Assembly: GCA_038245785.1 (NCBI GenBank)
Contig: JBBRSB010000017.1
Span: forward strand, 1 to 64,000
DNA: 64,000 nucleotides
Source: Gloeobacterales cyanobacterium
GTDB lineage: Bacteria > Cyanobacteriota > Cyanobacteriia > Gloeobacterales > PMM-0068
Reading direction: 5' to 3'
The position numbers and the translations under genes are program-made. The notes beneath the pieces are model-generated. The model did no database searches, was not told where the DNA came from, and worked only from the letters and a program-made list of their open reading frames with translations. This document shows positions 1 to 64,000 of the stretch, piece by piece (position 1 is the first letter of the stretch; the number at the start of each line of letters is the position of its first letter).

Positions 1-141
1 GGTTTCGGGGCGGACCCCGGTCAAACGCTTGAACTCACTGGGTTTAAGGTCTTTGATACGGTCGTAGGTCATAGGTCTATCCGTCTACCATCCCTAACCT
101 ACCCTATGGACTCGGCCTATTCTATTCGTGCAAGAGCTCTA
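1..141 (-). mobile_element. Left end of an IS5-family (ISL2/IS702-like) insertion sequence; transposase starts at 72 and runs out of the window
   Basis: Minus-strand ATG at 72 reads MTYDRIKDLKPSEFKRLTGVRPET, like the N-terminus of cyanobacterial IS5/ISL2 transposases; terminal sequence TAGAGCTCTTGCACGAAT (minus strand, from 141) resembles their inverted repeats. Confidence 0.7.
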
Positions 142-399
142 GTGTGTGGCATCCGTTGGAAGATAGAGGAGTTCCACCGTGAGCTTAAGCAATTGACGGG
201 AGTAGAAGCCTGCCAGTGTGGCAAAGGGAGGATTCAGCGCAATCACATTGCCTGTGCCTTACTGGTGTGGGGCCGTCTAAAAACGCTGGCATACCAGACG
301 GGACAGACAGTCTATCAAATTAAGCATGGGATGCTGTCAAATTACCTAAAGGAGCAACTCAAACATCCGTCCGTTCCGATGATTCTTGCGTAAGTCCTG
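142..399 (+). mobile_element. 3' remnant of an IS701-family transposase with its right inverted repeat
   Basis: VCGIRWKIEEFHRELKQLTGVEACQC..RIQRNHIACA is the C-terminal DDE glutamate region of IS701-like transposases; ends in TGCGTAAGTCCTG (387-399), the typical IS701-type end. Confidence 0.75.
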
Positions 400-474
400 A
401 TTGTGATTCACACAGCCGTCAAGTGATTGAAGTGCTTTTTCGCTAGGGGATTTTGAGCCAAGCTTCTTCAGTCA

Positions 475-514
475 GAAGACTTGCCATTTCCGATAATGGC
501 AAGTCTTCTTTTTT
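475..514. terminator. Rho-independent terminator-like hairpin, probably bidirectional
   Basis: GAAGACTTGCCATT-loop-AATGGCAAGTCTTC perfect stem followed by a T run, directly after the stop of the 520-2166 gene. Confidence 0.75.
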
Positions 515-519
515 GCCCT

Positions 520-2166
520 CTAACTTCTAGGAGCTCTCAGGTTATACTGGCCCCTGGGCTGCTCAAAATCAAGATGGGAAGGAGTTCCCCCTGTTCTGCT
601 CCTAGGTGCTGAGTCCCTAAGCGATTGAAGGTAATGTTCGTAAAGATTGCGATCCTTTGATGAGAGCTGATTAATAGGCTTACTCTGAGAAGTTTCTCCA
701 CGAAGTTTAGCCTGAGAAATATCTTCGTTAAGCTTTTCCTGAAGACGCTCAGCTCGAACACTCTCCCCACGAAGCTTAGCCTGAGAAATGTCTTTGCCAA
801 GTTGAGCCCGAGAAATTTCCTTTAGCCTCAAAACCTGATTCTTATCAAACCGGCTTTCAACTACATCTATTCCTCTCGGATTGATCTTTACACTTCTTGT
901 CCAGCCGGGGTGTGACCGAGCACTTCCGACAGTACCTTTCGGTATAGCCCCAGTAAGTTCATGTTTCTTGGCAGTTTCCACTTCTAAGGGGCTACCTTTA
1001 TGATCTATGAACCGTCTAGTTTCTGTTTTCCTCACTTGATTCAGAGCTTGGTCTTCCATACCTAACATTTCTCGTCTGCCGCTTGACGAAGCGTGCCCGT
1101 GACCTGCCACTACCTTAGATGGATCTATTTTCAGGTCTTTAAGGAGAGAACGAAACGTTTGAGAATTCCTGAATGGCACATTGTTCTTGTTCTTCCTTGA
1201 GATGCTCCCGACAGCAGTAGGCAGCGCTTCAGTGCCTTCCTCAACGCCCTTTACTCCCCTAGCAGATCCTATAGAAACTTCAATACCTTTAGTGGCTTTA
1301 GTCGCTCTTATAGCAACTTTTGCACCTATGGCTGTTGCAGCCACGGCATCGCCTACTCCGGGAACCGCTGCTATGGCAGAGAGGGCCGCATTTGCCTTAT
1401 CTCCTTCTGCTAAATAGATACCAGCACTGGTTAAATCTGCAACAGTACCCAAACCAGGAATGAGACCTGCTACGTCTAATGCACCATGAACAATGCCTTT
1501 ATGCTCATCCCACCAACTCTTTTTCTCAGACTTGTGCGGCTCTGGAGCTGTAGGAGGAGTAAGTTTAAAGGGTCGCCCAGAGCTATCCAGCCCTTGACTA
1601 CTTAAATATGCTGTTCTTGCTCTACTTACTTCTAGGCCAGACTCCTTGATTGCGTCCTGCCTGAGTCCGCCGCGATTCAAGCTTGGAGGGAGAGCCTTAG
1701 CATCCTTGAGCGCTTTGTCCGCTTCGGCAGACTTAAGACGGGCCGTAGCCATGCTTCTATCACGTCGGAGATCGTCTGCCTCTGCCCTTAGACCGCCTCG
1801 ATTCATTCCGGTGATACTGCCAAGTTCTTCTTGTGCTCTCCGAAGTGCTGCACGTGCGGTAGGAAGATCTGCTGCGCTACCAGGAGCAGGACTTACTTTC
1901 TGAGGTGTAACAAGTGGGCTCTGAGCTCGCCGTGTTTCACGGGCAGTTTCTGAATCAGCAAAACTATTGTGACTTTTTGTTGGAGCAGGACTTACTTTCT
2001 TGCTCGTAACAACTTGGCTCTGGGCACGCCGTGTTTCACGGGCAGTTTCCGCATCAGCTGAACTACTGTAATTGTGATGGGTTGCTCGTGGAGAGCCAGT
2101 ATTCAAAGGGTGAAAAGGAGCTGAAACAGGATTTTTTGTAAGTTGTCTGTCTTCTGGGAGAAGCAT
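520..2166 (-). CDS. Polymorphic-toxin-like protein: repeat-rich N-terminus, pre-toxin domain, putative C-terminal nuclease toxin (Ntox5-like)
   Basis: 548-aa ORF with GAGGA RBS; central SWWDE..HGALDVAGLIPGLGTVADL..IYLAEGD..AALS..AAVPGVGD is the conserved pre-toxin segment of polymorphic toxins; downstream VVAGH..S.G....L.MED..LNQ...P.E..T....E..G.IP.GTV..A...GW recalls the Ntox5 pattern. Confidence 0.6.
   Translation of the reverse strand: MLLPEDRQLTKNPVSAPFHPLNTGSPRATHHNYSSSADAETARETRRAQSQVVTSKKVSPAPTKSHNSFADSETARETRRAQSPLVTPQKVSPAPGSAADLPTARAALRRAQEELGSITGMNRGGLRAEADDLRRDRSMATARLKSAEADKALKDAKALPPSLNRGGLRQDAIKESGLEVSRARTAYLSSQGLDSSGRPFKLTPPTAPEPHKSEKKSWWDEHKGIVHGALDVAGLIPGLGTVADLTSAGIYLAEGDKANAALSAIAAVPGVGDAVAATAIGAKVAIRATKATKGIEVSIGSARGVKGVEEGTEALPTAVGSISRKNKNNVPFRNSQTFRSLLKDLKIDPSKVVAGHGHASSSGRREMLGMEDQALNQVRKTETRRFIDHKGSPLEVETAKKHELTGAIPKGTVGSARSHPGWTRSVKINPRGIDVVESRFDKNQVLRLKEISRAQLGKDISQAKLRGESVRAERLQEKLNEDISQAKLRGETSQSKPINQLSSKDRNLYEHYLQSLRDSAPRSRTGGTPSHLDFEQPRGQYNLRAPRS
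698..789 (-). repeat. Intragenic tandem repeat, period 69 bp (DISQAKLRGE)
   Basis: CCACGAAGYTTAGCCTGAGAAAT at 698-720 and 767-789. Confidence 0.8.
1883..2058 (-). repeat. Intragenic tandem repeat, period 99 bp (AD.ETARETRRAQS..VT..KVSPAP)
   Basis: GGAGCAGGACTTACTTTCT at 1883 and 1982; CGCCGTGTTTCACGGGCAGTTTC occurs twice. Confidence 0.85.
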
Positions 2167-2420
2167 TATGATTTCCTCATCGTTGCTTTAAACTTTGCCT
2201 ACTTCCATCTTTTGGCTTGTGGATACTAGAGGCTAAGTTCGATCATTCATTCGCTTGGGGTACACGCTAGCATGCTCTATCTGATTTGTCTCTGTCGTGC
2301 GCATTACATCGAGTTTTTCTAAGCCATATAAATTATTGTATAGCTAGTTAGGAAACATGTGCTTTGAAAATGTAATGTGTGGAGAGGTATCTCTATGGGT
2401 AATCACCTCAATCACCGTTC

Positions 2421-2837
2421 TCAATTTTTATTCTTGATACTACCGGCGCACACTTCCCCCTTTGGTAAGCCTGAGGTCCATTTCTTTAATTCGCTAATAC
2501 GCTTAGCTGTAAGCTCTTCCAGAGCAAGACAGCGACAATCTGAGTTAACACTTCCATAAGCCCGAAGCTTATTCTCGGCTGGATATAGTGAATCAAGATG
2601 GGCATCTCTGAACGCGAGCCAAGCCCGCTGAGCTGTCTTCATCTTTTGAAGAAATACAGAGTCCTGTTTATACTCACTCAATATTTGCTGATAAACTTTG
2701 TTCATCTCTGCATCAGTTGATTTATATCTACTGCAAATATTTTGATTGGTTGATGTCTGAGCTTGGACATTTGGGCTAAATGAAACAAGTGCAGCCGTCA
2801 ACATTAGCCTAAACACGCTTCTCTTAAGTCCGCTCAT
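2421..2837 (-). CDS. Lysozyme inhibitor LprI family (DUF1311) protein, exported
   Basis: Signal peptide (..LMLTAALVSFSPNVQA) then C..Y...D.EMN.VYQQI....AQRAWL.FRD....YGS....C....LT..R..EL, the DUF1311 pattern. Confidence 0.85.
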   Translation of the reverse strand: MSGLKRSVFRLMLTAALVSFSPNVQAQTSTNQNICSRYKSTDAEMNKVYQQILSEYKQDSVFLQKMKTAQRAWLAFRDAHLDSLYPAENKLRAYGSVNSDCRCLALEELTAKRISELKKWTSGLPKGEVCAGSIKNKN

Positions 2838-2944
2838 ACGAGATAACTACCTATCATTTACTCAAAAATCATAGAGGATACGTGTTGTTAAGCATCCTCT
2901 ATAATTTCACAACTTTGATCGCCTATCGTCAGACACACCTGGCT

Positions 2945-4489
2945 CTAGGGTTTTAAGAAGAGCTTTTTCTCCTTATCTCTCCTAGTAACTAACCCTAGTA
3001 GAACTTCCCCACCTGCATGGACATAATCTCCAAAGTCCTTAGCAGCTGCTTTGTAGTTGCCAGCATTCAGATCTTTCAAAAGGCCCGAGTATCCATTTGG
3101 TCCAAGATTGAACGTTAGCGAGGTAAGAGCTGAGAATTGGTTTGAGGTGAGATGAACTTTAACATTCTTCTGAACCGCTGCTTCAGCCCACTTTATATCA
3201 CTTTTCAGAAAAGTCTCAGCTTTGGACTTGCTGATTGAATCACCAGAATGAACACCATGCGTATGTCCATAGCCAATCGTCCACGTACCGCGAGGTCCAG
3301 GAAAATCCTTATAGGCTTTCAGCCTTAATCCTTCGGATTCTTCTACCAGGTTCAACCCTTCCTGATTGATATGCTTTCCAGGACCATTAGGTTTTGGTTT
3401 GGGTACTGGGCTGCTGCCTCCATTGCCGCCTGGCTTGCTAGATGGAAGATAAATGCTCGTTCCAACCTGAAGGTTTTTAGCCTCTTTCTCTGTGAACTTT
3501 GTTCCATCCGCTTCGCGGATTTCATGCCAACGGTTTCCGTTGCCCAATTTCTTCTCAGCGATTCCCGAAAGGGTATCTCCAGAATGAACTACATACTTCT
3601 GCTTCCCTCCATGGTGCGGAGTTGGAGTTGGGCTACTGCCTCCACTGTTGCCGCTTGGCATGCTGGATGGAAGATAGATGCTCGTTCCAACCTGGAGGTT
3701 TTTGGCCTCTTTCTCTGTGAACTTTGTCCCATCCGCTTCGCGGATTTCATGCCAGCGGTTTCCGTTGCCCATTTTCTTCTCAGCGATTCCCGAAAGGGTA
3801 TCTCCAGAATGAACTACATACTTCTGCTTTCCTCCATGGTGCGGAGTTGGAGTTGGGCTACTGCCTCCACCGGACTTACTATCAAAGACTTTCAGAAAAC
3901 GAGCGTCACCACCAAACTTGTACTGGTGGCTATGGACACCTTCTCCCCCTTGCCCTCCTGTATTACCTTCAATGGTCGAGTAACCTTTGGCACTGACCTT
4001 TGCAACAATGCCTATATGTCCAGGCCAGACTACTAAACTGCCAACTTTGGGCTGTGAAAGCCTCAAATCTTTCGAAGACTTATTCCAGATATCGCTCACG
4101 CGACCAGAATTGTAATCTCTGGAGTTTTGACCAGTCGATTTTTCGACAGATTTAGTGCAGTACTGCACAAAGTCTGCACACCACGCTTCTCCTACTTGGC
4201 CACCTGCCCCATCGTGGCCTCCCACCCCCGTGCCTTTCTGGAATTTCTCTACTTGCTTGCCTCTATTTTCCCCGTGCTCGAGCACCCCTAGGAAGGATTT
4301 CGCCTTAGCAATAAGTGCTTCTGCAGCATTGGGTGCCCTGGGCGTAGGTTTCCCCGTCTGATTACTACGGCTAAAGGCATGTGGAGTAGAAACGCTAGCC
4401 AGGCTAGAAGGTGAGGGAGTAACTCCTTTAACAGCAAAACTCCTAGCGTTCTTCTCTTGAAGTGACCGACTAATATATGGTGCAAGCAT
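2945..4489 (-). CDS. Multi-domain peptidoglycan hydrolase: CHAP amidase + 2x LysM + GH24 phage-type lysozyme
   Basis: CHAP motifs AWCADFV, GHIGIV, TIEGNT; two YVVHSGDTLSGIA LysM repeats; GH24 motifs EGLRLKAYKD, WTIGYGHT, QFSALTSLTFNLG, GLVTRR..E; GAGGA RBS. Confidence 0.9.
   Translation of the reverse strand: MLAPYISRSLQEKNARSFAVKGVTPSPSSLASVSTPHAFSRSNQTGKPTPRAPNAAEALIAKAKSFLGVLEHGENRGKQVEKFQKGTGVGGHDGAGGQVGEAWCADFVQYCTKSVEKSTGQNSRDYNSGRVSDIWNKSSKDLRLSQPKVGSLVVWPGHIGIVAKVSAKGYSTIEGNTGGQGGEGVHSHQYKFGGDARFLKVFDSKSGGGSSPTPTPHHGGKQKYVVHSGDTLSGIAEKKMGNGNRWHEIREADGTKFTEKEAKNLQVGTSIYLPSSMPSGNSGGSSPTPTPHHGGKQKYVVHSGDTLSGIAEKKLGNGNRWHEIREADGTKFTEKEAKNLQVGTSIYLPSSKPGGNGGSSPVPKPKPNGPGKHINQEGLNLVEESEGLRLKAYKDFPGPRGTWTIGYGHTHGVHSGDSISKSKAETFLKSDIKWAEAAVQKNVKVHLTSNQFSALTSLTFNLGPNGYSGLLKDLNAGNYKAAAKDFGDYVHAGGEVLLGLVTRRDKEKKLFLKP
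3441..3870 (-). repeat. Near-identical tandem duplication (period 225 bp) encoding linker + LysM
   Basis: 3441-3645 and 3666-3870 differ only by scattered substitutions. Confidence 0.95.
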
Positions 4490-4952
4490 GAATTTTCCTC
4501 GCTTAACATTGTTTGAACTAAAACTGTTCTAGCTAGGTCAAATGTGCTGAGTTGCAAATTGCGACTATTGCTAGACTTTACTTCATTTTATTGGTTCGTT
4601 GAAGTGTGTTTTAGATGTTTTCTTAGTTCTTTGAAATAATGTGTGAAGTGAATACAAGCCCTGAAAGCTCTTCCAAAAGCCATTTTTGGGCTTTCTATCT
4701 AACCCTAAAACATTGCAACAATTATTAACGATAAGCACATAAGCAGAACCAAATTCTAAGTAAATTTTGTTACAAATTATACAGTACTCAAGCTTTATTG
4801 CTCCAGAAAGCTAGCCTGAACTCTTCAGTATTTAAATTAAATATACGGTCCAGGCTGTTAAGTAACTCACTATGCACTCAACATTCGCACAGCAATTTTA
4901 GAAAACAACTTTTTGATAGTTAAAACAAGCATTTTTGATAGAATTTGCAACT

Positions 4953-6539
4953 CTACAAGCCACGAGCGTACTGCTTGGCTTTAGAGAAACTGTTAAAGCT
5001 TTCTACTCGTGAGGTTCCCTTATCAGCGTCTAAATTGACCATCTCTTCGCCTACTTTAGAACCAGCCATACTGCCAGCCATTCCACCTATCAACGCACCA
5101 ATCACTGTGCCTACGCCAGGAACCAACGAACCGATAGCAGCTCCTAGCTCTACGCCTCCTGCTGCACCAACCCATCCTCCTGCTGAACTAACCGCTACTT
5201 TTCGAGCGTTCGGTCCAAAGCCATGGTCCTGTTTCCAAGCACTCCTCAGTTGCACTGCATCAATGGCGAGGCCGACAGGCACAAGCGCTTTAAACGCTCC
5301 TTTAGCGGCTCCACGAACCTGAGCATTGCCAAAGGCTTCAACCACAGGGGTAAGTGGCGGTTTCACCAGCGTAGCCCCTCGTACTTCTCTCGCCAGAGCA
5401 ACGCCACTTCGCGATTCAGCCAGAGGAATCCCGACCCTGATAGCGACATGATGCACTTGAGAGACGCTACCTTGGTGAAGCTTGCCTGCGAGAACAGGCA
5501 AACCAGCCCATAGCGCTGGGGAAGAGGGTCGTGAATTTCTTTGAGTGCCCGATTCACGCTTAAACATTGGATTTCTCGAAGCACTCGAAGTAGTGAAGAA
5601 CGAAGGGGAATGCCTGTCATTTGAGTTTCTTCGAGAAGTCAAGCTCGAAGGGGTTGACCTAGCCGCCGATTTCCGCTCAGGGGCTCCTGTCAAAGCTGCA
5701 GGCTTGGCGCTTAGTTTTCCAGGAGATACGAAAGTAGATGAACCAGATTGGGTGCTCAGCTTACTCGTAGACTTTGGATGAGATTTTGGGGTAAGGGATG
5801 CATAGGGCGTAGACGTAGTACTCAAATTAGGTGAGGAGAGATAGACTTGCGTTCCGGGCTGCAGACGTTTAGCTTGCTTTTCAGTCAAGGAACTACCTTT
5901 AGCCGTGTGGAGTTCATGCCAGCGGCTCCCGCTGCCAAGCCTTTTTTTCGCAATACCCCAAAGGGTATCGCCTTGATGCACTACAAGATGCTTAGAAGCT
6001 ATTGGATCTGGCTTTAAAGAGTTTTTTGTGGAGGCGATACCAGAATCTGTGTGGGTAGGATTGGTAGACAAAAGCCCTGAATGGCGATGTAACGCGGGAG
6101 AGGCCGCAAGATGCTTCTTGGCAGCAGAGTGGACAGAGTTACTGCCGTGAGCGGGCATGTGATGTTTGTAAAGATGACTTTTCGGGGCGCGTCCAGGAAC
6201 TGAAACAACAGGATAGCTCTTGTAGAAGTCTCCAGTCCCAGCTGGTTTTGAGGAGTTTCCACGAACTGGTTGGGGCTTTTTCTGGATAGGCGTATCAGAA
6301 CTCATGTGCGCAGGTAAGGGCTCTACAGAACGAGGAGCTGCAGCCTGTTTGTTATTCTTAGGGCCAGGGCGCCCAGTATTTAAGTGAGATGGATGAGCGT
6401 GGGTTTTGTGTTCATTTTTGGGTGTACTGCTGTAAATGTGCGCAGGGTGATGGCCTTTAGCGGTAAGACCCCCGCTAGGACTTAATGCGTATTGCTCCCG
6501 TTTTCTCTTAAGCTCTGCTGAGGAGGGCATAGATACCAA
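4953..6539 (-). CDS. LysM-domain protein with low-complexity N-terminus and C-terminal glycine-zipper hydrophobic domain (putative membrane-active toxin); start may be ATG 6530
   Basis: VVHQGDTLWGIAKKRLG LysM; C-terminal GGWVGAAGGVELGAAIGSLVPGVGTVIGALIGGMAGSMAG GxxxG zipper. Confidence 0.7.
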   Translation of the reverse strand: MVSMPSSAELKRKREQYALSPSGGLTAKGHHPAHIYSSTPKNEHKTHAHPSHLNTGRPGPKNNKQAAAPRSVEPLPAHMSSDTPIQKKPQPVRGNSSKPAGTGDFYKSYPVVSVPGRAPKSHLYKHHMPAHGSNSVHSAAKKHLAASPALHRHSGLLSTNPTHTDSGIASTKNSLKPDPIASKHLVVHQGDTLWGIAKKRLGSGSRWHELHTAKGSSLTEKQAKRLQPGTQVYLSSPNLSTTSTPYASLTPKSHPKSTSKLSTQSGSSTFVSPGKLSAKPAALTGAPERKSAARSTPSSLTSRRNSNDRHSPSFFTTSSASRNPMFKRESGTQRNSRPSSPALWAGLPVLAGKLHQGSVSQVHHVAIRVGIPLAESRSGVALAREVRGATLVKPPLTPVVEAFGNAQVRGAAKGAFKALVPVGLAIDAVQLRSAWKQDHGFGPNARKVAVSSAGGWVGAAGGVELGAAIGSLVPGVGTVIGALIGGMAGSMAGSKVGEEMVNLDADKGTSRVESFNSFSKAKQYARGL

Positions 6540-6709
6540 ACTCCAGTCTATAAATTCTGCTTGTACTGTCTTGCTTACGTATTATTAAAGCTAGGACTAG
6601 GACTTATGCTGACCTGTGACTTGCGTAAATACTACTACATATCCTCTTAAGTAGCCAAATCGCTCATAGACTAATCAAAAGCTTCAAACTATCTCTAGCA
6701 GCACTGAGT

Positions 6710-9241
6710 TCAGACGGTACTAAGTTGCCTTTGGTACAAAGCCCAATACACTCCTTTTTGTTCAAGAAGTTGATCGTGTTTACCCTGTTCCACAATCACA
6801 CCTTTCTCCATAACTAAAATCAAGTCTGCTCGTTTCAAGGGTGCAAATCGATGAGCAACCATAAAGACAGTACGGCCCCCTGAAACCTCCTGTAAATTCT
6901 GCAGTACCTTTTGCTCTGTTTCGCTATCCAAGCCGCTAGTAGCTTCATCCAAGATTAGGATTGGAGCTTTAGAAAGGAATAGCCGACATAAAGCAATCCG
7001 TTGTCGCTGACCTCCCGATAGACCCACGCCCCGCTCACCAATGTGGGTCTGATAGCCTTGGGTCATCTCCGTGATAAATTCATGGGCTGCTGCTAGTTTT
7101 GCTGCCGTAATAATTTGTTCATCACTAATATCTGGGTCATTCATAGTGATGTTTTCAGCAATCGAACCGTTAAACATGAAATCATCTTGCAGAACGACGC
7201 CAATTTGTTTGCGTAGAGAAACAATATCAGCCGTTTTAATGTCAAAGCTATCAATTTGAATAGAGCCTGATTCGGCCTGGTAAAGTCGTTGTAAAAGCTT
7301 AGAAAGAGTACTTTTACCTGAGCCGCTACGTCCTACAATTCCAACAAACATTCCTGGCTGGGCAGTAAAGGATATGCCTTTAAGAATTGCTTCTTGTCCA
7401 GGTTGATAACGGAACACTATTCGATCGAAACTGACTTGACCCTTAATCTTCGGTAGATTCATCCCAGCCCCGGCTTCTGCTTCTGGAGTCGCATTGAGAA
7501 TATCTCCCAGACGGTCTACGGAAAGCAGGACTTGCTGAAATTCTTGCCAAAGTTGCACAAGACGCAAAAGCGGGTCCGTCACCTTTCCTGAGAGCATTTG
7601 AAAAGCAACTAAGGCTCCGATGGTCAGCTTTTGGTCGATGACCTGTTGGGCTCCGAAATAGAGAATGATTAAAGAAGAGAACTTCGTTAGAAAGTCACCA
7701 AGACTACTACCAGCATTTGAGGTCGTAGAAGACTTGAAGCTGGTTCGAACATAACGAGCAAATAGACCTTCCCAACGCTTGCGGGACTTGAGCTCTGCTG
7801 CATGGGCTTTAATCGTATGTATTCCTGTTACTGTCTCTACCAGAAAAGATTGACTATCTGCACCACGGTCAAAGGTCTCATTCAGCCAGTTGCGCAGAAT
7901 AGGCGTTAAAAAGAGCGTCAGTGCTGCAAAAAATGGAAGCACTGCCAGCGCGACCCAAGTGAGGGTAGCACTATAGGAGAACATGACGGCCAGATACACT
8001 ACAGAGAATAGACTATCGAGCAAGACTGTTAAAGCAGTGCCCGTTAGGAATTGACGAATATTTTCTAGCTCTCGAGTTCTAGCAACCGTATCGCCTACCC
8101 GACGTGATTCAAAATAATTCAAAGGTAAACGCATCAGATGGCGGAACATCTGTGCTGATAGTCCTAGGTCTAAACGATTGGCCGTATGGGTGAAAATAAA
8201 GAGCCGTAGGAAACCAAAACTGGCTTCAAAGATGGCAACGCCAAGCAGTGCAAATGCCATTACATCCAGCGTGCCACGATTGCCATAGACAATTGCTCGG
8301 TCAATAACAAACTGTGTGATCACCGGCGTTGCTAAACCCAGAAGCTGCAGGGCTAAAGAAACCAACAGTACTTCTGAAAGCAATCCTCGATAACGCAAAA
8401 TCGCAGGGACAAACCAACTGAGGTTGAATTTTTCTTGCTTTTGAAGCAGTTCTACTTGCCAAAGTTGTCCATCCCAGTCCTTTTCAACCATAGGTTGAGA
8501 GATGCTTTCACACGTTTGATTGAGGTTTAGGGGATTGCCAATAAGCATGCGATTCCCTTGCACACCATAGACCACAACCCAATCCTGTCGTCTCCAGTTC
8601 AACTGCAACAAAGCCGGAAAAGATAACTGCTGCAAATCATCCCAACGAACTACTAACTGTTGAAGCTGGAGCCCAATTTTCTCCCCAGCTTCGATCACAT
8701 CATTAGGCTCAGCAGAACGCAGTTGACGTTGCACTAGCTCTAAGGGCACAGGATTTTGCAGCTGTTGCGCTGCCATTGCTAAGCACGCAGCCGCCGTATT
8801 GGGGCTGAAGACAAATGGATAACCTGGCACAGGCTGAGGAATATCCATATCTTGAGGTTGATAGCGCAACCGCAGTTCATTCCAGAAACGGACCAGTTCT
8901 GGTGATGAAACCCTAGACCAGAGGGCTGCATCCCAACGTAAAACCACTACTTCCTTACTAGAGGCCACCGCTTGAAATTGCCCAGAAAGTTTTAGTGCGT
9001 CTCCAAACCAATCTCCTCCTGCCAAAGTAGCGAGAGATCTAACTTTGCTCTTTTCTTTTAGACGGACTTGACCGGAAACAAGGAGAAATTGCCCTCTTGA
9101 ACTATCACTATCCGTGGACCAAACCACTTGACCAAGGCCATACCGCTGGAGTTCTACTCGATTCTTAAACTGGATTTTCTGTTCATTATTCAATGAACGA
9201 AATGGTAACTTTTCCCACTGTATATATGTTTGTAAGTTCAT
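6710..9241 (-). CDS. Type I secretion ABC transporter (HlyB-like) with N-terminal cNMP-binding-like and C39 peptidase-like domains
   Basis: Walker A GRSGSGKST, signature LSGGQRQRIA, Walker B LILDEATSGLD, AHR; TM domain with YFESRRVGD; N-terminal GDWFG (cNMP-like) and AACLAM (C39-like). Confidence 0.93.
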   Translation of the reverse strand: MNLQTYIQWEKLPFRSLNNEQKIQFKNRVELQRYGLGQVVWSTDSDSSRGQFLLVSGQVRLKEKSKVRSLATLAGGDWFGDALKLSGQFQAVASSKEVVVLRWDAALWSRVSSPELVRFWNELRLRYQPQDMDIPQPVPGYPFVFSPNTAAACLAMAAQQLQNPVPLELVQRQLRSAEPNDVIEAGEKIGLQLQQLVVRWDDLQQLSFPALLQLNWRRQDWVVVYGVQGNRMLIGNPLNLNQTCESISQPMVEKDWDGQLWQVELLQKQEKFNLSWFVPAILRYRGLLSEVLLVSLALQLLGLATPVITQFVIDRAIVYGNRGTLDVMAFALLGVAIFEASFGFLRLFIFTHTANRLDLGLSAQMFRHLMRLPLNYFESRRVGDTVARTRELENIRQFLTGTALTVLLDSLFSVVYLAVMFSYSATLTWVALAVLPFFAALTLFLTPILRNWLNETFDRGADSQSFLVETVTGIHTIKAHAAELKSRKRWEGLFARYVRTSFKSSTTSNAGSSLGDFLTKFSSLIILYFGAQQVIDQKLTIGALVAFQMLSGKVTDPLLRLVQLWQEFQQVLLSVDRLGDILNATPEAEAGAGMNLPKIKGQVSFDRIVFRYQPGQEAILKGISFTAQPGMFVGIVGRSGSGKSTLSKLLQRLYQAESGSIQIDSFDIKTADIVSLRKQIGVVLQDDFMFNGSIAENITMNDPDISDEQIITAAKLAAAHEFITEMTQGYQTHIGERGVGLSGGQRQRIALCRLFLSKAPILILDEATSGLDSETEQKVLQNLQEVSGGRTVFMVAHRFAPLKRADLILVMEKGVIVEQGKHDQLLEQKGVYWALYQRQLSTV

Positions 9242-9253
9242 AAAGGCTACCTA

Positions 9254-10045
9254 CTAGAAATCTACCTTTAGTTGGACATCTGCTTTTTGTATTTTCTCCT
9301 CCAACCATTGTTCAAAAAGCTCGTCTTCTAGTACTTGCTTTAAGGACTCATCTAATGAAGCTGGCAGCAATTTTTCTACACGAAACAAATACCAAAGCTC
9401 CTCAATTTCTAGAGGTCCAATCAGTTCTCCAGATTCAGCGGAATCGATAGCCATTCTCAGCTCATCTGGCATCGCACCTCTACTGATAGCTCCCATCATT
9501 CCGTTAAGCGTACTATCCTCAGCAATAGAGTGTTCTTGAACTAAAAGCTCAAATCTAATGCCATCTTCCAGTATTTGACTTTTCAACTCCTCTGCTAATG
9601 TTTGTTCTTCTATAACTAAACGTGATAATACGACTCGGTCTAGATACAGCTTGCGCTTGATGAAATATTCTTGCAAATTCGGCTTGGTAATCTTAGCTTT
9701 AAGTTTTTTAAGCTTTAAATTAAAGATAACTCGTTCACGGAAAGTAGCGTAGTTTATTCTTTCATCGGCAAGCCACTCTTGAAAGCTTTCTAGACTAGTG
9801 AGTTGACGCTCTAGCCGGAAATCAATGACGGCCTGCTCAATCAAATCAGAACCAACATCCAGCTCCTCTGAAGCCTGCAATTGCTGTTCTATGACATGCT
9901 GGCGCATGATTTCCCAAAGCACAGAATTGAGTCTTCCATTAGCTTCTAAATATCTCAAGGCCTGCCCAAGCGATATGGACTGGTTATCGGCTGTTAAAAA
10001 TGGACTCGCAGGTTCTGTCATAAAAAATGTTTTGCGTGATTGCAA
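9254..10045 (-). CDS. PpiC/parvulin-type peptidyl-prolyl isomerase associated with T1SS ABC transporters (start probably ATG 10021)
   Basis: F..L..EHSI.EDS..NG.MG......P.EL......GELIGP rotamase pattern; 12 bp upstream of the ABC gene. Confidence 0.85.
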   Translation of the reverse strand: MQSRKTFFMTEPASPFLTADNQSISLGQALRYLEANGRLNSVLWEIMRQHVIEQQLQASEELDVGSDLIEQAVIDFRLERQLTSLESFQEWLADERINYATFRERVIFNLKLKKLKAKITKPNLQEYFIKRKLYLDRVVLSRLVIEEQTLAEELKSQILEDGIRFELLVQEHSIAEDSTLNGMMGAISRGAMPDELRMAIDSAESGELIGPLEIEELWYLFRVEKLLPASLDESLKQVLEDELFEQWLEEKIQKADVQLKVDF

Positions 10046-10364
10046 GAAATTCAGTTTAGTTTTTAACTAACTTGAGGTGTGAGAAGTTCAAGCAGGATAC
10101 TTCATGAACTAGGAATGCGTCAAACCTAGTTAGGACATTCGGAGTTCAGTCCATCATGTGTGTATAAATTGAAACATTTAGTTCCAGTTTGTAAAGTTGA
10201 ATTGCTATGGCTAGCTAATGCTTTTACTGAGAAATCAATCCTTATATTCATTCGCTTGCATAAACTCTATAGGATGGAAAACTACATCTTCAAGACTAAT
10301 ATTTTGAATATTCGAATAAATCAGCTTAAGTCCGTTAAAATCAGCTCTGACTCACTGGAGCTTC

Positions 10365-11120
10365 TTGGTGACCGCCTTAGACCCCAAATTCTTTCAAAAT
10401 ACACAGCTAATCTGCACCGATATGGACGGGACACTCACCGTATCTGGTCAATTTACGCCTAAGTTGCTCTTCACCTTCAATCGACTGCAAAGTAATCAGA
10501 TTGCCGTCGTTATTGCTACAGGGCGTTCAGCGGGATGGTGTTCGGGCTTAGCCCTCTATCTTCCGGGCATTCATGGGGTGATTGCAGAGAATGGGGGGCT
10601 ATTTTATAAAGCGCAGCAAGAAACAGCTCCTAATTTTTTCCACGCATGGGACTCGCGCCAAGCCATGGAAACCGCGTTTCAAGACCTACAGAAAAACTTT
10701 CCCGATTTAAAGCCCAGTGTCGATAATAGTTTTCGTTATACAGACTGGACTTTTGACAAAGGCAACCTCTCCATCGCAGAACTTTCCCAGATGAAAAGAC
10801 AGGTGCAGGACCATGGTCTGGACTTGATTTATAGTTCGGTGCAGGTCCATATCAAAGCGCCTGAACAAAGCAAAGGCCATGCGCTCCAACAAGTACTTAT
10901 CCAAGAATTTCCTGAGCTCACATTGGACCAAGTGGTTACCGTTGGCGACAGTCCCAATGACCAAAGCCTATTTGCAGAGCCCTTTCCTCATAGTGTCGCC
11001 GTTGCCAACATCCATGAATACTGGGACCAACTAGATTTCCACCCAAAATATTTAGCGACCCAGCAGGAAGGGCATGGATTCATCGAACTTGCAGAGTGCA
11101 TCCTCAAAGCAAAGCTCTAA
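10365..11120 (+). CDS. HAD-superfamily hydrolase, subfamily IIB
   Basis: DMDGTLT, ATGRS, IAENGG, SKG, VGDSPND motifs. Confidence 0.9.
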   Translation: MVTALDPKFFQNTQLICTDMDGTLTVSGQFTPKLLFTFNRLQSNQIAVVIATGRSAGWCSGLALYLPGIHGVIAENGGLFYKAQQETAPNFFHAWDSRQAMETAFQDLQKNFPDLKPSVDNSFRYTDWTFDKGNLSIAELSQMKRQVQDHGLDLIYSSVQVHIKAPEQSKGHALQQVLIQEFPELTLDQVVTVGDSPNDQSLFAEPFPHSVAVANIHEYWDQLDFHPKYLATQQEGHGFIELAECILKAKL

Positions 11121-11122
11121 GA

Positions 11123-11521
11123 CTAAGGTAGCTCTAAAGACTCAGGTTGGAGGGATAAAGAAACCTCTGTTGCCATACCAGCCAACGCCGTGGCACTGCT
11201 AGGCGTTGCAAAGGCTACGTGTAACCAAACGGGCACCGCCACCATAGACACGAAGGCTAAAGCGCCTAAGCCACTCCGTAATGCCTGTAGATAGTTTTGT
11301 CGCTGTGCTTGCTGAACAATACCATCCACGGTGAGCGCCAAGCTTGGGGTGCCTTGATCCACCAGATGGTCAAAACCTTGGCTGATTGCTGCTAACTGCC
11401 GATATAGATCCCTGGCCTTCGGGTCTTGGCGCAAGTGTTCCTCTAGGGCCTCTTTTTCCGCAGGAGATAAAGCACCATCAAGATAGGCGCTAATTTGCTC
11501 AAAGAGTGGGGTTTCCGACAT
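11123..11521 (-). CDS. Transmembrane anti-sigma factor
   Basis: FEQISAYLDG.LS..E...LE..L..DP motif, one TM helix, directly downstream of ECF sigma. Confidence 0.85.
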   Translation of the reverse strand: MSETPLFEQISAYLDGALSPAEKEALEEHLRQDPKARDLYRQLAAISQGFDHLVDQGTPSLALTVDGIVQQAQRQNYLQALRSGLGALAFVSMVAVPVWLHVAFATPSSATALAGMATEVSLSLQPESLELP

Positions 11522-11608
11522 AGCAGCTCAGAAGATATCGGTTCAGTAGTTATCCCAAGCCATGATTCAGCTTCTGGCCCAGAACCGATGAGAGGACACA
11601 GGAATCAA

Positions 11609-12262
11609 TCAGCTAAGGAAAGGAGCAAGGTGGTCTTGGAGACGACGACGAGCACGGGCAATACGTGACTTGACGGTGCCGACAGAAATTTGTTGCATCT
11701 GCGCAATTTCTTCATAGGCCAGACCTTCAATTTCCCTGAGCACTATAGTACTGCGGAAAACCTCAGGCAAGTCACGAATACCTTCTTGTAGATGTTCGTA
11801 AAACTCCTGGGTAGCCAGTGTATCGGCTGGACCAGGCTCATGACCTTCTAAATCCCAATCCAAGGTTCCATCGGCCGTGTTGAGGGGAGCATCCAAAGAG
11901 AGCGGCTTTTGGTGGCGGCGACGGCGACGCAGCTCGTCATAGAAAAGGTTCGTCGTAATCCGGCTTAACCAGCTGCGGAACTTGGCTGGCTCTTGCAGAC
12001 GGTGGACGTAGCGATAAACCCGGATCCAAACTTCTTGGGCCAAATCCAGACGGTCTTGCCAATCTGGGGCCAGATGATGCAATAGACGATCCACATGGGA
12101 CTGGTGACGGCGCAAGAGTTCACCAAAGGCTAGACGGTCGGGCTGAAATCCCTGTTGGCACCGCGTTACTAGCTCTTGAATACTCAACTGGTCTAGGGGA
12201 GTGGTCGCAGTCTCGTAGTTTTTTGATTCAACCCATGTATTTAAAGGTAGGCTGTAGGACAT
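11609..12262 (-). CDS. sigG: ECF RNA polymerase sigma factor (SigG type)
   Basis: HLAPDWQDR.DLAQEVWIRVYR, WLSRITTNLFYDELR, LREIEGLAYEEIA, GTVKSRIARAR. Confidence 0.88.
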   Translation of the reverse strand: MSYSLPLNTWVESKNYETATTPLDQLSIQELVTRCQQGFQPDRLAFGELLRRHQSHVDRLLHHLAPDWQDRLDLAQEVWIRVYRYVHRLQEPAKFRSWLSRITTNLFYDELRRRRRHQKPLSLDAPLNTADGTLDWDLEGHEPGPADTLATQEFYEHLQEGIRDLPEVFRSTIVLREIEGLAYEEIAQMQQISVGTVKSRIARARRRLQDHLAPFLS

Positions 12263-12466
12263 AAGTTATTCCCTTCAGGGGACTCTACTTGCCCCCACTA
12301 AACAGCAGTACTTAAGGCATCGTAACGTGCCATCAGAGAGATTATATGCACAGAAAACAAGTTTGCGCTTTCGCGTAGTTCGTATTAGCAACCACCGCAA
12401 TTTTTTGCTTAAGAAACGATAGAAAAAGCATTAATTTATACATTTTTTTATGAGAAAAGTGTCACG

Positions 12467-14338
12467 TTGTTTGTTAAAACAATAGACACCACACCCTGTT
12501 CCGTCTGTAAGGAAAGAGCTTCCCCCGTGATATCTAAAGAAATAAATGCTAGCGCTCGGCAGGCTATTGAAGAGCGGAGTAAGCGCAATAATCTGCGTCG
12601 GACCAAAATTGTGGCAACAGTAGGGCCTGCTACGGATGATCCGAAGGTGCTCAAAGAACTGATTCAAGCCGGAGCCACTACCCTCCGCCTCAATTTTTCT
12701 CATGGCGTTCATGAGGAACACCGCAAGCGTATCAGCCGGATCAGGCAGATTTCTTTTGAACTCAATCAGCCTGTAGCCATTTTGCAAGACCTGCAGGGAC
12801 CGAAAATTCGCTTAGGCAAGTTCAATACGCCCATAGACCTGAAAGTGGGTGACCCCTATATTTTGACCAGTCGAGAAGTGGAGTGTGGGCCGGAAGTCGG
12901 CTGGATTTCCTACGATCGTCTGGCCGAAGAAGTTCCGGTCGGTTCTGCGATTCTGCTGGACGACGGCAAGGTGGAGATGCGCGTAGAGTCGATAGACCTT
13001 GTGCATAAAAATCTGCATTGCGTAACCGTCTGCCCTGGCAAGCTTTCAAGCAATAAAGGGGTTAATTTCCCCAATGTGTCGCTTTCGGTGCGGGCTCTGA
13101 CCGATAAAGACCGAGAAGATCTGATTTTTGGACTCAATCAAGGGGTGGATTGGGTAGCCCTGAGCTTTGTGCGGGAAGCCAGCGATGTCTATGAACTCAA
13201 GGAACTGATTGCCCAGCAGAAAAAACGGGTCCCTGTCATTGTCAAAATTGAAAAGTTCGAAGCGATCCAGAATATTGACAGCATCCTTGCTGCTGCTGAT
13301 GGTCTGATGGTCGCCCGTGGAGACTTAGGGGTCGAGATGCCCGCAGAAGAAGTTCCAATTTTGCAGAAGTTGCTGATTCGGATGGCGAACGGGGCGGGTA
13401 AGCCTGTGATTACCGCTACCCAGATGCTAGACAGCATGGTCAATAATCCAAGGCCGACGCGGGCAGAGGTTTCAGATGTAGCCAATGCCATCCTCGATGG
13501 GACCGATGCTGTCATGCTTTCCAATGAAACGGCTGTTGGTGCCTTCCCTGTCAATGCGGTGGAGACGATGGTTCGTATCGCTCTGCAAATTGAGCATAAA
13601 CTGCCTCAACGCAGTCAAGTCACGCCTGGTCACTCGATTACTGATGCCATTGCCAATGCCGTTGCTGGGGTCGCTGACCAGCTCAGTGCTGCAGCCATTG
13701 TCACCTTGACCAAGAGTGGAGCCACGGCCCGAAATGTAAGCAAGTTTAGACCCGCTAATTCTATTCTTGCTGTTACGCCGCTCACAGAAGTGGCCCGCCA
13801 ACTACAACTCGTTTGGGGAGTGCGACCCTTGCTCGTTCTAGATTTACCTTCCACCCGTCAAACCTTCCAGGCCGCTGTGTCCGTAGCCCTAGAAGAAGGT
13901 TTACTGCAGCAGGGCGATTTGGTCGTGATGACCGCAGGCACTCTAACGGGCATCTCTGGCTCCACAGACCTTCTGAAAGTGGAAATTGTCACTACGATGC
14001 TGGGTCAGGGTACGCCCGTGGGTCGAGGGACCGTGAGTGGGCGTTCCCGCGTCTTCAAGGCTGGTTCTACGGTGGATGATGTTGCCAAAGGAGACATTCT
14101 AGTGGTGTCTCAGACCAATGCTGACTATATCGCAGCGATGCAAAATGCAGGCGGCATCATTGTGGAAGAGGATGGGTTCACATCCCATGCTGCGGTGGTG
14201 GGACTTCGCCTAGGGGTTCCTGTACTGCTTGGGGTCAGAGGCTGTACCCAGATTATTGCCGATGGCATTGTCATTACCCTGGATTCTCAGAGAGGGGTCG
14301 TTTACTCCGGTAGCACAGGAAAGGCAGGAGATTTCTAG
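12467..14338 (+). CDS. pyk: Pyruvate kinase with C-terminal PEP-utilising swivel domain (start likely GTG 12527)
   Basis: RRTKIVATVGPA, RLNFSHG, DLQGPKIR, MVARGDLGVE, TATQMLDSM, TSHAAVVGL. Confidence 0.97.
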   Translation: MFVKTIDTTPCSVCKERASPVISKEINASARQAIEERSKRNNLRRTKIVATVGPATDDPKVLKELIQAGATTLRLNFSHGVHEEHRKRISRIRQISFELNQPVAILQDLQGPKIRLGKFNTPIDLKVGDPYILTSREVECGPEVGWISYDRLAEEVPVGSAILLDDGKVEMRVESIDLVHKNLHCVTVCPGKLSSNKGVNFPNVSLSVRALTDKDREDLIFGLNQGVDWVALSFVREASDVYELKELIAQQKKRVPVIVKIEKFEAIQNIDSILAAADGLMVARGDLGVEMPAEEVPILQKLLIRMANGAGKPVITATQMLDSMVNNPRPTRAEVSDVANAILDGTDAVMLSNETAVGAFPVNAVETMVRIALQIEHKLPQRSQVTPGHSITDAIANAVAGVADQLSAAAIVTLTKSGATARNVSKFRPANSILAVTPLTEVARQLQLVWGVRPLLVLDLPSTRQTFQAAVSVALEEGLLQQGDLVVMTAGTLTGISGSTDLLKVEIVTTMLGQGTPVGRGTVSGRSRVFKAGSTVDDVAKGDILVVSQTNADYIAAMQNAGGIIVEEDGFTSHAAVVGLRLGVPVLLGVRGCTQIIADGIVITLDSQRGVVYSGSTGKAGDF

Positions 14339-14413
14339 AGGTTGGCCTATTCTCTGCACTTTGGTTGACGAAGTTGCATTTAATTCTTAGAATTGATTTA
14401 GTCAACTAATTGC

Positions 14414-15091
14414 TTGTTTTCCAAGCTGATAGAGGCTCAGAAAATGACTACTCCAATTTTAGAGAAGGCGCTTCGTGAGGCTCCCATTTCTGTGGTGGAA
14501 GCAGTAACCCGTGTCCTTGAAGAATCTCATCGGCAACCGACTAAAGCTGCTTTCTTCGCCCGTAGTATCAATGCCCTAATGGAAGTCAGCGAGGGAACTT
14601 CTCTCGTGGATGTGATGGCTGCCCCCACAGACCCAGCGGTGTTGCTTGGAATTCTTGAACGTCCAGAGGTACTGAAGCAGCTTGCAGGGGTAGACCCCTT
14701 AATTCCAGCCCGCATTCGTGGAATCAGACTTAAGCAGGAACTCCTCAGTATGGAAGGAGGCGTTGTTTCCAGTGAACAAGTGGCAAAGCTCCTCAATCTC
14801 ACCCGTCAAGGGGTGGATAAGCGACGGGCCAGTGGCAAGCTAATTGGCATATCTATGGGTAGACGTGGTTACGCTTATCCCGTTTGGCAATTTCAGGATG
14901 GGCAGGTTCTGCCTGGGCTTGAGAATGTACTAAAAGCGATGAAAGAGCATGCCCCCTGGACTCAAGTGATGTTCATGCTCACAGGGGATCTCCGTCTCAA
15001 GGGGGAGACTCCTTTGGCACAGTTACGTCAGGGAGATATTGATTCTGTAGTGCAGGCAGCGCGGTGCTATGGCGAACAAGGCGCAGCCTGA
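14414..15091 (+). CDS. Antitoxin of a RES toxin-antitoxin pair (HTH + MbcA/Xre-like C-terminus); start likely ATG 14444
   Basis: SSEQVAKLLNLTRQGVDKRR HTH, YPVWQF, L.GETPL..L; overlaps the RES gene. Confidence 0.75.
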   Translation: MFSKLIEAQKMTTPILEKALREAPISVVEAVTRVLEESHRQPTKAAFFARSINALMEVSEGTSLVDVMAAPTDPAVLLGILERPEVLKQLAGVDPLIPARIRGIRLKQELLSMEGGVVSSEQVAKLLNLTRQGVDKRRASGKLIGISMGRRGYAYPVWQFQDGQVLPGLENVLKAMKEHAPWTQVMFMLTGDLRLKGETPLAQLRQGDIDSVVQAARCYGEQGAA

Positions 15092-15683
15092 CGAACCTTT
15101 GAATCCTCACCCAGAGCCACCAGAGAATCTGGCAGCGCAGGAACTGTCCATCAAGCAGTTGGACGGGCCGTGGTACCGCCTGCATTCGTCTTCGAGGCAA
15201 GCGTTGTACTTTGGATGTAGTGGAACCAATCGTTTCGATGCTCCTCAGCGGGAATATGGCATTCTCTACGTTGGAATAGATGAATATGGCCCGTTTATTG
15301 AGAGTTTTGGACGTGTGCATGGAAAGAGAGGAGTCGAACTCTCCTTGCTGAAAACTAAAAATCTTTCTCGAATTGAATCAGACAGAGCGCTCAACTTGGT
15401 GGATATGACAGGCAAGGGCTTGGTATTGCTGGGAGCCGATGCTCGGCTTGCTTCTGGAGACTACCGTGTAGCTCAACGGTGGGCACAAGCTTTATGGCAA
15501 CATCCCAGTCAACCGGACGGATTAATCTATCACTCGCGCCATGATGATGAACGGGTCTGCGGTGCCATCTTTGACCGAACTAGTAAGAATTTAAGTGAAC
15601 ATAACCTGGGCAGTCTTGCAGACCAACAAAATGCTCGATTACTAGCGGCACTGCTCGACCACTATGAGTTTGCCTTGCTATAG
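15069..15683 (+). CDS. RES-domain toxin (putative NAD+-consuming)
   Basis: WYRLH, NRFDAP..YGILY, IE.FGR, DGLIYHSRHD contain the R/E/S residues. Confidence 0.88.
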   Translation: MANKAQPDEPLNPHPEPPENLAAQELSIKQLDGPWYRLHSSSRQALYFGCSGTNRFDAPQREYGILYVGIDEYGPFIESFGRVHGKRGVELSLLKTKNLSRIESDRALNLVDMTGKGLVLLGADARLASGDYRVAQRWAQALWQHPSQPDGLIYHSRHDDERVCGAIFDRTSKNLSEHNLGSLADQQNARLLAALLDHYEFALL

Positions 15684-15756
15684 CTTGCCGTAGCTCTCTG
15701 ATACAATTAAGGTCATACGTTCACATCTCCGTGATGCGTAGCCTGTTCTCTAATCC

Positions 15757-18700
15757 ATGACTGAACATAACTACAATTGGAAACGCTTCTTTTGTCCACG
15801 TGAAGGTCGTCTCGACCTATTATCTGACGGAGGTTATCTTGTTGACCCAGAGGCAGACTGGGCGAAGTACCTTAGCCAGGATCTGAAAGAATTCAGCGCC
15901 ATAATCGATGCTCCCTGCCTAATACTGCTCGGCGAACGTGGCATAGGGAAATCTCGATTTCTCAAAGCCCAAAAAAACAGTATTGATCAACGGGTTAAGG
16001 AAAGAGGAGGAACGCTTTTATGGCTAAACCTCAATTCATTTAGTAGTGATAGCACTCTAATAGATGAGCTATTTAAGAGCCGCGAATTCATCGATTGGAC
16101 GACAGGATCTCATGAACTTCACCTCTGGCTGGATAGCTTTGATGAGTGCCAATTACACATCAAAACTTTAGAGGGTCTGCTCATCCGTAAACTCGAGCCT
16201 CATACTGAAAAAATAGAGCGGTTATTCCTCCGTATTGCCTGTCGCACAGCTGGATGGCCCAAAAGTTTGGAACAGGAATTAAATCAATTATGGAAAGACA
16301 AAGCACTGAGAGTCTATGAATTAGCCCCTTTGCGCCGTATCGATGTGAGAGAAGCAGCAACTAAAAATAATTTAGTTCCAGAGGAGTTCTTCGTTGAAGT
16401 TAGGCGTACCCAAACTACACCTTTTGCTATAAAGCCTGTCACTCTAGACTTTCTTATCGATCTCTACAAACAGAATCAGCATCTGCCACAGACCCAATCC
16501 GAATTGTACTTACAGGGATGTCAACTTCTATGTAAAGAGAGTCGCAACTTAGAATTAATGAGAAAGCTCACATTTCAAAAACGTATGGCTATAGCCTCAC
16601 GTATTGCGGCACTTACCCTTTTCACTAACCGATCTGCAATCTGGACAGAAACAGAGCAAGGAAATATGCCTGATGGGGACATAACTATCGAGCAAATGTG
16701 TGGAGGTCAGGATAGTGCAGACATGAATGGACTCCCCAAAGAATTTGAGGTAGAGCGACCTGAGATTGAGGAAACTCTCGCTACAGGATTATTTTCAGCC
16801 CGTGGAGTAGGGCGCATAGGTTGGGCACACCAAAGCTATGCAGATTACCTCGCTGCAAAGTACCTCAAAGACCGCAAGCTAGAACTCCCCCAAATGATGT
16901 CTCTCATAACTCATCCAGATGATCCAGAGAAGCATTTAGTCCCACAACTTTATGAAGCCGCTGCTTGGCTTGGCACGATGGACTCAGGAGTATTTCAGGA
17001 AATCATGAGAACAGATCCTGATGTTTTACTCCTTAGTGATGTGGCATCAGTAGATGAAGCAAACCGTGCCGCTCTTGTAGAAGAGTTGTTGAAGTTAATT
17101 AATGAGGGGAAGATAAATACGTGGAGCTATAGGCAGTATTCAAAGTTAAAACACTCAAACATTGAACAGCAATTGCGCCTTTATCTGCGAGACAAGAGTA
17201 AAACGACTGATGCCCATAAAGTTGCGATCGAAATAGCAGAATCCTGTAATGTTCGATTACTTCAACAATATTTAGTAGACATTGCATTAGAGACTACTGA
17301 GTCTATCGAAGTACGGGAGAACGCAGCTCGAGCAGTTAGTTCCATTGGAGATGAGCATACAAAAAAACTCTTGAAACCTCTGGCGACTGGTGATGCAGGA
17401 GAAGATCCACGTGATCAACTAAAGGGCTATGGGCTGAAAGCAATATGGCCCGAAGGCATAAGCGCCCAAGAGTTATTTACTTTACTTACACCACCTAAGC
17501 AAAATAACTATTTTGGAGCTTACAATAAATTTATTTATGATGATTTAGTAGACGGTCTTCAACCAAAAGACTTACCTATTGCTCTCAACTGGATAGAAAA
17601 TGAACCTGAATGCGTACATGATGCCTTGCATCTATTTAGCGATCTCGCAGATGCTATCTTGACCTTAGCTTGGAAGCATCTACTAGCTGTTCATGATGTG
17701 TTGACAGGTTTTGCTAAAGTTGCACTAAAGCGCCTAAAAAGTGATGGCTATATCATTCAGAAAAATGGGGATTCATCATTTTATACTGAGTTGTATAATG
17801 ATGAGACTAAGCGACTTACTCTTGTCAAAGAACTAGTTTCATTAGTCTCAAGATCTGAGCGGGATAATGATGCCAATTATTCTTCCTTAGTACACAGTAG
17901 TGATATTCCTTGGATGATTGAATGTCTCCAGGCATCAAATGATAATAAGGAGGAAAAGGTCTGGACTAGGCTTCTAAAAAGAGCATGGCTTGATGAATCT
18001 GATAATCCTAAATATTGTGATGCCATTATTAATGCATCTGAAATTAATCAAACTCTCAGAGATTTTTTTACTCTGCCTGCAGTTGTCTTCGACTCAGCGC
18101 AAGCCCAACAGATGATAGATGAGTACCAGCTTTTTGAGGCATACGAAGAACAAGATAGACAGAGGAAAGCACGACTTCATATAGGCCGAAATCCCTCACA
18201 GAAAGTTGAAGAATGCCTGAATGCATTCGAGTCAGGAGATATGGATGCTTGGTGGCACTTAAATTGGTTTTTGACCTTTAGTTTAGAGAGTAAATCTTGT
18301 AGTGAAATAGAACCTGATCTAACTACATATCCAGGGTGGATAGCATCTACTACTGCTACTCAGAGAAGGATTATAAATGCAGCCCAGCGTTACATTTTAG
18401 AAGGAGAGCCACAAATAAGTGAATGGTTAGGCAAAAACAAAATCCATCGACCCGCTTATGCAGGGTACAGAGCATTACAGCTTCTCATAAAAGAGAATTT
18501 TACTTCTATTGAGGCTATCCCTGCTGAAGTGTGGGAGAAGTGGGCATCAATTATTCTTAAGTACCCTACTGCGGAAAATTCAGATGCTGAAAAATTTCAA
18601 AAAGAACTGTTCAAGAAAGCGTATCAGTATGCTCCCAATAATATACTTTCAACCTTAAAAATTCTAATCGATGAGGAGATTCAGGAAGGACATGGTTATA

Positions 18701-20019
18701 TTTTTATCATTAATAGAGTGAAATTCTGTTGGGATAAACAGATTGCCCAATTGTTATTAACAAAAGCTCAGGAAGATAACTTAAAAATTTCCCATCTGAA
18801 GTGTCTACTTGAGGTGCTTCTTGAACAAAATGATTTGGATGCTATTTCCTTCGGGGAATCTCTTGTACAGTTTAAACAACAAAAAGCTGGTCACCGAAAA
18901 CGCAGACGAGGCTCTTTTCAAAAAGCAGTTATTGCATCACGTCTTCTAATAAGCCATTCATCTAAGATGCATTGGGAGACTATTTGGTCTGCTATCAGAC
19001 AGGACATTTATCTAGGCAGAAAAATTGCTGAAGCTGTAGCGTCTTACTGTGATATGAATGGTTTTGCTAGTAATAGTCTTTGCTTCCAAGAAGAACAGAG
19101 TGCTGACTTGTATATCTGGCTTGGTCACCAATATCCTTACTTACAAGATCCTCAACGTGATAATGGAGTTTATACTCCTGGAGTAAGAGACTATATTACC
19201 CAATTGAAATACTCTTTACTTAACCAGCTAAAAGAGCGTGGCACAGTCCAAGCCATCGAGCAAATGCAGAGAATTATGCTGGAATTTACTGATCTTGATT
19301 GGCTAAAGTTGACTTTGAAGGAAACTAAGTACAAGACTTATCAAAACATCTGGAGAGCACCTGAACCGCAAGATGTACTCAAGCTGACACAAGGCCAACA
19401 CAAACGCTTGGTGCAAAACGGTGAACAACTTCTTGAAGTATTGATTGAATCTCTGAAAAGGTTAGAACAGGAACTGCAGGGTGAGACGCCGCAAGCAATT
19501 GATCTATGGAATGAGATTGACAAGAATATTTTCAGACCTAAAGATGAGAATAGATTCTCTGATTACGTGAAGAGACATCTTGAAAAAGACCTCAAGTCAG
19601 CGCAGATATTAGTTAATCGAGAGGTCGAATTTCGCCGTGGTACTGGTGGACAACCTGGAGAACGACTTGATATTAAAGTAGATGTTTTTATTCCAGATAA
19701 TAATGGAGAAAAAATTAAAATCACTGCCATCATCGAAGTAAAAGGTTGCTGGAATACTGGTCTCAATTCTGCCATGAGAGATCAACTTGCAGGCCGCTAT
19801 CTCGAAGAAAGCCAGTGTTATCATGGGCTCTACTTAGTTGGATGGTATTTTTGCCCTCAATGGGATGAGAATCATCAACCGAACAAAAATGCTCTCCGGC
19901 TTACTACGGAGTTCCGTGATATCGACAGCGCACAGAGCCACTTCGACGAACAGGCAGCAGCTCTATCTTCAGATGGTAAGCAGGTCCGAGCCTTTGTCAT
20001 AAACACTGCATTGCGATAG
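15757..20019 (+). CDS. NACHT/STAND-type NTPase with helical repeat region and C-terminal PD-(D/E)xK-like domain (candidate anti-phage protein)
   Basis: Walker A LLGERGIGKS, Walker B LWLDSFDE, LRIACR, WAHQSYADYLAA winged-helix motif; C-terminal DE...NREV...LDIKV...IIEVKGCWN. Confidence 0.75.
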   Translation: MTEHNYNWKRFFCPREGRLDLLSDGGYLVDPEADWAKYLSQDLKEFSAIIDAPCLILLGERGIGKSRFLKAQKNSIDQRVKERGGTLLWLNLNSFSSDSTLIDELFKSREFIDWTTGSHELHLWLDSFDECQLHIKTLEGLLIRKLEPHTEKIERLFLRIACRTAGWPKSLEQELNQLWKDKALRVYELAPLRRIDVREAATKNNLVPEEFFVEVRRTQTTPFAIKPVTLDFLIDLYKQNQHLPQTQSELYLQGCQLLCKESRNLELMRKLTFQKRMAIASRIAALTLFTNRSAIWTETEQGNMPDGDITIEQMCGGQDSADMNGLPKEFEVERPEIEETLATGLFSARGVGRIGWAHQSYADYLAAKYLKDRKLELPQMMSLITHPDDPEKHLVPQLYEAAAWLGTMDSGVFQEIMRTDPDVLLLSDVASVDEANRAALVEELLKLINEGKINTWSYRQYSKLKHSNIEQQLRLYLRDKSKTTDAHKVAIEIAESCNVRLLQQYLVDIALETTESIEVRENAARAVSSIGDEHTKKLLKPLATGDAGEDPRDQLKGYGLKAIWPEGISAQELFTLLTPPKQNNYFGAYNKFIYDDLVDGLQPKDLPIALNWIENEPECVHDALHLFSDLADAILTLAWKHLLAVHDVLTGFAKVALKRLKSDGYIIQKNGDSSFYTELYNDETKRLTLVKELVSLVSRSERDNDANYSSLVHSSDIPWMIECLQASNDNKEEKVWTRLLKRAWLDESDNPKYCDAIINASEINQTLRDFFTLPAVVFDSAQAQQMIDEYQLFEAYEEQDRQRKARLHIGRNPSQKVEECLNAFESGDMDAWWHLNWFLTFSLESKSCSEIEPDLTTYPGWIASTTATQRRIINAAQRYILEGEPQISEWLGKNKIHRPAYAGYRALQLLIKENFTSIEAIPAEVWEKWASIILKYPTAENSDAEKFQKELFKKAYQYAPNNILSTLKILIDEEIQEGHGYIFIINRVKFCWDKQIAQLLLTKAQEDNLKISHLKCLLEVLLEQNDLDAISFGESLVQFKQQKAGHRKRRRGSFQKAVIASRLLISHSSKMHWETIWSAIRQDIYLGRKIAEAVASYCDMNGFASNSLCFQEEQSADLYIWLGHQYPYLQDPQRDNGVYTPGVRDYITQLKYSLLNQLKERGTVQAIEQMQRIMLEFTDLDWLKLTLKETKYKTYQNIWRAPEPQDVLKLTQGQHKRLVQNGEQLLEVLIESLKRLEQELQGETPQAIDLWNEIDKNIFRPKDENRFSDYVKRHLEKDLKSAQILVNREVEFRRGTGGQPGERLDIKVDVFIPDNNGEKIKITAIIEVKGCWNTGLNSAMRDQLAGRYLEESQCYHGLYLVGWYFCPQWDENHQPNKNALRLTTEFRDIDSAQSHFDEQAAALSSDGKQVRAFVINTALR

Positions 20020-20023
20020 AAAC

Positions 20024-20235
20024 TCACAGAAAGATCTGTTTGCGAATGCTAGACCAACCTCATTAGGCCGCTATTAAAACCATACTGATCAGCCAAAGCA
20101 ATTGCCACGGCCAATATTTCGGCAATCCCAGGGGCCAGCGCAGACAATCGACGACTGGAGAAAGGGATAAGGCTTCCGCTAGATAACGGCTCACACCGAA
20201 GTCTCAGGAACCATGCAGCGGGGAGTGTCATCATA
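20024..20235 (-). pseudogene. Degraded 3' end of a membrane protein gene (ABC-2 permease-like)
   Basis: Joining frames gives ..LIPFS/VVDCLRWPLGLPKYWPWQLLWLISMVLIAA**GWSSIRKQIFL*, with a frameshift and internal stops. Confidence 0.35.
20026..20088 (+). repeat. 63-bp direct repeat, copy 1
   Basis: 55/63 identical to 21305-21367 by manual alignment. Confidence 0.85.
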
Positions 20236-20411
20236 CCGAGAGTAATAAGTAAGTCTCTACATCTAAAAAATAGCCTATGCAACCGAAAGATTCTCCCTTG
20301 TAGTAAAGAGGCCTCCTCTTTACAATTTTCCTATGAGAAATCTGCTTAAGCATAGAACCATTCTGTGATGGACAAGAGCCTCTAGAAAACTTCAGTCAAA
20401 ATTATAAAAAA

Positions 20412-21356
20412 ATGAAACATCAGCTTATTTTCATTCATGGAATAGGGAATGGAGAATCTACAGAAGAGTATGAATCTCTTTTTCAAGGGATTTCGTGCGC
20501 CTATCAGCAAGAGACAGGTATCTCAAAGAAAGAATTTGGTCAATTATTCGAACCTGTCTTCGTCAACTGGCAAAAAGTCACCTATGACGCGGAACGACAT
20601 GTATTCATAAATTCTTTTCCCGATTTAGCGGTTGGCGGAGGAATCCTTGGCAATGCCAGTGATTGGAATCCCATGGTTGTGCGTGAAGTTCGTGCATTGC
20701 GATATTTTATGACCTTCTTCCTAGGAGATATCATTGCCTACACTTCTCCAAAAGATAATGGCATTCGACAGGCTGTCTGGAATGATATGAGCACTCCCCT
20801 ACAAACTAGAGATATTCCTTTCAGCATTATTGCTCATTCACTAGGATCGGTTGTAGCCTTTGATTTTTTAACAACTCTCCTCAATCCTGACAATCAGGGC
20901 CGTGAGGCTATCTTTGTGACCAAAGGAGAAAGCCCTCGTATCAATATCAGCCAGGAGAAAGTCAATCAAATTAAAAGAAACTTTCGTCATCTTTTTACCA
21001 TGGGTGCACCGATTAATCTCTTTTTCCTAAAAAGCCTTCAACAGGGTAATCTTGCATCTATCAAAAACCCTATCAGTGCGGATAAAAATCAGCAGTGGAT
21101 TAATTTCTATGACTATCAAGATGTGGTAGCTTTTCCATTGAAACAGTTATTCTCTGCTGCGGATAATGACATCAGTTCTATTGAAGAAGTGGTGGTGCAG
21201 ACAGGTTCCATGGTCATAGATTCTCACACCACCTACTGGCAAAACAAAACTGTAGCTAAGAAAATCGCCCAAACACTTAAAGATTCTGTGAGTACAGCAC
21301 TATTACAGAAAGATCTGTCTGCGAGTAGTAGACCAACCTCAGTAGGCTGCTACTAA
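20412..21356 (+). CDS. Alpha/beta-hydrolase fold protein (lipase/phospholipase-like)
   Basis: IFIHGIG, nucleophile elbow IIAHSLGS, LFTMGAP, W.NFYD..DVVAFPL, SHTTYW. Confidence 0.75.
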   Translation: MKHQLIFIHGIGNGESTEEYESLFQGISCAYQQETGISKKEFGQLFEPVFVNWQKVTYDAERHVFINSFPDLAVGGGILGNASDWNPMVVREVRALRYFMTFFLGDIIAYTSPKDNGIRQAVWNDMSTPLQTRDIPFSIIAHSLGSVVAFDFLTTLLNPDNQGREAIFVTKGESPRINISQEKVNQIKRNFRHLFTMGAPINLFFLKSLQQGNLASIKNPISADKNQQWINFYDYQDVVAFPLKQLFSAADNDISSIEEVVVQTGSMVIDSHTTYWQNKTVAKKIAQTLKDSVSTALLQKDLSASSRPTSVGCY

Positions 21357-21367
21357 AACCATGCTGA
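21305..21367 (+). repeat. 63-bp direct repeat, copy 2
   Basis: See copy 1; overlaps the 3' end of the hydrolase ORF. Confidence 0.85.
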
Positions 21368-21407
21368 CTAACAGAAGATTGAGAGAGAAATAAACTAGAT
21401 TCAATCG

Positions 21408-22134
21408 CTACTCTTTTGCGACGCGATGGGGAACGACAATGTAGCCTTCTTCGCTGTTACCCAAGACCTAGATTACGGGCCACGCCCCAATACCACCAGT
21501 AAGCGCCGATATAGGCACAAAGAATGCCATCTAACTGGTCTTCTAGGGCTTTCATCTGAACACCCTTTATCGGAATAGGGGGTAAGGCTGGTAACGACAG
21601 CCTAGGCGTGTGGAGGGTTAGTTCTTCTAAAATCAGGCTGCGGTAGCGCTCTAGTTCTAGCCGTCGCTCAGCCAAGGAGCCTTTTTTATACTTGAGAATT
21701 CGCGATAAATCGAAGAGATGAACCATGGCTGGATGGGGGAAGCATTCTATCTGATAACGTCCTGGGCGCAAGGGCTCTATGGCATCTGCATGTTTAAATT
21801 TCCGCGCTTCTAAGGCTTTACCTAAGGCTACAGTCCGTTTGGCAAAAGGTCTTTGCAAATTGGCCGGATAGCAGCCTGCATGATATTTTCCAAAATAACG
21901 ATGGGTCAACTTATCGGGCAACCGCATCCCGGTTTCATTGGGAATAATCGTTGGCGCATCCACAGCCACCAGAGCAGGACCATCTCCCGTCACCCGGTCC
22001 ACCCAAGCCAAAATGTCATCAAACGGTTGGTGACAAACCATTTCTAAAAGCGTCAATTGCTCCCCATCCCATTCCAGTGCGGCTAATCCACTCGGTCCTG
22101 TACTCCAGCCAAAGTCAATGCCTAAAAACTTCAA
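21408..22134 (-). CDS. DUF429 protein (RNase H-like predicted nuclease), frameshifted near the C-terminus
   Basis: FLGIDFGW, VAVDAP, IECFPHPA, EDQLDGILCAY; the expected tail LVLGNSEEGYIVVP is restored by removing one base at 21467-21468. Confidence 0.85.
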
Positions 22135-22211
22135 TCAAGCATCTCCAAGATATTGCCCCACTGGTTCAATTCTGCCGTAGGCAGGAGGATAGAGACCGCT
22201 TACAAGTGAGC

Positions 22212-22273
22212 ATAACCCCCGGCTATCGCCCTCCCCCTTAAGGGGGACTATAGGGAGTCTTCTAATTCCACCT
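22212..22273 (-). repeat. Cyanobacterial small dispersed repeat / MITE-like element
   Basis: Reverse complement matches 46681-46772 (AGGTGGA..TAGAAGAC.CCCT.TAGTCCCCCTT..GGGGGA.GGCGATAGCCGGGGGTTAT). Confidence 0.8.
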
Positions 22274-22342
22274 AGCTATTTAGCCCCATTATGCAAATCT
22301 CGGATAGCGTGGAGTGCTGCAGAAAAAGGACCTCACTGTCTA

Positions 22343-23170
22343 ATGCCTGAAGGACCTGAGATTAAGTTGGCGGCGGATAAAATTGCCAAAGTGCTTGTGG
22401 CGCAACCGATTGCCGAAGTCTTTTTTGCCTTCGAGCAGCTTAAACCCTTTGAGCCTATGCTGTCTGCGGAAAAGGTCGTTGCCGTCACCCCAAGAGGCAA
22501 AGCGCTCCTGATTCGCTTCAGCAATCAACGGAGTATATACACCCATAATCAGCTCTACGGAGTCTGGTATACCCGTCCGGTCTATGACTATCCATCCACC
22601 AAACGACAACTGCGTTTAGCAATCCACACAGCCAAAAAATCGGCGCTCCTCTATAGCGCTTCGGACATCCTGGTGCTCACGGATGAGGAAATCGCGGCCC
22701 ATCCGTTCTTACAAAAACTAGGGCCAGATGTTTTGGAAGAATCCACAACCGTTGAACATGGCCGCGACCGCCTCCTCGACAGACGATTCTACCGTCGCAG
22801 TTTTCCGACCTTGCTCCTGGACCAACAGTTCCTCTGTGGTTTAGGTAACTATTTGCGTAGTGAAGTTCTGTTCGTAGCAGGCATTCACCCGACGCTGCGT
22901 CCAATGGACTGCACCACAGAACAGATCCAGAGATTAGCAGAAGCGGTGATTGCACTCCCTCGGCAATCCTATGCCACTAGAGGGATTACCAATGATTTAG
23001 CCATCGCAAATGCGCTGAAAGCAGCGGGTAAACCGCGCTATGTCTATCGCCATTGGGTATTCGGTCGTCAAAATCAGCCGTGCTACGTGTGCACCACTCC
23101 CATTGTTAAAGAGTCTGCCGGAGGTCGCCGCGTCTATTATTGCCCTCGCTGCCAACCTCCACGACGATAA
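22343..23170 (+). CDS. nei: Endonuclease VIII (Fpg/Nei DNA glycosylase)
   Basis: N-terminal PEGPE, RGKALL, HNQLYG, LLDQ.FL.GLGNYLRSE, C-terminal C4 zinc finger. Confidence 0.92.
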   Translation: MPEGPEIKLAADKIAKVLVAQPIAEVFFAFEQLKPFEPMLSAEKVVAVTPRGKALLIRFSNQRSIYTHNQLYGVWYTRPVYDYPSTKRQLRLAIHTAKKSALLYSASDILVLTDEEIAAHPFLQKLGPDVLEESTTVEHGRDRLLDRRFYRRSFPTLLLDQQFLCGLGNYLRSEVLFVAGIHPTLRPMDCTTEQIQRLAEAVIALPRQSYATRGITNDLAIANALKAAGKPRYVYRHWVFGRQNQPCYVCTTPIVKESAGGRRVYYCPRCQPPRR

Positions 23171-23218
23171 AAAAAACTTCAAGGCCGTCTCAACTTGAGA
23201 CGCGCTAGACTGGCAAAC

Positions 23219-23431
23219 ATGGGAGACAGTAAACGCAGAAAAGAACAACTTGGGGAAAAGTACGGGACGACGGGGAAGGACTACATCCTGCCTAATGTAC
23301 CTATCACCAAAGCTCAAGCCCAAGCCGCTTACGACTTTACGAGTAAAGGGGCCTGGATTGGTATTGGGCTATTGGCCGCCATCTGGATCCTTGCCCGTAT
23401 TGGGATTTCCATGGGCTGGTGGGGGCATTAA
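23219..23431 (+). CDS. DUF2839 family small membrane protein
   Basis: MGDSKRRKEQLGEKYG...PITK.Q......KGAWIGIG, a conserved cyanobacterial pattern. Confidence 0.8.
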   Translation: MGDSKRRKEQLGEKYGTTGKDYILPNVPITKAQAQAAYDFTSKGAWIGIGLLAAIWILARIGISMGWWGH

Positions 23432-23434
23432 GAC

Positions 23435-24265
23435 CTAAGGCGTATTGCTGACGTCTGCAATGCGGCTTGATACTTTTCCATGCACTGTAACCCTGCGGTC
23501 CTTCAACCAGGCGGTGCCCGAAGTCCCTTGTACCTGAAGGTCAGCCGATTGGTACTGCACACCTTCTGAAGCAACTATTTCATCCTTACCCATATTCCAG
23601 GAAGCTTGCCCAGCCTGAACACTGACCACATCTGGTTTTGCTTGGTTATAGTTAACCTTGCCGACAGTCTTGAGTATCTTTTCAGGAACTTGCCATATAG
23701 CCTTATCGGTCAGAAGTTTGGATTGCCTCGGTTTAGAGGTAGCCGTGACGCCGCCATCTAGGGTCACAGCTTTGATGGCAATGTCGCCGATCATCCTTTT
23801 CCCCTTTACTTCTACCTGTTGCTTAGGGTCAAAAAGAACAACCGATCCTTCCGCTGTGACTATCTTCTTCTCCGGCGTCCAAAGCATCTGCTCTGCATTC
23901 AAGGTTGTACCCCGCTCCAAAGCCAAGCCCTTGACCCCACCCTTCAATAGAACAGTCCGCTCATCCGTCCGAATTTCCCCTACCGGAGCCTGTACCCGCA
24001 GTACTTTTTTCCCCTCATCAAAGAATGTTCCTTCCAGGCCTGTAACCTGCGCTATCTTGCGGTCTCTGGAGTACTCTGCCCGCTTCGCCTTGATTTCCCA
24101 CAGCGGCCCTTGGGTTTTGCGGTCTGATTCAGTCAAAACAATGTTTTCATAGGTCAGATTGGCACGATTGGGGTCTGGCTTAGGGGGAGAGGGAGGAGTC
24201 GGGTTGCAAGCTGTTAACCATAGCGCTAGACCAGCACAGACAAGACTAGGCCGCATCTGCACCAT
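23435..24265 (-). CDS. lptC: LPS export periplasmic protein LptC (extended beta-jellyroll)
   Basis: Lipobox LTAC, LWEIKAKRAEY, repeated beta-strand pattern. Confidence 0.75.
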   Translation of the reverse strand: MVQMRPSLVCAGLALWLTACNPTPPSPPKPDPNRANLTYENIVLTESDRKTQGPLWEIKAKRAEYSRDRKIAQVTGLEGTFFDEGKKVLRVQAPVGEIRTDERTVLLKGGVKGLALERGTTLNAEQMLWTPEKKIVTAEGSVVLFDPKQQVEVKGKRMIGDIAIKAVTLDGGVTATSKPRQSKLLTDKAIWQVPEKILKTVGKVNYNQAKPDVVSVQAGQASWNMGKDEIVASEGVQYQSADLQVQGTSGTAWLKDRRVTVHGKVSSRIADVSNTP

Positions 24266-25180
24266 CTATTTACCCTCGGCCCGCAGTTTAAAGGCTATTT
24301 TCATCTGTTGCACAAATTCCTCGAGTTTCCCTTGATTTAGATAAAACTGCCCTAGCGCATAGTGACTGATTGGATTTTGACTATCCAGGACCAGCGATTC
24401 TTGGATAAGCTTCTCTGCCCTTGCCATATCCCCTTGGTCAAAGCTCAAAAAAGCCAGATAGTTCTTAGCCCAAACATCTTTAGCATTTTGCTGAAGGATA
24501 GCCTCTAGCTGCTGTTGGGCCTCTTGGCGATGAGCCCGAACTTCATCGAGCGAGCGGACAACCTGCGCATTCCCTAAATCATTGGCAAATTTTTTGTCTC
24601 CAGATTGCAGGTAGTTTTTGAAGTTATCCCACCAATCTTTGGGATAGGGAGTTCTTTGTTTTAGAGACTCCATATAGAGCGTGCGGGCCTGCTCTTTGAC
24701 CTGTAGGCCTCGCGCAAAAGAAGCAATCGCCCTACGATAACGGACTTCCAGATTTTTCGGCTCCGCTTTGATTTGTTGCGCCGTCTGGTCCAAAATCTTC
24801 AGCGTGTAGGCAGGGCTCAGTTTATCTATTTTCAGAGCAATCGGCCAGGCTTTTTCTAAGAGGGAAGACCGACTGTAGGCCAGGAGGAGATCAAAGTTGG
24901 CCTCTACATTTTTGGGGTCTTTGGCGACGGCGGCTTCTAATTGCTGGATGAACGGTGGGACCCGTAGTTTTGGACTGTCTGGTAAAAGCTTGGGCTGTTC
25001 TTCTAAGGTACCAATGCTGAAAAACTTAACAGGCTCTTCTGGAGAGCGCGGAGCGGAGTCAGGAGCAAGGTCATTGAATTGCGCAAGAACGGGGAAGGGC
25101 ATAAGGCCTAAGCTAATGAAGAAAACCAACGCAGGGCAGGAGAAGGTCTTAACGTCAGGAAGATTCGCGGTAGGCTTCAT
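24266..25180 (-). CDS. Exported tetratricopeptide-repeat protein
   Basis: Signal-like N-terminus, DPKNVEA / NPISHYALG TPR turns. Confidence 0.7.
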   Translation of the reverse strand: MKPTANLPDVKTFSCPALVFFISLGLMPFPVLAQFNDLAPDSAPRSPEEPVKFFSIGTLEEQPKLLPDSPKLRVPPFIQQLEAAVAKDPKNVEANFDLLLAYSRSSLLEKAWPIALKIDKLSPAYTLKILDQTAQQIKAEPKNLEVRYRRAIASFARGLQVKEQARTLYMESLKQRTPYPKDWWDNFKNYLQSGDKKFANDLGNAQVVRSLDEVRAHRQEAQQQLEAILQQNAKDVWAKNYLAFLSFDQGDMARAEKLIQESLVLDSQNPISHYALGQFYLNQGKLEEFVQQMKIAFKLRAEGK

Positions 25181-26066
25181 AAACTCCTCGGACGTTATAC
25201 CAATTCAAAAAGATCCGGGCAATTTCTAGAGCGAGTTGAGAACGTCCCCGGTCAATTAAGTATTGCAGGAGCGGAGCCATTGTTTTTTCGTTTAAGGTGC
25301 CCCCCAAAGACAGCAGGCCCCACAAAACTTGATGCAGCGGTGTCATCTGAATCATCATCCGCACATCCCAGGTCGGATGCTTTTTGTAGAAGATAACGCC
25401 CATTTTGCCGCGTTCAAATTCTTTGCGGATCAATGAAGGCAGTTGGTCCATGCTGAAGGCGGGATGCCAATGGTAACCGATGGCCTGAGGGCACTGGATA
25501 ATTTTCAGCCCTAGGTTTTTGAGGCGTACGCCCAATTCCAAATCTTCCCAGCCATACAGGGAGAAAGCTTCATCAAAGGGGCCTGCCTGTATCAGCCAGT
25601 CTTTCGCAATCGCCACGTTCCCGGTCGCAAAGTAGGCCCTAGACATATCCGTAATTTTGTAGGGTTCACTGGTGGGGTTTTCAAAGTTTGCGGTATTGAC
25701 TACCCGACCATAAGTAAATACTTTCTCTCCTGGATGCTGATTGAGGATTTCAACATGGGAGCGTAGAAAAATTTCTGTGACGACCAAGTCCGAGTCAATA
25801 AAGATAACCGTATCGCCCTGAGCCTTCTCTATGCCCAGATTACGGGCTGCCGCCGGACCTTTGTGGTCTTGAAGATAAAGCTTGGCATGGGGGAAACGAT
25901 TGGCAGACTCTTTCAAGAACTCGACAGTGCCATCGGTAGAGCCATCGTCTACGACTACGACTTCATAGTCTCCTTGCCAGTCCTGCTTTTCGAGGGCGTC
26001 CAGGCATTGGATAAGAATCGGTTTGCGGTTATACGTTGGGATAACAACACTAATTTTGGCGACCAT
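25155..26066 (-). CDS. Glycosyltransferase family 2
   Basis: SVVIPTYNR, VVDDGSTDGT, FIDSD, YGWEDLELG. Confidence 0.92.
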   Translation of the reverse strand: MVAKISVVIPTYNRKPILIQCLDALEKQDWQGDYEVVVVDDGSTDGTVEFLKESANRFPHAKLYLQDHKGPAAARNLGIEKAQGDTVIFIDSDLVVTEIFLRSHVEILNQHPGEKVFTYGRVVNTANFENPTSEPYKITDMSRAYFATGNVAIAKDWLIQAGPFDEAFSLYGWEDLELGVRLKNLGLKIIQCPQAIGYHWHPAFSMDQLPSLIRKEFERGKMGVIFYKKHPTWDVRMMIQMTPLHQVLWGLLSLGGTLNEKTMAPLLQYLIDRGRSQLALEIARIFLNWYNVRGVYEAYRESS

Positions 26067-26163
26067 AGGGCATTAAAGGGCACTGCACGTATCTTAACTC
26101 CCTGTGAGAACATCCTGATTCCGGGGTAGCCTCTGAGAATAAACATCCTGTTCGCGTAAAGAA

Positions 26164-26520
26164 ATGAAGACCTCTGCAAACACCGATTTATTCATTCGTG
26201 AAACCACCCGTTCGGTAATGACTTGGATCGGCTTGGAGATCATGCTGGCCATCGTCCGCTATGCGCCGCACATCTCAGAGGCTGGGGCCAAAATGACCTA
26301 CGACTATCTTCCTCTGGATGCTGTTTTGGGCATCGGTGGTGCTTTGTCTATCGGGATATCTGGTCTTTTCTTCCGCAATATCGAAAGTGAGGTCACCACC
26401 GGCAACTTTGAGCGGGCGAACTCGAAGAAGGGTGTAGGAGCCGTTCTATGGGCTCTGGGACTGATTGGGGTTTTGGTGCCTGTGGGCAGAGCCGTGCTAA
26501 GCATCACCAATTTCAATTAA
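26164..26520 (+). CDS. Hypothetical membrane protein (about 3 TM)
   Basis: 118-aa ORF with hydrophobic segments. Confidence 0.6.
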   Translation: MKTSANTDLFIRETTRSVMTWIGLEIMLAIVRYAPHISEAGAKMTYDYLPLDAVLGIGGALSIGISGLFFRNIESEVTTGNFERANSKKGVGAVLWALGLIGVLVPVGRAVLSITNFN

Positions 26521-26634
26521 TTTCATATTATTGTCATATTAACTCCACCAAATCTTCCAAATCCTTTCGCAATTGCTTTAAAATATAGGTAGTTAAAAGG
26601 GTTAAAACTTAGTAGGAAGAAACACAAATACCCT

Positions 26635-26886
26635 TTGGGGAGTGAAGTCGTGATTACACAATCCAAGCAGTACGCAACCAAGCTTTTTGCAACAGAATTC
26701 GGTCAAGTTTTCTACGCATACCAGGGCTTGATCAATGCTTGCGGTCCAGAGTGCCATTCCTGGCATGTGGTGCTGGAAACGCTTGATGGTAAGCTCGTTC
26801 GCACCAATCAGGCCATTCCTGTAGTAGCAGACCGGGAGCCCACCTTTAAAGATGCCTGTGCTCTTGCTGAAATGCTGGCCGCTTAG
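26635..26886 (+). CDS. Hypothetical protein
   Basis: 83-aa ORF converging on the next gene; AGGA upstream; start uncertain. Confidence 0.5.
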   Translation: MGSEVVITQSKQYATKLFATEFGQVFYAYQGLINACGPECHSWHVVLETLDGKLVRTNQAIPVVADREPTFKDACALAEMLAA

Positions 26887-27119
26887 TGTTCTCCAACAAA
26901 ATCTAAGCAATCGATAGCCGCTTCTGTCAAAGCTGCCCGTGGATTCACAGGGCATTTTAGGTGATATTCGCCCGTGAAGTAGCGGCAGCGCGAACAAGGA
27001 ATTTCGTGAAGCGTTTTAATGTCTTGGACGCCCTTACCCGCCCAAGCCAAGAAATCCACAATAATCATCACCGTTACGGTACTAATGGTGATGAAGGTAA
27101 AAAAGGCGTAAAGAGTCAT
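26883..27119 (-). CDS. Conserved cyanobacterial small Cys-rich membrane protein
   Basis: TM helix then LHEIPCSRCRYFTG..HLKCPVNP..ALTEAAIDC.DF; ATG 27119 preferred to the track start. Confidence 0.7.
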   Translation of the reverse strand: MTLYAFFTFITISTVTVMIIVDFLAWAGKGVQDIKTLHEIPCSRCRYFTGEYHLKCPVNPRAALTEAAIDCLDFVGEH

Positions 27120-27290
27120 TCTATATAGCTGTCCCACTCTGTCACAGAATAACAGAGTATGTATTCTGCCTAAATACGGCAAAATGTAACTTTACATATG
27201 TAGGATTGGTTGTCGCTCATCACTACTTTAAAGTTTTTAAGCCATGGCTGCTTATATCACAAGGTATAGATTAGCTCAGGCATTGGACAG

Positions 27291-27587
27291 TTATTTAATC
27301 AGCTCAACCGTTAAACGGAATCCAAGAGCATCTAGAATTGCATTCAGACTTTTTAGCTCAGGGTTTCCCTTATCAGAGAGCATTCGATATAGATTTTCTC
27401 GATTTAGCTTTGTTACTTCTGCCAACTGTTTTATGCTACTGGATCTTGCTTGAGCAACATCTCGCAGAGCAAGTAAAAAGACTTCAAGGTCTTTATCTTC
27501 CAAAGTAGCATTTAGGTATTCTTGAGCCTCTAGTGGGTCTTCCAATGCTTTGATCAAATCTTCCTGATAGCCCTTGCTTCTAGTCAT
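27291..27587 (-). CDS. Addiction-module antidote (HI1420-like Xre HTH antitoxin)
   Basis: L.DPLEAQEYLNA.LE..D...FLLALRDVAQAR...LA....LNRENLYRMLS.KGNP.L.SL..IL.ALG. Confidence 0.9.
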   Translation of the reverse strand: MTRSKGYQEDLIKALEDPLEAQEYLNATLEDKDLEVFLLALRDVAQARSSSIKQLAEVTKLNRENLYRMLSDKGNPELKSLNAILDALGFRLTVELIK

Positions 27588-27703
27588 CACTTCTACTCCT
27601 GTAGTCCATCCAGTATTTCCTTGCTTTTTCTATGTCGCGATTAACTAATACATCATCCAACGTGAATAATTTTATTAACTACGTCAAACTGTTCATAGCT
27701 CAC
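27580..27703 (-). pseudogene. Fused remnants of two toxin genes (PemK/MazF-like fragments + RelE/HI1419-like C-terminus)
   Basis: GTG 27703 reads MSYEQFDVV; another frame reads IKLFTLDDVLV then RDIEKARKYWMDYRSRSDD*, overlapping the antidote start. Confidence 0.65.
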
Positions 27704-28700
27704 GGTATGCCTGCTCATCACCAGCTGAGTCCCATTCGCTTAATGTCGCGCAGACAGCCTTTAAGTATTCCTCATCGACTCTAGGCAAAGCGACGCTCTT
27801 CAGAACATTCATTGGGCCGTAATTTTTCAGTAGCTCCATCTCCGGCTCATTGCGGACAAGGAGAGCCCCTGCAAAGCCTAGGGAATTCACTGAAATAGAC
27901 TCAAAATCTTCTTGGGAACGGGGGACCAGTAACATCCATTGCCGCGTAAGTAAAAGATTGTAGGCTCCTGACTGTTTATTCTCTGCTGTCCGAGCGCCCA
28001 AACCTACGGTATGAAGCAAAGTTTTATACTGCTCAAAAGTTGTAAGCGCTGCTTTTGAAGGGGACTCGGCCCAAGTGGGGTCTAGCTGTGCAAAGGCATG
28101 GCTGAACGGAAGTCCAGGGATGGTCCCGACAGGTCCTTGAAAAGTGGCCGTAGAAAATAAAGAAGCGATGGGAATTGGGGGACTTTCAGGAGTAGAGGCA
28201 GGAGCGAGCGGTAGAGGGACCAGTTGCAAATGCTTATGTCGCTGACTGGCACCAGCTTTTTTGCCCGCATTGTAGAAGGCTAAGCCTTCAAACTCAGCCA
28301 TGCATGCCCAAAGCGCCTCAAAATCTTGCAGCGTGAGTAGGTTTTCCTGCTCCTCGAAGTCCCGTGTGATGATCAGCAGATGGTAGTTCGCCACGTTGTA
28401 TTTATTGAGAAGACAGAGGTGGGTTTTGGAAATGTCAGCAACGAAGAGGTCTTCTTCGTAGGGCAGAAAGGGATTGATTTTCTTGCCAGAAGCTTTAGCG
28501 GCTTTTTTTGCTTCACGCTTAAGGTTGAGATTGGCCAAGGTGCGAACCAGGAAATGGACCCCCCCTTGCTCTACAAACGTATGCTCCGTCGGTAACGACA
28601 GCAGGGCTCCACACGCCAGCGCATGACGGGTTTGCTCTATGACTCTTGGCCATAAAGTGCCCGGTTTCAGCAAGAGCGTCTTCTCTTCAGTCATGGCCAT
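27693..28700 (-). CDS. ATP adenylyltransferase / Ap4A phosphorylase II
   Basis: NPFLPYEEDLFV, LLNKYNV..HLLIIT, FYN.G..AGASQRHKHLQ (HxHxQ), VNSLGFAGALLV. Confidence 0.9.
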   Translation of the reverse strand: MAMTEEKTLLLKPGTLWPRVIEQTRHALACGALLSLPTEHTFVEQGGVHFLVRTLANLNLKREAKKAAKASGKKINPFLPYEEDLFVADISKTHLCLLNKYNVANYHLLIITRDFEEQENLLTLQDFEALWACMAEFEGLAFYNAGKKAGASQRHKHLQLVPLPLAPASTPESPPIPIASLFSTATFQGPVGTIPGLPFSHAFAQLDPTWAESPSKAALTTFEQYKTLLHTVGLGARTAENKQSGAYNLLLTRQWMLLVPRSQEDFESISVNSLGFAGALLVRNEPEMELLKNYGPMNVLKSVALPRVDEEYLKAVCATLSEWDSAGDEQAYREL

Positions 28701-28806
28701 ACGTCAAGATAGTTTGGAATCCTTAGTCTACCGATTTAAGCCTCCCAAATCTTTGGCATGGACTACGTTGTCTTATAGGCAAGGCTGAAGGCCCAGACCT
28801 ATCTAA

Positions 28807-28823
28807 TTCACCAATTTTTCACC
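28807..28823 (+). promoter_or_regulatory. TTCACC-N5-TTCACC direct repeat, putative OmpR-family binding site
   Basis: Perfect 11-bp-period repeat upstream of the RND operon; variants at 36227, 38793 and 46369. Confidence 0.55.
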
Positions 28824-28841
28824 CGCTCCACGTAGCATGAA

Positions 28842-30182
28842 TTGATGCGTTCAGGTGAAGAGCCATTGCTGTCAAACGTCCGTCCCTCTGGTTTGGCTAT
28901 TCTCCTGGCGGCCTATCTGCTTATTGCTCCCACACCTGTCTTAGCCCAGAACGCCTCAGTGCCGTTGTTGAATCTGCGATTGGAAGAGGCGATGCGCCAA
29001 GCTGAGGCCAACAATCCGCAGTTACTGGCTGCCCGCCGTAACCTTGTTGTTGCCGAGTCGGGTACAGTCACAGCTGCCGTTGGTCCTAATCCTCGTTTAG
29101 CCCTAGACGTGCCCATCGGTCTGGCGGAAACCAAGCGCACCCTGAGTCTGGAGCAACCAATTGAACTGGGAGGAAAGCGTCAGGCTCGTCTCGACTTAGC
29201 GAATGACCAGACTCAGGTGGCTCAGGTACAGCTTGAGCAGTTGCGGTGGCAGGTGCGTTCCGATGTGCGGCAAGCATACGTGGAACTAGCCATTGCTCAG
29301 GCTGCTCAAAAACAGACAGAAAACACGGTCAACTTAGCCCAACAACTGGTTGAGATTGCCCGTAAACGTCTGAAAGCTGGAGACGTGGCCGAGGCAGAGC
29401 TTATCCAAACACGCTTTGTACTGGAACGTGCGCGTCAACGCCTCGAACCGACGACCAATCGGGTCCGGCAGTCCATGATCAAGCTGGATGCCTTATCGGG
29501 CCAGCCAACAGAAACGCTGATCGAGCCTGTAGACGCACAAGTATTCAATCTAGCGGTTGAAGCAAAGCAAATGACACCTAAAACCTTACTGTTGCTACCA
29601 GAACTTACCACGCTACAGAAAATAGCCCAGCAGCGCAGACTGGATTTGACCCTTGCCCAACAGCAGCAGAGGATCAGCAATGATCAGATAGCCTTAGCCC
29701 GTTCTGCTCAAGTTCCAGATGTTGCCCTGGCTGGCGCTTTCATCTGGGATCCTGCTACCGAGACAACCGCAGCGCTCTTAGGTATCCGCATAGAGCTACC
29801 GATTTTCAATAATCGTCAAGGTGAGGTGAATCAGGCTCTGGCCAATCAATCCCTGGCAGCAGCTCAGCGATTGGTGCTTGAGCGTCAGGTAGAGAAGGAA
29901 GTGGCGGCGGCCTATCAGGATGTGCGTAGTACAGAGCGACTCTTGCAGCAGGACCGCACGGTGCTCTTACCTCAGTCCGAGCAGGTGCTAGATCTCGCCC
30001 GCAAGAGCTACCAGTTTGGTCAAACCGGACTGACCGATGTCTTGGTTGCTCAGCAGTCCGTTCAAGACCAGCGCGATGCTTACTACAACGATGTTCTTGC
30101 TTATCAGACCGCTCTGGGCACCTTAGAACGTGCCGTCAATCAGCCCCTTACCGGAAAGCCCGATGTCCCCGCCACTCCTTAA
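28842..30182 (+). CDS. TolC/CzcC family outer-membrane efflux protein
   Basis: Signal peptide, NNPQL.AAR, LEQPIELGGKR.AR, LPIFNNRQG. Confidence 0.92.
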   Translation: MMRSGEEPLLSNVRPSGLAILLAAYLLIAPTPVLAQNASVPLLNLRLEEAMRQAEANNPQLLAARRNLVVAESGTVTAAVGPNPRLALDVPIGLAETKRTLSLEQPIELGGKRQARLDLANDQTQVAQVQLEQLRWQVRSDVRQAYVELAIAQAAQKQTENTVNLAQQLVEIARKRLKAGDVAEAELIQTRFVLERARQRLEPTTNRVRQSMIKLDALSGQPTETLIEPVDAQVFNLAVEAKQMTPKTLLLLPELTTLQKIAQQRRLDLTLAQQQQRISNDQIALARSAQVPDVALAGAFIWDPATETTAALLGIRIELPIFNNRQGEVNQALANQSLAAAQRLVLERQVEKEVAAAYQDVRSTERLLQQDRTVLLPQSEQVLDLARKSYQFGQTGLTDVLVAQQSVQDQRDAYYNDVLAYQTALGTLERAVNQPLTGKPDVPATP

Positions 30183-31299
30183 ATTATCCACGGGTTGCTG
30201 GGTACTGGTTTTGCTGGCAGGCTGCCAGAGTGCCAAGCCGGCGGAGGACCCTGCCCCACCCCCTGTCGTCCGTTTACCTATCACTCGCGTACAGCGGCAA
30301 GACCTTTCGAGCATTGCTCGTCTGACCGGAACGGTGAATGCTCTGCCGGACCATTCGGTCAAGGTAAGCCCCGCTGTGGCCGGGAAACTAACTGCGGTTC
30401 TCGTTGTGCCCGGTCAGCGCATTACCCGTGGACAGCTTATAGCGCGCCTTAATAATCGTCAGTCCACAGGCCAGCTCGCCCAGACGAATGCAGCTCTGCA
30501 GTTCACTACTATCGGAGTTGCTCAAGCACAGACAAATCTGCAGCTCGCCCGCGATACCCTGGATCGGGTACAGATGCTGTACAACGAGAAAATTGCTCCG
30601 CAGAAAGATTTGATTGCGGCCCAGAGTCAACTCGCTACCAGTAAAGAGCAACTGCAGGCTGCCAAGTCTCAGGTTGCCCAAGCCCAGGCAACCCGCTCTC
30701 AATCAGTGGCGCAGCTAGGATTTGCGGAAGTGCGTAGTCCTATCTCAGGCGTAGTGGCCCGTCGCTTGCTCAATATCGGCGATACTACTGACCCTGCGAC
30801 ACCGATTGTGCAGGTGGTGGATCTCGCCACTGTCATCATCAATGCCAGCCAGCCAGCCGATTCACCCGTCCAGATCCAGGTCGGGCAAAAAGGGTATATC
30901 CAGGGTCCATCTCAAGGCGGACCGGATCTAGTGGGAACCGTCACTGCTGTTAGTCCGATCGTCGATCCCCAAAGCAATACGCTCTCTATCCAGCTCCGTT
31001 GCCCAAATCCAAAAGGACAGCTCAAAGAGGGACAATCGGTTGCAGTCCAAGTGACAACCAGTGTTCATAGAGCCGCGCTCACAGTTCCTAAGACAGCTCT
31101 AGTCCCCGATCCAGATCAGCCTAACGCTCGCTTGGTGTACAAGCTTCAGGGCGGAAAGATTACGCGGGTTCCGGTACGCACAGGGCTTGAAGAGCGAGGG
31201 CGAATTGAGATCCTAAACGGTCTTTCCGCAGGCGAAATGATTGCCGCTAGTGGAGCCTACGGCCTACCGGATGGTACGGCAGTGGAGGCTCTACCATGA
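30163..31299 (+). CDS. RND efflux periplasmic adaptor (MFP), lipoprotein
   Basis: Lipobox LLAGC, VRSPISGVV, coiled hairpin, GLSAGE; ATG 30163 preferred. Confidence 0.92.
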   Translation: MSPPLLKLSTGCWVLVLLAGCQSAKPAEDPAPPPVVRLPITRVQRQDLSSIARLTGTVNALPDHSVKVSPAVAGKLTAVLVVPGQRITRGQLIARLNNRQSTGQLAQTNAALQFTTIGVAQAQTNLQLARDTLDRVQMLYNEKIAPQKDLIAAQSQLATSKEQLQAAKSQVAQAQATRSQSVAQLGFAEVRSPISGVVARRLLNIGDTTDPATPIVQVVDLATVIINASQPADSPVQIQVGQKGYIQGPSQGGPDLVGTVTAVSPIVDPQSNTLSIQLRCPNPKGQLKEGQSVAVQVTTSVHRAALTVPKTALVPDPDQPNARLVYKLQGGKITRVPVRTGLEERGRIEILNGLSAGEMIAASGAYGLPDGTAVEALP

Positions 31300-34200
31300 T
31301 TCGTTTTACCAAACTCCTGCAATCACAGGCTCGGGCCATCTATTTAGTCTTCGCCCTCGTTGCCGTTGGTGGTTTGCTGGCCTACTTGAACTTGCCTTCA
31401 GACGTCTACCCAGAACTGTCCTTCCCCCGCATTGCCGTGATTGCTGAAGTGGGAGACACTTCTCCAGAGCGGGTGGTAGTTACAGTGACACGACCCCTGG
31501 AGGAAGCGGTCGGCCAGGTTTATCGGGTGCGCTGGGTCCGATCAAAGACGATTCGCGGCTCGACGGAACTTTCGATTGAGTTCCAACCCGGTACGGACAT
31601 GCAGTCGGCCTTGCAGCAACTGCAAACACGCATTGCTGAAGTGCGCTCCAATTTACCTCCAAACGTTAACCTAACCGTTGAGCGGATTACCCCGGCTATT
31701 TTTCCAGTTCTCGGCTATAACGTCAGTGCCCCAGCGCTCACGCAAGCAGACCTCTATACGATTGCCCGCTATCAAATCCAGCCACGCCTGACACGGGTGC
31801 CGGGCGTGGCCCGTGTGCAAATTCAAGGGGGAGATATTCCCCAAGTCGCGATCGAAATCGATCCAGCCAAACTCAAAAGCTATGGTCTGAGCCTGACCCA
31901 AATCGCTGATGCGCTGACCCGCACTAATCAAATTCAGGTGGTGGGCAAACTCGACGAACGCTATCAACAAAATTTGGTAGTAGCGACCAACGAAGCCGCT
32001 GAGCCTTCCCAGCTTGGGGGCATTGTCGTAGCTACTCGCGCAGGCGGAGTTCCTATCTTCCTCCGAGACTTAGGACGTATTCAGTCAGGAGCTGCTGACC
32101 GAACCCGCCTTGTCAGCGTGGATGGTAAGCCGGGTCTAACCCTGAATATCTTTCGTCAACCGAACAGCAACGTGGTCGATGTCTCTACAGGAGTACAGAC
32201 AGAACTGGCGGAGATCAAGAAAAGCTTGCCGCCTGGGGTGGTGATCAAGCCCGCTTATAACGAATCGGGTCTGGTGGTCGATGCCATTGCCAATGTGCGC
32301 GATGCCATCGGCATTGGGATTGTACTAATTATTATCGTCCTCTACTTTTTCCTGCGCGAGTGGCGTAGCACCGTCATTGCCGCTCTAACTATTCCTTTAT
32401 CTGCCTTGGCCGCCTTCGCTGTGCTCTATCTCGTTGGTCAGAGCCTGAATTTAATGTCTTTGGGAGGGCTAGCCGTCGCCATTGGCCTCGTGATTGATGA
32501 TGCCATCGTTGTCATCGAGAACATCGACCGACAGATGCAAGGTGGGCTTAACCCATCAGCAGCGGTGGCAGCAGCAGCCACAGAACTGGCTGGACCCGTC
32601 ACCAGTTCTACAATAACGACGGTGGTGGTATTTCTTCCTCTAGGACTCCTATCAGGCGTGGCGGGGCAGTTCTTTATCAGCCTAACCCTCACGCTTTCAG
32701 CTGCTGTCATTTTCTCGCTATTGCTTGCCCTCAGCTTAACACCCCTCCTTTCGGCTCGCTGGCTGCGCAATGAGCAGCTCGCAACAGAGTCTGCGGATCT
32801 GACACGGCTGGACAGTGCTTATACGAGCGTGCTGGGCAAAGTGCTCAACCAACCCTTGCTAGTCGCGCTTGTCTCCCTGATACTCCTGCTTGGGGGCAGT
32901 TTACTCTTCAGTCAATTGGGGTCAGATTTTTTACCCGCTGTCGATGAAGGTAGCTATATCCTGGACTACCTGACTCCGCCGGGAACTGCTCTTGCAGAGA
33001 CAGATATCTTGGCCCACAGGCTTGAAAATATCCTCGCTAAAACGCCTGAAGTGGTGGCTTGGACCCGACGCACGGGGGCAGAAAATGGTCTGTTTGCCAC
33101 TGAACCGAACAAAGGCGATATCCTTGTGGTCCTGAAACCTGCAAGTGAGCGGAAGCGCAGTGTTTCGGACATCATCGAAGAGCAGCGTCAGCAAATTGCG
33201 CAGCAGTTACCTCAAGTGGAAAGTGATTTTCACCAGATTCTGCAGGACGAACTCAATGATCTCTCTGGAACCGCTAGCCCAATTGAAGTGAGACTGTTTG
33301 GCGAAGACCCGATTATTCTGCGCAAGCTGGCTGCCCAAGCGGAGGAGAAGATCAAGGACACGCCAGGGTTAGTAGATCTCGTCACTACAGGCAGAGTCGG
33401 TGCCCCGCAGATCGATATCCAGGTGGACTCCCAGCAAGCCGGGCGCATCGGCCTCACGGCGGCAGAGGTGACGACGCAGGTGCAGAATTCCCTTTTAGGA
33501 GGAATCGCTACTCAATTACGGCAGGCGGATCGGTTGATCGATGTGCGCGTCCGCTTGCTGGATTCGGTACGGCGCGACCCCCAACAGCTGGCTCAGGTGC
33601 CAATCATTGGCTCAAATGGTCAGGTGCTTCCCCTCTCAGCCCTTGCGTCTCTTAAATCAAACGCAGGTGAAGGCGAGATCTCCCGTGAAAATCAACAGCG
33701 ATACGTATCACTCAAGGCCAACCTGGAAGGCCGTGACCTGGGCTCAGCAGTGCAAGAGGTGCGAGGAAAACTGGCTGGACTAAAGCTGCCCGCAGGCTAC
33801 ACCCTTGTCCTCGGCGGCCTTTACGCCAGCCAGCAGGAGACCTTTGGCCAACTGCTCGCCGTTCTAGTACTGGCGATTGTGCTGGTCTATCTCGTCTTAG
33901 TGGTGCAATTTCGTTCCTTCAGCCAGCCTCTGGCTATCTTCACGGCGATTCCCCTAGCTCTGTTTGGAGTGGTGGTCGCTCTCTGGATTACCCACACTCC
34001 GATCAACGTTTCTTCGTTTATGGGAATCATTCTGCTGATTGGTCTAGTGGTCAAAAACGGGATCATCTTACTGGAATATACCAATCGACTACGAGAAGAA
34101 GGTTTGTCCCTAGATGAAGCTTTGATTGAAGCAGGGCGGGTACGACTGCGACCAATTCTGATGACCACTTTGTGCACCATCCTTGGTCTACTGCCGCTGG

Positions 34201-34358
34201 CGTTGGGTCTAGGGGCAGGGGCTGAACTGCAAAAACCGCTGGCCATTGCTGTCATCGGCGGTCTATCCCTCTCCACAATTTTTACCCTCATCTTCGTACC
34301 CGTTGTCTTTCGGGCCATCAATCAGGGAACCATTCGCAATCAAGAGGCCGTACCGTGA
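31296..34358 (+). CDS. RND efflux permease (AcrB/CusA superfamily)
   Basis: AIGLVIDDAIVVIEN, GLVVKNGI, RLRPILMTT, PLAIAVIGG. Confidence 0.95.
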   Translation: MIRFTKLLQSQARAIYLVFALVAVGGLLAYLNLPSDVYPELSFPRIAVIAEVGDTSPERVVVTVTRPLEEAVGQVYRVRWVRSKTIRGSTELSIEFQPGTDMQSALQQLQTRIAEVRSNLPPNVNLTVERITPAIFPVLGYNVSAPALTQADLYTIARYQIQPRLTRVPGVARVQIQGGDIPQVAIEIDPAKLKSYGLSLTQIADALTRTNQIQVVGKLDERYQQNLVVATNEAAEPSQLGGIVVATRAGGVPIFLRDLGRIQSGAADRTRLVSVDGKPGLTLNIFRQPNSNVVDVSTGVQTELAEIKKSLPPGVVIKPAYNESGLVVDAIANVRDAIGIGIVLIIIVLYFFLREWRSTVIAALTIPLSALAAFAVLYLVGQSLNLMSLGGLAVAIGLVIDDAIVVIENIDRQMQGGLNPSAAVAAAATELAGPVTSSTITTVVVFLPLGLLSGVAGQFFISLTLTLSAAVIFSLLLALSLTPLLSARWLRNEQLATESADLTRLDSAYTSVLGKVLNQPLLVALVSLILLLGGSLLFSQLGSDFLPAVDEGSYILDYLTPPGTALAETDILAHRLENILAKTPEVVAWTRRTGAENGLFATEPNKGDILVVLKPASERKRSVSDIIEEQRQQIAQQLPQVESDFHQILQDELNDLSGTASPIEVRLFGEDPIILRKLAAQAEEKIKDTPGLVDLVTTGRVGAPQIDIQVDSQQAGRIGLTAAEVTTQVQNSLLGGIATQLRQADRLIDVRVRLLDSVRRDPQQLAQVPIIGSNGQVLPLSALASLKSNAGEGEISRENQQRYVSLKANLEGRDLGSAVQEVRGKLAGLKLPAGYTLVLGGLYASQQETFGQLLAVLVLAIVLVYLVLVVQFRSFSQPLAIFTAIPLALFGVVVALWITHTPINVSSFMGIILLIGLVVKNGIILLEYTNRLREEGLSLDEALIEAGRVRLRPILMTTLCTILGLLPLALGLGAGAELQKPLAIAVIGGLSLSTIFTLIFVPVVFRAINQGTIRNQEAVP

Positions 34359-34392
34359 TAGGGCGGAGATAAGTAATTGCGGAGATTAGACT

Positions 34393-36078
34393 TTGACGAG
34401 CGTACCATCCACCTCAAAGCGCACGCACCTTAGCCTCTGGGTCACTTTTTTTCTGATAGCGAGTGTAGGTATTGTCGATCTTTTGTCCGCCGTTACCCCC
34501 AGCCTGCCAGAAAGAGTTCGGTGGCTTGCAAAGTTTTTTCCTATAGAGCTAAGGAGTTCAGGGCATCTATTTTCTGCGCTTATTGGATTTTTCCTGCTGA
34601 CCTTGGCAACCAGCTTATTGCGGCGAAAGCGTTCGGCCTGGCTGCTGACGATTGCGCTCCTCATTGCTTCCATTTTTTCTCATTTGATTAAGGGACTGGA
34701 CTATGAGGAAAGTTTTTTGACCTTGGGACTACTGATTCAGCTCATTCTGACGCGCAAAGCGTTCACGGCCAAGTCAGATCGACCTTCTATGGCTCAAGGC
34801 GTGCGCGTCCTCATCGGAGCTTTAGTGTTCACTTTGGCCTATGGCACGGCGGGCTTCTTTCTGCTGGACCGAGCCTACAAGGTCAATTTTGATCTGCCAG
34901 GAGCCATTTTTCAGACCCTGTCCATGTTTTTTACCGAGGACAATGCAGGGCTACAACCACAGACAAGATTCGGACGCTTCTTTGCGAATTCTATTTACTT
35001 GGTCGGTGGAGTTACCTTGGCCTATGCATTGCTGATGCTCCTGCGGCCCGTTCTGCTCCGTGGAGAACCAGCCCTTTCAGCCGAGCGACAAAGGGCCAAG
35101 AAGATTGTTGAAAAGTATGGGTGTTCCTCTTTAGCAAGATTCACGTTGCTGGATGACAAAGCCTATTACTTCAGTCCATCAGGAGAGAGTTTTATCGCCT
35201 ATGTTCCCAAAGGTCGGGGAGCTATTGCGCTAGGTGATCCGATTGGTCCCATCGCAGACTATCCTCAGGCCATTATTGGTTTTCAGCAGCGCTGTGAACG
35301 CAATGATTGGTATCCGGCTTTTTATCAGACTCAGCCTGCTTATTTGGACTTATATCAATCGCTTGGTTTTCGAGTATTGCACATTGGTGAAGAAGGCATT
35401 GTAGACCTGAGAGCCTTCTCGTTGAAGGGCAAAGCTGGGCAAAATCTAAGAACGACGATGAATCGGTTTGCAAAGTTGCAGTATCAGGTCAAGTTTTATC
35501 AGCCACCGATTGATTCTTCTTTACTCCAGCAACTCCGTAGCGTCAGTGATGAATGGCTTTATATGATGCATGGCTCTGAGAAGAAGTTTTCTCTGGGCTG
35601 GTTTGACGAGGACTATCTTAAATCGTGTGAGATCGCTGTCGTTGAGACCTCCTCTGGTGAGATCAGTGCCTTTGCTAATCTAGTGAGCGGCTATCAGGCA
35701 AAGATGATCACGGTTGATTTGATGCGGCAACGAACTGAAGTTGAGCCAGGCACGATGGACTTTTTGTTTATTTCGATGTTTGAGAAGTTTAAAGCAGAAG
35801 GCTATGAAGGATTTAACCTCGGCCTGTCCGCACTCTCAGGAGTGGGTAATACGGATGATTCTCCCCAGCTAGAGAAGGTCGTTAGCTATCTCTATGAGCA
35901 CCTCAATCAGTTCTATAACTTTAAGGGCGTACACCAGTACAAAGAGAAATTTTACCCACAGTGGGAACCCCGCTATTTGATCTATCCCAATTTGACTACG
36001 CTCCCCGATGTTATTTTTGCCCTTGTTAGAGCAGACTCCGGCGATCGCCTTCTGGATTACTTAAAACCAGGTGCTTAA
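34393..36078 (+). CDS. MprF-like aminoacyl-phosphatidylglycerol synthase (DUF2156) lacking the N-terminal flippase
   Basis: TM region then ALGDPIG, IGEE..VDL..FSL.G, EK.FSLG.F, VDLMR, FNLG...LSG, FYNFKG...YKEKF.P.WEPRYL. Confidence 0.88.
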   Translation: MTSVPSTSKRTHLSLWVTFFLIASVGIVDLLSAVTPSLPERVRWLAKFFPIELRSSGHLFSALIGFFLLTLATSLLRRKRSAWLLTIALLIASIFSHLIKGLDYEESFLTLGLLIQLILTRKAFTAKSDRPSMAQGVRVLIGALVFTLAYGTAGFFLLDRAYKVNFDLPGAIFQTLSMFFTEDNAGLQPQTRFGRFFANSIYLVGGVTLAYALLMLLRPVLLRGEPALSAERQRAKKIVEKYGCSSLARFTLLDDKAYYFSPSGESFIAYVPKGRGAIALGDPIGPIADYPQAIIGFQQRCERNDWYPAFYQTQPAYLDLYQSLGFRVLHIGEEGIVDLRAFSLKGKAGQNLRTTMNRFAKLQYQVKFYQPPIDSSLLQQLRSVSDEWLYMMHGSEKKFSLGWFDEDYLKSCEIAVVETSSGEISAFANLVSGYQAKMITVDLMRQRTEVEPGTMDFLFISMFEKFKAEGYEGFNLGLSALSGVGNTDDSPQLEKVVSYLYEHLNQFYNFKGVHQYKEKFYPQWEPRYLIYPNLTTLPDVIFALVRADSGDRLLDYLKPGA

Positions 36079-36079
36079 T

Positions 36080-36217
36080 TAGACTTCTTGCCCGATCCCG
36101 GACGCCCCCTAAATCCCCCATAGCGAAGCTTCTCGGAGAGTATTCTGGGGGACTTTGAAGTCAGAACCCCCTAAAGTTGGGGGGCAGGGGGGCTTCCGAT
36201 ATTCATGCAGGAGCTTA
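36080..36217. mobile_element. MITE-like element with ISL2-type ends and internal CCCCC/GGGGG palindromes
   Basis: Left end TAGACTTCTTGC; right end (reverse complement) TAAGCTCCTGCATGAATA, similar to the IS end at 141; TA at both ends. Confidence 0.55.
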
Positions 36218-36332
36218 GTTGCTTTCTTCACCAAAATCGCACTAGTACTATCTATTCTTTATCTAGGTAGAGTTCGCTCATCGAAAAGGACTCTTACTCA
36301 AAAAACTCCAAACATTACGAAGGACTTTAACC

Positions 36333-36677
36333 ATGTTGGCCTTTAACCGAAAACTTCTCACGCTTAGTATGTTCAGTCTTCTTGGACTAGCAGGCATGAT
36401 TCCTATCTTCGTTCAGGCCGCTCCGCTAAAAAGCAGCATCCAGATTCCCTACCAAAAAGTTGCAGAGAGTAAAGAAGAAATTAACACGCCTCGTCTCAAA
36501 AAGCTCGCTAAAATATCTAAAGCTGAGGCTATTCAAATTGCTCGTAAGCAATACCAAGGCAAGCTTGGCGCTGTAGATCTTGAGAATGAAGATGGCAATC
36601 TTATCTATTCTGTAGAGATAGGGAAGAAAGAGTTAGCTATTGATGCAGGTAATGGCAAGATTTTACAGGTGGAATGA
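36333..36677 (+). CDS. Exported PepSY-domain protein
   Basis: Signal peptide; LAKIS..EA..IA......V.LENEDGNLIYSVEI....IDAGNGKIL. Confidence 0.88.
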   Translation: MLAFNRKLLTLSMFSLLGLAGMIPIFVQAAPLKSSIQIPYQKVAESKEEINTPRLKKLAKISKAEAIQIARKQYQGKLGAVDLENEDGNLIYSVEIGKKELAIDAGNGKILQVE

Positions 36678-36802
36678 GGTTTGCCACGATTGAGTACAAA
36701 CTTCGGCGCTTAAGCACTGCTTTGTCATAACTAACCAGAAGTACACTTGTACACGTGAGTCTTTAGAACACATCTATTAGGCTATAGCCCTCAGGTTCTG
36801 TT

Positions 36803-37480
36803 ATGACGAAGATTCTTCTAGTTGAAGATGATGAGCGTATCGTCCGGCCCCTCAAACGGGAATTGGAGCGAGAGCACTACCTGATTGATGTGGCTAGCGA
36901 TGGCGAAGAGGGCTGGCATTACCTCAGCCTGCATGAATACGACTTGGTCATCCTAGATGTAATGCTGCCTAAGCTCGACGGTATGGGCTTATGTCGCCGT
37001 TTACGTCAGCACGTGATCGGTGTGCCCGTACTTATGCTCACGGCGCGCGATACTACCTCCGATAAAGTCCAGGGGCTGGATGCTGGAGCAGACGATTATC
37101 TAGTCAAACCCTTTGAAATCGAGGAACTGCATGCGCGCCTGCGTTCCCTCCTGCGTCGCCCAGATCCCAACCGTCAGCCTCTGCTGCAGCATGGGCTCAT
37201 TTGCTTGAACCCGGCCAGTCAGAGCGTGACGGTTGAAAGCCGAAAGGTGGATCTAACGCCAAAGGAGTACCAGCTCCTGGAGTGCTTCCTGCGCCATCCT
37301 ACGCAGCTCTTCAACCGGGAACGCCTTATCGAACGACTATGGGGCTGGGACGAAAGTCCCGAAAGCAATGTGATCAAGGCTCATGTCAAAGGACTGCGCC
37401 GCAAACTAAAAGAGGCAGGGGCCTCTGACCCGATAGAGACCGTTTTTGGTTTTGGCTACCGTTTGAATAGCCATGTTTAG
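36803..37480 (+). CDS. OmpR-family response regulator
   Basis: ILLVEDD, ILDVMLP, GADDYLVKPF, LTPKEY.LL, IETVFG.GY. Confidence 0.95.
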   Translation: MTKILLVEDDERIVRPLKRELEREHYLIDVASDGEEGWHYLSLHEYDLVILDVMLPKLDGMGLCRRLRQHVIGVPVLMLTARDTTSDKVQGLDAGADDYLVKPFEIEELHARLRSLLRRPDPNRQPLLQHGLICLNPASQSVTVESRKVDLTPKEYQLLECFLRHPTQLFNRERLIERLWGWDESPESNVIKAHVKGLRRKLKEAGASDPIETVFGFGYRLNSHV

Positions 37481-38750
37481 CAACGTTGAGAGACGCTTGC
37501 TCTGGAACAACCTGGCCGTGCTGGGAGGGATTCTGCTGGTTTTTACCTTGGCTGTATACGCTCTTTTTGCCCAAAGTACCGCAGCTCAACTTGATGAGCG
37601 TCTAGTCTCGCTGGCTCGGGCTGTTTCCCTCTCCGTGGAGCGTGAAGACGGCGAATCTAAGTTTGATGAATCGATCTACCTGGGGAGTGGAAAAGAGCGG
37701 GTTGTCCTCGGAGAGACTGCTGTTGCACAGTGGCTGGATCTAAATGGTCGGGTTGTGCGCGCCCGTGGCCGCTTGCTCCTCAAAGCCGATCCCCTGCATC
37801 TTAATCTTCCCTTTAGCCAGAACACGCCCCAAAGAGCGAGGGTTTTTAGCCAATCCGTGCGCGATCCTGAAACAGGTAAACTGCTTGGATATGTTCGCGT
37901 GGCCCTTGCGCTCGCTCCTCTGGAAAATACGCTGAATCAACTGCGCTGGGGACTGGCGGGCGGTGTTGTCCTCGCCCTTTCTCTGGCCGCTTTGGGCAGC
38001 TTCTGGCTTACGCGCCAAGCCATGACTCCGGTAGAAGCAGGATACCAGCGACTCCAACAATTCACCGCCGATGCCTCCCACGAATTACGCAGCCCACTGA
38101 CGGCGATCAAGCTCAACACGGGCACTTTCTTGCGCCATCCTCAGCAGCTTAGTCTGGACGAAATTCAGGACAGCTTTTTGCAGATTCAAGAAGCTGCTGA
38201 CCAGATGATCCAATTGACCAACGACTTGTTATGGCTAGCCCGAGCGGATGAAGGGTCCGACCAGCAGACCAATCAAGCGCCTTTGTCCTTAGACAAGTTG
38301 CTGCTGGATCTAATCCAAGAGATGGAGATACTCGCTCAGAAAAAACAGATTGACCTCCGCTACCGAAACGAGGCGAGTGCAACGGTATTGGCTGACGTCC
38401 ATCAACTAAATCGTTTGTTTCGCAACTTGATTGAAAATGCCATCCAGTACACTGCCCCTAACGGTCAAGTCACAGTCCTTTTACAAAAACAAGAACAAAT
38501 GGCTTTGGTCTCTGTTAGCGATACGGGAATTGGGATTGCACCAGAAAATATGGAGCGGGTTTTCGACCGCTTCTGGAGAGCAGACAAAGCCCGCTCTCGG
38601 CATGGTGGGGGTGCTGGCTTGGGTCTAGCCATTGCGAAAAGCATCGCTCGTGTCCACGGTGGCGATATCTATGCCACCAGTCAAGAAAACGAAGGGAGTA
38701 GCTTTGTGGTCAAACTACCTTTGTGGAAAGTCAAAACAGATATGGCATGA
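37473..38750 (+). CDS. Sensor histidine kinase
   Basis: Two TM helices, ADASHELRSPL, NLIENAIQY, DTGIGI, GAGLGLAI. Confidence 0.95.
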   Translation: MFSNVERRLLWNNLAVLGGILLVFTLAVYALFAQSTAAQLDERLVSLARAVSLSVEREDGESKFDESIYLGSGKERVVLGETAVAQWLDLNGRVVRARGRLLLKADPLHLNLPFSQNTPQRARVFSQSVRDPETGKLLGYVRVALALAPLENTLNQLRWGLAGGVVLALSLAALGSFWLTRQAMTPVEAGYQRLQQFTADASHELRSPLTAIKLNTGTFLRHPQQLSLDEIQDSFLQIQEAADQMIQLTNDLLWLARADEGSDQQTNQAPLSLDKLLLDLIQEMEILAQKKQIDLRYRNEASATVLADVHQLNRLFRNLIENAIQYTAPNGQVTVLLQKQEQMALVSVSDTGIGIAPENMERVFDRFWRADKARSRHGGGAGLGLAIAKSIARVHGGDIYATSQENEGSSFVVKLPLWKVKTDMA

Positions 38751-38857
38751 CCTAAAGAGTAAGTTGCGCCCTCTTTCAAATACTCACCAAGCTTTACCTT
38801 GCTTTTACCTTGGGGCACTAAGCTAAGCCAAAAACGCGTGAGACATCAGGCTTTCCA

Positions 38858-39502
38858 ATGTCTCACCCTAATCGAGGTTTGTGCATGTTTTGTCATCAGA
38901 GCTCGCTTGAACTTCTGGAAAAGATCTATCAAGACCGTAAACTTCAGCACTACGCCGCCAAGCAGAATATCCACCTCTACGGAGATGATGTTTTGATTCT
39001 CTATCGTGGGATTGTCCAAGTACAAACCTTTCATCATTCAGGCGATGAAACGATCTTAGGTTTACTGGGGCCGATGATGCCGATTAGCAGAGCTTTTAGT
39101 GACCTCGCTTCCCATGAGATTTATACCCTGTCCGATGTGTACCTTTTGCGTTTGAGTTGGCAAGATATCGAAAAGTCTCCTGCTTTGGCACTGGAGATGA
39201 ACCAATTATTAACTCGACGCTTACAGCAAATGGAAATTTTGTTGACTCTGAGGAATAAAAGTCAGGTTGATGAACGGTTACTGGGGCTATTAGCTTTTCT
39301 GGCACATGAATTTGGGAAAGAAACTTCCGAAGGGATTGATATCGATATTCGCTTAACCCATCAGCAAATGGCCAATATGGTGGGTTCTACACGCGTTACG
39401 GTCACCCGGTGCATGGGGGCACTTAGGAAAACAGGTTTACTGTCCAAGAAGAAAGGTAGATATTTATCTGTTCATCGAGATGTGCTCAGTCTGTCTGAAT
39501 AA
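38858..39502 (+). CDS. Crp/Fnr family transcriptional regulator
   Basis: cNMP-type beta-barrel then RLTHQQMANMVGSTRVTVTR HTH. Confidence 0.9.
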   Translation: MSHPNRGLCMFCHQSSLELLEKIYQDRKLQHYAAKQNIHLYGDDVLILYRGIVQVQTFHHSGDETILGLLGPMMPISRAFSDLASHEIYTLSDVYLLRLSWQDIEKSPALALEMNQLLTRRLQQMEILLTLRNKSQVDERLLGLLAFLAHEFGKETSEGIDIDIRLTHQQMANMVGSTRVTVTRCMGALRKTGLLSKKKGRYLSVHRDVLSLSE

Positions 39503-39615
39503 TATCCATAGGGGAACAATCCAGCGGAGAAAAAATACGGTTTGCACTGCTGCTCAAGATACAAGAGATGGTTCACCAAGAACTCAACTAAACAGTATCA
39601 ATGGAGACAGGAGTA

Positions 39616-40845
39616 TCAATTGATAGAGGGAACCTCAAGAGTCATTCCTGCCTTGCGCAGCCGTTCTATGAGCACATCTCCGAGGCCCGTAGCTGGGGTT
39701 AGGATGCCGCCGCGTTGTTGTCCGCCCGGCAATTTATCCGTGTGCAAGGCTAAGCTCAGCGCCGACTCACACAGAAATTTGACCGTGGCGCGATTCCCTG
39801 GATCGCCTTGGTCGCTAATCAGTCCCTTCACCCTGCGTCCATCCTCCGTTAGCCCCAGGAGTTCACAGCGAAACCAACCTTCATTCATCGTTTTCTCAGA
39901 TGGACCACTTCCAGGTTGAGGAAGGAAGGGTTGCAGTAGGCTGCTCAGGGGAGCTTGTTGCATTACCCCTGCAAATAGGGCCATGCCTGCGGTGACACCA
40001 GCCGCTTGCAGCCATGCGAAGGGCGGATTGAATTTCAAATATTCCTGGTAGGTGAAATCTGGACCGTACGGTTCCTGCCATGCTTCATATAGAGCACTGC
40101 TGCGGCGCACAATACGGGTATTAATCGGGCTCATAAAGAATGGACCAACCCAGGTGGCCAGGTCGGCATCATATTGCGGTTCTTCTGGGTCTTGATTGCG
40201 CTGAACTTCCTGCCTAGCGTGTTCAACGGGTGGGTTAAGCAGGAAAGGATTGCCGATCTGGTCTGCTTGGCCAGAGCTATATAGGTTGAATCCAGAGGCT
40301 AGAGTGCCACCATTAAGGCCACCGTACATCTGAAAATACGCTTTCACGGCTCGGCAGGCCACTCCTAGTTCTTTCTGCATATGCCGGACCACAAGATAAG
40401 TCCCCAAATCCGATGGGATGGAATCAAAACCGCAGAAGGGAATAATCCGGGTGCCATCGGATGATGCCTGAGCGTGATAGCGATCGATCAGCCGCTTAAC
40501 CCAGGGGGTTTCGCCCGTAATGTCCACATAGTGCGTTCGTAACCGTACGCAGGCATCGACGATCGTGTCGCCATAAAGGGCAAAAGGGCCTGCGGTGGTT
40601 AGCAAAACGCCTGTCTGAGCCACCACTGCATCGATAGCGCCTTGGTCTTGACTGTCTGCTACCAAAATGTCTACCCCAACACCTACCTCTGCCTTGACCA
40701 GTTCCAGTTTCTGTCGATTACGGCCCGCGATCGCCCAACGAACTTCACTTGGGCGGGTATGCTGCGCGAAATATTGCACGGTCTGCTTCCCGACGAAGCC
40801 AGTGGCCCCATAGAGTACGACATCATAGCGACGGTTCGTCATCAA
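39616..40845 (-). CDS. Saccharopine dehydrogenase-like / trans-acting enoyl reductase family oxidoreductase
   Basis: YGATGFVG, IAGRN, HYVDITGE, CGFDSIPSDLG, GGILTPA. Confidence 0.9.
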   Translation of the reverse strand: MMTNRRYDVVLYGATGFVGKQTVQYFAQHTRPSEVRWAIAGRNRQKLELVKAEVGVGVDILVADSQDQGAIDAVVAQTGVLLTTAGPFALYGDTIVDACVRLRTHYVDITGETPWVKRLIDRYHAQASSDGTRIIPFCGFDSIPSDLGTYLVVRHMQKELGVACRAVKAYFQMYGGLNGGTLASGFNLYSSGQADQIGNPFLLNPPVEHARQEVQRNQDPEEPQYDADLATWVGPFFMSPINTRIVRRSSALYEAWQEPYGPDFTYQEYLKFNPPFAWLQAAGVTAGMALFAGVMQQAPLSSLLQPFLPQPGSGPSEKTMNEGWFRCELLGLTEDGRRVKGLISDQGDPGNRATVKFLCESALSLALHTDKLPGGQQRGGILTPATGLGDVLIERLRKAGMTLEVPSIN

Positions 40846-41025
40846 GACCTCTCCAAGGTGGAGTTAATTTCGGGACCATGGCAGAATTTCAGCAGCATTT
40901 GAGCTTGGGTCTGCTGGAGCGTCATTTGGCTTCTTCTAAGACTCTTAGGATCTAGCTTCTTAAGTCTGCCTCAAACTGTGACCAGTTATCTACACTGTAA
41001 CCTGGCTGGCCAAGAGCACAGCCTG

Positions 41026-42112
41026 TTAAGGAAACTCCAAAGTCAATTGGTCTGTGTGTATAGTGCTTTGATCTTCGTTGGGAAAGTTGGAGATGGACAA
41101 ACCCAACAAACGGATGCGACGCTCATCTGCTGGTAAGGATTTAAGCAATTGATGCCCTAAAAGAAAGAGACTTTCGGCCTTATGCAAAAGCTCTGGCACT
41201 GTCCGGCTGCGGGTCAACTGTTGCAGATCCGCATATTTGAGTTTCAGAACCAGGGTATGTCCCGTTAACTGGTTTTTTTCAAGGCGTTCCTGCAATACCT
41301 GAGACAACATGCATAGTTGTTCTACAAGAACGTCGAAGTCTGACAGATCTTCAAGAAAAGAGGTTTCAACGCCTATAGACTTTCGGCTGCGATTTGGAAT
41401 GACCGGGCGGCTATCTTGCCCATGAGCCATTTGATAGTAGAAGTGCCCATGCTTCCCGAAGTGACGAGCTAAATCTATTGCAGTCCATTGCTTGAGGTCA
41501 GCGCCCGTTCGAATGCCCAGGGTGTACATCCTTATCTGCAGTAGCCTTTCCCACTCCATAGAATTTCTCAATTACTAAGGCCTCAATCAGGGCCTCGGCT
41601 TCATCGGGTTGGATAATGCGTAGTCCATCAGGTTTGTTCAATCCAGAAGCAAGCTTTGCCAGGAATTTATTGTAGGAAACTCCTGCTGAAGCCGTGAGGC
41701 CCGTTTGTTCAAAGATAGCTGCTCTTATCTTGCGAGCAATAAGGGTAGCGGAGGGAATACCAAGCTTATTTGTGGTTACCTCTAAGTAGGCTTCGTCCAA
41801 GGCCAGCGGTTCAACCAAGTCTGTGTAGCGGAGGAAGATTTGATGAATCTGCTCGGAGATGGCTTTGTATACATCGAATCGAGGTGGGGCGAAGATCAGG
41901 TCCTTACACTTTTGGATAGCCAGACGTGAGGGCATTGCAGAGTGGATACCGTAGCGACGGGCTTCATAACTGGCGGCAGCTACCGCTCCCCGTTGCTGAG
42001 GTGTACCACCAACCACCAACGGTTTACCCCGGAAGGCTGGATTATCGCGCTGCTCTACAGAGGCGTAGAAAGCGTCCATATCCAGGTGAATGATTTTGCG
42101 GAGGGTTGGCAT
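41026..42112 (-). pseudogene. dinB: DNA polymerase IV split by a single-base frameshift
   Basis: IHLDMDAFYASVEQ, ASYEAR, LALDEAYL in one frame; LGIRTGADL, RKSIGVETSF, IRLLGL in the next; extra base at 41530-41531. Confidence 0.9.
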
Positions 42113-42208
42113 CTTTCATCCCCAGACCGCCTTCAGTGTGACGCTTAAGATGGACATTTGTCCAGAAAAGAATGAGTTATAGCTCTGCAGGAACATACTC
42201 ATGAGTTG

Positions 42209-42424
42209 TCATGCGGCGCGCACTTCGACATATTCGATGCTGGAAGAAGGCCCAGGAATGGGATGACCGTCTTCGCGTAATCCTTCGATATGAAACTCAA
42301 TTGCCTCTTGGATCAATTCCAACACTTCTTCTTTCGTATCTGCTACAGCAACACAACCCGGCAAATCTGGCACATAAGCACCAAAACTATTTTCACCCTC
42401 TTCCACAATCACGGCGTATTTCAT
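42209..42424 (-). CDS. hicB: HicB family antitoxin
   Basis: YVPDLPGC..A.T.EE....IQEAI.FH.EG. Confidence 0.92.
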   Translation of the reverse strand: MKYAVIVEEGENSFGAYVPDLPGCVAVADTKEEVLELIQEAIEFHIEGLREDGHPIPGPSSSIEYVEVRAA

Positions 42425-42440
42425 ATTTTGCCTCTCTCGC

Positions 42441-42626
42441 CTATTTCAAGCCTGCTTGCTTTAAGATGCTGTTGAGCGTTCCGGGTGGAACATCAATATT
42501 CGGCTTGCCAGAAACCGTCACAGTCCCAGATTTACTCGAATGCTTAAATTGGCGATGACTGCCCTTCGTTCTCGCCAGGTACCAACCATCTTTTTCAAGA
42601 AGCTTGATTACCTCCTTAACTTTCAT
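42441..42626 (-). CDS. hicA: HicA family mRNA interferase toxin
   Basis: LEKDGW...RTKGSHRQFKH..K.G.VTV.......GTL.SILKQAGL. Confidence 0.93.
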   Translation of the reverse strand: MKVKEVIKLLEKDGWYLARTKGSHRQFKHSSKSGTVTVSGKPNIDVPPGTLNSILKQAGLK

Positions 42627-42664
42627 AGGAGAATAATAAGATGTTTTCTATGCAAGGGGAAGAG

Positions 42665-42699
42665 GCCTAACGTCGGAAATGAGCGGCGGCTGGTTAGCC
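42665..42699 (-). mobile_element. Internally deleted integron attC site
   Basis: Minus strand GGCTAAC-CAGCCGCCGCTCATTTCCGAC-GTTAGGC: R''-like and R' (GTTRRRY) boxes with an attC-like 3' end, but too short for a full attC. Confidence 0.6.
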
Positions 42700-42783
42700 G
42701 TCACGCTCTTGCGCCGGCCCTTGCGCGCTTGCTCCACGAGTGCACTGACCTTTGAGGTGAGGCGGTTCAGCACTGCACTGTCT

Positions 42784-43074
42784 CTAGTGCCAAACCAACG
42801 AAGGGCCGAGCTTCGACTCTGCCAACAATTCAGCTTCTGCAAGACTGAGCGCTGCTCCGCCACCAACCCATTCGGGTTGTCCGGTCGGCGTACGAAAGAG
42901 CAGGTAGAAGCACTCGACCGCTCGGTCTTCAGCGATCTCCGGCGGGTCTTCATAGTCGCCCGAGCCGTACAACGTGTGACGCCTGACGATACGCACTTCG
43001 CATAGAACGTTGTCGGCGTACAGCCATGTACCCGTCTTCTCCGGCACAATGGACTCAATTTGCTTCACGTCCAA
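42784..43074 (-). CDS. Hypothetical protein, GC-rich, probable gene cassette (true start possibly GTG 43068 or lost)
   Basis: 96-aa ORF visibly more GC-rich than its flanks, lying between attC remnants. Confidence 0.65.
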   Translation of the reverse strand: MDVKQIESIVPEKTGTWLYADNVLCEVRIVRRHTLYGSGDYEDPPEIAEDRAVECFYLLFRTPTGQPEWVGGGAALSLAEAELLAESKLGPSLVWH

Positions 43075-43092
43075 TGACTTGTTGGGTGCGGC
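43064..43092 (-). mobile_element. Left half of an attC site closing the SDR cassette
   Basis: Minus strand GCCGC-ACCCAAC-AAGTCATTGGACGTGA: RYYYAAC box complementary to GTTGGGCGGC at the cassette start (44099-44090). Confidence 0.65.
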
Positions 43093-43187
43093 GTTATATT
43101 CCTCACAAGTCTATCAAAGTTGCGCTTTCGTTTTTCATCGGGCGAAGCGAAAGAACTTGTATTTCTTTGTGAATCTTTATAAAGACT

Positions 43188-44015
43188 TTATTGGGGCGCG
43201 AATCTGGAGTTCGCCCATTCAATGTACTCTTCGGTCGAAGTACGGCGCATCCGATCCCCAAGCTCTGAATCCTGCCCGACCATAAAGCGTAGTTTATTAG
43301 TATTGTCCGTCGCGGCGGCGAGTACCGCTTCGGCGATATCATTCTCGGTCGCAAAGTAATCCTTCGGTGGTTCACTCATATAGACGGCGAGCCTTTGATC
43401 GACATATGCTTGATATGAAGGCGGAACCGGAATTGATTGCGCGGCTTGTTGAGTGTGCTGAGCAAATTGCGTACTCGCTACGAATCCCGGCTCAACGATT
43501 TTTACCTTCACATTTTGAGTCTGCAACTCGTATTGGAGAGCTTCAGTAAAGCCACGCAGAGCAGCCTTACTAGCGCTGTAGATCGACATCAGCGGTTCAG
43601 GCACAGTCGCCGATCCCGAAGTAATGTTAATAATGCGCCCGCCGCCGTTTTGTCGAAAATGCGGAAGGACTGCTTGCGTGAGCAGCATTGCACCGAAGAC
43701 GTTTGTGTCGAAAAGCGATTTGACCATTTCCATCGGAGTTGCCTCGAATACGGAAAGTAAACCCATGCCCGCATTGTTGACGATGCAATCAATGCGACCA
43801 AATCGCTTGACTCCGAGATTGATGGCTTGGTCAATCGTCGCTTTGTCTTGGACATCGAGCCGAGTAACCAGAAGATTATCAGAGTTCTCGGTTTCTTCCC
43901 AATGATCTGCATTCCGCATAGTCGCCACAACATTCCAACCTGCGCTCAGGAATTTCAGAACTGATGCCTTTCCAAAGCCGGATGAGCATCCCGTAATAAG
44001 TACCGTTTGATTCAT
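43188..44015 (-). CDS. Short-chain dehydrogenase/reductase (gene cassette)
   Basis: TGCSSGFG, VNNAG, YSASK, VEPG; AGGAG RBS. Confidence 0.93.
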   Translation of the reverse strand: MNQTVLITGCSSGFGKASVLKFLSAGWNVVATMRNADHWEETENSDNLLVTRLDVQDKATIDQAINLGVKRFGRIDCIVNNAGMGLLSVFEATPMEMVKSLFDTNVFGAMLLTQAVLPHFRQNGGGRIINITSGSATVPEPLMSIYSASKAALRGFTEALQYELQTQNVKVKIVEPGFVASTQFAQHTQQAAQSIPVPPSYQAYVDQRLAVYMSEPPKDYFATENDIAEAVLAAATDNTNKLRFMVGQDSELGDRMRRTSTEEYIEWANSRFAPQ

Positions 44016-44089
44016 ATTTTCTCCTATGACCGAATAATAAAGATGCTTGAAAAAGCGTGTTATCTATCGGCGCATCCGTGTAACCGATA

Positions 44090-44130
44090 GCCGCCCAACT
44101 ACCTATTGGACTGAATCGAATCCGCCTAAC
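44090..44130 (-). mobile_element. Putative integron attI site
   Basis: Minus strand GTTAGGC..TCCAATAGGTA-GTTGGGC: two GTTRRRY cores between the intI remnant and the first cassette. Confidence 0.55.
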
Positions 44131-44344
44131 ACACTCAACAGAGATCTTAGGTAGATTCATTTCCACCTATCTCATCCAAACAGGTGATTATGTAGAAAAA
44201 TTCATACTCTAATTCCACCTAACACCCCTAATAGGGATCTTAGACTGAAGCGTTTCGGTATAACCACCGATCCGACTCCACACTATACTTTCACAAAAGT
44301 TTAATTAAATCAGGGGGATAATTCTTTACTTTACTCAAGCAGCT

Positions 44345-44440
44345 ATAGAAACCCCACCTAAAAAATTGTTGGAGCAAGTTCGGGACGCGATTCGCCTCAA
44401 GCACTACTCCTATCGAACCGAATAAACCCATGTTCAGCAG
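44345..44440 (+). pseudogene. intI: Integron integrase N-terminal remnant
   Basis: Translates (I)ETPPKKLLEQVRDAIRLKHYSYRTE*THVQ, the N-terminal SAM-like motif of IntI; start mutated to ATA, internal stop, rest deleted. Confidence 0.85.
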
Positions 44441-44527
44441 TCCACTTGATTTGTGACCTGAGTATCGATTTATTGAATTAATAAAAGCACAAAAAATCCT
44501 AAAGAATTCAGTTAGAATAACCCTACA

Positions 44528-44546
44528 AATTGAGAATGATTATTAC
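44528..44546. promoter_or_regulatory. Fur-family box-like sequence
   Basis: AATTGAGAATGATTATTAC resembles GATAATGATAATCATTATC; about 115 bp upstream of the CDF transporter. Confidence 0.45.
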
Positions 44547-44662
44547 ATTCACAAAGGCAATGATTACGCAAACATTATTTGTTTTCAACTCTTTTTATTT
44601 GCAACTCGTAGAAACTAATATAGAAGAAATAGACCCTCTGTTCCTTGGTGATACTTAACGAA

Positions 44663-45574
44663 ATGGCACATAACCATGAGCATGCTCACGTACACAGCGC
44701 CAGTGACTACAATCGCATTTTTGTGATAGCAGTCGCTCTCAACCTGGGCTTTGTTGGTGTAGAGGCTACCTATGGTTTTCTTGCTAATTCTCTGGCGCTG
44801 TTGGCAGATGCAGGCCATAACCTGAGTGATGTGCTGGGTCTGGCTTTGGCGTGGGGAGGCAGTGTGCTAGCCCGTCGACAGCCCTCTCTTCGGCGCACCT
44901 ATGGACTGCGGCGTTCGTCTATCCTCGCTGCTCTCTTAAATGCTTTTCTTATTTTGGTCGCAGTGGGAGCGATTGCTTTGGAAGCAGTCCAGCGCTTTAG
45001 CAGCCCTGGTCCGGTAGGGGGGGAAACGATCATCTGGGTAGCAGCTATTGGGGTAGTGATTAACACGATCAGTGCACTTCTCTTCATGGCGGGTCAAAAA
45101 GAAGACCTGAACCTACGTGCGGCCTTCCAGCACTTGGCCTCTGATGCAGCAGTATCCCTGGGAACGGTGTTGGCTGGAGTAACTTTACTGGCTACAGGGT
45201 GGACATGGTTAGACCCCGTAATGAGCCTGGTGATTTCTGTGATCATCCTGGCAGGAACTTGGGGATTGCTGGTTGATTCGCTCAATCTGGTTTTGGACGG
45301 TGTGCCTGAGAGCATTGAACCGAAAGCGGTAAAAAGTTACCTCGCCAGTCTTCCGGGAGTGACAGAAGTTCATGACTTGCATATCTGGGCGATGAGCACT
45401 ACCGAAACTGCTCTAACCGCTCACTTGGTCATTCCGGCGGGGGCTCCGGGGGATGCTTTCATCGCTATGACCTGTGAAGCGCTCCATGACCAGTTCGCAA
45501 TTGAACATGCCACACTCCAAATAGAAATGGGGGACGGCCATCCCTGTGCCTTGGCTCCAGACCATTTGGTTTAA
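44663..45574 (+). CDS. czcD: Cation diffusion facilitator (CzcD/ZitB-like)
   Basis: His-rich N-terminus, LADAGHNLSD, AAFQHLASD, VHDLHIW, IEHATLQIE. Confidence 0.92.
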   Translation: MAHNHEHAHVHSASDYNRIFVIAVALNLGFVGVEATYGFLANSLALLADAGHNLSDVLGLALAWGGSVLARRQPSLRRTYGLRRSSILAALLNAFLILVAVGAIALEAVQRFSSPGPVGGETIIWVAAIGVVINTISALLFMAGQKEDLNLRAAFQHLASDAAVSLGTVLAGVTLLATGWTWLDPVMSLVISVIILAGTWGLLVDSLNLVLDGVPESIEPKAVKSYLASLPGVTEVHDLHIWAMSTTETALTAHLVIPAGAPGDAFIAMTCEALHDQFAIEHATLQIEMGDGHPCALAPDHLV

Positions 45575-45604
45575 CAAAAAACTCGACCTAACCGTACAGG
45601 TCAT

Positions 45605-46291
45605 TCAGACGGATTTCTGAGTTTGCATTTTCAGCAAAGTGATACAGGTCATCAGCCAAAGAAAGCCAACAGAATAGCCTGCCAGTATATCTGTGGGCCA
45701 GTGGACGCCCAAATACAGACGACTAAATCCAATCGCGGCAATAATTCCGATGGCTGCAACATAAATCCAGCGGGAAAACTTAGGTAATTGGGTTGCCAGA
45801 AGATAGGCTAAAAACCCATATATCACGATTGACCCTAGCGCGTGACCGCTGGGAAAGCTAAAAGAGGTTTCATTAATGAGTTGCTGCCAAAGAATAGGAC
45901 GTGGCTTAGCAAAGAGAAGCTTTAGACCTTGATTAAGCACCAAGGCCCCTAAGCAGGCGACCGCGAACATCTTCGCTTGGAGATAGCATTGCTTCCACCA
46001 AAGCCAAATCAGGCTAGCCAGTACGACCCCGACAATGAATCCAGGATTACCCAAGTTCGTGATCCGTAGCATTAAATAATCAAGAACTGGATTGGCCCAC
46101 TGACGTATTCCTAAGAGCAGGGTTTTGTCGAGGCTAAACGTTTCTTTTTCCCATACCTCTTTAAATAGCCAACGCAAGGTAAGCAGAATGATTAAGTAGA
46201 GGGCCAGACTCGTTACACCAATGCTGGCAGTCAATGAGCTTATCTGAGGACTGACACGATGTATCCAGAAATTGACCAGTTTTTTCATCAC
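45605..46291 (-). CDS. PAP2 family phosphatase (undecaprenyl-PP phosphatase-like)
   Basis: K..FAKPRP, SFPSGHA, SRLYLGVHWPTD. Confidence 0.93.
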   Translation of the reverse strand: MMKKLVNFWIHRVSPQISSLTASIGVTSLALYLIILLTLRWLFKEVWEKETFSLDKTLLLGIRQWANPVLDYLMLRITNLGNPGFIVGVVLASLIWLWWKQCYLQAKMFAVACLGALVLNQGLKLLFAKPRPILWQQLINETSFSFPSGHALGSIVIYGFLAYLLATQLPKFSRWIYVAAIGIIAAIGFSRLYLGVHWPTDILAGYSVGFLWLMTCITLLKMQTQKSV

Positions 46292-46417
46292 AGCTCGTAA
46301 ATCTAAGCGCCGATCTCAATGTAGCCAATTAAGACGGGAAGATCTCTTTAGGCTTTTGGTCTCTAGATTTCACGATGGTTTCATCTTTGTGTATCAGTAT
46401 GTAAACCAATCCAGCTC

Positions 46418-46696
46418 GTGAGTGTATTTGCCATGAAGAGAGTAGCCCTGATCGCTATGGTTCTCCTTCTCCAGTTTTCTTATCTGCCCCTAGTTGCTCA
46501 AGCTAGTCCTGAAGAAAAGGCTGTGGGAAAAGCAGCACTCTTCTACCGTCATCTACATATTGCTAGAGGCGATTTTATGAAATCCGCGCCCGTTGAAACA
46601 GCTAAGGCTTGTGAAACGGCACCTCCACAGACACAGCCTGAACCTGTGAAAGCCAATCCCGCAGCGCCTAATAGGTACCCAGGTGGACTTAAATAG
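46418..46696 (+). CDS. Small exported protein leading the Czc-type operon
   Basis: Signal peptide MKRVALIAMVLLLQFSYLPLVAQA; preceded by the TTCAY direct repeat. Confidence 0.6.
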   Translation: MSVFAMKRVALIAMVLLLQFSYLPLVAQASPEEKAVGKAALFYRHLHIARGDFMKSAPVETAKACETAPPQTQPEPVKANPAAPNRYPGGLK

Positions 46697-46772
46697 AAGA
46701 CCCCCTGTAGTCCCCCTTGCCACTAAGCGAAGCCTTCCCGGAGGGTGGGGGACGGCGATAGCCGGGGGTTAT
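46681..46772 (+). repeat. Second copy of the dispersed repeat, carrying an internal insert of about 26 nt
   Basis: Matches the reverse complement of 22212-22273 except for the insert at about 46719-46746. Confidence 0.8.
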
Positions 46773-46791
46773 ATTTGCTTGAATTTGTTTA

Positions 46792-48033
46792 TTGAATCTT
46801 GAGGAGTGTCCATTGAGCAGTCAGACGTGGTTGAGGTATTGGCTGGTTGGTGTCTGTATTTCCGCCTTGGGATTCAGCGTCAGCCCTGTACATGCAGAGC
46901 GTTTGGATTTGAAGCAAGCCGTGGGGCGAGCTTTAGAAAAAGCGCCTGCGCTGCAAGTCAATCAGGCTCAGCTGCGCGTACGCAAGGGGGAGCAACGCAG
47001 TTCTCAGGTTTATCCCTATCAACCGACTTTGGATATCAATACAGGACTGAGGCGCTTGGATGGCGAAGATATTACCCGAGCAGACCTGGGACTGGGCATT
47101 TCCTATGAGATAGAAACGGGAAGTCAGCAACAGGCTCGTCAGGCCCGTGCCAATGCTGGCTTAGAAGCAGGAACACAACGCTTGGCGGTGGGGAGAGCGC
47201 AGGTGGTGCGGGATGCCGCTACGGCCTACACCAAGCTCTGGGCCGCAGAACAATCCTTAGCGCTAGCCCAAAAACGCACTGAGATTGCCCAAAAAATTCT
47301 TCAAGCCCAGCAAGAACAATTTAAAGTCGGTAAAGTCAGCCAGATTCCCGTAAATCTGGCCCAAATCGAGCGGCAACGCGCTGAGGCAGAACGAACCTCG
47401 CGGACGGCGGAGATTAGTCGCTCCCAGCAACTTTTGAAAGCGGCGATTGGAGATTTGAAGGCAGAAGTAATCGAAACTACAGACCTGCCTGCACTTCCTG
47501 CTGTTTCTGTAGATCCGAATAAGAAAGTTCCTGCCCTACTCAGCGCCGAAGCGGAAGTTAATCAAGCCCAGGCAGAACTGCTGTTGGCTAGAGGTCGCAC
47601 TAGTCCGAATATCACGCCAACGCTTAGCTACCGTCGAGAAGGGTTAGACAACGTTTTCTTTGCGGGCGTTTCCTTTCCGCTCACTTCGGTCAACTTCAAC
47701 CAGGGAGCCTTAGATACAGCCCAAGCGCAGATTGAACAAGCCCAAGCCCAAGTGCAAGTGGTGAACAATAGTATCGTCAGCCAAGCTCAGGAAGCACAGA
47801 TTAATCTGCAAGCAGCCCAAAAAGCAACGGAGACTTACCAGGCTTTGAGTGCAACCAGTGAGCAAAACTTCAATCTGGTGCAAGAGGGTTTCCGCTTTGG
47901 CAAGGTTAGCCTTTTTGAATTATTGCTGGCCCAACGGGACAATCTTGATATTCAAAATGCCCTGATCCAAAGTCGTGCCGATGCCTACCTTGCCTATATC
48001 AATTTGCGTAATGCTCAGGGAGAAGACTTATGA
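46792..48033 (+). CDS. TolC/CzcC family outer-membrane efflux protein
   Basis: Signal peptide, OEP repeats, FRFGKVSLFELL; first gene of OMF-MFP-RND. Confidence 0.88.
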   Translation: MNLEECPLSSQTWLRYWLVGVCISALGFSVSPVHAERLDLKQAVGRALEKAPALQVNQAQLRVRKGEQRSSQVYPYQPTLDINTGLRRLDGEDITRADLGLGISYEIETGSQQQARQARANAGLEAGTQRLAVGRAQVVRDAATAYTKLWAAEQSLALAQKRTEIAQKILQAQQEQFKVGKVSQIPVNLAQIERQRAEAERTSRTAEISRSQQLLKAAIGDLKAEVIETTDLPALPAVSVDPNKKVPALLSAEAEVNQAQAELLLARGRTSPNITPTLSYRREGLDNVFFAGVSFPLTSVNFNQGALDTAQAQIEQAQAQVQVVNNSIVSQAQEAQINLQAAQKATETYQALSATSEQNFNLVQEGFRFGKVSLFELLLAQRDNLDIQNALIQSRADAYLAYINLRNAQGEDL

Positions 48034-49277
48034 AACGAATTTTTGTCCCTTTGGCTCTTACTCTGCTGCTAGTCAGTTGCGGCCAATCCAAAGACTCGAT
48101 GAAAGCGGAGAATCCTTCTGAGGCGGGTAAGACTCCAGAAGCTGCTGCCGCTGCTACTGCTAAGCCGAAAGGTAGGGTTACCTTAACGGAACAGATGAAG
48201 AAAAACGCCAATATCCATGTAGAACCTGTCATCCGCCAACCGCTTAGCCAATCCGCCACCTACAGCGCGGTGATCCAACCGTCAGAAACCAGATCTGGAG
48301 CCGTTTCTCCCTTGGTCGGAGGAGTCGTCACCCAGATGCTGGCCGATATTGGAGATCCGGTCCGCAAAGGTCAACCCGTTGCCCTGATCAACACGACCGA
48401 AATAGGCAAGTACCAAGAACAGATTCTTTCCGCTCAGTCACAAGTGCAAGCCGCTCAGTCAGCGCTTAAACTCGCTCAAGGCCGTCGGGAATTGGTACGT
48501 CAAGAAGTCAAGCGCGAAACCTATTTGGTCCAAAAAGGGATTAGTGCCCTGCAAGACCAGCAGCAGGCTCAGGGCAAGCTATCCCTCGCTGAAGTCGATG
48601 TCAGTAATGCCCAGGCGCAAGTGCGTCAGGCTAGAGTCACTGAACAGTCTGCCAAAAGTCAATTGCAAGCCTTGGGGTTCTCGGTAGGGTCTAGCATTTC
48701 GTCAACTCTGACCTTAAGAAGTCCAATCAGTGGCGTAGTCGTCACCCGCAATATTCAACCGGGTCAAGTCGTCAATCCGGGCCAGAGCTTATTTACGATT
48801 GCAGACCTTAGAGAAGTGTGGGTTGTGCTCCAAGTCCCTCAAGCCCAGGCCAGTGCTTTGCCTGATGGCACGCTTATCACTTTCACGACCGAAGCCGCTC
48901 CAGGCAAAGTATTTCGAGGTCGAATCACTGGACGGGCTCAAGATTTTGACCCCCAGACGCGCAACATTGGTATCCGAGCGACGGTCGTCAGTTCTAATCA
49001 ACTTCTCAAGCCAGGTTTAGCGGTCCTTGCTAAGGCTGAAACGAAAGGCACCCCTGCTCTAACTATCCCGACCAGTGCGCTGCAAGAAGTAGAGAAGAAA
49101 GATGTGGTCTTTGTCCAAAAAGGCGATCTCTATCAGCTCAAAAATGTAACCGTAGGTCAGCGTACGCCTCAACGGGTCGAAATCACCCAGGGATTACAGG
49201 CGGGGGAACAGGTGGTGATAGACGGTTCCTTTGTCTTGAAATCAGAACTCCTCAAATCTAGTCTGGGAGGCGAATAG
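48030..49277 (+). CDS. CzcB/CusB-type periplasmic adaptor, lipoprotein
   Basis: Lipobox LVSC, LRSPISGVV, IADL.EVW, GLQAGEQVV.DGSF.LKSEL. Confidence 0.92.
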   Translation: MKRIFVPLALTLLLVSCGQSKDSMKAENPSEAGKTPEAAAAATAKPKGRVTLTEQMKKNANIHVEPVIRQPLSQSATYSAVIQPSETRSGAVSPLVGGVVTQMLADIGDPVRKGQPVALINTTEIGKYQEQILSAQSQVQAAQSALKLAQGRRELVRQEVKRETYLVQKGISALQDQQQAQGKLSLAEVDVSNAQAQVRQARVTEQSAKSQLQALGFSVGSSISSTLTLRSPISGVVVTRNIQPGQVVNPGQSLFTIADLREVWVVLQVPQAQASALPDGTLITFTTEAAPGKVFRGRITGRAQDFDPQTRNIGIRATVVSSNQLLKPGLAVLAKAETKGTPALTIPTSALQEVEKKDVVFVQKGDLYQLKNVTVGQRTPQRVEITQGLQAGEQVVIDGSFVLKSELLKSSLGGE

Positions 49278-49279
49278 GA

Positions 49280-52200
49280 ATGAAGGTTGCTCCTAAATCA
49301 GTGGTTCGGCCTGTAGACGCTGTACGTCCTGAAACAACATATAAAGGTGTTGAAAAATGGGTCTCAGGAGCGCTGCGGCAGCGCGTATTGGTCGTGGTTG
49401 CCCTGGTCCTGGCCGCTGGGATAGGGGCCTATACGTTTTTTCAGCTACGCATTGATGCCGTACCAGATATCTCCAATATCCAAGTTACGGTAACGGCCAA
49501 TGCACGGGGAATGGCTCCTCAGGAATCGGAGCAATACATTACCTATCCGATTGAGAATGCACTCCAGGGGATGCCCCGATTGGTGGAGCTGCGTTCGATT
49601 TCCAAATACGCCCTGTCGCAAGTGACGGCTGTCTTTGAAGATGGGACCGATATCTACTGGGCGAGACAACAGGTTTCTGAGCGCCTGGCTAAAGCTCGAG
49701 ACCAGATGCCTAAGACAGGGGTTTCTGTTGACCTGGGGCCAATTGCGACGGGTTTAGGAGAAATCTATCAATTTGAAGTGCGCGGACCGGGCTACTCTCT
49801 GGCAGAGCTGCGGGATATCCTCGACTGGCAGATTAAGCCTGTCCTCAAATCCTCTGCTGGCGTGGAAGAAGTCCAGTCTATGGGTGGCCAACCCAAGGAG
49901 TATCAAGTCCAGATAGATCCGGACAAGTTGCGCAGTTACGGCTTGACGCTCCATCAGGTGATGACTTCCCTGGAAATGAACAATGCTAACTCTGGGGGCG
50001 GCTATACCGTCGTCAATGGCAACCAGATTCTGCTGAGAGCGGAGGGGTTACTGAAAACTCCGGAAGATATCGGTTCTGTCGTGATCTCAGGCCATGATTC
50101 AGCTTCTGGTCCAGAACCAATGGCTGGACGAAGGAATGACCCAAACATCAGTTCCCAAGTAACCAGTCACGGTGGCGTTATTCGCGTTCAAGATATTGGT
50201 TCTGTCGTTATCGGCAAGAAGCTTTCTCAGAGTGTCGTTACCCAGAACGGTCAGGGTGAAACCACGATTGGCATCGTCGTCATGCGCAAGGGCGAGAACT
50301 CTGAACAGGTCGTCCGAGGGGTTAAGGAAAAGCTCGCAGAACTCGCTCCTAGTTTGCCCAAAGGCGTGAAGATTGTTCCTTTCTATGACCGTTCTGTTCT
50401 GATTGACAAAACGATTGAAACGGTCTGGCACAACTTGGTAGAAGGGGCGATTCTCGTCGTTCTAGTCCTCTTACTGCTTCTGGGCAATCTCCGAGGTGGG
50501 ATTATCGCGGCTTCTGCTATTCCACTGGCGATGATGGGTGCGGTTGGTTTCCTCGTTTTGACCAATACTTCAGGAAATTTACTTTCTCTGGGAGCGATTG
50601 ACTTCGGGATTTTGATCGATGGTTCGGTCGTCATGGTGGAGAATATTCTGCGCCGTTTGGCCGAAGAAAAACCGGAGCCAGAAGACCGCCTAGCGGTGGT
50701 TCAAGAGGCGGCGACGGAAGTAGCCCGTCCGATTCTGTTTGCGGTTGGCATCATCATCGTTGTTTACCTGCCGATTCTCTTTCTCACCGGAGTGGCGGGT
50801 AAAACCTTCCAGCCGATGGCGCTTACGGTCGTTTTTGGTCTGATCACGGCATTGTTTATTGCGCTGTTCATCACGCCTGTCATGGCGTACTTCTTGATTC
50901 GCAAAGCCCCAGAGGAGAAAGAGACTTTTATCCTCAGAGCTGTCCGGCCTGCCTATGAACGAGCCTTGCGATTCTGCACGGGGCATCCTTTGTTGACCGC
51001 TTTGGTGGCTTTGGGCGTTTTTGTTATTAGCCTCTTGCCCATCCCCTTCTTAGGCTCAGAATTTATCCCTAACTTAAAAGAAGGGTCTTTAGTGCTCACG
51101 GTCAATCGCCCGATCTCCGTATCTCTTGCAGAATCGGCCAAACAGACTACGCTCATGGAAAAAGTGGTACGTGAATTTCCGGAAGTGGAGTCTGCCGTGG
51201 CGCGAACAGGTCACTCTGAAGAGGCCTTTGACCCAATGGGACCCGATGAAACAGACTTTTTCATCATGCTCAAACCTCAGTCTGAATGGAAGAATGCTAA
51301 GACGCAGCAGGAACTGGAAGACCTCCTCAGTAAGCGTTTGGCTGAAACCGTACCCGGAGCCGCTATCGCTTTTGGTCAGCCGATTGAGCAACGGATGAAT
51401 GAGTTGATTGCTGGAGCAAAGGGAGATGTGGCAGTTCGTGTCTTTGGACCGGATTTAAAGGTCCTCGCAGAGGTGGGCAATAAGGTCAGTAGGGTCTTGT
51501 CTAAAGTTCAAGGGAGCAGCGACCTGAAAGTCAGTCAGGTAGAAGGCTTGCCTGTGGTCACGACCCGTCTCAATCGCCCCGCTTTGAGTGCCTATGGCGT
51601 GGATGCTCAGGAAGTTTTGGATACTATTTCTTCTGCCGTCGCTGGCAACGTAGTCGGTACGATCTATCAAGGTAAGCCCCGCTATGACCTGAGTGTGCGC
51701 TTTGCACCCCAGAGTGTGACCCAGCTTGATGACTTGAAAAAACTCCCAGTTAGTACGCGCTCTGGGCAAACCATTCCTTTGAGCCAGGTGGCAACGGTAA
51801 CGCTAGAAGATGCTCCAGCCGAGATCGCTCACCAGTCGGGAGACCGGAATCTTCTGGTACAGCTCAACGTGGCCAATCGTGACCTGGGCGGATATATAAC
51901 GGAAGCGCAAAAAGTAGTAAATGAACAAGTGCAGCTGCCTGCTGGTTATCGTTTGCAATGGGGCGGACAGTTTAAAAACCTCCAGGAAGCGCAAGCCCGT
52001 CTCTTTGTTCTAGTCCCTGTGGCCCTCCTCCTGATTTTCACTCTGTTGTATGCCACCTATGGCAGTTTCCGTCCAGGGCTTCTAATCTTCCTCAACATTC
52101 CGCTGGCGCTGTCCGGTGGTTTGATTGCCCTTGCCCTTCGGGGAATGCCTTTATCGGTTACTGCAGGAGTCGGTTTTATCGCGCTCTTTGGTGTAGCCGT

Positions 52201-52522
52201 TCTCAACGGTGTGGTCTTGGTTTCTACGATTCGCAAGTATGAGCAAGAAGAGGGCCTGACGCCAGCACAAGCAGCCTACAAGGGAGCTAGTCTCAGATTG
52301 CGTCCTGTCCTGATGACGGCACTGGTCGCTTCTCTGGGCTTTCTGCCGATGGCCGTAGCTACCAGCCTTGGAGCAGAAGTCCAGCGTCCTTTAGCCACGG
52401 TAGTTATCGGTGGATTGATCACCGCTACAGCGTTGACACTGCTGGTTCTGCCTACTTTGTACCCGGTCATCTGCGGTAGAGATGGTTTTAGGACTCTCTT
52501 TTCCAAGCGTGAGCAAGCGTAA
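49280..52522 (+). CDS. czcA: CzcA/CusA heavy-metal RND permease
   Basis: IDAVPDISNIQV, DIYWARQQV.ERL, GPIATGLGEIYQ, AIDFGILIDGSVVMVEN, RLRPVLMTALVASLGF. Confidence 0.93.
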   Translation: MKVAPKSVVRPVDAVRPETTYKGVEKWVSGALRQRVLVVVALVLAAGIGAYTFFQLRIDAVPDISNIQVTVTANARGMAPQESEQYITYPIENALQGMPRLVELRSISKYALSQVTAVFEDGTDIYWARQQVSERLAKARDQMPKTGVSVDLGPIATGLGEIYQFEVRGPGYSLAELRDILDWQIKPVLKSSAGVEEVQSMGGQPKEYQVQIDPDKLRSYGLTLHQVMTSLEMNNANSGGGYTVVNGNQILLRAEGLLKTPEDIGSVVISGHDSASGPEPMAGRRNDPNISSQVTSHGGVIRVQDIGSVVIGKKLSQSVVTQNGQGETTIGIVVMRKGENSEQVVRGVKEKLAELAPSLPKGVKIVPFYDRSVLIDKTIETVWHNLVEGAILVVLVLLLLLGNLRGGIIAASAIPLAMMGAVGFLVLTNTSGNLLSLGAIDFGILIDGSVVMVENILRRLAEEKPEPEDRLAVVQEAATEVARPILFAVGIIIVVYLPILFLTGVAGKTFQPMALTVVFGLITALFIALFITPVMAYFLIRKAPEEKETFILRAVRPAYERALRFCTGHPLLTALVALGVFVISLLPIPFLGSEFIPNLKEGSLVLTVNRPISVSLAESAKQTTLMEKVVREFPEVESAVARTGHSEEAFDPMGPDETDFFIMLKPQSEWKNAKTQQELEDLLSKRLAETVPGAAIAFGQPIEQRMNELIAGAKGDVAVRVFGPDLKVLAEVGNKVSRVLSKVQGSSDLKVSQVEGLPVVTTRLNRPALSAYGVDAQEVLDTISSAVAGNVVGTIYQGKPRYDLSVRFAPQSVTQLDDLKKLPVSTRSGQTIPLSQVATVTLEDAPAEIAHQSGDRNLLVQLNVANRDLGGYITEAQKVVNEQVQLPAGYRLQWGGQFKNLQEAQARLFVLVPVALLLIFTLLYATYGSFRPGLLIFLNIPLALSGGLIALALRGMPLSVTAGVGFIALFGVAVLNGVVLVSTIRKYEQEEGLTPAQAAYKGASLRLRPVLMTALVASLGFLPMAVATSLGAEVQRPLATVVIGGLITATALTLLVLPTLYPVICGRDGFRTLFSKREQA

Positions 52523-52551
52523 AAAATCTCAGAAAAGTTTTGGAGTTTGCT

Positions 52552-53322
52552 ATGCCGATTATTACCCTCCTCAGTGATTACGGAATTGATAACAGTACAG
52601 TCGGTCTGCTCAAAGGGGTCATTCTTTCTGGGGCTCTTCAGACGATTTTGGTTGACCTGACCCATCAATTGCCCTCCCAAGACCTGATGACGGCTCAATT
52701 TGAGTTGGGCAGGGCCTATCGGTCATTTCCAAAAGGTACCGTTCACTTGGCCGTTGTAGACCCTGGAATTTCTAGCAAAGCGCGACCGGTCGCTTTTCAG
52801 GCAGGAGACTACTTTTTTGTTGGACCGGATAATGGCCTGTTTGAGACGGTTTTACGCCAGGAAGTTGTTTACAAAGCTGTTGTTCTAGAACCATCGCCCC
52901 GTCCAGAGACATTGGGCGTATTCCACGGGCGAGACTGTTATGCTCCGGCTGCTGCTCATCTAAGTCTGGGAAAATCGTTGCAAGATCTTGGTCAGTTTAT
53001 AGATTCTCTATCTCTAAAACGTCTAGAAAAATATGCGCCGCAGCAGGAATCTGGCCATCTCGTGGGCTGGGTACAGCGGGTAGACCCTTTTGGCAATCTG
53101 ATTACCAATGTCCCCAATGCTTGGGTTTTGGTCGAAGAGCACTGGCGGATCCGCCTTGCAGGGCATACCCTGCTCTTTGATCCCGGCAAGATTTACCCTG
53201 AAAGTAGATTGCAGGTTCGCTTAGGAAGTATGGGGTTTATGGAAATTGCCTTTGAGGGAGAATCCGCATCCGACCATCTCAAGGCTGGGACTGGGTGCAA
53301 AGTCGAATGCTTCAAAGCATGA
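52552..53322 (+). CDS. SAM hydroxide/halide adenosyltransferase (DUF62)
   Basis: ITLLSDYG, VDLTH, VHLAVVDPG, GPDNG, FHGRD.YAP, VDPFGNLITN. Confidence 0.9.
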   Translation: MPIITLLSDYGIDNSTVGLLKGVILSGALQTILVDLTHQLPSQDLMTAQFELGRAYRSFPKGTVHLAVVDPGISSKARPVAFQAGDYFFVGPDNGLFETVLRQEVVYKAVVLEPSPRPETLGVFHGRDCYAPAAAHLSLGKSLQDLGQFIDSLSLKRLEKYAPQQESGHLVGWVQRVDPFGNLITNVPNAWVLVEEHWRIRLAGHTLLFDPGKIYPESRLQVRLGSMGFMEIAFEGESASDHLKAGTGCKVECFKA

Positions 53323-53483
53323 CCTAAGGCCCGAAGCTTTAGGCATATAGGCTCAGCCAGTGCCTGAAAGGAGGCTGTAGCCTGTATATAAGAACTTTTG
53401 CATTGTTGACCACGGCGCAGTGCTTTTAATTTATAACTAAATAACGATATAGTAGTAGAAGGACAGGGATTTGGAGGTCGAAG

Positions 53484-54191
53484 ATGAACACGCTACTGTT
53501 TCGCCAATTGTTCGATGCTGAATCCAGTACCTACACGTATCTGATTGCAGATATACCGACCAAGTCAGCCATTCTTGTAGACCCTGTGCTAGAGCAAGTA
53601 GACCGGGACCTGAAGCTGCTTCAGGAACTGGGTCTTACCCTGCGCTACTGTCTAGAAACCCATGTTCATGCTGACCATATCACGGGAACGGCTCGGCTAC
53701 GCGAGGCCACGGGCTGTAAAGGGATTGTCCCTGAGCATGCCCATAATGACTGTGCTGACCGCTTCATCCGAGATGCAGAGAAGTTAGTGCTTGGGCAAAT
53801 CACGATTGAAGCGATAGCCACTCCAGGACATACCGATAGTCATATGGCCTATCTCCTTAATGGTGACCGAGTATTAACGGGAGATGCCCTGCTCATCAGA
53901 GGCTGTGGTCGTACAGATTTTCAAAGTGGCGATGCCGGAACGTTGTTTGACTCCGTAACCAAGAAACTGTTCACCTTGCCCGATGACACGCTAGTCTATC
54001 CGGCTCATGACTATCGAGGCCATACGGTTTCTACCATCGGCGAAGAAAAGCAGTGGAACGCTCGATTTGCCGGTCGTGACCGCCCTGATTTCATCGAGTT
54101 TATGACGCATCTCGTCTTGCCACAGCCCAAAAAAATTATGGAAGCGGTTCCTGCCAATGAGCACTGCGGGAATGTTCCAGTCTCTAAATGA
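53484..54191 (+). CDS. Persulfide dioxygenase (ETHE1-like MBL fold)
   Basis: FRQLFD.ESSTYTY, ETHVHADHITG, TPGHT, GDALLIRGCGRTDFQ, YPAHDY. Confidence 0.93.
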   Translation: MNTLLFRQLFDAESSTYTYLIADIPTKSAILVDPVLEQVDRDLKLLQELGLTLRYCLETHVHADHITGTARLREATGCKGIVPEHAHNDCADRFIRDAEKLVLGQITIEAIATPGHTDSHMAYLLNGDRVLTGDALLIRGCGRTDFQSGDAGTLFDSVTKKLFTLPDDTLVYPAHDYRGHTVSTIGEEKQWNARFAGRDRPDFIEFMTHLVLPQPKKIMEAVPANEHCGNVPVSK

Positions 54192-54237
54192 TCCATTTCC
54201 AAAATCAACGGTTAATCAGAAGAGGTAGAAAGCAAAA

Positions 54238-54450
54238 ATGAACATTCTCCAGGAGCAAAGAGTCCATGAAGTTGATGCCCCAACTCTAAAACAGTGGCTA
54301 GAGCAACAAGCAGTTGTGCTCTTGGATGTACGAGAAGCAGCTGAACATGCCAGAGAGAAGATTCCAGGAGCTATCCATAGCGCTTTGTCCGCCTTCAATC
54401 CAGCGCAGTTGCCGCAAGACCGAAAAGTGGTGTCGGTTAACTCCTTTTGA
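54238..54450 (+). pseudogene. Truncated rhodanese-domain protein
   Basis: LLDVRE..E...KIPGA...LS.F present, but the ORF stops at KVV just before the active-site Cys loop. Confidence 0.75.
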
Positions 54451-54456
54451 GGGGAA

Positions 54457-55251
54457 ATGATGACTTCGCTCTGGTTTATTGGCCATGTCCTAGCTACATT
54501 TATTGGCCTGAGTTTGGGACTAATTGGCGGAGGTGGATCAATTCTCGCTTTGCCAATCTTGGTCTATGTCATGGGAGTCCCCCTCAAACCAGCGGTGGCG
54601 ATGACGCTTATGATTGTGGGGACTGTTAGCTTGCTGGGGATGATTCCTCACTGGCGAGCTGGTAATGTCAACCTCAAAAAAGCTGCTCTGTTTGGCCCTG
54701 CGACTATGGTTGGTGCTTTTTTGGGAGCCCGGCTAGCTGGCCTGGTTACGGATACGTTCCAGATGCTGTTATTTGCGGCGGTGATGCTCATCGCTGCCGC
54801 TCTGATGCTCCGTGACAAAAAAGCGCTCGTACCAACAGGAACTTTAGAAGAGGGCGTCTATGTTGAACCTGTGTGCAAGTACTGCTGGCTATGGCTACTA
54901 ACGGAAGGGGTCGCGGTTGGTGTCCTGACTGGATTGGTTGGGGTCGGAGGTGGTTTTGCCGTGGTTCCGGCCCTGGTCCTTTTGGGAAATACCTCAATGA
55001 AAGAAGCGATTGGTACTTCGCTGTTAATTATTGCCCTGACCTCTATTACAGGTTTTCTGGGCTATCTCGGTCGTGTGGACTTGAACTGGGGACTGATGGG
55101 CTCATTTATCGTGGCTGCAAGTCTCGGGACCGTAGGCGGTGCTTATCTATCTCAGTTTGTCCGAGCGAGTCAACTGCGCAAGGGTTTCGCCTTCTTTCTG
55201 CTGGCGATGGGAGCCTTTATCCTATTCCAAAACCGAACTATATTTTTGTAA
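54457..55251 (+). CDS. TauE/SafE family sulfite exporter
   Basis: GL.LGLIGGGGSILALPIL, GLVGVGGGFAVVPAL, AIGTSL. Confidence 0.93.
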   Translation: MMTSLWFIGHVLATFIGLSLGLIGGGGSILALPILVYVMGVPLKPAVAMTLMIVGTVSLLGMIPHWRAGNVNLKKAALFGPATMVGAFLGARLAGLVTDTFQMLLFAAVMLIAAALMLRDKKALVPTGTLEEGVYVEPVCKYCWLWLLTEGVAVGVLTGLVGVGGGFAVVPALVLLGNTSMKEAIGTSLLIIALTSITGFLGYLGRVDLNWGLMGSFIVAASLGTVGGAYLSQFVRASQLRKGFAFFLLAMGAFILFQNRTIFL

Positions 55252-55697
55252 TCAACCTGGGCCGAAAACTACTCATTGAGATAGCAAGATCACAATAAAA
55301 TTCACAAGATTCGCGCAAAGAAGGTAGCCATTTTTTATTCATATCTAAATGACTTAGATGCTTATTTTTCATGAAAGATAGTGATCTGTAATTTCACATA
55401 ATGCCACTAGCATAGACTGGGACAAGTTATATGATTTTATCTTGAAGATCTACTGATATGCTGACAATTCGCTTTAATAAAGCTATCTGCGAGATAGTCT
55501 GAAATGCTTTCTCCAAAAGCTTTTTGCTTGTTTTAATATATGGATTCTATGCATTTTTTTCTTAGCGTAATGCATGCATCTGACCTTCTGAAAAGCATGT
55601 TATTCCTGATCTTGCGATTTGAATAATTAAAGAGTTCTGATTAAACTCCTCAGTTATTCCTATACAAGTCTGGAAGGTCCGGGATCAATGATAAGGT

Positions 55698-55711
55698 GTA
55701 TCACGTGATAC
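55698..55711. promoter_or_regulatory. NtcA-box-like palindrome GTA-N8-TAC
   Basis: GTATCACGTGATAC, a perfect 14-bp palindrome 92 bp upstream of the beta-helix gene. Confidence 0.45.
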
Positions 55712-55803
55712 CTGATATTTGTTCATCCTATACCATTCAATGGCTATGGGCTGACAAGTGTTGGGTAGTTTCGCTTGTCAATCTAAACGTGAAAGAGTGA
55801 AAA

Positions 55804-57624
55804 ATGCTTAGACAAAAACTTGTTCTTCTCGGTTCTGCTTTCTTTCTACAAACCATGCTTTCAGGACAGCTCGCTAGCGCTGCAACCTATTATGTTTCTC
55901 CTAGTGGGAGTGACAGTAATCCAGGCACAGAGTCCTCTCCTTTCCAGACATTTGGGAAGGCCAAAGACGTAGTTCGCTCAACACCTAAGACTGAGCAGAT
56001 TACCGTTTACATCAGACAGGGAACCTATAGCCTGACTCAGCCTTTGGCTTTCAATGAAAGTGATAGTGGTCAGCCGGGGGCTAAAGTCCGCTGGCAGGGT
56101 TATCCGGGTGAAAGTGCAGTGATCAGCGGAGGACGTTCCCTGACAGGGTGGACTGCTGTTGGTGATGGCAGCTATAAGGCCAGTGCCCAAGGTCTGAATT
56201 TCCGACAGCTCTATATCAATGGCAAGCGAGCCATACGGGCCAGAAACCCAAATTTAGGCAGTGGGAGCGACTATTTCAGACTGAAAGGACCTAATCCGAA
56301 TGATCCATACTCTGCCTATAACAAGACCGACAAACTGGTTGGCGTAAACTGTGCGGATATTGCAGGCGTTCCCAAAGGGGCCGAACAGATTATTCAACGC
56401 TCATGGAATGAAGCTCGAGTGAGACTTATGGCCTCCACCTGTTATGGAGATTTTGCATGGGTTGCTCATCAAAGCCCAGATAGAGATATTCTCTTTGCAA
56501 ATGCAGACGATAGCACTAGCTACAGTAGCCAGCCTTATCACTGGGAGGGTGCCAAAGCATTCCTCGATAGTCCTGGTGAATGGTTTTTAGATAATAACGC
56601 CGACACTGTTTACTATCGCCCTCTGTCTGGGGAATCCATTACGCAAGCTACGGCTCCAGTCTTAGAAACTCTACTGGAACTGAAAGGGTTAAATCGTGCT
56701 TATGATGGGCCATCTTCCCCTGTCCATGACCTGGAATTTGCTGGCTTGGTCTTTCAGGATACAGGATGGACTTTTCCAGATACCCAAGGGTACCAAGGAG
56801 TTCAGGCAGGAATAATCCAATTTAGCCAGGGAGGACAAATTGTTAATAGCACTACGCAACGAAACCCCACTACGAGTGCCGTCAAACTGTCTTTCACTCA
56901 GGATGTCTTATTCGAAGGCAACCAATTCCAGCATATGGGTGGTGATGCCATTAATCTCTTCCTTGGCAATCTCCGGACCAATCTAAATGCAAATACGATT
57001 TCTGATGTTAGCGGTAATTGCATCACGGTAGAAGGTGGAATTATTAACTCTGGAGCAGATAGCGAGAAGGTCGTCGACAACACGATCTCGAACAATCGGA
57101 TATCTCGTTGTGCTCAGGATTACTATGGCTCCGTAGGCATCGCCGGGTACTTTGTGAATGGACTGAAAATTGTTCACAATGAAATCTCTGATATGCCCTT
57201 CTCCGGCATTAGTTTGGGATGGGGACATACGACCTCAAAAACCAATTTGCAAGACAATTTGGTGAGTCAAAACAATATCCATGATGTGATGAAGTTATTG
57301 AATGATGGCGGAGGTATTTATACCATCTCTTACCAGCCAGGGACCGTCATCGAGAAAAACTGGATTCATAATATTGAGCGCTCTGTTTGGGCTCATGTCT
57401 ATCCGATTGCCGGGATCTATCTGGATAATGGCTCTAGTGGAATCACTGTTAGAGACAACATCCTTCAAGGGAGCACCGCAACGAGAGCACAAGGAGGACT
57501 ACCTGCTGTGCGACTCTTTGAAACGGTATATCAACAAACAAGAGGACTTCCTGCTCAGAATAATTCGATTAGCAATAACGAAGGATCTGACCAGAATATG
57601 ATCAACAGCGCTGGCCCGCAGTAA
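55804..57624 (+). CDS. Secreted right-handed parallel beta-helix protein (pectin-lyase fold, possible glycoside hydrolase)
   Basis: Signal peptide, YYVSPSGSDSNPGT..SPFQT, LDSPGEWF, DGGGIYT, GIYLDNGS. Confidence 0.82.
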   Translation: MLRQKLVLLGSAFFLQTMLSGQLASAATYYVSPSGSDSNPGTESSPFQTFGKAKDVVRSTPKTEQITVYIRQGTYSLTQPLAFNESDSGQPGAKVRWQGYPGESAVISGGRSLTGWTAVGDGSYKASAQGLNFRQLYINGKRAIRARNPNLGSGSDYFRLKGPNPNDPYSAYNKTDKLVGVNCADIAGVPKGAEQIIQRSWNEARVRLMASTCYGDFAWVAHQSPDRDILFANADDSTSYSSQPYHWEGAKAFLDSPGEWFLDNNADTVYYRPLSGESITQATAPVLETLLELKGLNRAYDGPSSPVHDLEFAGLVFQDTGWTFPDTQGYQGVQAGIIQFSQGGQIVNSTTQRNPTTSAVKLSFTQDVLFEGNQFQHMGGDAINLFLGNLRTNLNANTISDVSGNCITVEGGIINSGADSEKVVDNTISNNRISRCAQDYYGSVGIAGYFVNGLKIVHNEISDMPFSGISLGWGHTTSKTNLQDNLVSQNNIHDVMKLLNDGGGIYTISYQPGTVIEKNWIHNIERSVWAHVYPIAGIYLDNGSSGITVRDNILQGSTATRAQGGLPAVRLFETVYQQTRGLPAQNNSISNNEGSDQNMINSAGPQ

Positions 57625-57693
57625 TATCTACTGGATCTAAACAAGCCTGATTATCATGCAGATAATTGGGCTTGATTAACAGTGGAAACGAGT

Positions 57694-58023
57694 CTAAGAA
57701 CCTAACCAATCTCGTAGTGAGTGATCCAAATTCGTAGCATCTGTGTTCGACAGGATGCCAATAGTTCTAATAATCAAATTTTGTTGTATTGTGTATAGCC
57801 CCCGTTTCACAGCCGAAGGGACATTCAACCCAGAAGTCTCCCAATTTTCCAGCACAAATTCACCAGACAAAAGAGGCGATAACTTACTAGTTAAGGGAAC
57901 TATAAAAACATCTTGAGAAAGATGGGGCGCACTAACGACAATGGCAGGCCTAACCTTGGAGTCTGATAAATCAGAAAAAGGATAGCGGACTAAAACAATG
58001 TCATGTTTCGAGTAATTTTGCAT
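57694..58023 (-). CDS. PemK/MazF family toxin
   Basis: DIVLVRYPFSD....KVRPAIVVS, VPLTS, GL..PS; ATG 58023 (or 58029) overlaps the antitoxin end. Confidence 0.88.
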   Translation of the reverse strand: MQNYSKHDIVLVRYPFSDLSDSKVRPAIVVSAPHLSQDVFIVPLTSKLSPLLSGEFVLENWETSGLNVPSAVKRGLYTIQQNLIIRTIGILSNTDATNLDHSLRDWLGS

Positions 58024-58201
58024 AGACATTGTCTTCTGTATTATCCCAAATTGCATCTAGAGAATTTTGACTGACCTGCTGCCAAAGCTCTCTTTCGCTA
58101 GAAGGTAATGTTACAAGTACTTCTGTTCCCTCAGGGATTTCAACATTTTCCAACAGCTCAACTTTGCCTGCTCTTACGATTGCGCGAATAGTATTCAACA
58201 T
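58001..58201 (-). CDS. Small antitoxin cognate to the PemK toxin
   Basis: GKVELLE...IPEGT.VLVT, acidic tail WDNTEDNVYA.L; GGAGG RBS; overlaps the toxin start. Confidence 0.8.
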   Translation of the reverse strand: MLNTIRAIVRAGKVELLENVEIPEGTEVLVTLPSSERELWQQVSQNSLDAIWDNTEDNVYAKLLET

Positions 58202-58254
58202 TTTTACACCTCCCATAGCGCTCCAAATTATTAGCCTTGTGCATGTACGAGGCT

Positions 58255-60552
58255 CTAACTCGCTTCTTCCTGACCGACCAAACTGGGGTCAAATTCTCCA
58301 GCCGGAGCTTTAAATCCGCACTCTTTATTGGAGCACTGGACCATATCTCCCCGTTTCAAGGGCTTGAATACCAGAATCGAGGCACATTCCGGACAGGGTT
58401 TCTGAATCGGTTTACTCCAGAGTACAAAGTTGCAGCTATTCGGGTCTTTCGAACTGTATTCACTGCAGCCATAGAACAAGCCACGACGGCCCTTACGCTC
58501 GACGATTTGGCCCTTGTGGCATACTGGGCACTCCAGGCCCACCTTCTTGAGGATAGGTTGGTTGTGACCGCATTCAGAGCACTTGAGGTATTCGCCAAAA
58601 CGACCGTATTTGGCAATCATTGGCTCGTGTTGGCACTGACTACAGACTTCGCCGGGAACAGGCCGTTCTTTGGGAGCAGGCTCATTCTGAGGCGTTAGCG
58701 GGTGAGTATGCTTGCATTCCGGATAGCCGGAGCAACCGAGAAAGTTTCCATACTTGCTGGATTTCTGGAGCATCGGCAGACCACATTCCGCGCACAGATA
58801 CTTTGTGACGATTAGAATGCGGTCCATTTCCTCGGTGGCCGTTTCCAGCGTCTTTAGGAAAGGCTCATAGAAACTAGCCAAGAGTTCACCCCAAGGCCGT
58901 CCTCCCTTCTCCACTTCGTCCAACTGGGTTTCCATGTTAGCGGTGAAGTCGGTGTCTACAATATTGGGGAAGTGCTGAACCAATTGACCATTGACGCCCA
59001 TGCCCAGTTCGGTTGGCTGTAGCATCCGTCCTTCTTTCTTGACATAGCCCCGGTCTTGAATCGTGGCAATTGTAGGCGCATAGGTAGATGGGCGACCAAT
59101 GCCCAACTCCTCCATCACCTTGACTAATGTAGCTTCGGAGTAGCGGCTCGGAGGCTGGGTAAAGTGCTGCTTAGGAAGCAACTCTTTCAGGTCCACCACT
59201 TCCCCTTCTTCCAAAATAGGCACTTGCTGCTTTTTCTCTTCCTCTTCGGTACTGTCTTCTTCTTTGGCTTCCAGATAGACCCGCTGATAGCCATCAAATT
59301 TGATTTGGGTGCTGGAAAGGCGGAAGAGCGGATCTTTTTTGCCTTTGAGGTTGCCTGCAATCTCAATCGTTTGGATCGCTAGAATTGCTGCGGTCATCTG
59401 AGAACTGACAAAACGCTGCCAGATCAGGCGATAGAGGCGATACTGGTCAGAGCTGAGGAAGGGCTTAAGATCGTCTGGCGTACGGCCGATTTCTGAGGGA
59501 CGAATCGCTTCGTGGGCGTCCTGGCCACCCTTCGCTGCTTTTCCCTGACGACGAGTTTTCGGCAAATATTGCTTGCCGTACTGGGCTTGAATGTATTCAG
59601 CCGCAGTGTCCTGCGCCGATTCTGCCACCCGCGTAGAGTCTGTCCGCATGTAGGTGATCAAACCCACCGGACCTTCGCTGCCCAGCTCAATCCCTTCATA
59701 GAGCTGCTGGGCGGCGATCATCGTCCGCTTCACCGAGAAGTTGAGAACGGTGGAAGCTTCCCGCTGCAGACTGCTGGTGATGAACGGAAACTGCGGTTCT
59801 TGCTTGCGGTCCTTGGTTTTAATCGAGCTAACCTTGTACTCCGTCACACCCTTGAGCGATGCAATCACTTCATCCATTGCCTGCTGGGTCTCAATTTCTG
59901 GCTTCTTGTCATTCAGACGGGCAAACTCTGCTTCAAAAGCACGCTTCTGCTTATCTTTGACAAACTGCGCGGCTAGGGTCCAGTATTCCTTGCTCTGGAA
60001 GTCTTGAATCGCCTGCTCTCGGTCACAAATCAGCCGCACCGAAACCGACTGTACCCGTCCGGCTGAAAGACCCCGTTTAATCTTCTTCCAGAGCAGAGGG
60101 CTGAGCTTGTAACCAACCAAGCGGTCTAAGACTCTGCGGGCCTGCTGGGCATCCACCCGATTCTGGTCTATTTCGCGGGGATTGTTGACGGCATTCTGTA
60201 CCGCCTCTTTTGTAATTTCGTTAAATTGGATCCGCTTCATTTTCTCCGGAGGGAGCTGGAGAATATGAGCCAGATGCCAAGCGATGGCTTCCCCTTCCCG
60301 GTCCGGGTCAGGGGCTAGGAGTACTTGGTCTACGCCTTTAGCAGAGTTCTGTAGTTCCTTGACGACTTCTTCTTTGTCAGGAATGACTACATATTTAGGA
60401 ATGAACCCCTTAGCGATATCCACCCCTATCTCTTTGGTGGGGAGATCGCGAATATGGCCAGCTGAAGCTCTGACCACATAGCCTTTGCCCAAGATCTTGC
60501 TGATGGTCTTGGCTTTAGCGGGGGATTCAACAATGACGAGAGATTTACTCAT
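58255..60552 (-). CDS. topA: DNA topoisomerase I
   Basis: LVIVESPAKAKTI, DPDREGEAIAWH, SAGRVQS, ITYMRTDS, GIGRPSTYA, C-terminal C4 zinc ribbons. Confidence 0.98.
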   Translation of the reverse strand: MSKSLVIVESPAKAKTISKILGKGYVVRASAGHIRDLPTKEIGVDIAKGFIPKYVVIPDKEEVVKELQNSAKGVDQVLLAPDPDREGEAIAWHLAHILQLPPEKMKRIQFNEITKEAVQNAVNNPREIDQNRVDAQQARRVLDRLVGYKLSPLLWKKIKRGLSAGRVQSVSVRLICDREQAIQDFQSKEYWTLAAQFVKDKQKRAFEAEFARLNDKKPEIETQQAMDEVIASLKGVTEYKVSSIKTKDRKQEPQFPFITSSLQREASTVLNFSVKRTMIAAQQLYEGIELGSEGPVGLITYMRTDSTRVAESAQDTAAEYIQAQYGKQYLPKTRRQGKAAKGGQDAHEAIRPSEIGRTPDDLKPFLSSDQYRLYRLIWQRFVSSQMTAAILAIQTIEIAGNLKGKKDPLFRLSSTQIKFDGYQRVYLEAKEEDSTEEEEKKQQVPILEEGEVVDLKELLPKQHFTQPPSRYSEATLVKVMEELGIGRPSTYAPTIATIQDRGYVKKEGRMLQPTELGMGVNGQLVQHFPNIVDTDFTANMETQLDEVEKGGRPWGELLASFYEPFLKTLETATEEMDRILIVTKYLCAECGLPMLQKSSKYGNFLGCSGYPECKHTHPLTPQNEPAPKERPVPGEVCSQCQHEPMIAKYGRFGEYLKCSECGHNQPILKKVGLECPVCHKGQIVERKGRRGLFYGCSEYSSKDPNSCNFVLWSKPIQKPCPECASILVFKPLKRGDMVQCSNKECGFKAPAGEFDPSLVGQEEAS

Positions 60553-60713
60553 CGGGCCTGCTCTTAAATAGGTAATAGAGTCCTTAGTCCATTATTTAGC
60601 ATGCAAATAACCCGCTGTATGACAAGCCCCCTTCCTCGCACCCTTAGGTGCACAGCCACAAGACTCAAGCGCTGAGGAGGTTTGAGCCTGCTAAAAAATC
60701 ATTTATGAATTTA

Positions 60714-61742
60714 TTATTTTGTCTGTAAAAAAGCTTGACGGCGTAGTTGTCCGCAGGCAGCACTTTGTTCTACCCCTCGCGTCTGTCGTACCGAGACAGC
60801 GACCCCGGCTCGTTCCAACGTAGAACGAAAAATTTCTACCTGTTTGGGCGTCGGACGGTCAAACCGAGCTTCGTCCACAGGATTAAAAGGAATCAGGTTG
60901 ACATGACTTTGGAACCCTTTGACCCTCGTGGCTAGTTCTTCTGCGTGTCTAGCCAAATCGTTGAAGCCCGCCAGGAGAACATATTCAAAACTAATGCGAC
61001 GGCCCGTAATTTTCACGTATTCCCGACAATCTGCCAAAAGTTCTCCGTAAGGATAGTTTTTGGCGGTCGGTACAATCTGTTCGCGCAGGGTCTGGTTGGG
61101 AGCGTGGAGGCTGACGGCCAGAGTGACCTGTAGAAGTTCCTGGGCAAATTGCTGAATTTTACCGGGAATGCCTACGGTCGAGACGGTCATCTGTCGCTGA
61201 CCAATGCCGATGTCCTGGTTGAGTACTCTCAGGGATTTCAGGACACGGGGCAAATTATGCATTGGTTCCCCCATGCCCATATAGACGATATGGGAAACGC
61301 GCTGACCCATTTCTTCTTGCACCGTGAGCACCTGGTCCACAATTTCATGGACTTCTAGATGTCGTGCAAAGCCAGAAAATCCAGTGGCGCAAAACGTGCA
61401 GCCCATGGCACAGCCCACCTGAGAAGAGACGCAGACCGTCAGATGGTTTCGGCTGGGAATGCCCACGGTTTCGACCGTTTGACCATCGGCAAGCGTCAGC
61501 AGAAACTTGACGGTGCCATCGGTTGTAGGGGTCTTCAAGGCAATGGTAGAGCGGCCTACCGTCGTTGTATTCTGCTCTCTCCAGCTTTTAGGAAAAACCG
61601 TCACCTCATCCAGAGAACGAATATTGCGGGTATAGAGCCATTGATGGAGTTGTTTGGCACGGTAAGAAGGCTGACCTTGTTCAATAACCCAGCGGGTGAG
61701 TTCTTCTGAAGAAAGGCCTAAAAGAGGAGTGATGCTATTCAT
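60714..61742 (-). CDS. rlmN: 23S rRNA (A2503) / tRNA C2-methyltransferase
   Basis: [35 protein letters not shown]. Confidence 0.96.
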
Positions 61743-61860
61743 GAACCCATTCTAGTAAAGATGCACCCTAAATATTTTTTCAGAGGATAATTGGTAGTAA
61801 GTGAAGTGAGCAGTGTGCATTCCAAATTGATATAACCCGTTAGATACAATCATTACCGCC

Positions 61861-61888
61861 GCAGGGGCGCAAGGTCTTGCGCCCTTAC
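61861..61888. repeat. REP-like palindromic element
   Basis: GCAGGGGCGCAAG-GT-CTTGCGCCCTTAC, a variant of the cyanobacterial GTAGGGGCGC..GCGCCCCTAC palindrome. Confidence 0.65.
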
Positions 61889-62020
61889 AAGGCAATCAGA
61901 TCATCTAGCTAAGCCATGGTCAATCAACGCAAAAGACCAAAACAGTTTGTAGCTTTACAGATTCAAAAAAGTACAATAGTTCCAGTCAAAGAAGTTGCTC
62001 CCTCAGGAGGATGAGCAGTC

Positions 62021-63568
62021 ATGGAAATTTTTGATTATGTGATTTTGGGCGCAGGATTAGGGGGACTTTCAGCCGCCGCTTGTCTTACTAAACAGGGATA
62101 CCGAGTAGCAGTGCTCGAGCAGCATTACTTAGCCGGTGGCGCTTGCCACAGTTTTGACTATGGCGATTACACTTTCTGCGCTGATGTTCACTACATTTCA
62201 CAATGTGGCCCTGGCCAAACTATTCACCAATTTTTAGACTACATCGGAGCAGAAATTCCCTTTAATGCCTTGGGCTCTGATTGCATTGATCGCGTGATTA
62301 CGCCGGATCTGGATTTCAGAATTCCTTTAGGATGGGAAAATCTCCGGGCTCGCTTGCTTTTGACATTCCCTGAGGAAACAGGTCCGATCAATCGGTACTG
62401 CGATGAAATCAAGCACCTTCATCAAGAGATGCGTACTATCCTGTCTGAAGTGACTTGGTATAAACAGAAATGGTCTGATTGGCTGAAATTACCTAAATAT
62501 TGGCATCTCTACTTTAGAAGAAACTGGACCTTGCAAGATCTCTATGACTATGTTGGTCTATCTCCGAAGCTCCAAGATTTACTAGCAGGCCAGAGCGGTG
62601 ACTATGCCTTACCTCCTGACCAAATCGCTCTATTTACCCATGTTTCTTTAGTGAGCGATTATGCGGAGGGTGCGTACTATCCCAAGCACCACTTCAAGTC
62701 CTTTGTCGATATTATTGTTGAATCGATTAGAGCTGGTGGTAGCGTGATTGAATACAGCACTCCGGTCCAGCGGATTCAAGTGGTCAATCATCAAATTTCG
62801 TACGTTATGGCTGGTGATAAATCCTATCAAGCGACGAGGGCTTACATTAGTGATTTAGACCCTAAAAAAACGGTTCAATTGATGGAAGAAAAAGCTTTAA
62901 GTAAAGATGAACGGCATCGACTGACGGACTATGAATATTCTGCCAGTGCTTTCAATATTTATCTAGGCTTAGACCACACGTTTGAACCGGAAAAGTATGG
63001 CATTGGCAACTGGAATGTCTGGTATTATCCGACGGGCAATCTCAATGCCTCCTATCAACGTCAATTTGAAGGCGACCTCCACCATCCCTGGATTTTCCTA
63101 TCTTGCCCAACGATGAAATCCCATGAACCCGGCATGGCTCCTGATGGGAATCACGTTCTAGAGATTGCTACGGTTTGCCCTTATGAAGCTTTTAAAGATC
63201 TACATGAAAGCGACCCCACGGCCTACAAAGCTAAAAAACGAGAAGTCTATCAAGAAGTGATGCACAGCGTGCAAGACCTTATCCCCGATATCAATAGCTA
63301 CACGCGGATGAAGATCTACGGCACCCCCACCACCAGCGAGTACTATCTAGGCCAACCCCAGGGCAATATTTACGGAGCTAAACTGATTCCCAAACAAGTA
63401 GGTCTTAACCGTTTGGGCTACCGCACCGAGATCCTAAATCTTTTCCTGGTAGGAGCTTCTGCAGGTTATCCGAGCGTGCCTGGGGTGATTGGCAATGGAA
63501 TGGATGTGGCTGAATTGGTTACAGGTCAATCTTTCCGCAAGCCTTCTCGTGTTGCTGAGTTGGTCTAG
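62021..63568 (+). CDS. FAD-dependent oxidoreductase, phytoene desaturase/carotenoid isomerase-like superfamily
   Basis: GAGLGGL.AA..L...GY.V.VLEQH...GG; GTPTT...Y.....GNIYG; NLFLVG; CAGGAGG RBS. Confidence 0.85.
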   Translation: MEIFDYVILGAGLGGLSAAACLTKQGYRVAVLEQHYLAGGACHSFDYGDYTFCADVHYISQCGPGQTIHQFLDYIGAEIPFNALGSDCIDRVITPDLDFRIPLGWENLRARLLLTFPEETGPINRYCDEIKHLHQEMRTILSEVTWYKQKWSDWLKLPKYWHLYFRRNWTLQDLYDYVGLSPKLQDLLAGQSGDYALPPDQIALFTHVSLVSDYAEGAYYPKHHFKSFVDIIVESIRAGGSVIEYSTPVQRIQVVNHQISYVMAGDKSYQATRAYISDLDPKKTVQLMEEKALSKDERHRLTDYEYSASAFNIYLGLDHTFEPEKYGIGNWNVWYYPTGNLNASYQRQFEGDLHHPWIFLSCPTMKSHEPGMAPDGNHVLEIATVCPYEAFKDLHESDPTAYKAKKREVYQEVMHSVQDLIPDINSYTRMKIYGTPTTSEYYLGQPQGNIYGAKLIPKQVGLNRLGYRTEILNLFLVGASAGYPSVPGVIGNGMDVAELVTGQSFRKPSRVAELV

Positions 63569-63682
63569 GCTGAAAGACAGCAAGCTATGAGGAGCACCTT
63601 GGATAGAAAAATCTGCGCCTCGCTATTCGGTGAAGAGTAGCCCAAGCTCCTTCTTTGTTAAATCTTTAAACCTTTGGGACGG

Positions 63683-64000
63683 TTACTTAAGAAGTTTGAT
63701 TTCCTGCGAGGAGCCTGTCTGTAAAGGCAGCTTGATAGTCGAAGACTGATAATGAGCTAATCCGCCTGGATTCTCAGACTGAACCTTATCGATCACACAC
63801 AGCCGACCTTTAGCATCATCTTTTAGCCATCCCTGAAGTTCAGGAGCTGTCATCGGACGATACCGACTTTTTTCGTTTGTCTTACCTTCTTTTCCTGGAT
63901 AGTTGGGAGGGGATCCCCCTGAATAGCCGTTTACTACGGGTACACCTGCTCGTAGACCTGCCCACATAGCAGAAACCTCATCAGGATAACCAGCCCAATA
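63683..64000 (-). CDS. 3' end of a hypothetical (probably membrane/glycosyltransferase-like) protein, partial
   Basis: Frame is open to the window edge; AMWAGL..GVPVVNGYSG..P..Y motif. Confidence 0.6.
   Translation of the reverse strand, partial: YWAGYPDEVSAMWAGLRAGVPVVNGYSGGSPPNYPGKEGKTNEKSRYRPMTAPELQGWLKDDAKGRLCVIDKVQSENPGGLAHYQSSTIKLPLQTGSSQEIKLLK

Follow-up and report, generated by a model that had tools for sequence, protein, structure and literature searches.

What does the run of six genes at the start of this cyanobacterial contig export, and what would its cargo do to other cells? In the window, the whole 64,000-nucleotide stretch of DNA that was analysed, six minus-strand open reading frames of 263, 843, 528, 514, 138 and 548 aa lie one behind the other in the same orientation. 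An earlier note had described them as a secretion module with effectors, and with all ORF coordinates checked the genes are real and mostly as described; that picture nevertheless lacked a second toxin and the HlyD adaptor, both on another contig (C7), as well as the swapping of toxin domains and the scarcity of immunity genes. We consider it likely, from sequence comparison, that these genes belong to a type I-exported polymorphic toxin system composed of a PPIase, an HlyB with a dead C39 domain, HlyD, a TolC-family channel and exchangeable effectors.

The first two genes encode the pump and its presumed helper. The PpiC/SurA-like rotamase (PPIase; 9254..10045, minus strand, likely start ATG 10021) matches PF00639 above the cut-off, has matches at E<=1e-40 in 101 of 301 cyanobacterial genomes, the genome studied (G000) included, and is presumed to act as a cytoplasmic chaperone for the cargo. 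Next to it, at 6710..9241 on the minus strand, is the HlyB-type ABC transporter that type I secretion (T1SS) calls for, with 791 bits to TIGR01846 (cut-off 725.55) and a match to C39. Inspection of its motifs reveals an inactive C39-like domain, where the catalytic Cys is replaced by Thr and the His by Asp, together with intact nucleotide-binding motifs (Walker A, signature, Walker B and H-loop). The cNMP-like part once assigned to this protein was a likeness by eye only, as Pfam gives no cNMP-binding match at E<=0.1; an N-terminal CAP_ED/cNMP domain is a trait of the peptidase-containing bacteriocin exporters (Wang et al. 2011, groups I, II and VI). Matches to PF02321 (OEP/TolC family) occur in the genome, for example at C2:147913-149145, and we propose that a TolC-family channel for the pump is encoded elsewhere in it.

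Three large cargo proteins and one small protein follow. A profile search bore out the earlier domain assignments for the rotamase, HlyB, the CHAP/LysM/GH24 protein and LprI, whereas the 548-aa protein has no Pfam family and the LysM and glycine-zipper matches of cargo 1 are weak and fall below the Pfam cut-offs. The cargo indeed lack a Sec signal, with a best 11-residue hydropathy of at most 0.63 in the first 45 aa compared with 2.08 for LprI, and are basic and S/P/H-rich (net charge +23 to +43; S+P+H 18-27%). No GGxGxD RTX repeats are present in any of the 15 cargo examined. Their similar size, 514-548 aa, is incidental and was dropped as a meaningful trait, since cargo at related loci range from 306 to 1127 aa.

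Cargo 1 (4953..6539, minus strand; 528 aa as called, 525 aa from the likely start ATG 6530, which has GGAG upstream) consists of a disordered basic N-terminus, one LysM (~aa 180-235) and a C-terminal glycine-zipper hydrophobic module with a hydrophobic segment at aa 464, and the Pfam search recognised no enzyme domain in it. The glycine-zipper module is common to the loci or proteins L104, L143, L145, L237 and P0153. Cargo 2 (2945..4489, minus strand) carries CHAP (C104, H158), two LysM and a GH24 phage-type lysozyme (E386, D395, T404), all above cut-off; the GH24, CHAP and LysM families act on peptidoglycan, and the protein is predicted to be a peptidoglycan hydrolase without a signal peptide. 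In L122 and L132 these three domains, differently ordered, make up the protein encoded immediately ahead of HlyD. The small protein (2421..2837, minus strand) has a signal-peptide-like N-terminus, matches PF07007 (LprI family) above cut-off and is a candidate periplasmic immunity protein for the lysozyme of cargo 2. In Pantoea, LprI-family genes follow lysozyme-like T6SS effectors (PMC9796082). Neither of the two LprI relatives found in cyanobacteria lies beside a lysozyme, and no LprI follows the hydrolase genes of L122 and L132.

Cargo 3, here toxin 1 (520..2166, minus strand), begins with ML-x-x-ED and continues through repeats and a hydrophobic pre-toxin hairpin (aa ~218-290) to an Ntox5-like C-terminus with residues A354-G355-H356, E366, E371 and N376. 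It has no Pfam match of its own and was placed through relatives whose C-terminus matches PF15543 above cut-off. The AGH and N are invariant in Ntox5, and an alignment-based model (pLDDT 84.8) predicts a strand-strand-helix (beta-beta-alpha) order, a possible likeness to the His-Me finger (HNH-like) nucleases. With this model Foldseek returned no match at E<=0.001 and VIA-align gave rows only on the helical tail (best Z 7.2); because these searches went unmatched, the Ntox5 fold is neither assigned nor called new. An ESM Atlas search had no usable match, PDB sequence searches with the Ntox5 and URI profiles found nothing, and a single-sequence fold of toxin 1 aa 213-548 was unusable at pLDDT 47. 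The region upstream of toxin 1 (2168..2366, minus strand) is homologous to that upstream of toxin 2 on C7, with 144 of 201 columns identical and a score of 156 against a shuffle maximum of 39, a likeness that we read as a promoter-plus-gene duplication. A perfect 15-bp hairpin lies 11 bases after toxin 1 (474..509), with a T-run on the plus strand; it is terminator-like, and the counts of promoter and terminator-like sites are not above those in shuffled sequence.

The locus very probably extends beyond the window, cut by the contig start and continuing on C7. Positions 1..141 (plus strand) are the right end of a multi-copy insertion element, which splits an IS701 transposase gene and breaks the assembly; five right and four left ends of the element sit at contig ends, and it also forms a 745-nt contig at a depth of 306 versus about 60. 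The 3' half of the transposase gene (142..393, plus strand) covers positions 242-317 of profile NF049921, and the 5' half, at the start of C7, covers 2-247; a single 3' half was found in the whole genome. We infer the adjacency of C7 and the window's contig, C17, from this split gene together with synteny and trees with L180 and L237 rather than from assembly, and none of the contigs of two sequencing runs spans the gap. C7 supplies toxin 2 and the HlyD adaptor (C7:5987-7273; TIGR01843 score 232.9, above 208.65). Toxin 2 shares the pre-toxin hairpin and is called URI-like on a motif match to the Tox-URI1 pattern of Zhang et al. only. A motif scan of the ORFs in the genome for the toxin-start and LysM-type motifs returned nothing beyond genes of this locus and two ORFs that look unrelated.

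Relatives of the pump show what an unbroken locus looks like. The closest, L180 (a metagenome contig) and L237 (a Calothrix plasmid), hold PPIase>HlyB>cargo><HlyD in one piece, with 66% PPIase and 70-71% HlyB likeness to the copies studied here, and the three form an exclusive clade with support 1.0 in both the HlyB and HlyD trees, built with FastTree. In the first HlyB tree G000 was a long basal branch; with L180 added it fell inside the main clade. A four-gene version is carried by Calothrix brevissima NIES-22 (plasmid AP018208.1, NIES22_67690-67720). Cargo lies against this HlyD family at 18 other cyanobacterial loci, with HlyB on the same contig in 15. When loci were picked by HlyD similarity alone, 8 of 11 had HlyB>cargo>HlyD, and the other three end at a contig edge, one with a toxin visible. 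The expectation that such cargo co-occur with this type of ABC transporter fares differently at two levels. It holds for two transporter sub-clades, whose cassettes put HlyB>cargo>HlyD on one contig at 15 other loci, end in varied toxins and twice place a GH24/LysM/CHAP hydrolase beside HlyD, but it does not hold for the family as a whole: among 40 loci fetched around top-scoring PPIase matches, HlyB is next door in 35 and a blast match to the cargo of the window in none.

The toxin ends of the cassette loci vary between Ntox5, deaminase, URI-like nuclease, glycine zipper and lysozyme/CHAP, and those recognised by profile are Ntox5, an SsdA-type deaminase (SsdA_C), a colicin DNase (Col-Pyo_DNase; in P0026, whose context was not seen) and GH24+CHAP. 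Judged by sequence, close relatives show exchanged toxin domains. Up to aa 360, the 60-aa windows that toxin 2 and P0005 share agree at 70-95%, apart from one that holds an indel, and beyond this point agreement drops to 13-18%; P0007 and P0008 show the same kind of swap; and the L237 cargo and P0153 agree at 70-100% at their ends and 20-30% in the middle. Across architectures in sub-clade B, the first 60 aa are alike (z 8.5-16 in 7 of 10 pairs) and the last 60 aa unrelated (z<=1.0 in 9 of 10 pairs). C-terminal secretion signals of the RTX/HlyA type, however, are known to show little sequence conservation. We rejected a single universal leader for all cargo: those of G000 fall outside the leader profile of sub-clade B, the ML-x-x-ED start is only weakly like that of Calothrix cargo (z 2.0-2.1), and the starts of the hydrolase and the LysM-glycine-zipper protein share nothing clear with it.

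Set against the traits of polymorphic toxins, the locus and its relatives offer a constant N-terminus with a swapped toxin domain and recognised toxin domains, whereas among the gap ORFs of the locus no immunity gene lies directly behind toxin 1 or toxin 2, and LprI fits only the hydrolase. A co-oriented ORF of at least 80 aa stands between the last cargo and hlyD in 7 of 19 loci, one of these ORFs looking spurious; related ORFs of 188-226 aa sit behind three different toxin ends. Arrays of orphan toxin cassettes were seen in none of the loci read. Nor are the pre-toxin, LysM, glycine-zipper and Ntox5 modules confined to the neighborhood of HlyB and HlyD: T1SS genes accompany only 2 of 64 metagenome pre-toxin loci, toxin modules are also found alongside different export routes, and neither LysM nor the pre-toxin hairpin was kept as a strict marker of the system. 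The earlier idea of LysM as a targeting module does not hold in general, given that both nuclease-like toxins of G000 lack it and the same LysM type is found away from the transporter genes.

In the model that we favor, the genes between hlyB and hlyD would encode large, modular, exchangeable effectors. The G000 set would comprise a wall hydrolase (CHAP/GH24), a membrane-active protein with LysM and glycine zipper, and two nuclease-like toxins (Ntox5-like and URI-like). PPIase and the C39-like domain would keep the cargo unfolded, the disordered N-terminus would serve as the recognition signal, and the cargo would pass both membranes in one step. Such a crossing would spare the producer's cytoplasm and periplasm, and therefore little immunity would be needed; LprI may shield against incoming lysozyme. 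LysM would anchor effectors on bacterial walls, which the hydrolase would then breach, while either the hairpin or the glycine zipper would enter the membrane and let the nuclease through, with non-kin bacteria in sediment or biofilm the probable targets. The antibacterial, membrane and RNA action of the cargo proposed earlier is putative. More tentatively, the system may constitute a novel class, in which a C39-like HlyB with its own PPIase reads an uncleaved, disordered N-terminal leader rather than an RTX signal at the C-terminus, so that toxins can be exchanged at that end, and in which wall hydrolases, membrane zippers, nucleases and deaminases reach neighboring bacteria with almost no immunity genes, on cassettes that spread on plasmids.

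Unlikely, yet the best placed of the alternatives, is a role other than bacterial killing, where the T1SS exports the cargo toward eukaryotic grazers, fungi or algae, or into surface aggregates or matrix, and the hydrolase works on the cell's own wall or on wall debris. Immunity genes are mostly absent, which Zhang et al. 2012 interpret as pointing to targets that are distant or are hosts (PMC3482391). PPIase+HlyB precedes PPC/cadherin/S8 proteins in some genomes, the PPC/cadherin proteins of main-clade relatives being adhesin-like, and cargo 1 is without an enzyme domain. Against this stand the established action of GH24, CHAP and LysM on peptidoglycan, the DUF4279 and S1-like ORFs behind the toxin in L140 and L123, and the Pantoea pairing of LprI with lysozyme-like effectors.

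Less probable again is export by another route, namely the contractile injection system, vesicles or lysis, with the T1SS hitch-hiking beside the effectors on a mobile element, and the space between hlyB and hlyD no more than a hot spot for insertions. G000 does encode sheath, tube and Pvc16 genes of a contractile injection system (C27), Zhang et al. list PVC export as the sole route for Ntox5, with no immunity (PMC3482391), one cassette is on a plasmid, and IS elements and a Crp fragment lie in the G000 locus. With two eCIS markers searched, however, matches occur in three of five cassette genomes, G000 included, and in neither of the complete genomes G220 and G285, which have cassettes. Moreover, in most loci of sub-clade B a distance of 34-122 bp separates hlyB from the start of the cargo gene, two distinct transporter clades show the same layout, and reading the G000 cargo revealed no HExxH PVC-metallopeptidase motif. 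WXG100 had no match in any of the five cassette genomes; a DUF4157 search of genomes had none anywhere, controls likewise.

That the G000 locus is a decaying, non-functional relic of a plasmid-borne cassette seems improbable. Three IS insertions and a truncated Crp-like gene lie within it, no PPIase or HlyB orthologue was found in two same-genus genomes, and its genes have a GC3 of 0.34-0.43 versus a genome median of 0.49; all eight cassette genes nonetheless have uninterrupted, full-length reading frames in which the catalytic motifs are intact, and the insertions lie in intergenic sequence. Most improbable is a bacteriocin exporter of groups I, II or VI that moves small double-glycine peptides past unrelated large genes, for which the shared long C39-ABC transporter, SurA-like rotamase and HlyD speak (Wang et al. 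2011; PMC3140520), but against which the catalytic Cys is missing in all 58 aligned transporters (reference excluded) and no obvious small precursor appears, by eye, among the short ORFs listed for two of the inter-cargo gaps in the window.

If the type I-exported toxin system proposed here is real, polymorphic toxins would gain type I secretion as a further export route, the rule linking C39-like transporters to RTX proteins that bear C-terminal signals would be broken, and cyanobacteria, described as poor in polymorphic toxin systems (PMC3482391), would gain a protein weapon against neighbors. Secretion engineering in cyanobacteria could also make use of an exporter that moves 50-120 kDa proteins in one step by means of a portable N-terminal leader, and the four-gene version of NIES-22 makes the system testable. 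Searches of the open-access literature, outside the supplements of Zhang 2012 and Wang 2011, which may list such loci, yielded no earlier description of such a system.

Comparison with known systems places the locus between several of them. With the polymorphic toxin systems of Zhang et al. 2012 (PMC3482391) it shares a constant N-terminus, a pre-toxin domain, a toxin domain that varies (Ntox5, URI, deaminase, HNH) and subtilisin-like and LysM accessory domains; the part of that text searched does not mention 'T1SS' or 'HlyD', names type I export only for RTX toxins and lists Ntox5 with PVC export only, whereas the cassettes described here mostly lack immunity genes and spare cassettes and may carry the toxin domain internally. 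PVC/eCIS-delivered toxins share Ntox5, polar N-termini and a frequent lack of immunity genes; the cassette cargo differ in that reading showed no PVC-metallopeptidase motif, in lying between hlyB and hlyD, and in occurring in genomes free of the two eCIS markers searched. Relative to the bacteriocin exporters of Wang et al. 2011, whose group VI has S8 peptidase proteins, C39 is catalytically dead here and the cargo are toxin-like and of 300-1100 aa, versus precursors of 28-164 aa (PMC3140520). The system suggests large proteins as the cargo of some clusters now classed as bacteriocin exporters in cyanobacteria. Caulobacter CdzABCDI (PMC5380434) likewise exports glycine-zipper proteins by T1SS and kills neighbors on contact, but Cdz toxins are of 5-10 kDa and come with a membrane immunity protein, in contrast to the 525-aa cargo 1, which is not followed by a gene for a membrane protein; the zipper of the present cargo is a single module within proteins of 50-70 kDa, which occur beside nucleases and wall hydrolases. 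Finally, HlyA/HlyB/HlyD/TolC secretion (PMC8277102) shares HlyB with a C39-like domain, HlyD and large cargo without a Sec signal; that review associates C39-like domains with RTX cargo whose signal is C-terminal, whereas the cargo described here combine an absence of RTX repeats and unrelated C-termini with, in one sub-clade, a conserved N-terminal leader.

The window lies at the start of C17, a contig of the cyanobacterial assembly G000 (5.0 Mb), and ORF calling recovered all six minus-strand genes that the earlier note had placed at 520..10045. Inspection of their products reveals a rotamase (PPIase, by Pfam), an HlyB-type transporter exceeding the TIGR01846 cut-off, a first cargo with weak Pfam matches to LysM and glycine zipper, a second cargo of CHAP-LysM-LysM-GH24 order, an LprI protein and toxin 1, a 548-aa product for which the Pfam search returned no family. 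Composition and hydropathy bear out the description of the three large proteins as basic, rich in S, P and H, and without a hydrophobic N-terminus; LprI, unlike these cargoes, has one. RTX repeats were sought in the three large proteins and none were found. Catalytic residues of CHAP and GH24 are present in cargo 2. Alignment columns show the C39 domain of the G000 HlyB without its catalytic Cys, which is missing in 58 of 58 aligned transporters, the reference paralogue excepted. Three further PPIase-HlyB-HlyD units lie at C7:51615-56748, C10:9746-20310 and C11:49607-54806 of the same assembly, and the C10 transporter has an intact C39 catalytic motif.

The single paralogue of toxin 1 in the genome, toxin 2 (C7:4416-5861), faces an HlyD gene (C7:5987-7273) that exceeds the TIGR01843 cut-off and has no adjoining HlyB. 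An IS701 transposase is split such that its 5' part starts C7 and its 3' part starts C17, where both break off at ends of one multi-copy element and their profile positions abut (2-247 and 242-317, respectively). Because this element stands at contig edges with four left and five right ends and has approximately five-fold depth, the assembly by itself cannot pair the ends. No IS701 3' half was found other than that on C17, and no 5' half at an element end other than that on C7. The DNA upstream of toxins 1 and 2 is alike over ~200 bp (144 of 201 columns identical). We infer a gene order of PPIase, HlyB, LysM-glycine-zipper protein, CHAP-LysM-GH24 hydrolase, LprI and toxin 1, followed by the interrupted IS701, IS982, a 127-aa ORF, a Crp fragment and toxin 2, convergent with HlyD.

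Two loci with this layout in one piece provide independent confirmation of the C7-C17 locus. A single metagenome contig (L180) encodes a PPIase, HlyB and convergent HlyD 66%, 71% and 53% identical to those of G000, respectively, with a 604-aa pre-toxin protein as cargo. In Calothrix brevissima NIES-22, plasmid 1 shows an L180-like layout (identities to G000 of 66%, 70% and 56%) around a 630-aa LysM...glycine-zipper cargo. In FastTree trees of HlyB (59 rows) and HlyD (32 rows), all three form an exclusive clade, sub-clade A, with support 1.0.

The sister HlyB clade, sub-clade B (support 0.997), carries hlyD behind the cargo in the same orientation. A species-genome scan with one sub-clade B HlyD gave 11 loci, where eight read HlyB, cargo, HlyD and three stop at a contig edge, with a toxin visible in one and a small gene in another. 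Cargo adjoins an HlyD of the sub-clade A/B families at 18 loci beyond G000 (HlyB on the same contig in 15), a count from which duplicates L120, L121 and L165 were removed and whose members are not independent events, as two pairs come from one assembly each and several are close kin. L134/L135/L163 form an additional split cassette, and L133, whose HlyB and HlyD have an acidic, unrelated protein upstream of them, was left out of the count. PPIase is present in some cassette loci and missing in L123, L131, L141, L142, L144, L145, L149 and L150.

The cargoes are modular and their toxin domains are exchanged. Pfam assigns an Ntox5 end to L131 and L142, an SsdA-type deaminase end to L144 and, more weakly, L229, a glycine zipper end to L143, L145 and L237 (NIES-22), weak in the first two, a GH24-LysM-CHAP end to L122 and L132, and a colicin-type DNase end to P0026, seen without its gene context. 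Toxin 2 and P0005 are alike to about aa 360 and divergent beyond; P0007 and P0008 likewise agree early and then diverge, and the Calothrix cargo matches P0153 at 70-100% identity over its two ends and at 20-30% between them. An S8 peptidase domain opens most sub-clade B toxins and is missing from the G000 toxins. The toxin 1 C-terminus is 41-49% identical to domains matching Ntox5. Its model, at pLDDT 84.8, shows the core order strand-strand-helix, in which AGH and N are invariant, and we take this arrangement to resemble His-Me finger nucleases; structure searches with this model did not settle the fold. Residues Y-x-G, R, [RK]xxE and N recur in toxin 2 and at the ends of L109, L122 and L141; Zhang 2012 (PMC3482391) describes Tox-URI1 by this pattern, and Pfam and PDB searches did not recognise these sequences.

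Sub-clade B cargoes of different architectures resemble one another over the opening 60 aa (z 8.5-16 for seven of ten pairs, 3.9 for one, no likeness for either pair involving L109) and not over the closing 60 aa (z<=1.0 in nine of ten pairs). Judged from sequence, these common starts fit the expectation of an N-terminal signal; gene duplication could also be their source. G000 cargo did not match the sub-clade B leader profile. An ML-x-x-ED start occurs in toxin 1, toxin 2, several library proteins and the Calothrix cargo, although the last scores weakly (z about 2), and cargo 1, cargo 2 and the L180 toxin have no clear common start. Given the absent profile match and the weak or unclear starts, a leader on G000 cargo is hypothetical.

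Several counts limit the association of cargo with the machine. PPIase matches occur in 101 of 301 cyanobacterial genomes; at 40 loci around the top-scoring ones, HlyB adjoins in 35, HlyD is nearby in two and cargo matches number 0 of 40, and several stand before PPC, cadherin or S8 proteins. The LysM type reaches E<=1e-17 in nine genomes outside the profile-building set, beside HlyD in one (G175) only, with no HlyB or HlyD within the stretch in those of the others that were inspected. Among metagenome loci that encode the pre-toxin hairpin, 2 of 64 carry T1SS genes. More distant PPIase copies directly precede giant proteins, without HlyB, at L101, L103, L106, L107, L108, L136 and L137; these proteins (over 1,000 to 4,700 aa, several clipped by the locus edge) have low-complexity N-termini and may be substrates that the main-clade pump exports although they are encoded in trans. 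Separately, four cyanobacterial loci (L128:7425-11504, L129:8981-11828, L130:9267-12103 and L160:7360-12485) carry two or three coiled-coil genes, one exceeding the WXG100 cut-off (L129:9840-10844), then 270-300 aa proteins that have their N-terminus in common and bear modules of pre-toxin or glycine-zipper type; together these genes might form a type VII-like polymorphic toxin system.

Orthologous PPIase was not found in 13 same-order genomes, nor orthologous HlyB in the five tested; a 1.8-kb contig of one genome, G002, carries a related HlyD. The slightly low GC3 of the G000 cassette and its relative on a plasmid make horizontal gain likely. Elsewhere in the window, 14414-20019 resembles a defence island (an Xre/MbcA-like antitoxin and RES toxin pair, then a protein of 1420 aa that matches NACHT and HEAT weakly), 28842-55251 has the look of a metal-resistance island (two RND-type efflux units accompanied by outer-membrane proteins, genes of two-component systems and a cation-diffusion transporter), and a DNA polymerase IV-like gene at 41026-42112 reads as two overlapping ORFs with an apparent frameshift.

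A co-oriented ORF of at least 80 aa precedes hlyD in only 7 of 19 loci, and the strongest candidates for immunity genes are DUF4279 and S1-like ORFs. LprI relatives occur in 2 of 300 other genomes, with no lysozyme beside them. Related 190-260 aa proteins inside four sub-clade B cassettes (L104:14350-15003, L122:7203-7976, L138:1275-1967 and L163:1873-2436) contain a stretch resembling a signal peptide, matched no Pfam family in the two scanned, and are candidate immunity or accessory factors. Related 188-226 aa proteins (L144:9070-9750, L145:6966-7646 and L150:9185-9751) follow three different toxin ends, so a toxin-specific immunity role was rejected for them.

We favor, as a reasonably probable mechanism overall, one-step T1SS export followed by external attack on wall and membrane that delivers a nuclease. 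By analogy with HlyB (PMC8277102), PPIase and the C39-like domain would keep cargo unfolded for export in one step, and such export would shield the producer cytoplasm and periplasm during exit. Periplasmic LprI may block incoming lysozyme, a role that PMC9796082 proposes for LprI genes located after those of lysozyme-like T6SS effectors. Outside the cell, LysM would bind the wall and CHAP and GH24 would cleave it, whereupon a hydrophobic hairpin or glycine zipper may insert into the target membrane, as the glycine-zipper toxins of Caulobacter Cdz do (PMC5380434), and deliver the nuclease.

G000 also encodes a contractile injection system on contig C27 (15560-37803: Pvc16, sheath and, by reading, tubes, VgrG-like and PAAR-like proteins), and neither contractile-injection marker matched in two complete cassette genomes. 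The cassette is unlikely to be an RTX or double-glycine system. The machine parts are already known under the label of bacteriocin exporters (PMC3140520). The covered text of Zhang 2012 (PMC3482391) on polymorphic toxins names type I export for RTX toxins only and Ntox5 with PVC export only, and no published description pairing T1SS export with polymorphic toxins was found in a search of open-access article texts; PMC13715827 contributed nothing to this point. Although it differs from polymorphic toxin systems in coming out negative on the immunity-gene and orphan-cassette tests, the cassette would work as they do.

Follow-up and report, generated by a model that had tools for sequence, protein, structure and literature searches.

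A probable decayed chromosomal integron with an attI-proximal dehydrogenase cassette in a cyanobacterial genome

Introduction

Integron integrases (IntI) join the folded bottom strand of a cassette attC site to attI at G↓TT, so that the newest cassette comes first, as set out in the available text of PMC4889954 and PMC8618304. The hairpins of attC can be lost by slippage (available text of PMC8946536 and PMC8876359), and slippage at the hairpin is given as a proposed cause of fused cassettes in the part of PMC8876359 at hand. For integrons with an inactivated intI, the accessible portion of a recent preprint (bioRxiv 10.1101/2025.06.18.660453) cites Gillings 2005. Deletion of intI with a stable array, fused cassettes, CALINs and SALINs are already described. 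Cyanobacterial integrons, too, are on record in the text seen of PMC4889954 and PMC8618304. Our literature search, with most subscription papers outside it, returned nothing on multi-box attI sites in cyanobacteria or on several attI sites per genome.

Here we describe a locus in a 64,000-nucleotide stretch (the window) that forms positions 1-64000 of contig C17 in a 5.0 Mb cyanobacterial assembly (255 contigs, 47.8% GC). We interpret it, at a probability of roughly 85%, as a decayed chromosomal integron in which intI has been gutted, the attC sites cut down and three cassettes likely fixed behind an attI that appears whole and may still be a target for an intact IntI.

Methods

Sites of attC type were modelled with a covariance model built on 22 sites, 11 from this genome and 11 from metagenome loci, none from the window. 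A heuristic scanner, which below a score of 14 did no better than on a reversed-genome control, served to collect training sites. Candidate attI sites were scored with a matrix trained on nine sites from other genomes, one of them probably mis-picked. The hicAB DNA was searched in 400 genomes, with the best two candidates scored per genome.

Results

The locus and its surroundings

The relic lies between dinB and a cation-efflux gene (Table 1), in a stretch of efflux and two-component genes. An ORF listing with Pfam places the short-chain dehydrogenase/reductase (SDR) gene, ORF2, hicA and hicB all on the minus strand. The locus had been reported as missing from the ORF track; this is true of the intI stub and the att sites, but a plain ORF listing finds the SDR gene, hicA and hicB. 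No Rfam match was obtained for 41000-46000 up to E 1. A promoter scan gave 5 sites against 3.5 +/- 1.6 expected, a count so close to expectation that we claim no Pc, Pint or hicAB promoter.

Around the relic, positions 28842-55251 hold two RND efflux operons, the cation-efflux gene, a two-component pair and an MprF-like gene, together with PAP2, persulfide-dioxygenase-like and TauE genes. This region is likely a metal and stress island. A single inserted base near 41534 splits the dinB gene (DNA polymerase IV), the sole dinB found in the genome. The extra base is present in the likely source run and absent from a relative's contig. Elsewhere in the window, a 1420-aa ORF (15757-20019) has no Pfam family at E 1e-10.

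Table 1. Features of the relic and its flanks (positions in the window)
Feature	Position	Strand	Evidence or remark
dinB, frameshifted	42112-41026	minus	flank on the hicB side of the relic
hicB antitoxin gene, short form without DNA-binding tail	42209..42424	-	PF15919 positions 1-64 of 123, E 7.6e-15
hicA toxin gene	42441..42626	-	PF07927, E 4.5e-25
attC2 remnant: R'' 42699-42693, L' 42684-42678, R' GTTAGGC 42671-42665	42665..42699	-	covariance-model match
ORF2, 94-aa protein, function not assigned	42784..43068	-	45 other proteins at E<=0.001, best 77%
attC1 remnant: R'' 43087-43081, 5-nt spacer, probable L'' box, then cut	43068..43087	-	sequence
SDR gene, 275 aa, intact frame	43188..44015	-	PF00106, E 1.6e-50
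attI simple site: L box 44111-44105, 5-nt spacer, R box GTTGGGC 44099-44093	44093..44111	-	top matrix score in the window
Three tandem inverted-box units, boxes 17 nt apart: 44243-44219, 44191-44167, 44150-44126	44126..44243	-	layout kept across loci
intI pseudogene, 5' piece, codons 1-31	44345..44437	+	74% identity to C2 IntI residues 1-31, E 3e-7
intI pseudogene, 3' piece, last codons and stop	44437..44456	+	19/20 nt match to the end of C2 intI
Cation-efflux gene	44645-45574	plus	other flank of the relic

The intI pseudogene

We identified both ends of an intI gene. The homology of the 5' piece ends at 44437, where the last 19 nt of the gene are directly joined to it, and the middle of the gene is thus lost (about 854 of 966 nt by comparison with the intact intI of contig C2). 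Short imperfect repeats (GTTC-AG-like) occur at the join. An intact intI beside attI, as in a complete functional integron, is consequently not present: in addition to the missing 854 of 966 nt, the stub begins with ATA in place of ATG and has a TAA at codon 27. The preliminary description had recorded a 32-codon IntI N-terminus at 44345-44440. The IntI origin stands, but the frame is not open, the homology stops at 44437, and the bases from there onward are the 3' end of intI.

With at most 3 mismatches, the 3' piece occurs genome-wide only on C2, on C8 (another broken intI) and at the window locus. A search of the genome with the stub recovered six further copies or fragments of intI, at E 7e-12 to 0.016, and no other sequence below E 1.2. 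Its significant matches are thus intI copies and not XerC/D-type genes, on the point that had been named as deciding between IntI and another recombinase, and the match of both ends to C2 IntI likewise marks the remnant as derived from intI and not from another tyrosine recombinase. In relatives, matches to the stub DNA fall on the 5' ends of intI genes (e.g., G023, G024 and G028). The stub scores E 0.015 with Pfam PF13495, below the family cut-off, and its 26-aa piece alone gave no NCBIfam family above cut-off and matched no solved integrase, as expected at such length. At the DNA level the stub is only 74-77% identical to C2 intI, and thus C2 IntI is not the window site's own enzyme.

The attI site and its accessory boxes

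The simple site, placed 5' of intI with a divergent array, scores 14.9 bits (runner-up in the window, 9.5), and its predicted crossover lies between 44099 and 44098 (G↓TT). A GTTGGGC attI-like site at 44099 and a minus-strand array diverging from intI had been proposed at the outset, and both coordinates and strands were confirmed. Genome-wide, 23 sites reach 17 bits or more, against 2 in the reversed-genome control; the window site is below that band, and the reversed control still gives 8 sites at 15 bits or more.

The three box units are likely accessory IntI-binding sites of attI. The same multi-box layout was found upstream of many other cyanobacterial intI genes and at solo sites. A strict regular expression for three-unit clusters gave 1 real against 1 control hit on the plus strand, which by itself is not significant, so the box array rests on conservation across loci. 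A 275-nt attI region recurs on C5 (80%) and C43 (86%). These copies and that of the window align as far as G↓TT and thereafter are unlike, leading into different genes, and this divergence reads as the signature of independent cassette insertions. Neither the simple site nor the three box units have a lesion relative to the paralogues, and the window attI looks intact.

Gene cassettes and attC remnants

Cassette 1 runs from 44098 through the SDR gene to an inverse core, ACCCAAC, at 43087-43081. This core is complementary to the attI R box at 6 of 7 positions, in agreement with the complementary cassette ends first noted at 44099 and 43092-43081; about 0.02 inverse cores of this form are expected per 150 nt. 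The L'' box (8 nt after the 5-nt spacer) is assigned from position alone. We obtained no covariance-model match at 43081. The SDR protein has no NCBIfam family above cut-off among the best 25. With 8000 candidates scored, four relatives are 75-78% identical, one of them named Dictyobacter arantiisoli, after which identity drops to 58% or less. No SDR match at E 1e-60 was found in 200 genomes of the phylum, and a further scan of genome contigs gave one match, which is irrelevant.

Cassette 2 contains ORF2, which likely starts at GTG 43068. Its relatives, mostly of 94-106 aa, begin at the matching position, so ORF2 is whole and the rest of attC1 was lost together with the start of cassette 2. 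Cassettes 1 and 2 would accordingly form a fused cassette. ORF2 falls into no Pfam or NCBIfam family, and 300 genomes of the phylum were searched with it without a match; a plasmid search gave nothing and an atlas search gave unnamed clusters only. Relatives of ORF2 stand beside a modelled attC at 6 of 26 metagenome loci (partly training sites) and at two more by folding, and no attC was seen at the other 18.

The attC2 remnant is the best window match of the attC model (18.6 bits, E about 0.05, a rough value for 64 kb; next, 11.6), and the match runs through the R boxes only. This agrees with a second, shortened attC ending in GTTAGGC before hicAB, as had been described: the element has 35 nt and canonical box spacing, lacks L'' and the loop, and ends 38 nt before hicA. 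It contains short imperfect GCC repeats, and in its 3' arm it is similar to intact attC sites of C38 and C52. The remnant is absent from the 38 genome-wide model matches at E<=1, for which the best 150 of 559 candidates were scored; at E<0.01 the same search gives 26 sites in the genome, 10 of which had been used for training. A long attC across the 85 nt after ORF2 was considered and rejected (no L'' complement, z -0.63, no model support). Between the ORF2 stop and attC2 are 84 GC-rich bases (42700-42783), of which one frame ends at a TAA inside R''; a further cassette gene, most of it deleted, may have had its end here.

No complete attC was found in the region by the heuristic scan, a 46-nt stretch folds no better than shuffles (z -0.32), and neither remnant has the R''-L''-loop-L'-R' bottom-strand hairpin of a functional site. 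A CALIN is defined by two or more detectable attC sites with no intI close by, whereas this locus has one marginal attC match by the model built here.

Cassette 3 carries hicA followed by hicB, both above their Pfam cut-offs, and thus has the make-up of a HicAB type II toxin-antitoxin pair. It starts at G↓TT. No attC was found after hicB by heuristic scan or covariance model; the hicB stop overlaps an inverse-core-like 7-mer at 5 of 7 positions only. The nearest named relatives of HicA (about 85-90%) are from Pyrinomonadaceae (about 90%) and other Acidobacteriota. A plasmid search for hicAB gave a single match (68%), and HicA relatives occur at 80 loci in viral contigs at 69% identity or less. 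We identified no obvious ribosome-binding site for hicA. A TATTAT hexamer, not in the promoter-scan list, stands 6 nt before the ATG (in 42627-42664), and the transcript is possibly leaderless. A stabilising role for this hicAB is doubtful, since it is the last cassette of an array that likely cannot excise.

Positions 42665-43068 have 59% GC, against 47.9 +/- 4.9% in equal windows of the genome (top 0.4%). The GC shift proposed for the middle cassette was confirmed and its foreign origin supported, and GC marks this cassette only (SDR 50%, hicAB 45-47%). For the SDR and hicAB cassettes a foreign origin is supported by homology, not by GC; the organisms named are nearest matches rather than donors.

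Boundaries in contigs from public runs

We compared contigs of 4 of the 15 listed public runs; these contigs are unlinked and the organisms may differ. One contig of run X3 matches 43517-44099 with 9 differences (574/583 nt, 98.5%), and three contigs of this run turn unlike behind 44099. In run X4, a contig matches 42211-42672, including hicAB (456/462 nt, 98.7%), and continues into 394 other bases. The attI is carried by another X4 contig (19 differences over 44096-44361); before 44096, two contigs of this run become unlike the window, as if the first cassette were a different one. The outside matches end on or within three bases of predicted crossovers and thus support cassette status for both SDR and hicAB. 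For the SDR cassette, a G↓TT start and complementary inverse core are therefore joined by the same boundary elsewhere. At its far end, however, the match of three outside contigs breaks off at 43107-43112, which is 20-25 nt before the attC1 R'' is reached, so that this R'' may not be the cassette's original and the tail may differ in other hosts.

One outside contig has a 90% match at 44437-44763; left of 44437 it continues for 100 nt that differ from the window, in keeping with a relative that does not have the intI deletion. In an X4 contig the dinB start is joined to the last 20 nt of hicB (90%), and the hicAB-dinB junction may be older. No empty site was found; in G002, a genome of the same genus, the cation-efflux gene lies in different surroundings.

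Related attI sites and integrases

The genome contains more than 20 attI-like sites and one intact intI. A search for an intact intI elsewhere had been suggested, and the one found, on C2, encodes 321 aa in an intact frame with catalytic motifs kept. It scores 480 bits against a TIGR02249 cut-off of 265, the sole one of 16 matches above that cut-off, and aligns over its full length with VchIntIA (PDB 2A3V, E 5e-94). The attI box array upstream of C2 intI is interrupted by an insertion-sequence end (C2:1-300), which we take to be IS110-like by motif. The same end adjoins an attI-like region on C53 (12300-12599). Its position just upstream of C2 intI means that this gene may be poorly expressed.

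A modelled attC lies within 2.5 kb of 13 of 29 attI-like positions (some of the positions were scanned with filters), and several of these other sites bear intact attC arrays. At 10 of 12 attI positions outside the window, R'' of the first attC complements the R box at 6-7 of 7 positions. The 12.7-kb contig C52 has three attI-like sites (at 203, 2408 and 11085), and behind each of them lies a cassette whose attC is complementary. Arrays of near-identical 90-nt attC sites, with five sites on C81 and three on C213, contrast with the mixed attC sites of other loci; both contigs are small and could belong to a single long array or to a contaminant in the bin. At the C5 attI paralogue (C5:56960-57182), an intI stub breaks off after about 8 codons, at a junction that contains GTT and resembles an R box, and an attC is just upstream on the array strand; this attI unit may itself have been inserted into an array by integrase.

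An exact 20-letter attI pattern, designed with the window site in view and hence circular for that site, has 8 matches in this genome, occurs in 11 of 40 relatives and gave 2 matches in all controls. The complete genomes G020 and G028 have 5 and 4 matches, respectively, and one intI each. We identified an IntI stub at 1 and a modelled attC at 4 of 16 pattern loci from other genomes. We considered whether solo attI sites arise in general by internal deletion of intI; with a stub at 1 of these 16 loci, this route has no support elsewhere. Upstream of three solo attI sites in G020, about 330 bases are almost the same, which suggests that a unit with attI but no intI was duplicated recently. G019 has two solo copies separated by 3.1 kb; at the end of both, the R box is directly repeated, as though the core had been duplicated by an insertion that was empty or minimal. 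An intI above cut-off was found in 13 of 40 sampled relatives (the sample is not random), which gives no support to the statement that integrons are uncommon in cyanobacteria.

Discussion

The stub, the attI site and the cassette ends support the earlier proposal of an integron relic with an attI-proximal SDR cassette. We envisage that a whole integron once lay between dinB and the cation-efflux gene, and that IntI would have inserted hicAB, then ORF2 and then the SDR cassette at G↓TT. Loss of the intI middle and of the attC hairpins would have followed; its likely cause is slippage, for which the intI join (GTTC-AG-like) and attC2 (GCC) offer short imperfect repeats. Remnants without L'' or a 3' arm should be unable to form the R and L box pairs required by IntI, and attC x attC excision should be impossible even if integrase were supplied. 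Without a foldable attC, the cassette genes are likely fixed. Insertion at attI may remain possible if C2 IntI recognises the window attI. The preliminary description had the relic frozen by deletion of the integrase and the attC cores. Both are indeed gutted, but the attI looks intact and an intact IntI is encoded on C2.

The locus could instead be fully dead, with neither addition nor removal of cassettes possible. The deleted intI, the gutted attC sites and the frameshift in neighbouring dinB are in keeping with this, as is the insertion-sequence end upstream of C2 intI, given that this gene may be poorly expressed. The lesion-free attI site and box units and the intact frame and motifs of C2 IntI speak against it, and we consider complete inactivity a serious contender that falls somewhat short of even odds.

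A little less probable, though still plausible, is that the integrase gene died first and that at least one cassette was loaded later by the intact IntI of another contig. This is compatible with a decayed chromosomal integron and differs from it in the order of events. Loading in trans would suit the 98-99% identity of SDR and hicAB to outside copies beside a stub that has lost its start codon and gained a stop. It would also suit a genome in which one intact intI coexists with so many attI-like sites, several with intact attC arrays, and the similar ratio in G020 and G028. However, the two point changes in 93 nt may, like both attC deletions, have arisen after capture, and the 74-77% DNA identity of the stub shows that C2 IntI is not the site's own enzyme.

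We consider it improbable that the SDR gene is the only cassette, with ORF2 and hicAB brought in by off-target attG insertion or island accretion and the att-like boxes there due to chance. HicAB systems are common outside integrons. The distant relatives in viral contigs, the marginal E of attC2 and the lack of a detectable attC after hicB also allow this explanation, but the outside hicAB homology breaks off a single base away from the G of GTTAGGC, the spacing of R'', L' and R' in attC2 is still canonical, and ORF2 is from a cassette-prone family. That the deletions are collapsed or chimeric joins, as might arise in a 255-contig assembly with many attI repeats, is very unlikely given a 7.8-kb contig of public run X1 that spans 41000-45000 without difference, evidence that is not independent if X1 is the source sample, as it may be.

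A decayed chromosomal integron at this position is, as a single locus, ordinary integron decay. Its modest value lies in what it says about how solo attI sites arise: since the two intI ends are present, at least the window copy would have come from a whole integron. On a broader and more tentative view, to which we give about as much credence as to loading in trans, cyanobacteria run a distributed integron, with scattered multi-box attI sites, one integrase, and captured genes made permanent by loss of attC hairpins. If so, the locus would be a snapshot of the birth of a solo attI, in which an integron drops the middle of its integrase and keeps a live attI, and would also show the domestication of foreign genes behind such a site. 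Relics with neither a scoring attC nor an intact intI would likely be overlooked by standard surveys, which would then undercount cassette-derived genes in cyanobacteria. The window attI and the C2 integrase are a ready substrate pair for questions of trans-loading and of the extra boxes.

Comparison with known systems

The sedentary chromosomal integrons of Xanthomonas, as far as described in the available text of bioRxiv 10.1101/2025.06.18.660453, likewise have intI killed by stops or large deletions and an array left stable. They represent one ancestral locus beside ilvD, whereas the window locus is one of more than 20 attI-like sites and has gutted attC sites as well.

The fused cassettes blaGES-1/aacA4 and blaOXA-10/aadA1 (accessible part of PMC8876359) resemble cassettes 1 and 2 in partial attC loss, two whole coding regions and a short spacer. 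Fusions of the blaGES-1/aacA4 type stay mobile by their second attC according to the same text, whereas here the second attC is broken too.

CALINs and SALINs, in the portions at hand of PMC4889954 and bioRxiv 10.1101/2022.09.11.507474, are also cassettes without a working adjacent integrase that are possibly mobilised in trans. They are defined by detectable attC sites and mostly are without an intI pseudogene; the window locus, in contrast, has attI and an intI pseudogene and no scoring attC.

The attI1 site of class 1 integrons, with DR1 and DR2, is like the window attI in having an L box, a short spacer, a GTT R box and extra upstream boxes (available text of PMC8946536). The extra boxes of attI1 are two direct repeats, whereas those of the window attI are three pairs of inverted boxes 17 nt apart. 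The attIA site of V. cholerae has no extra boxes, and in this respect is unlike the window attI.
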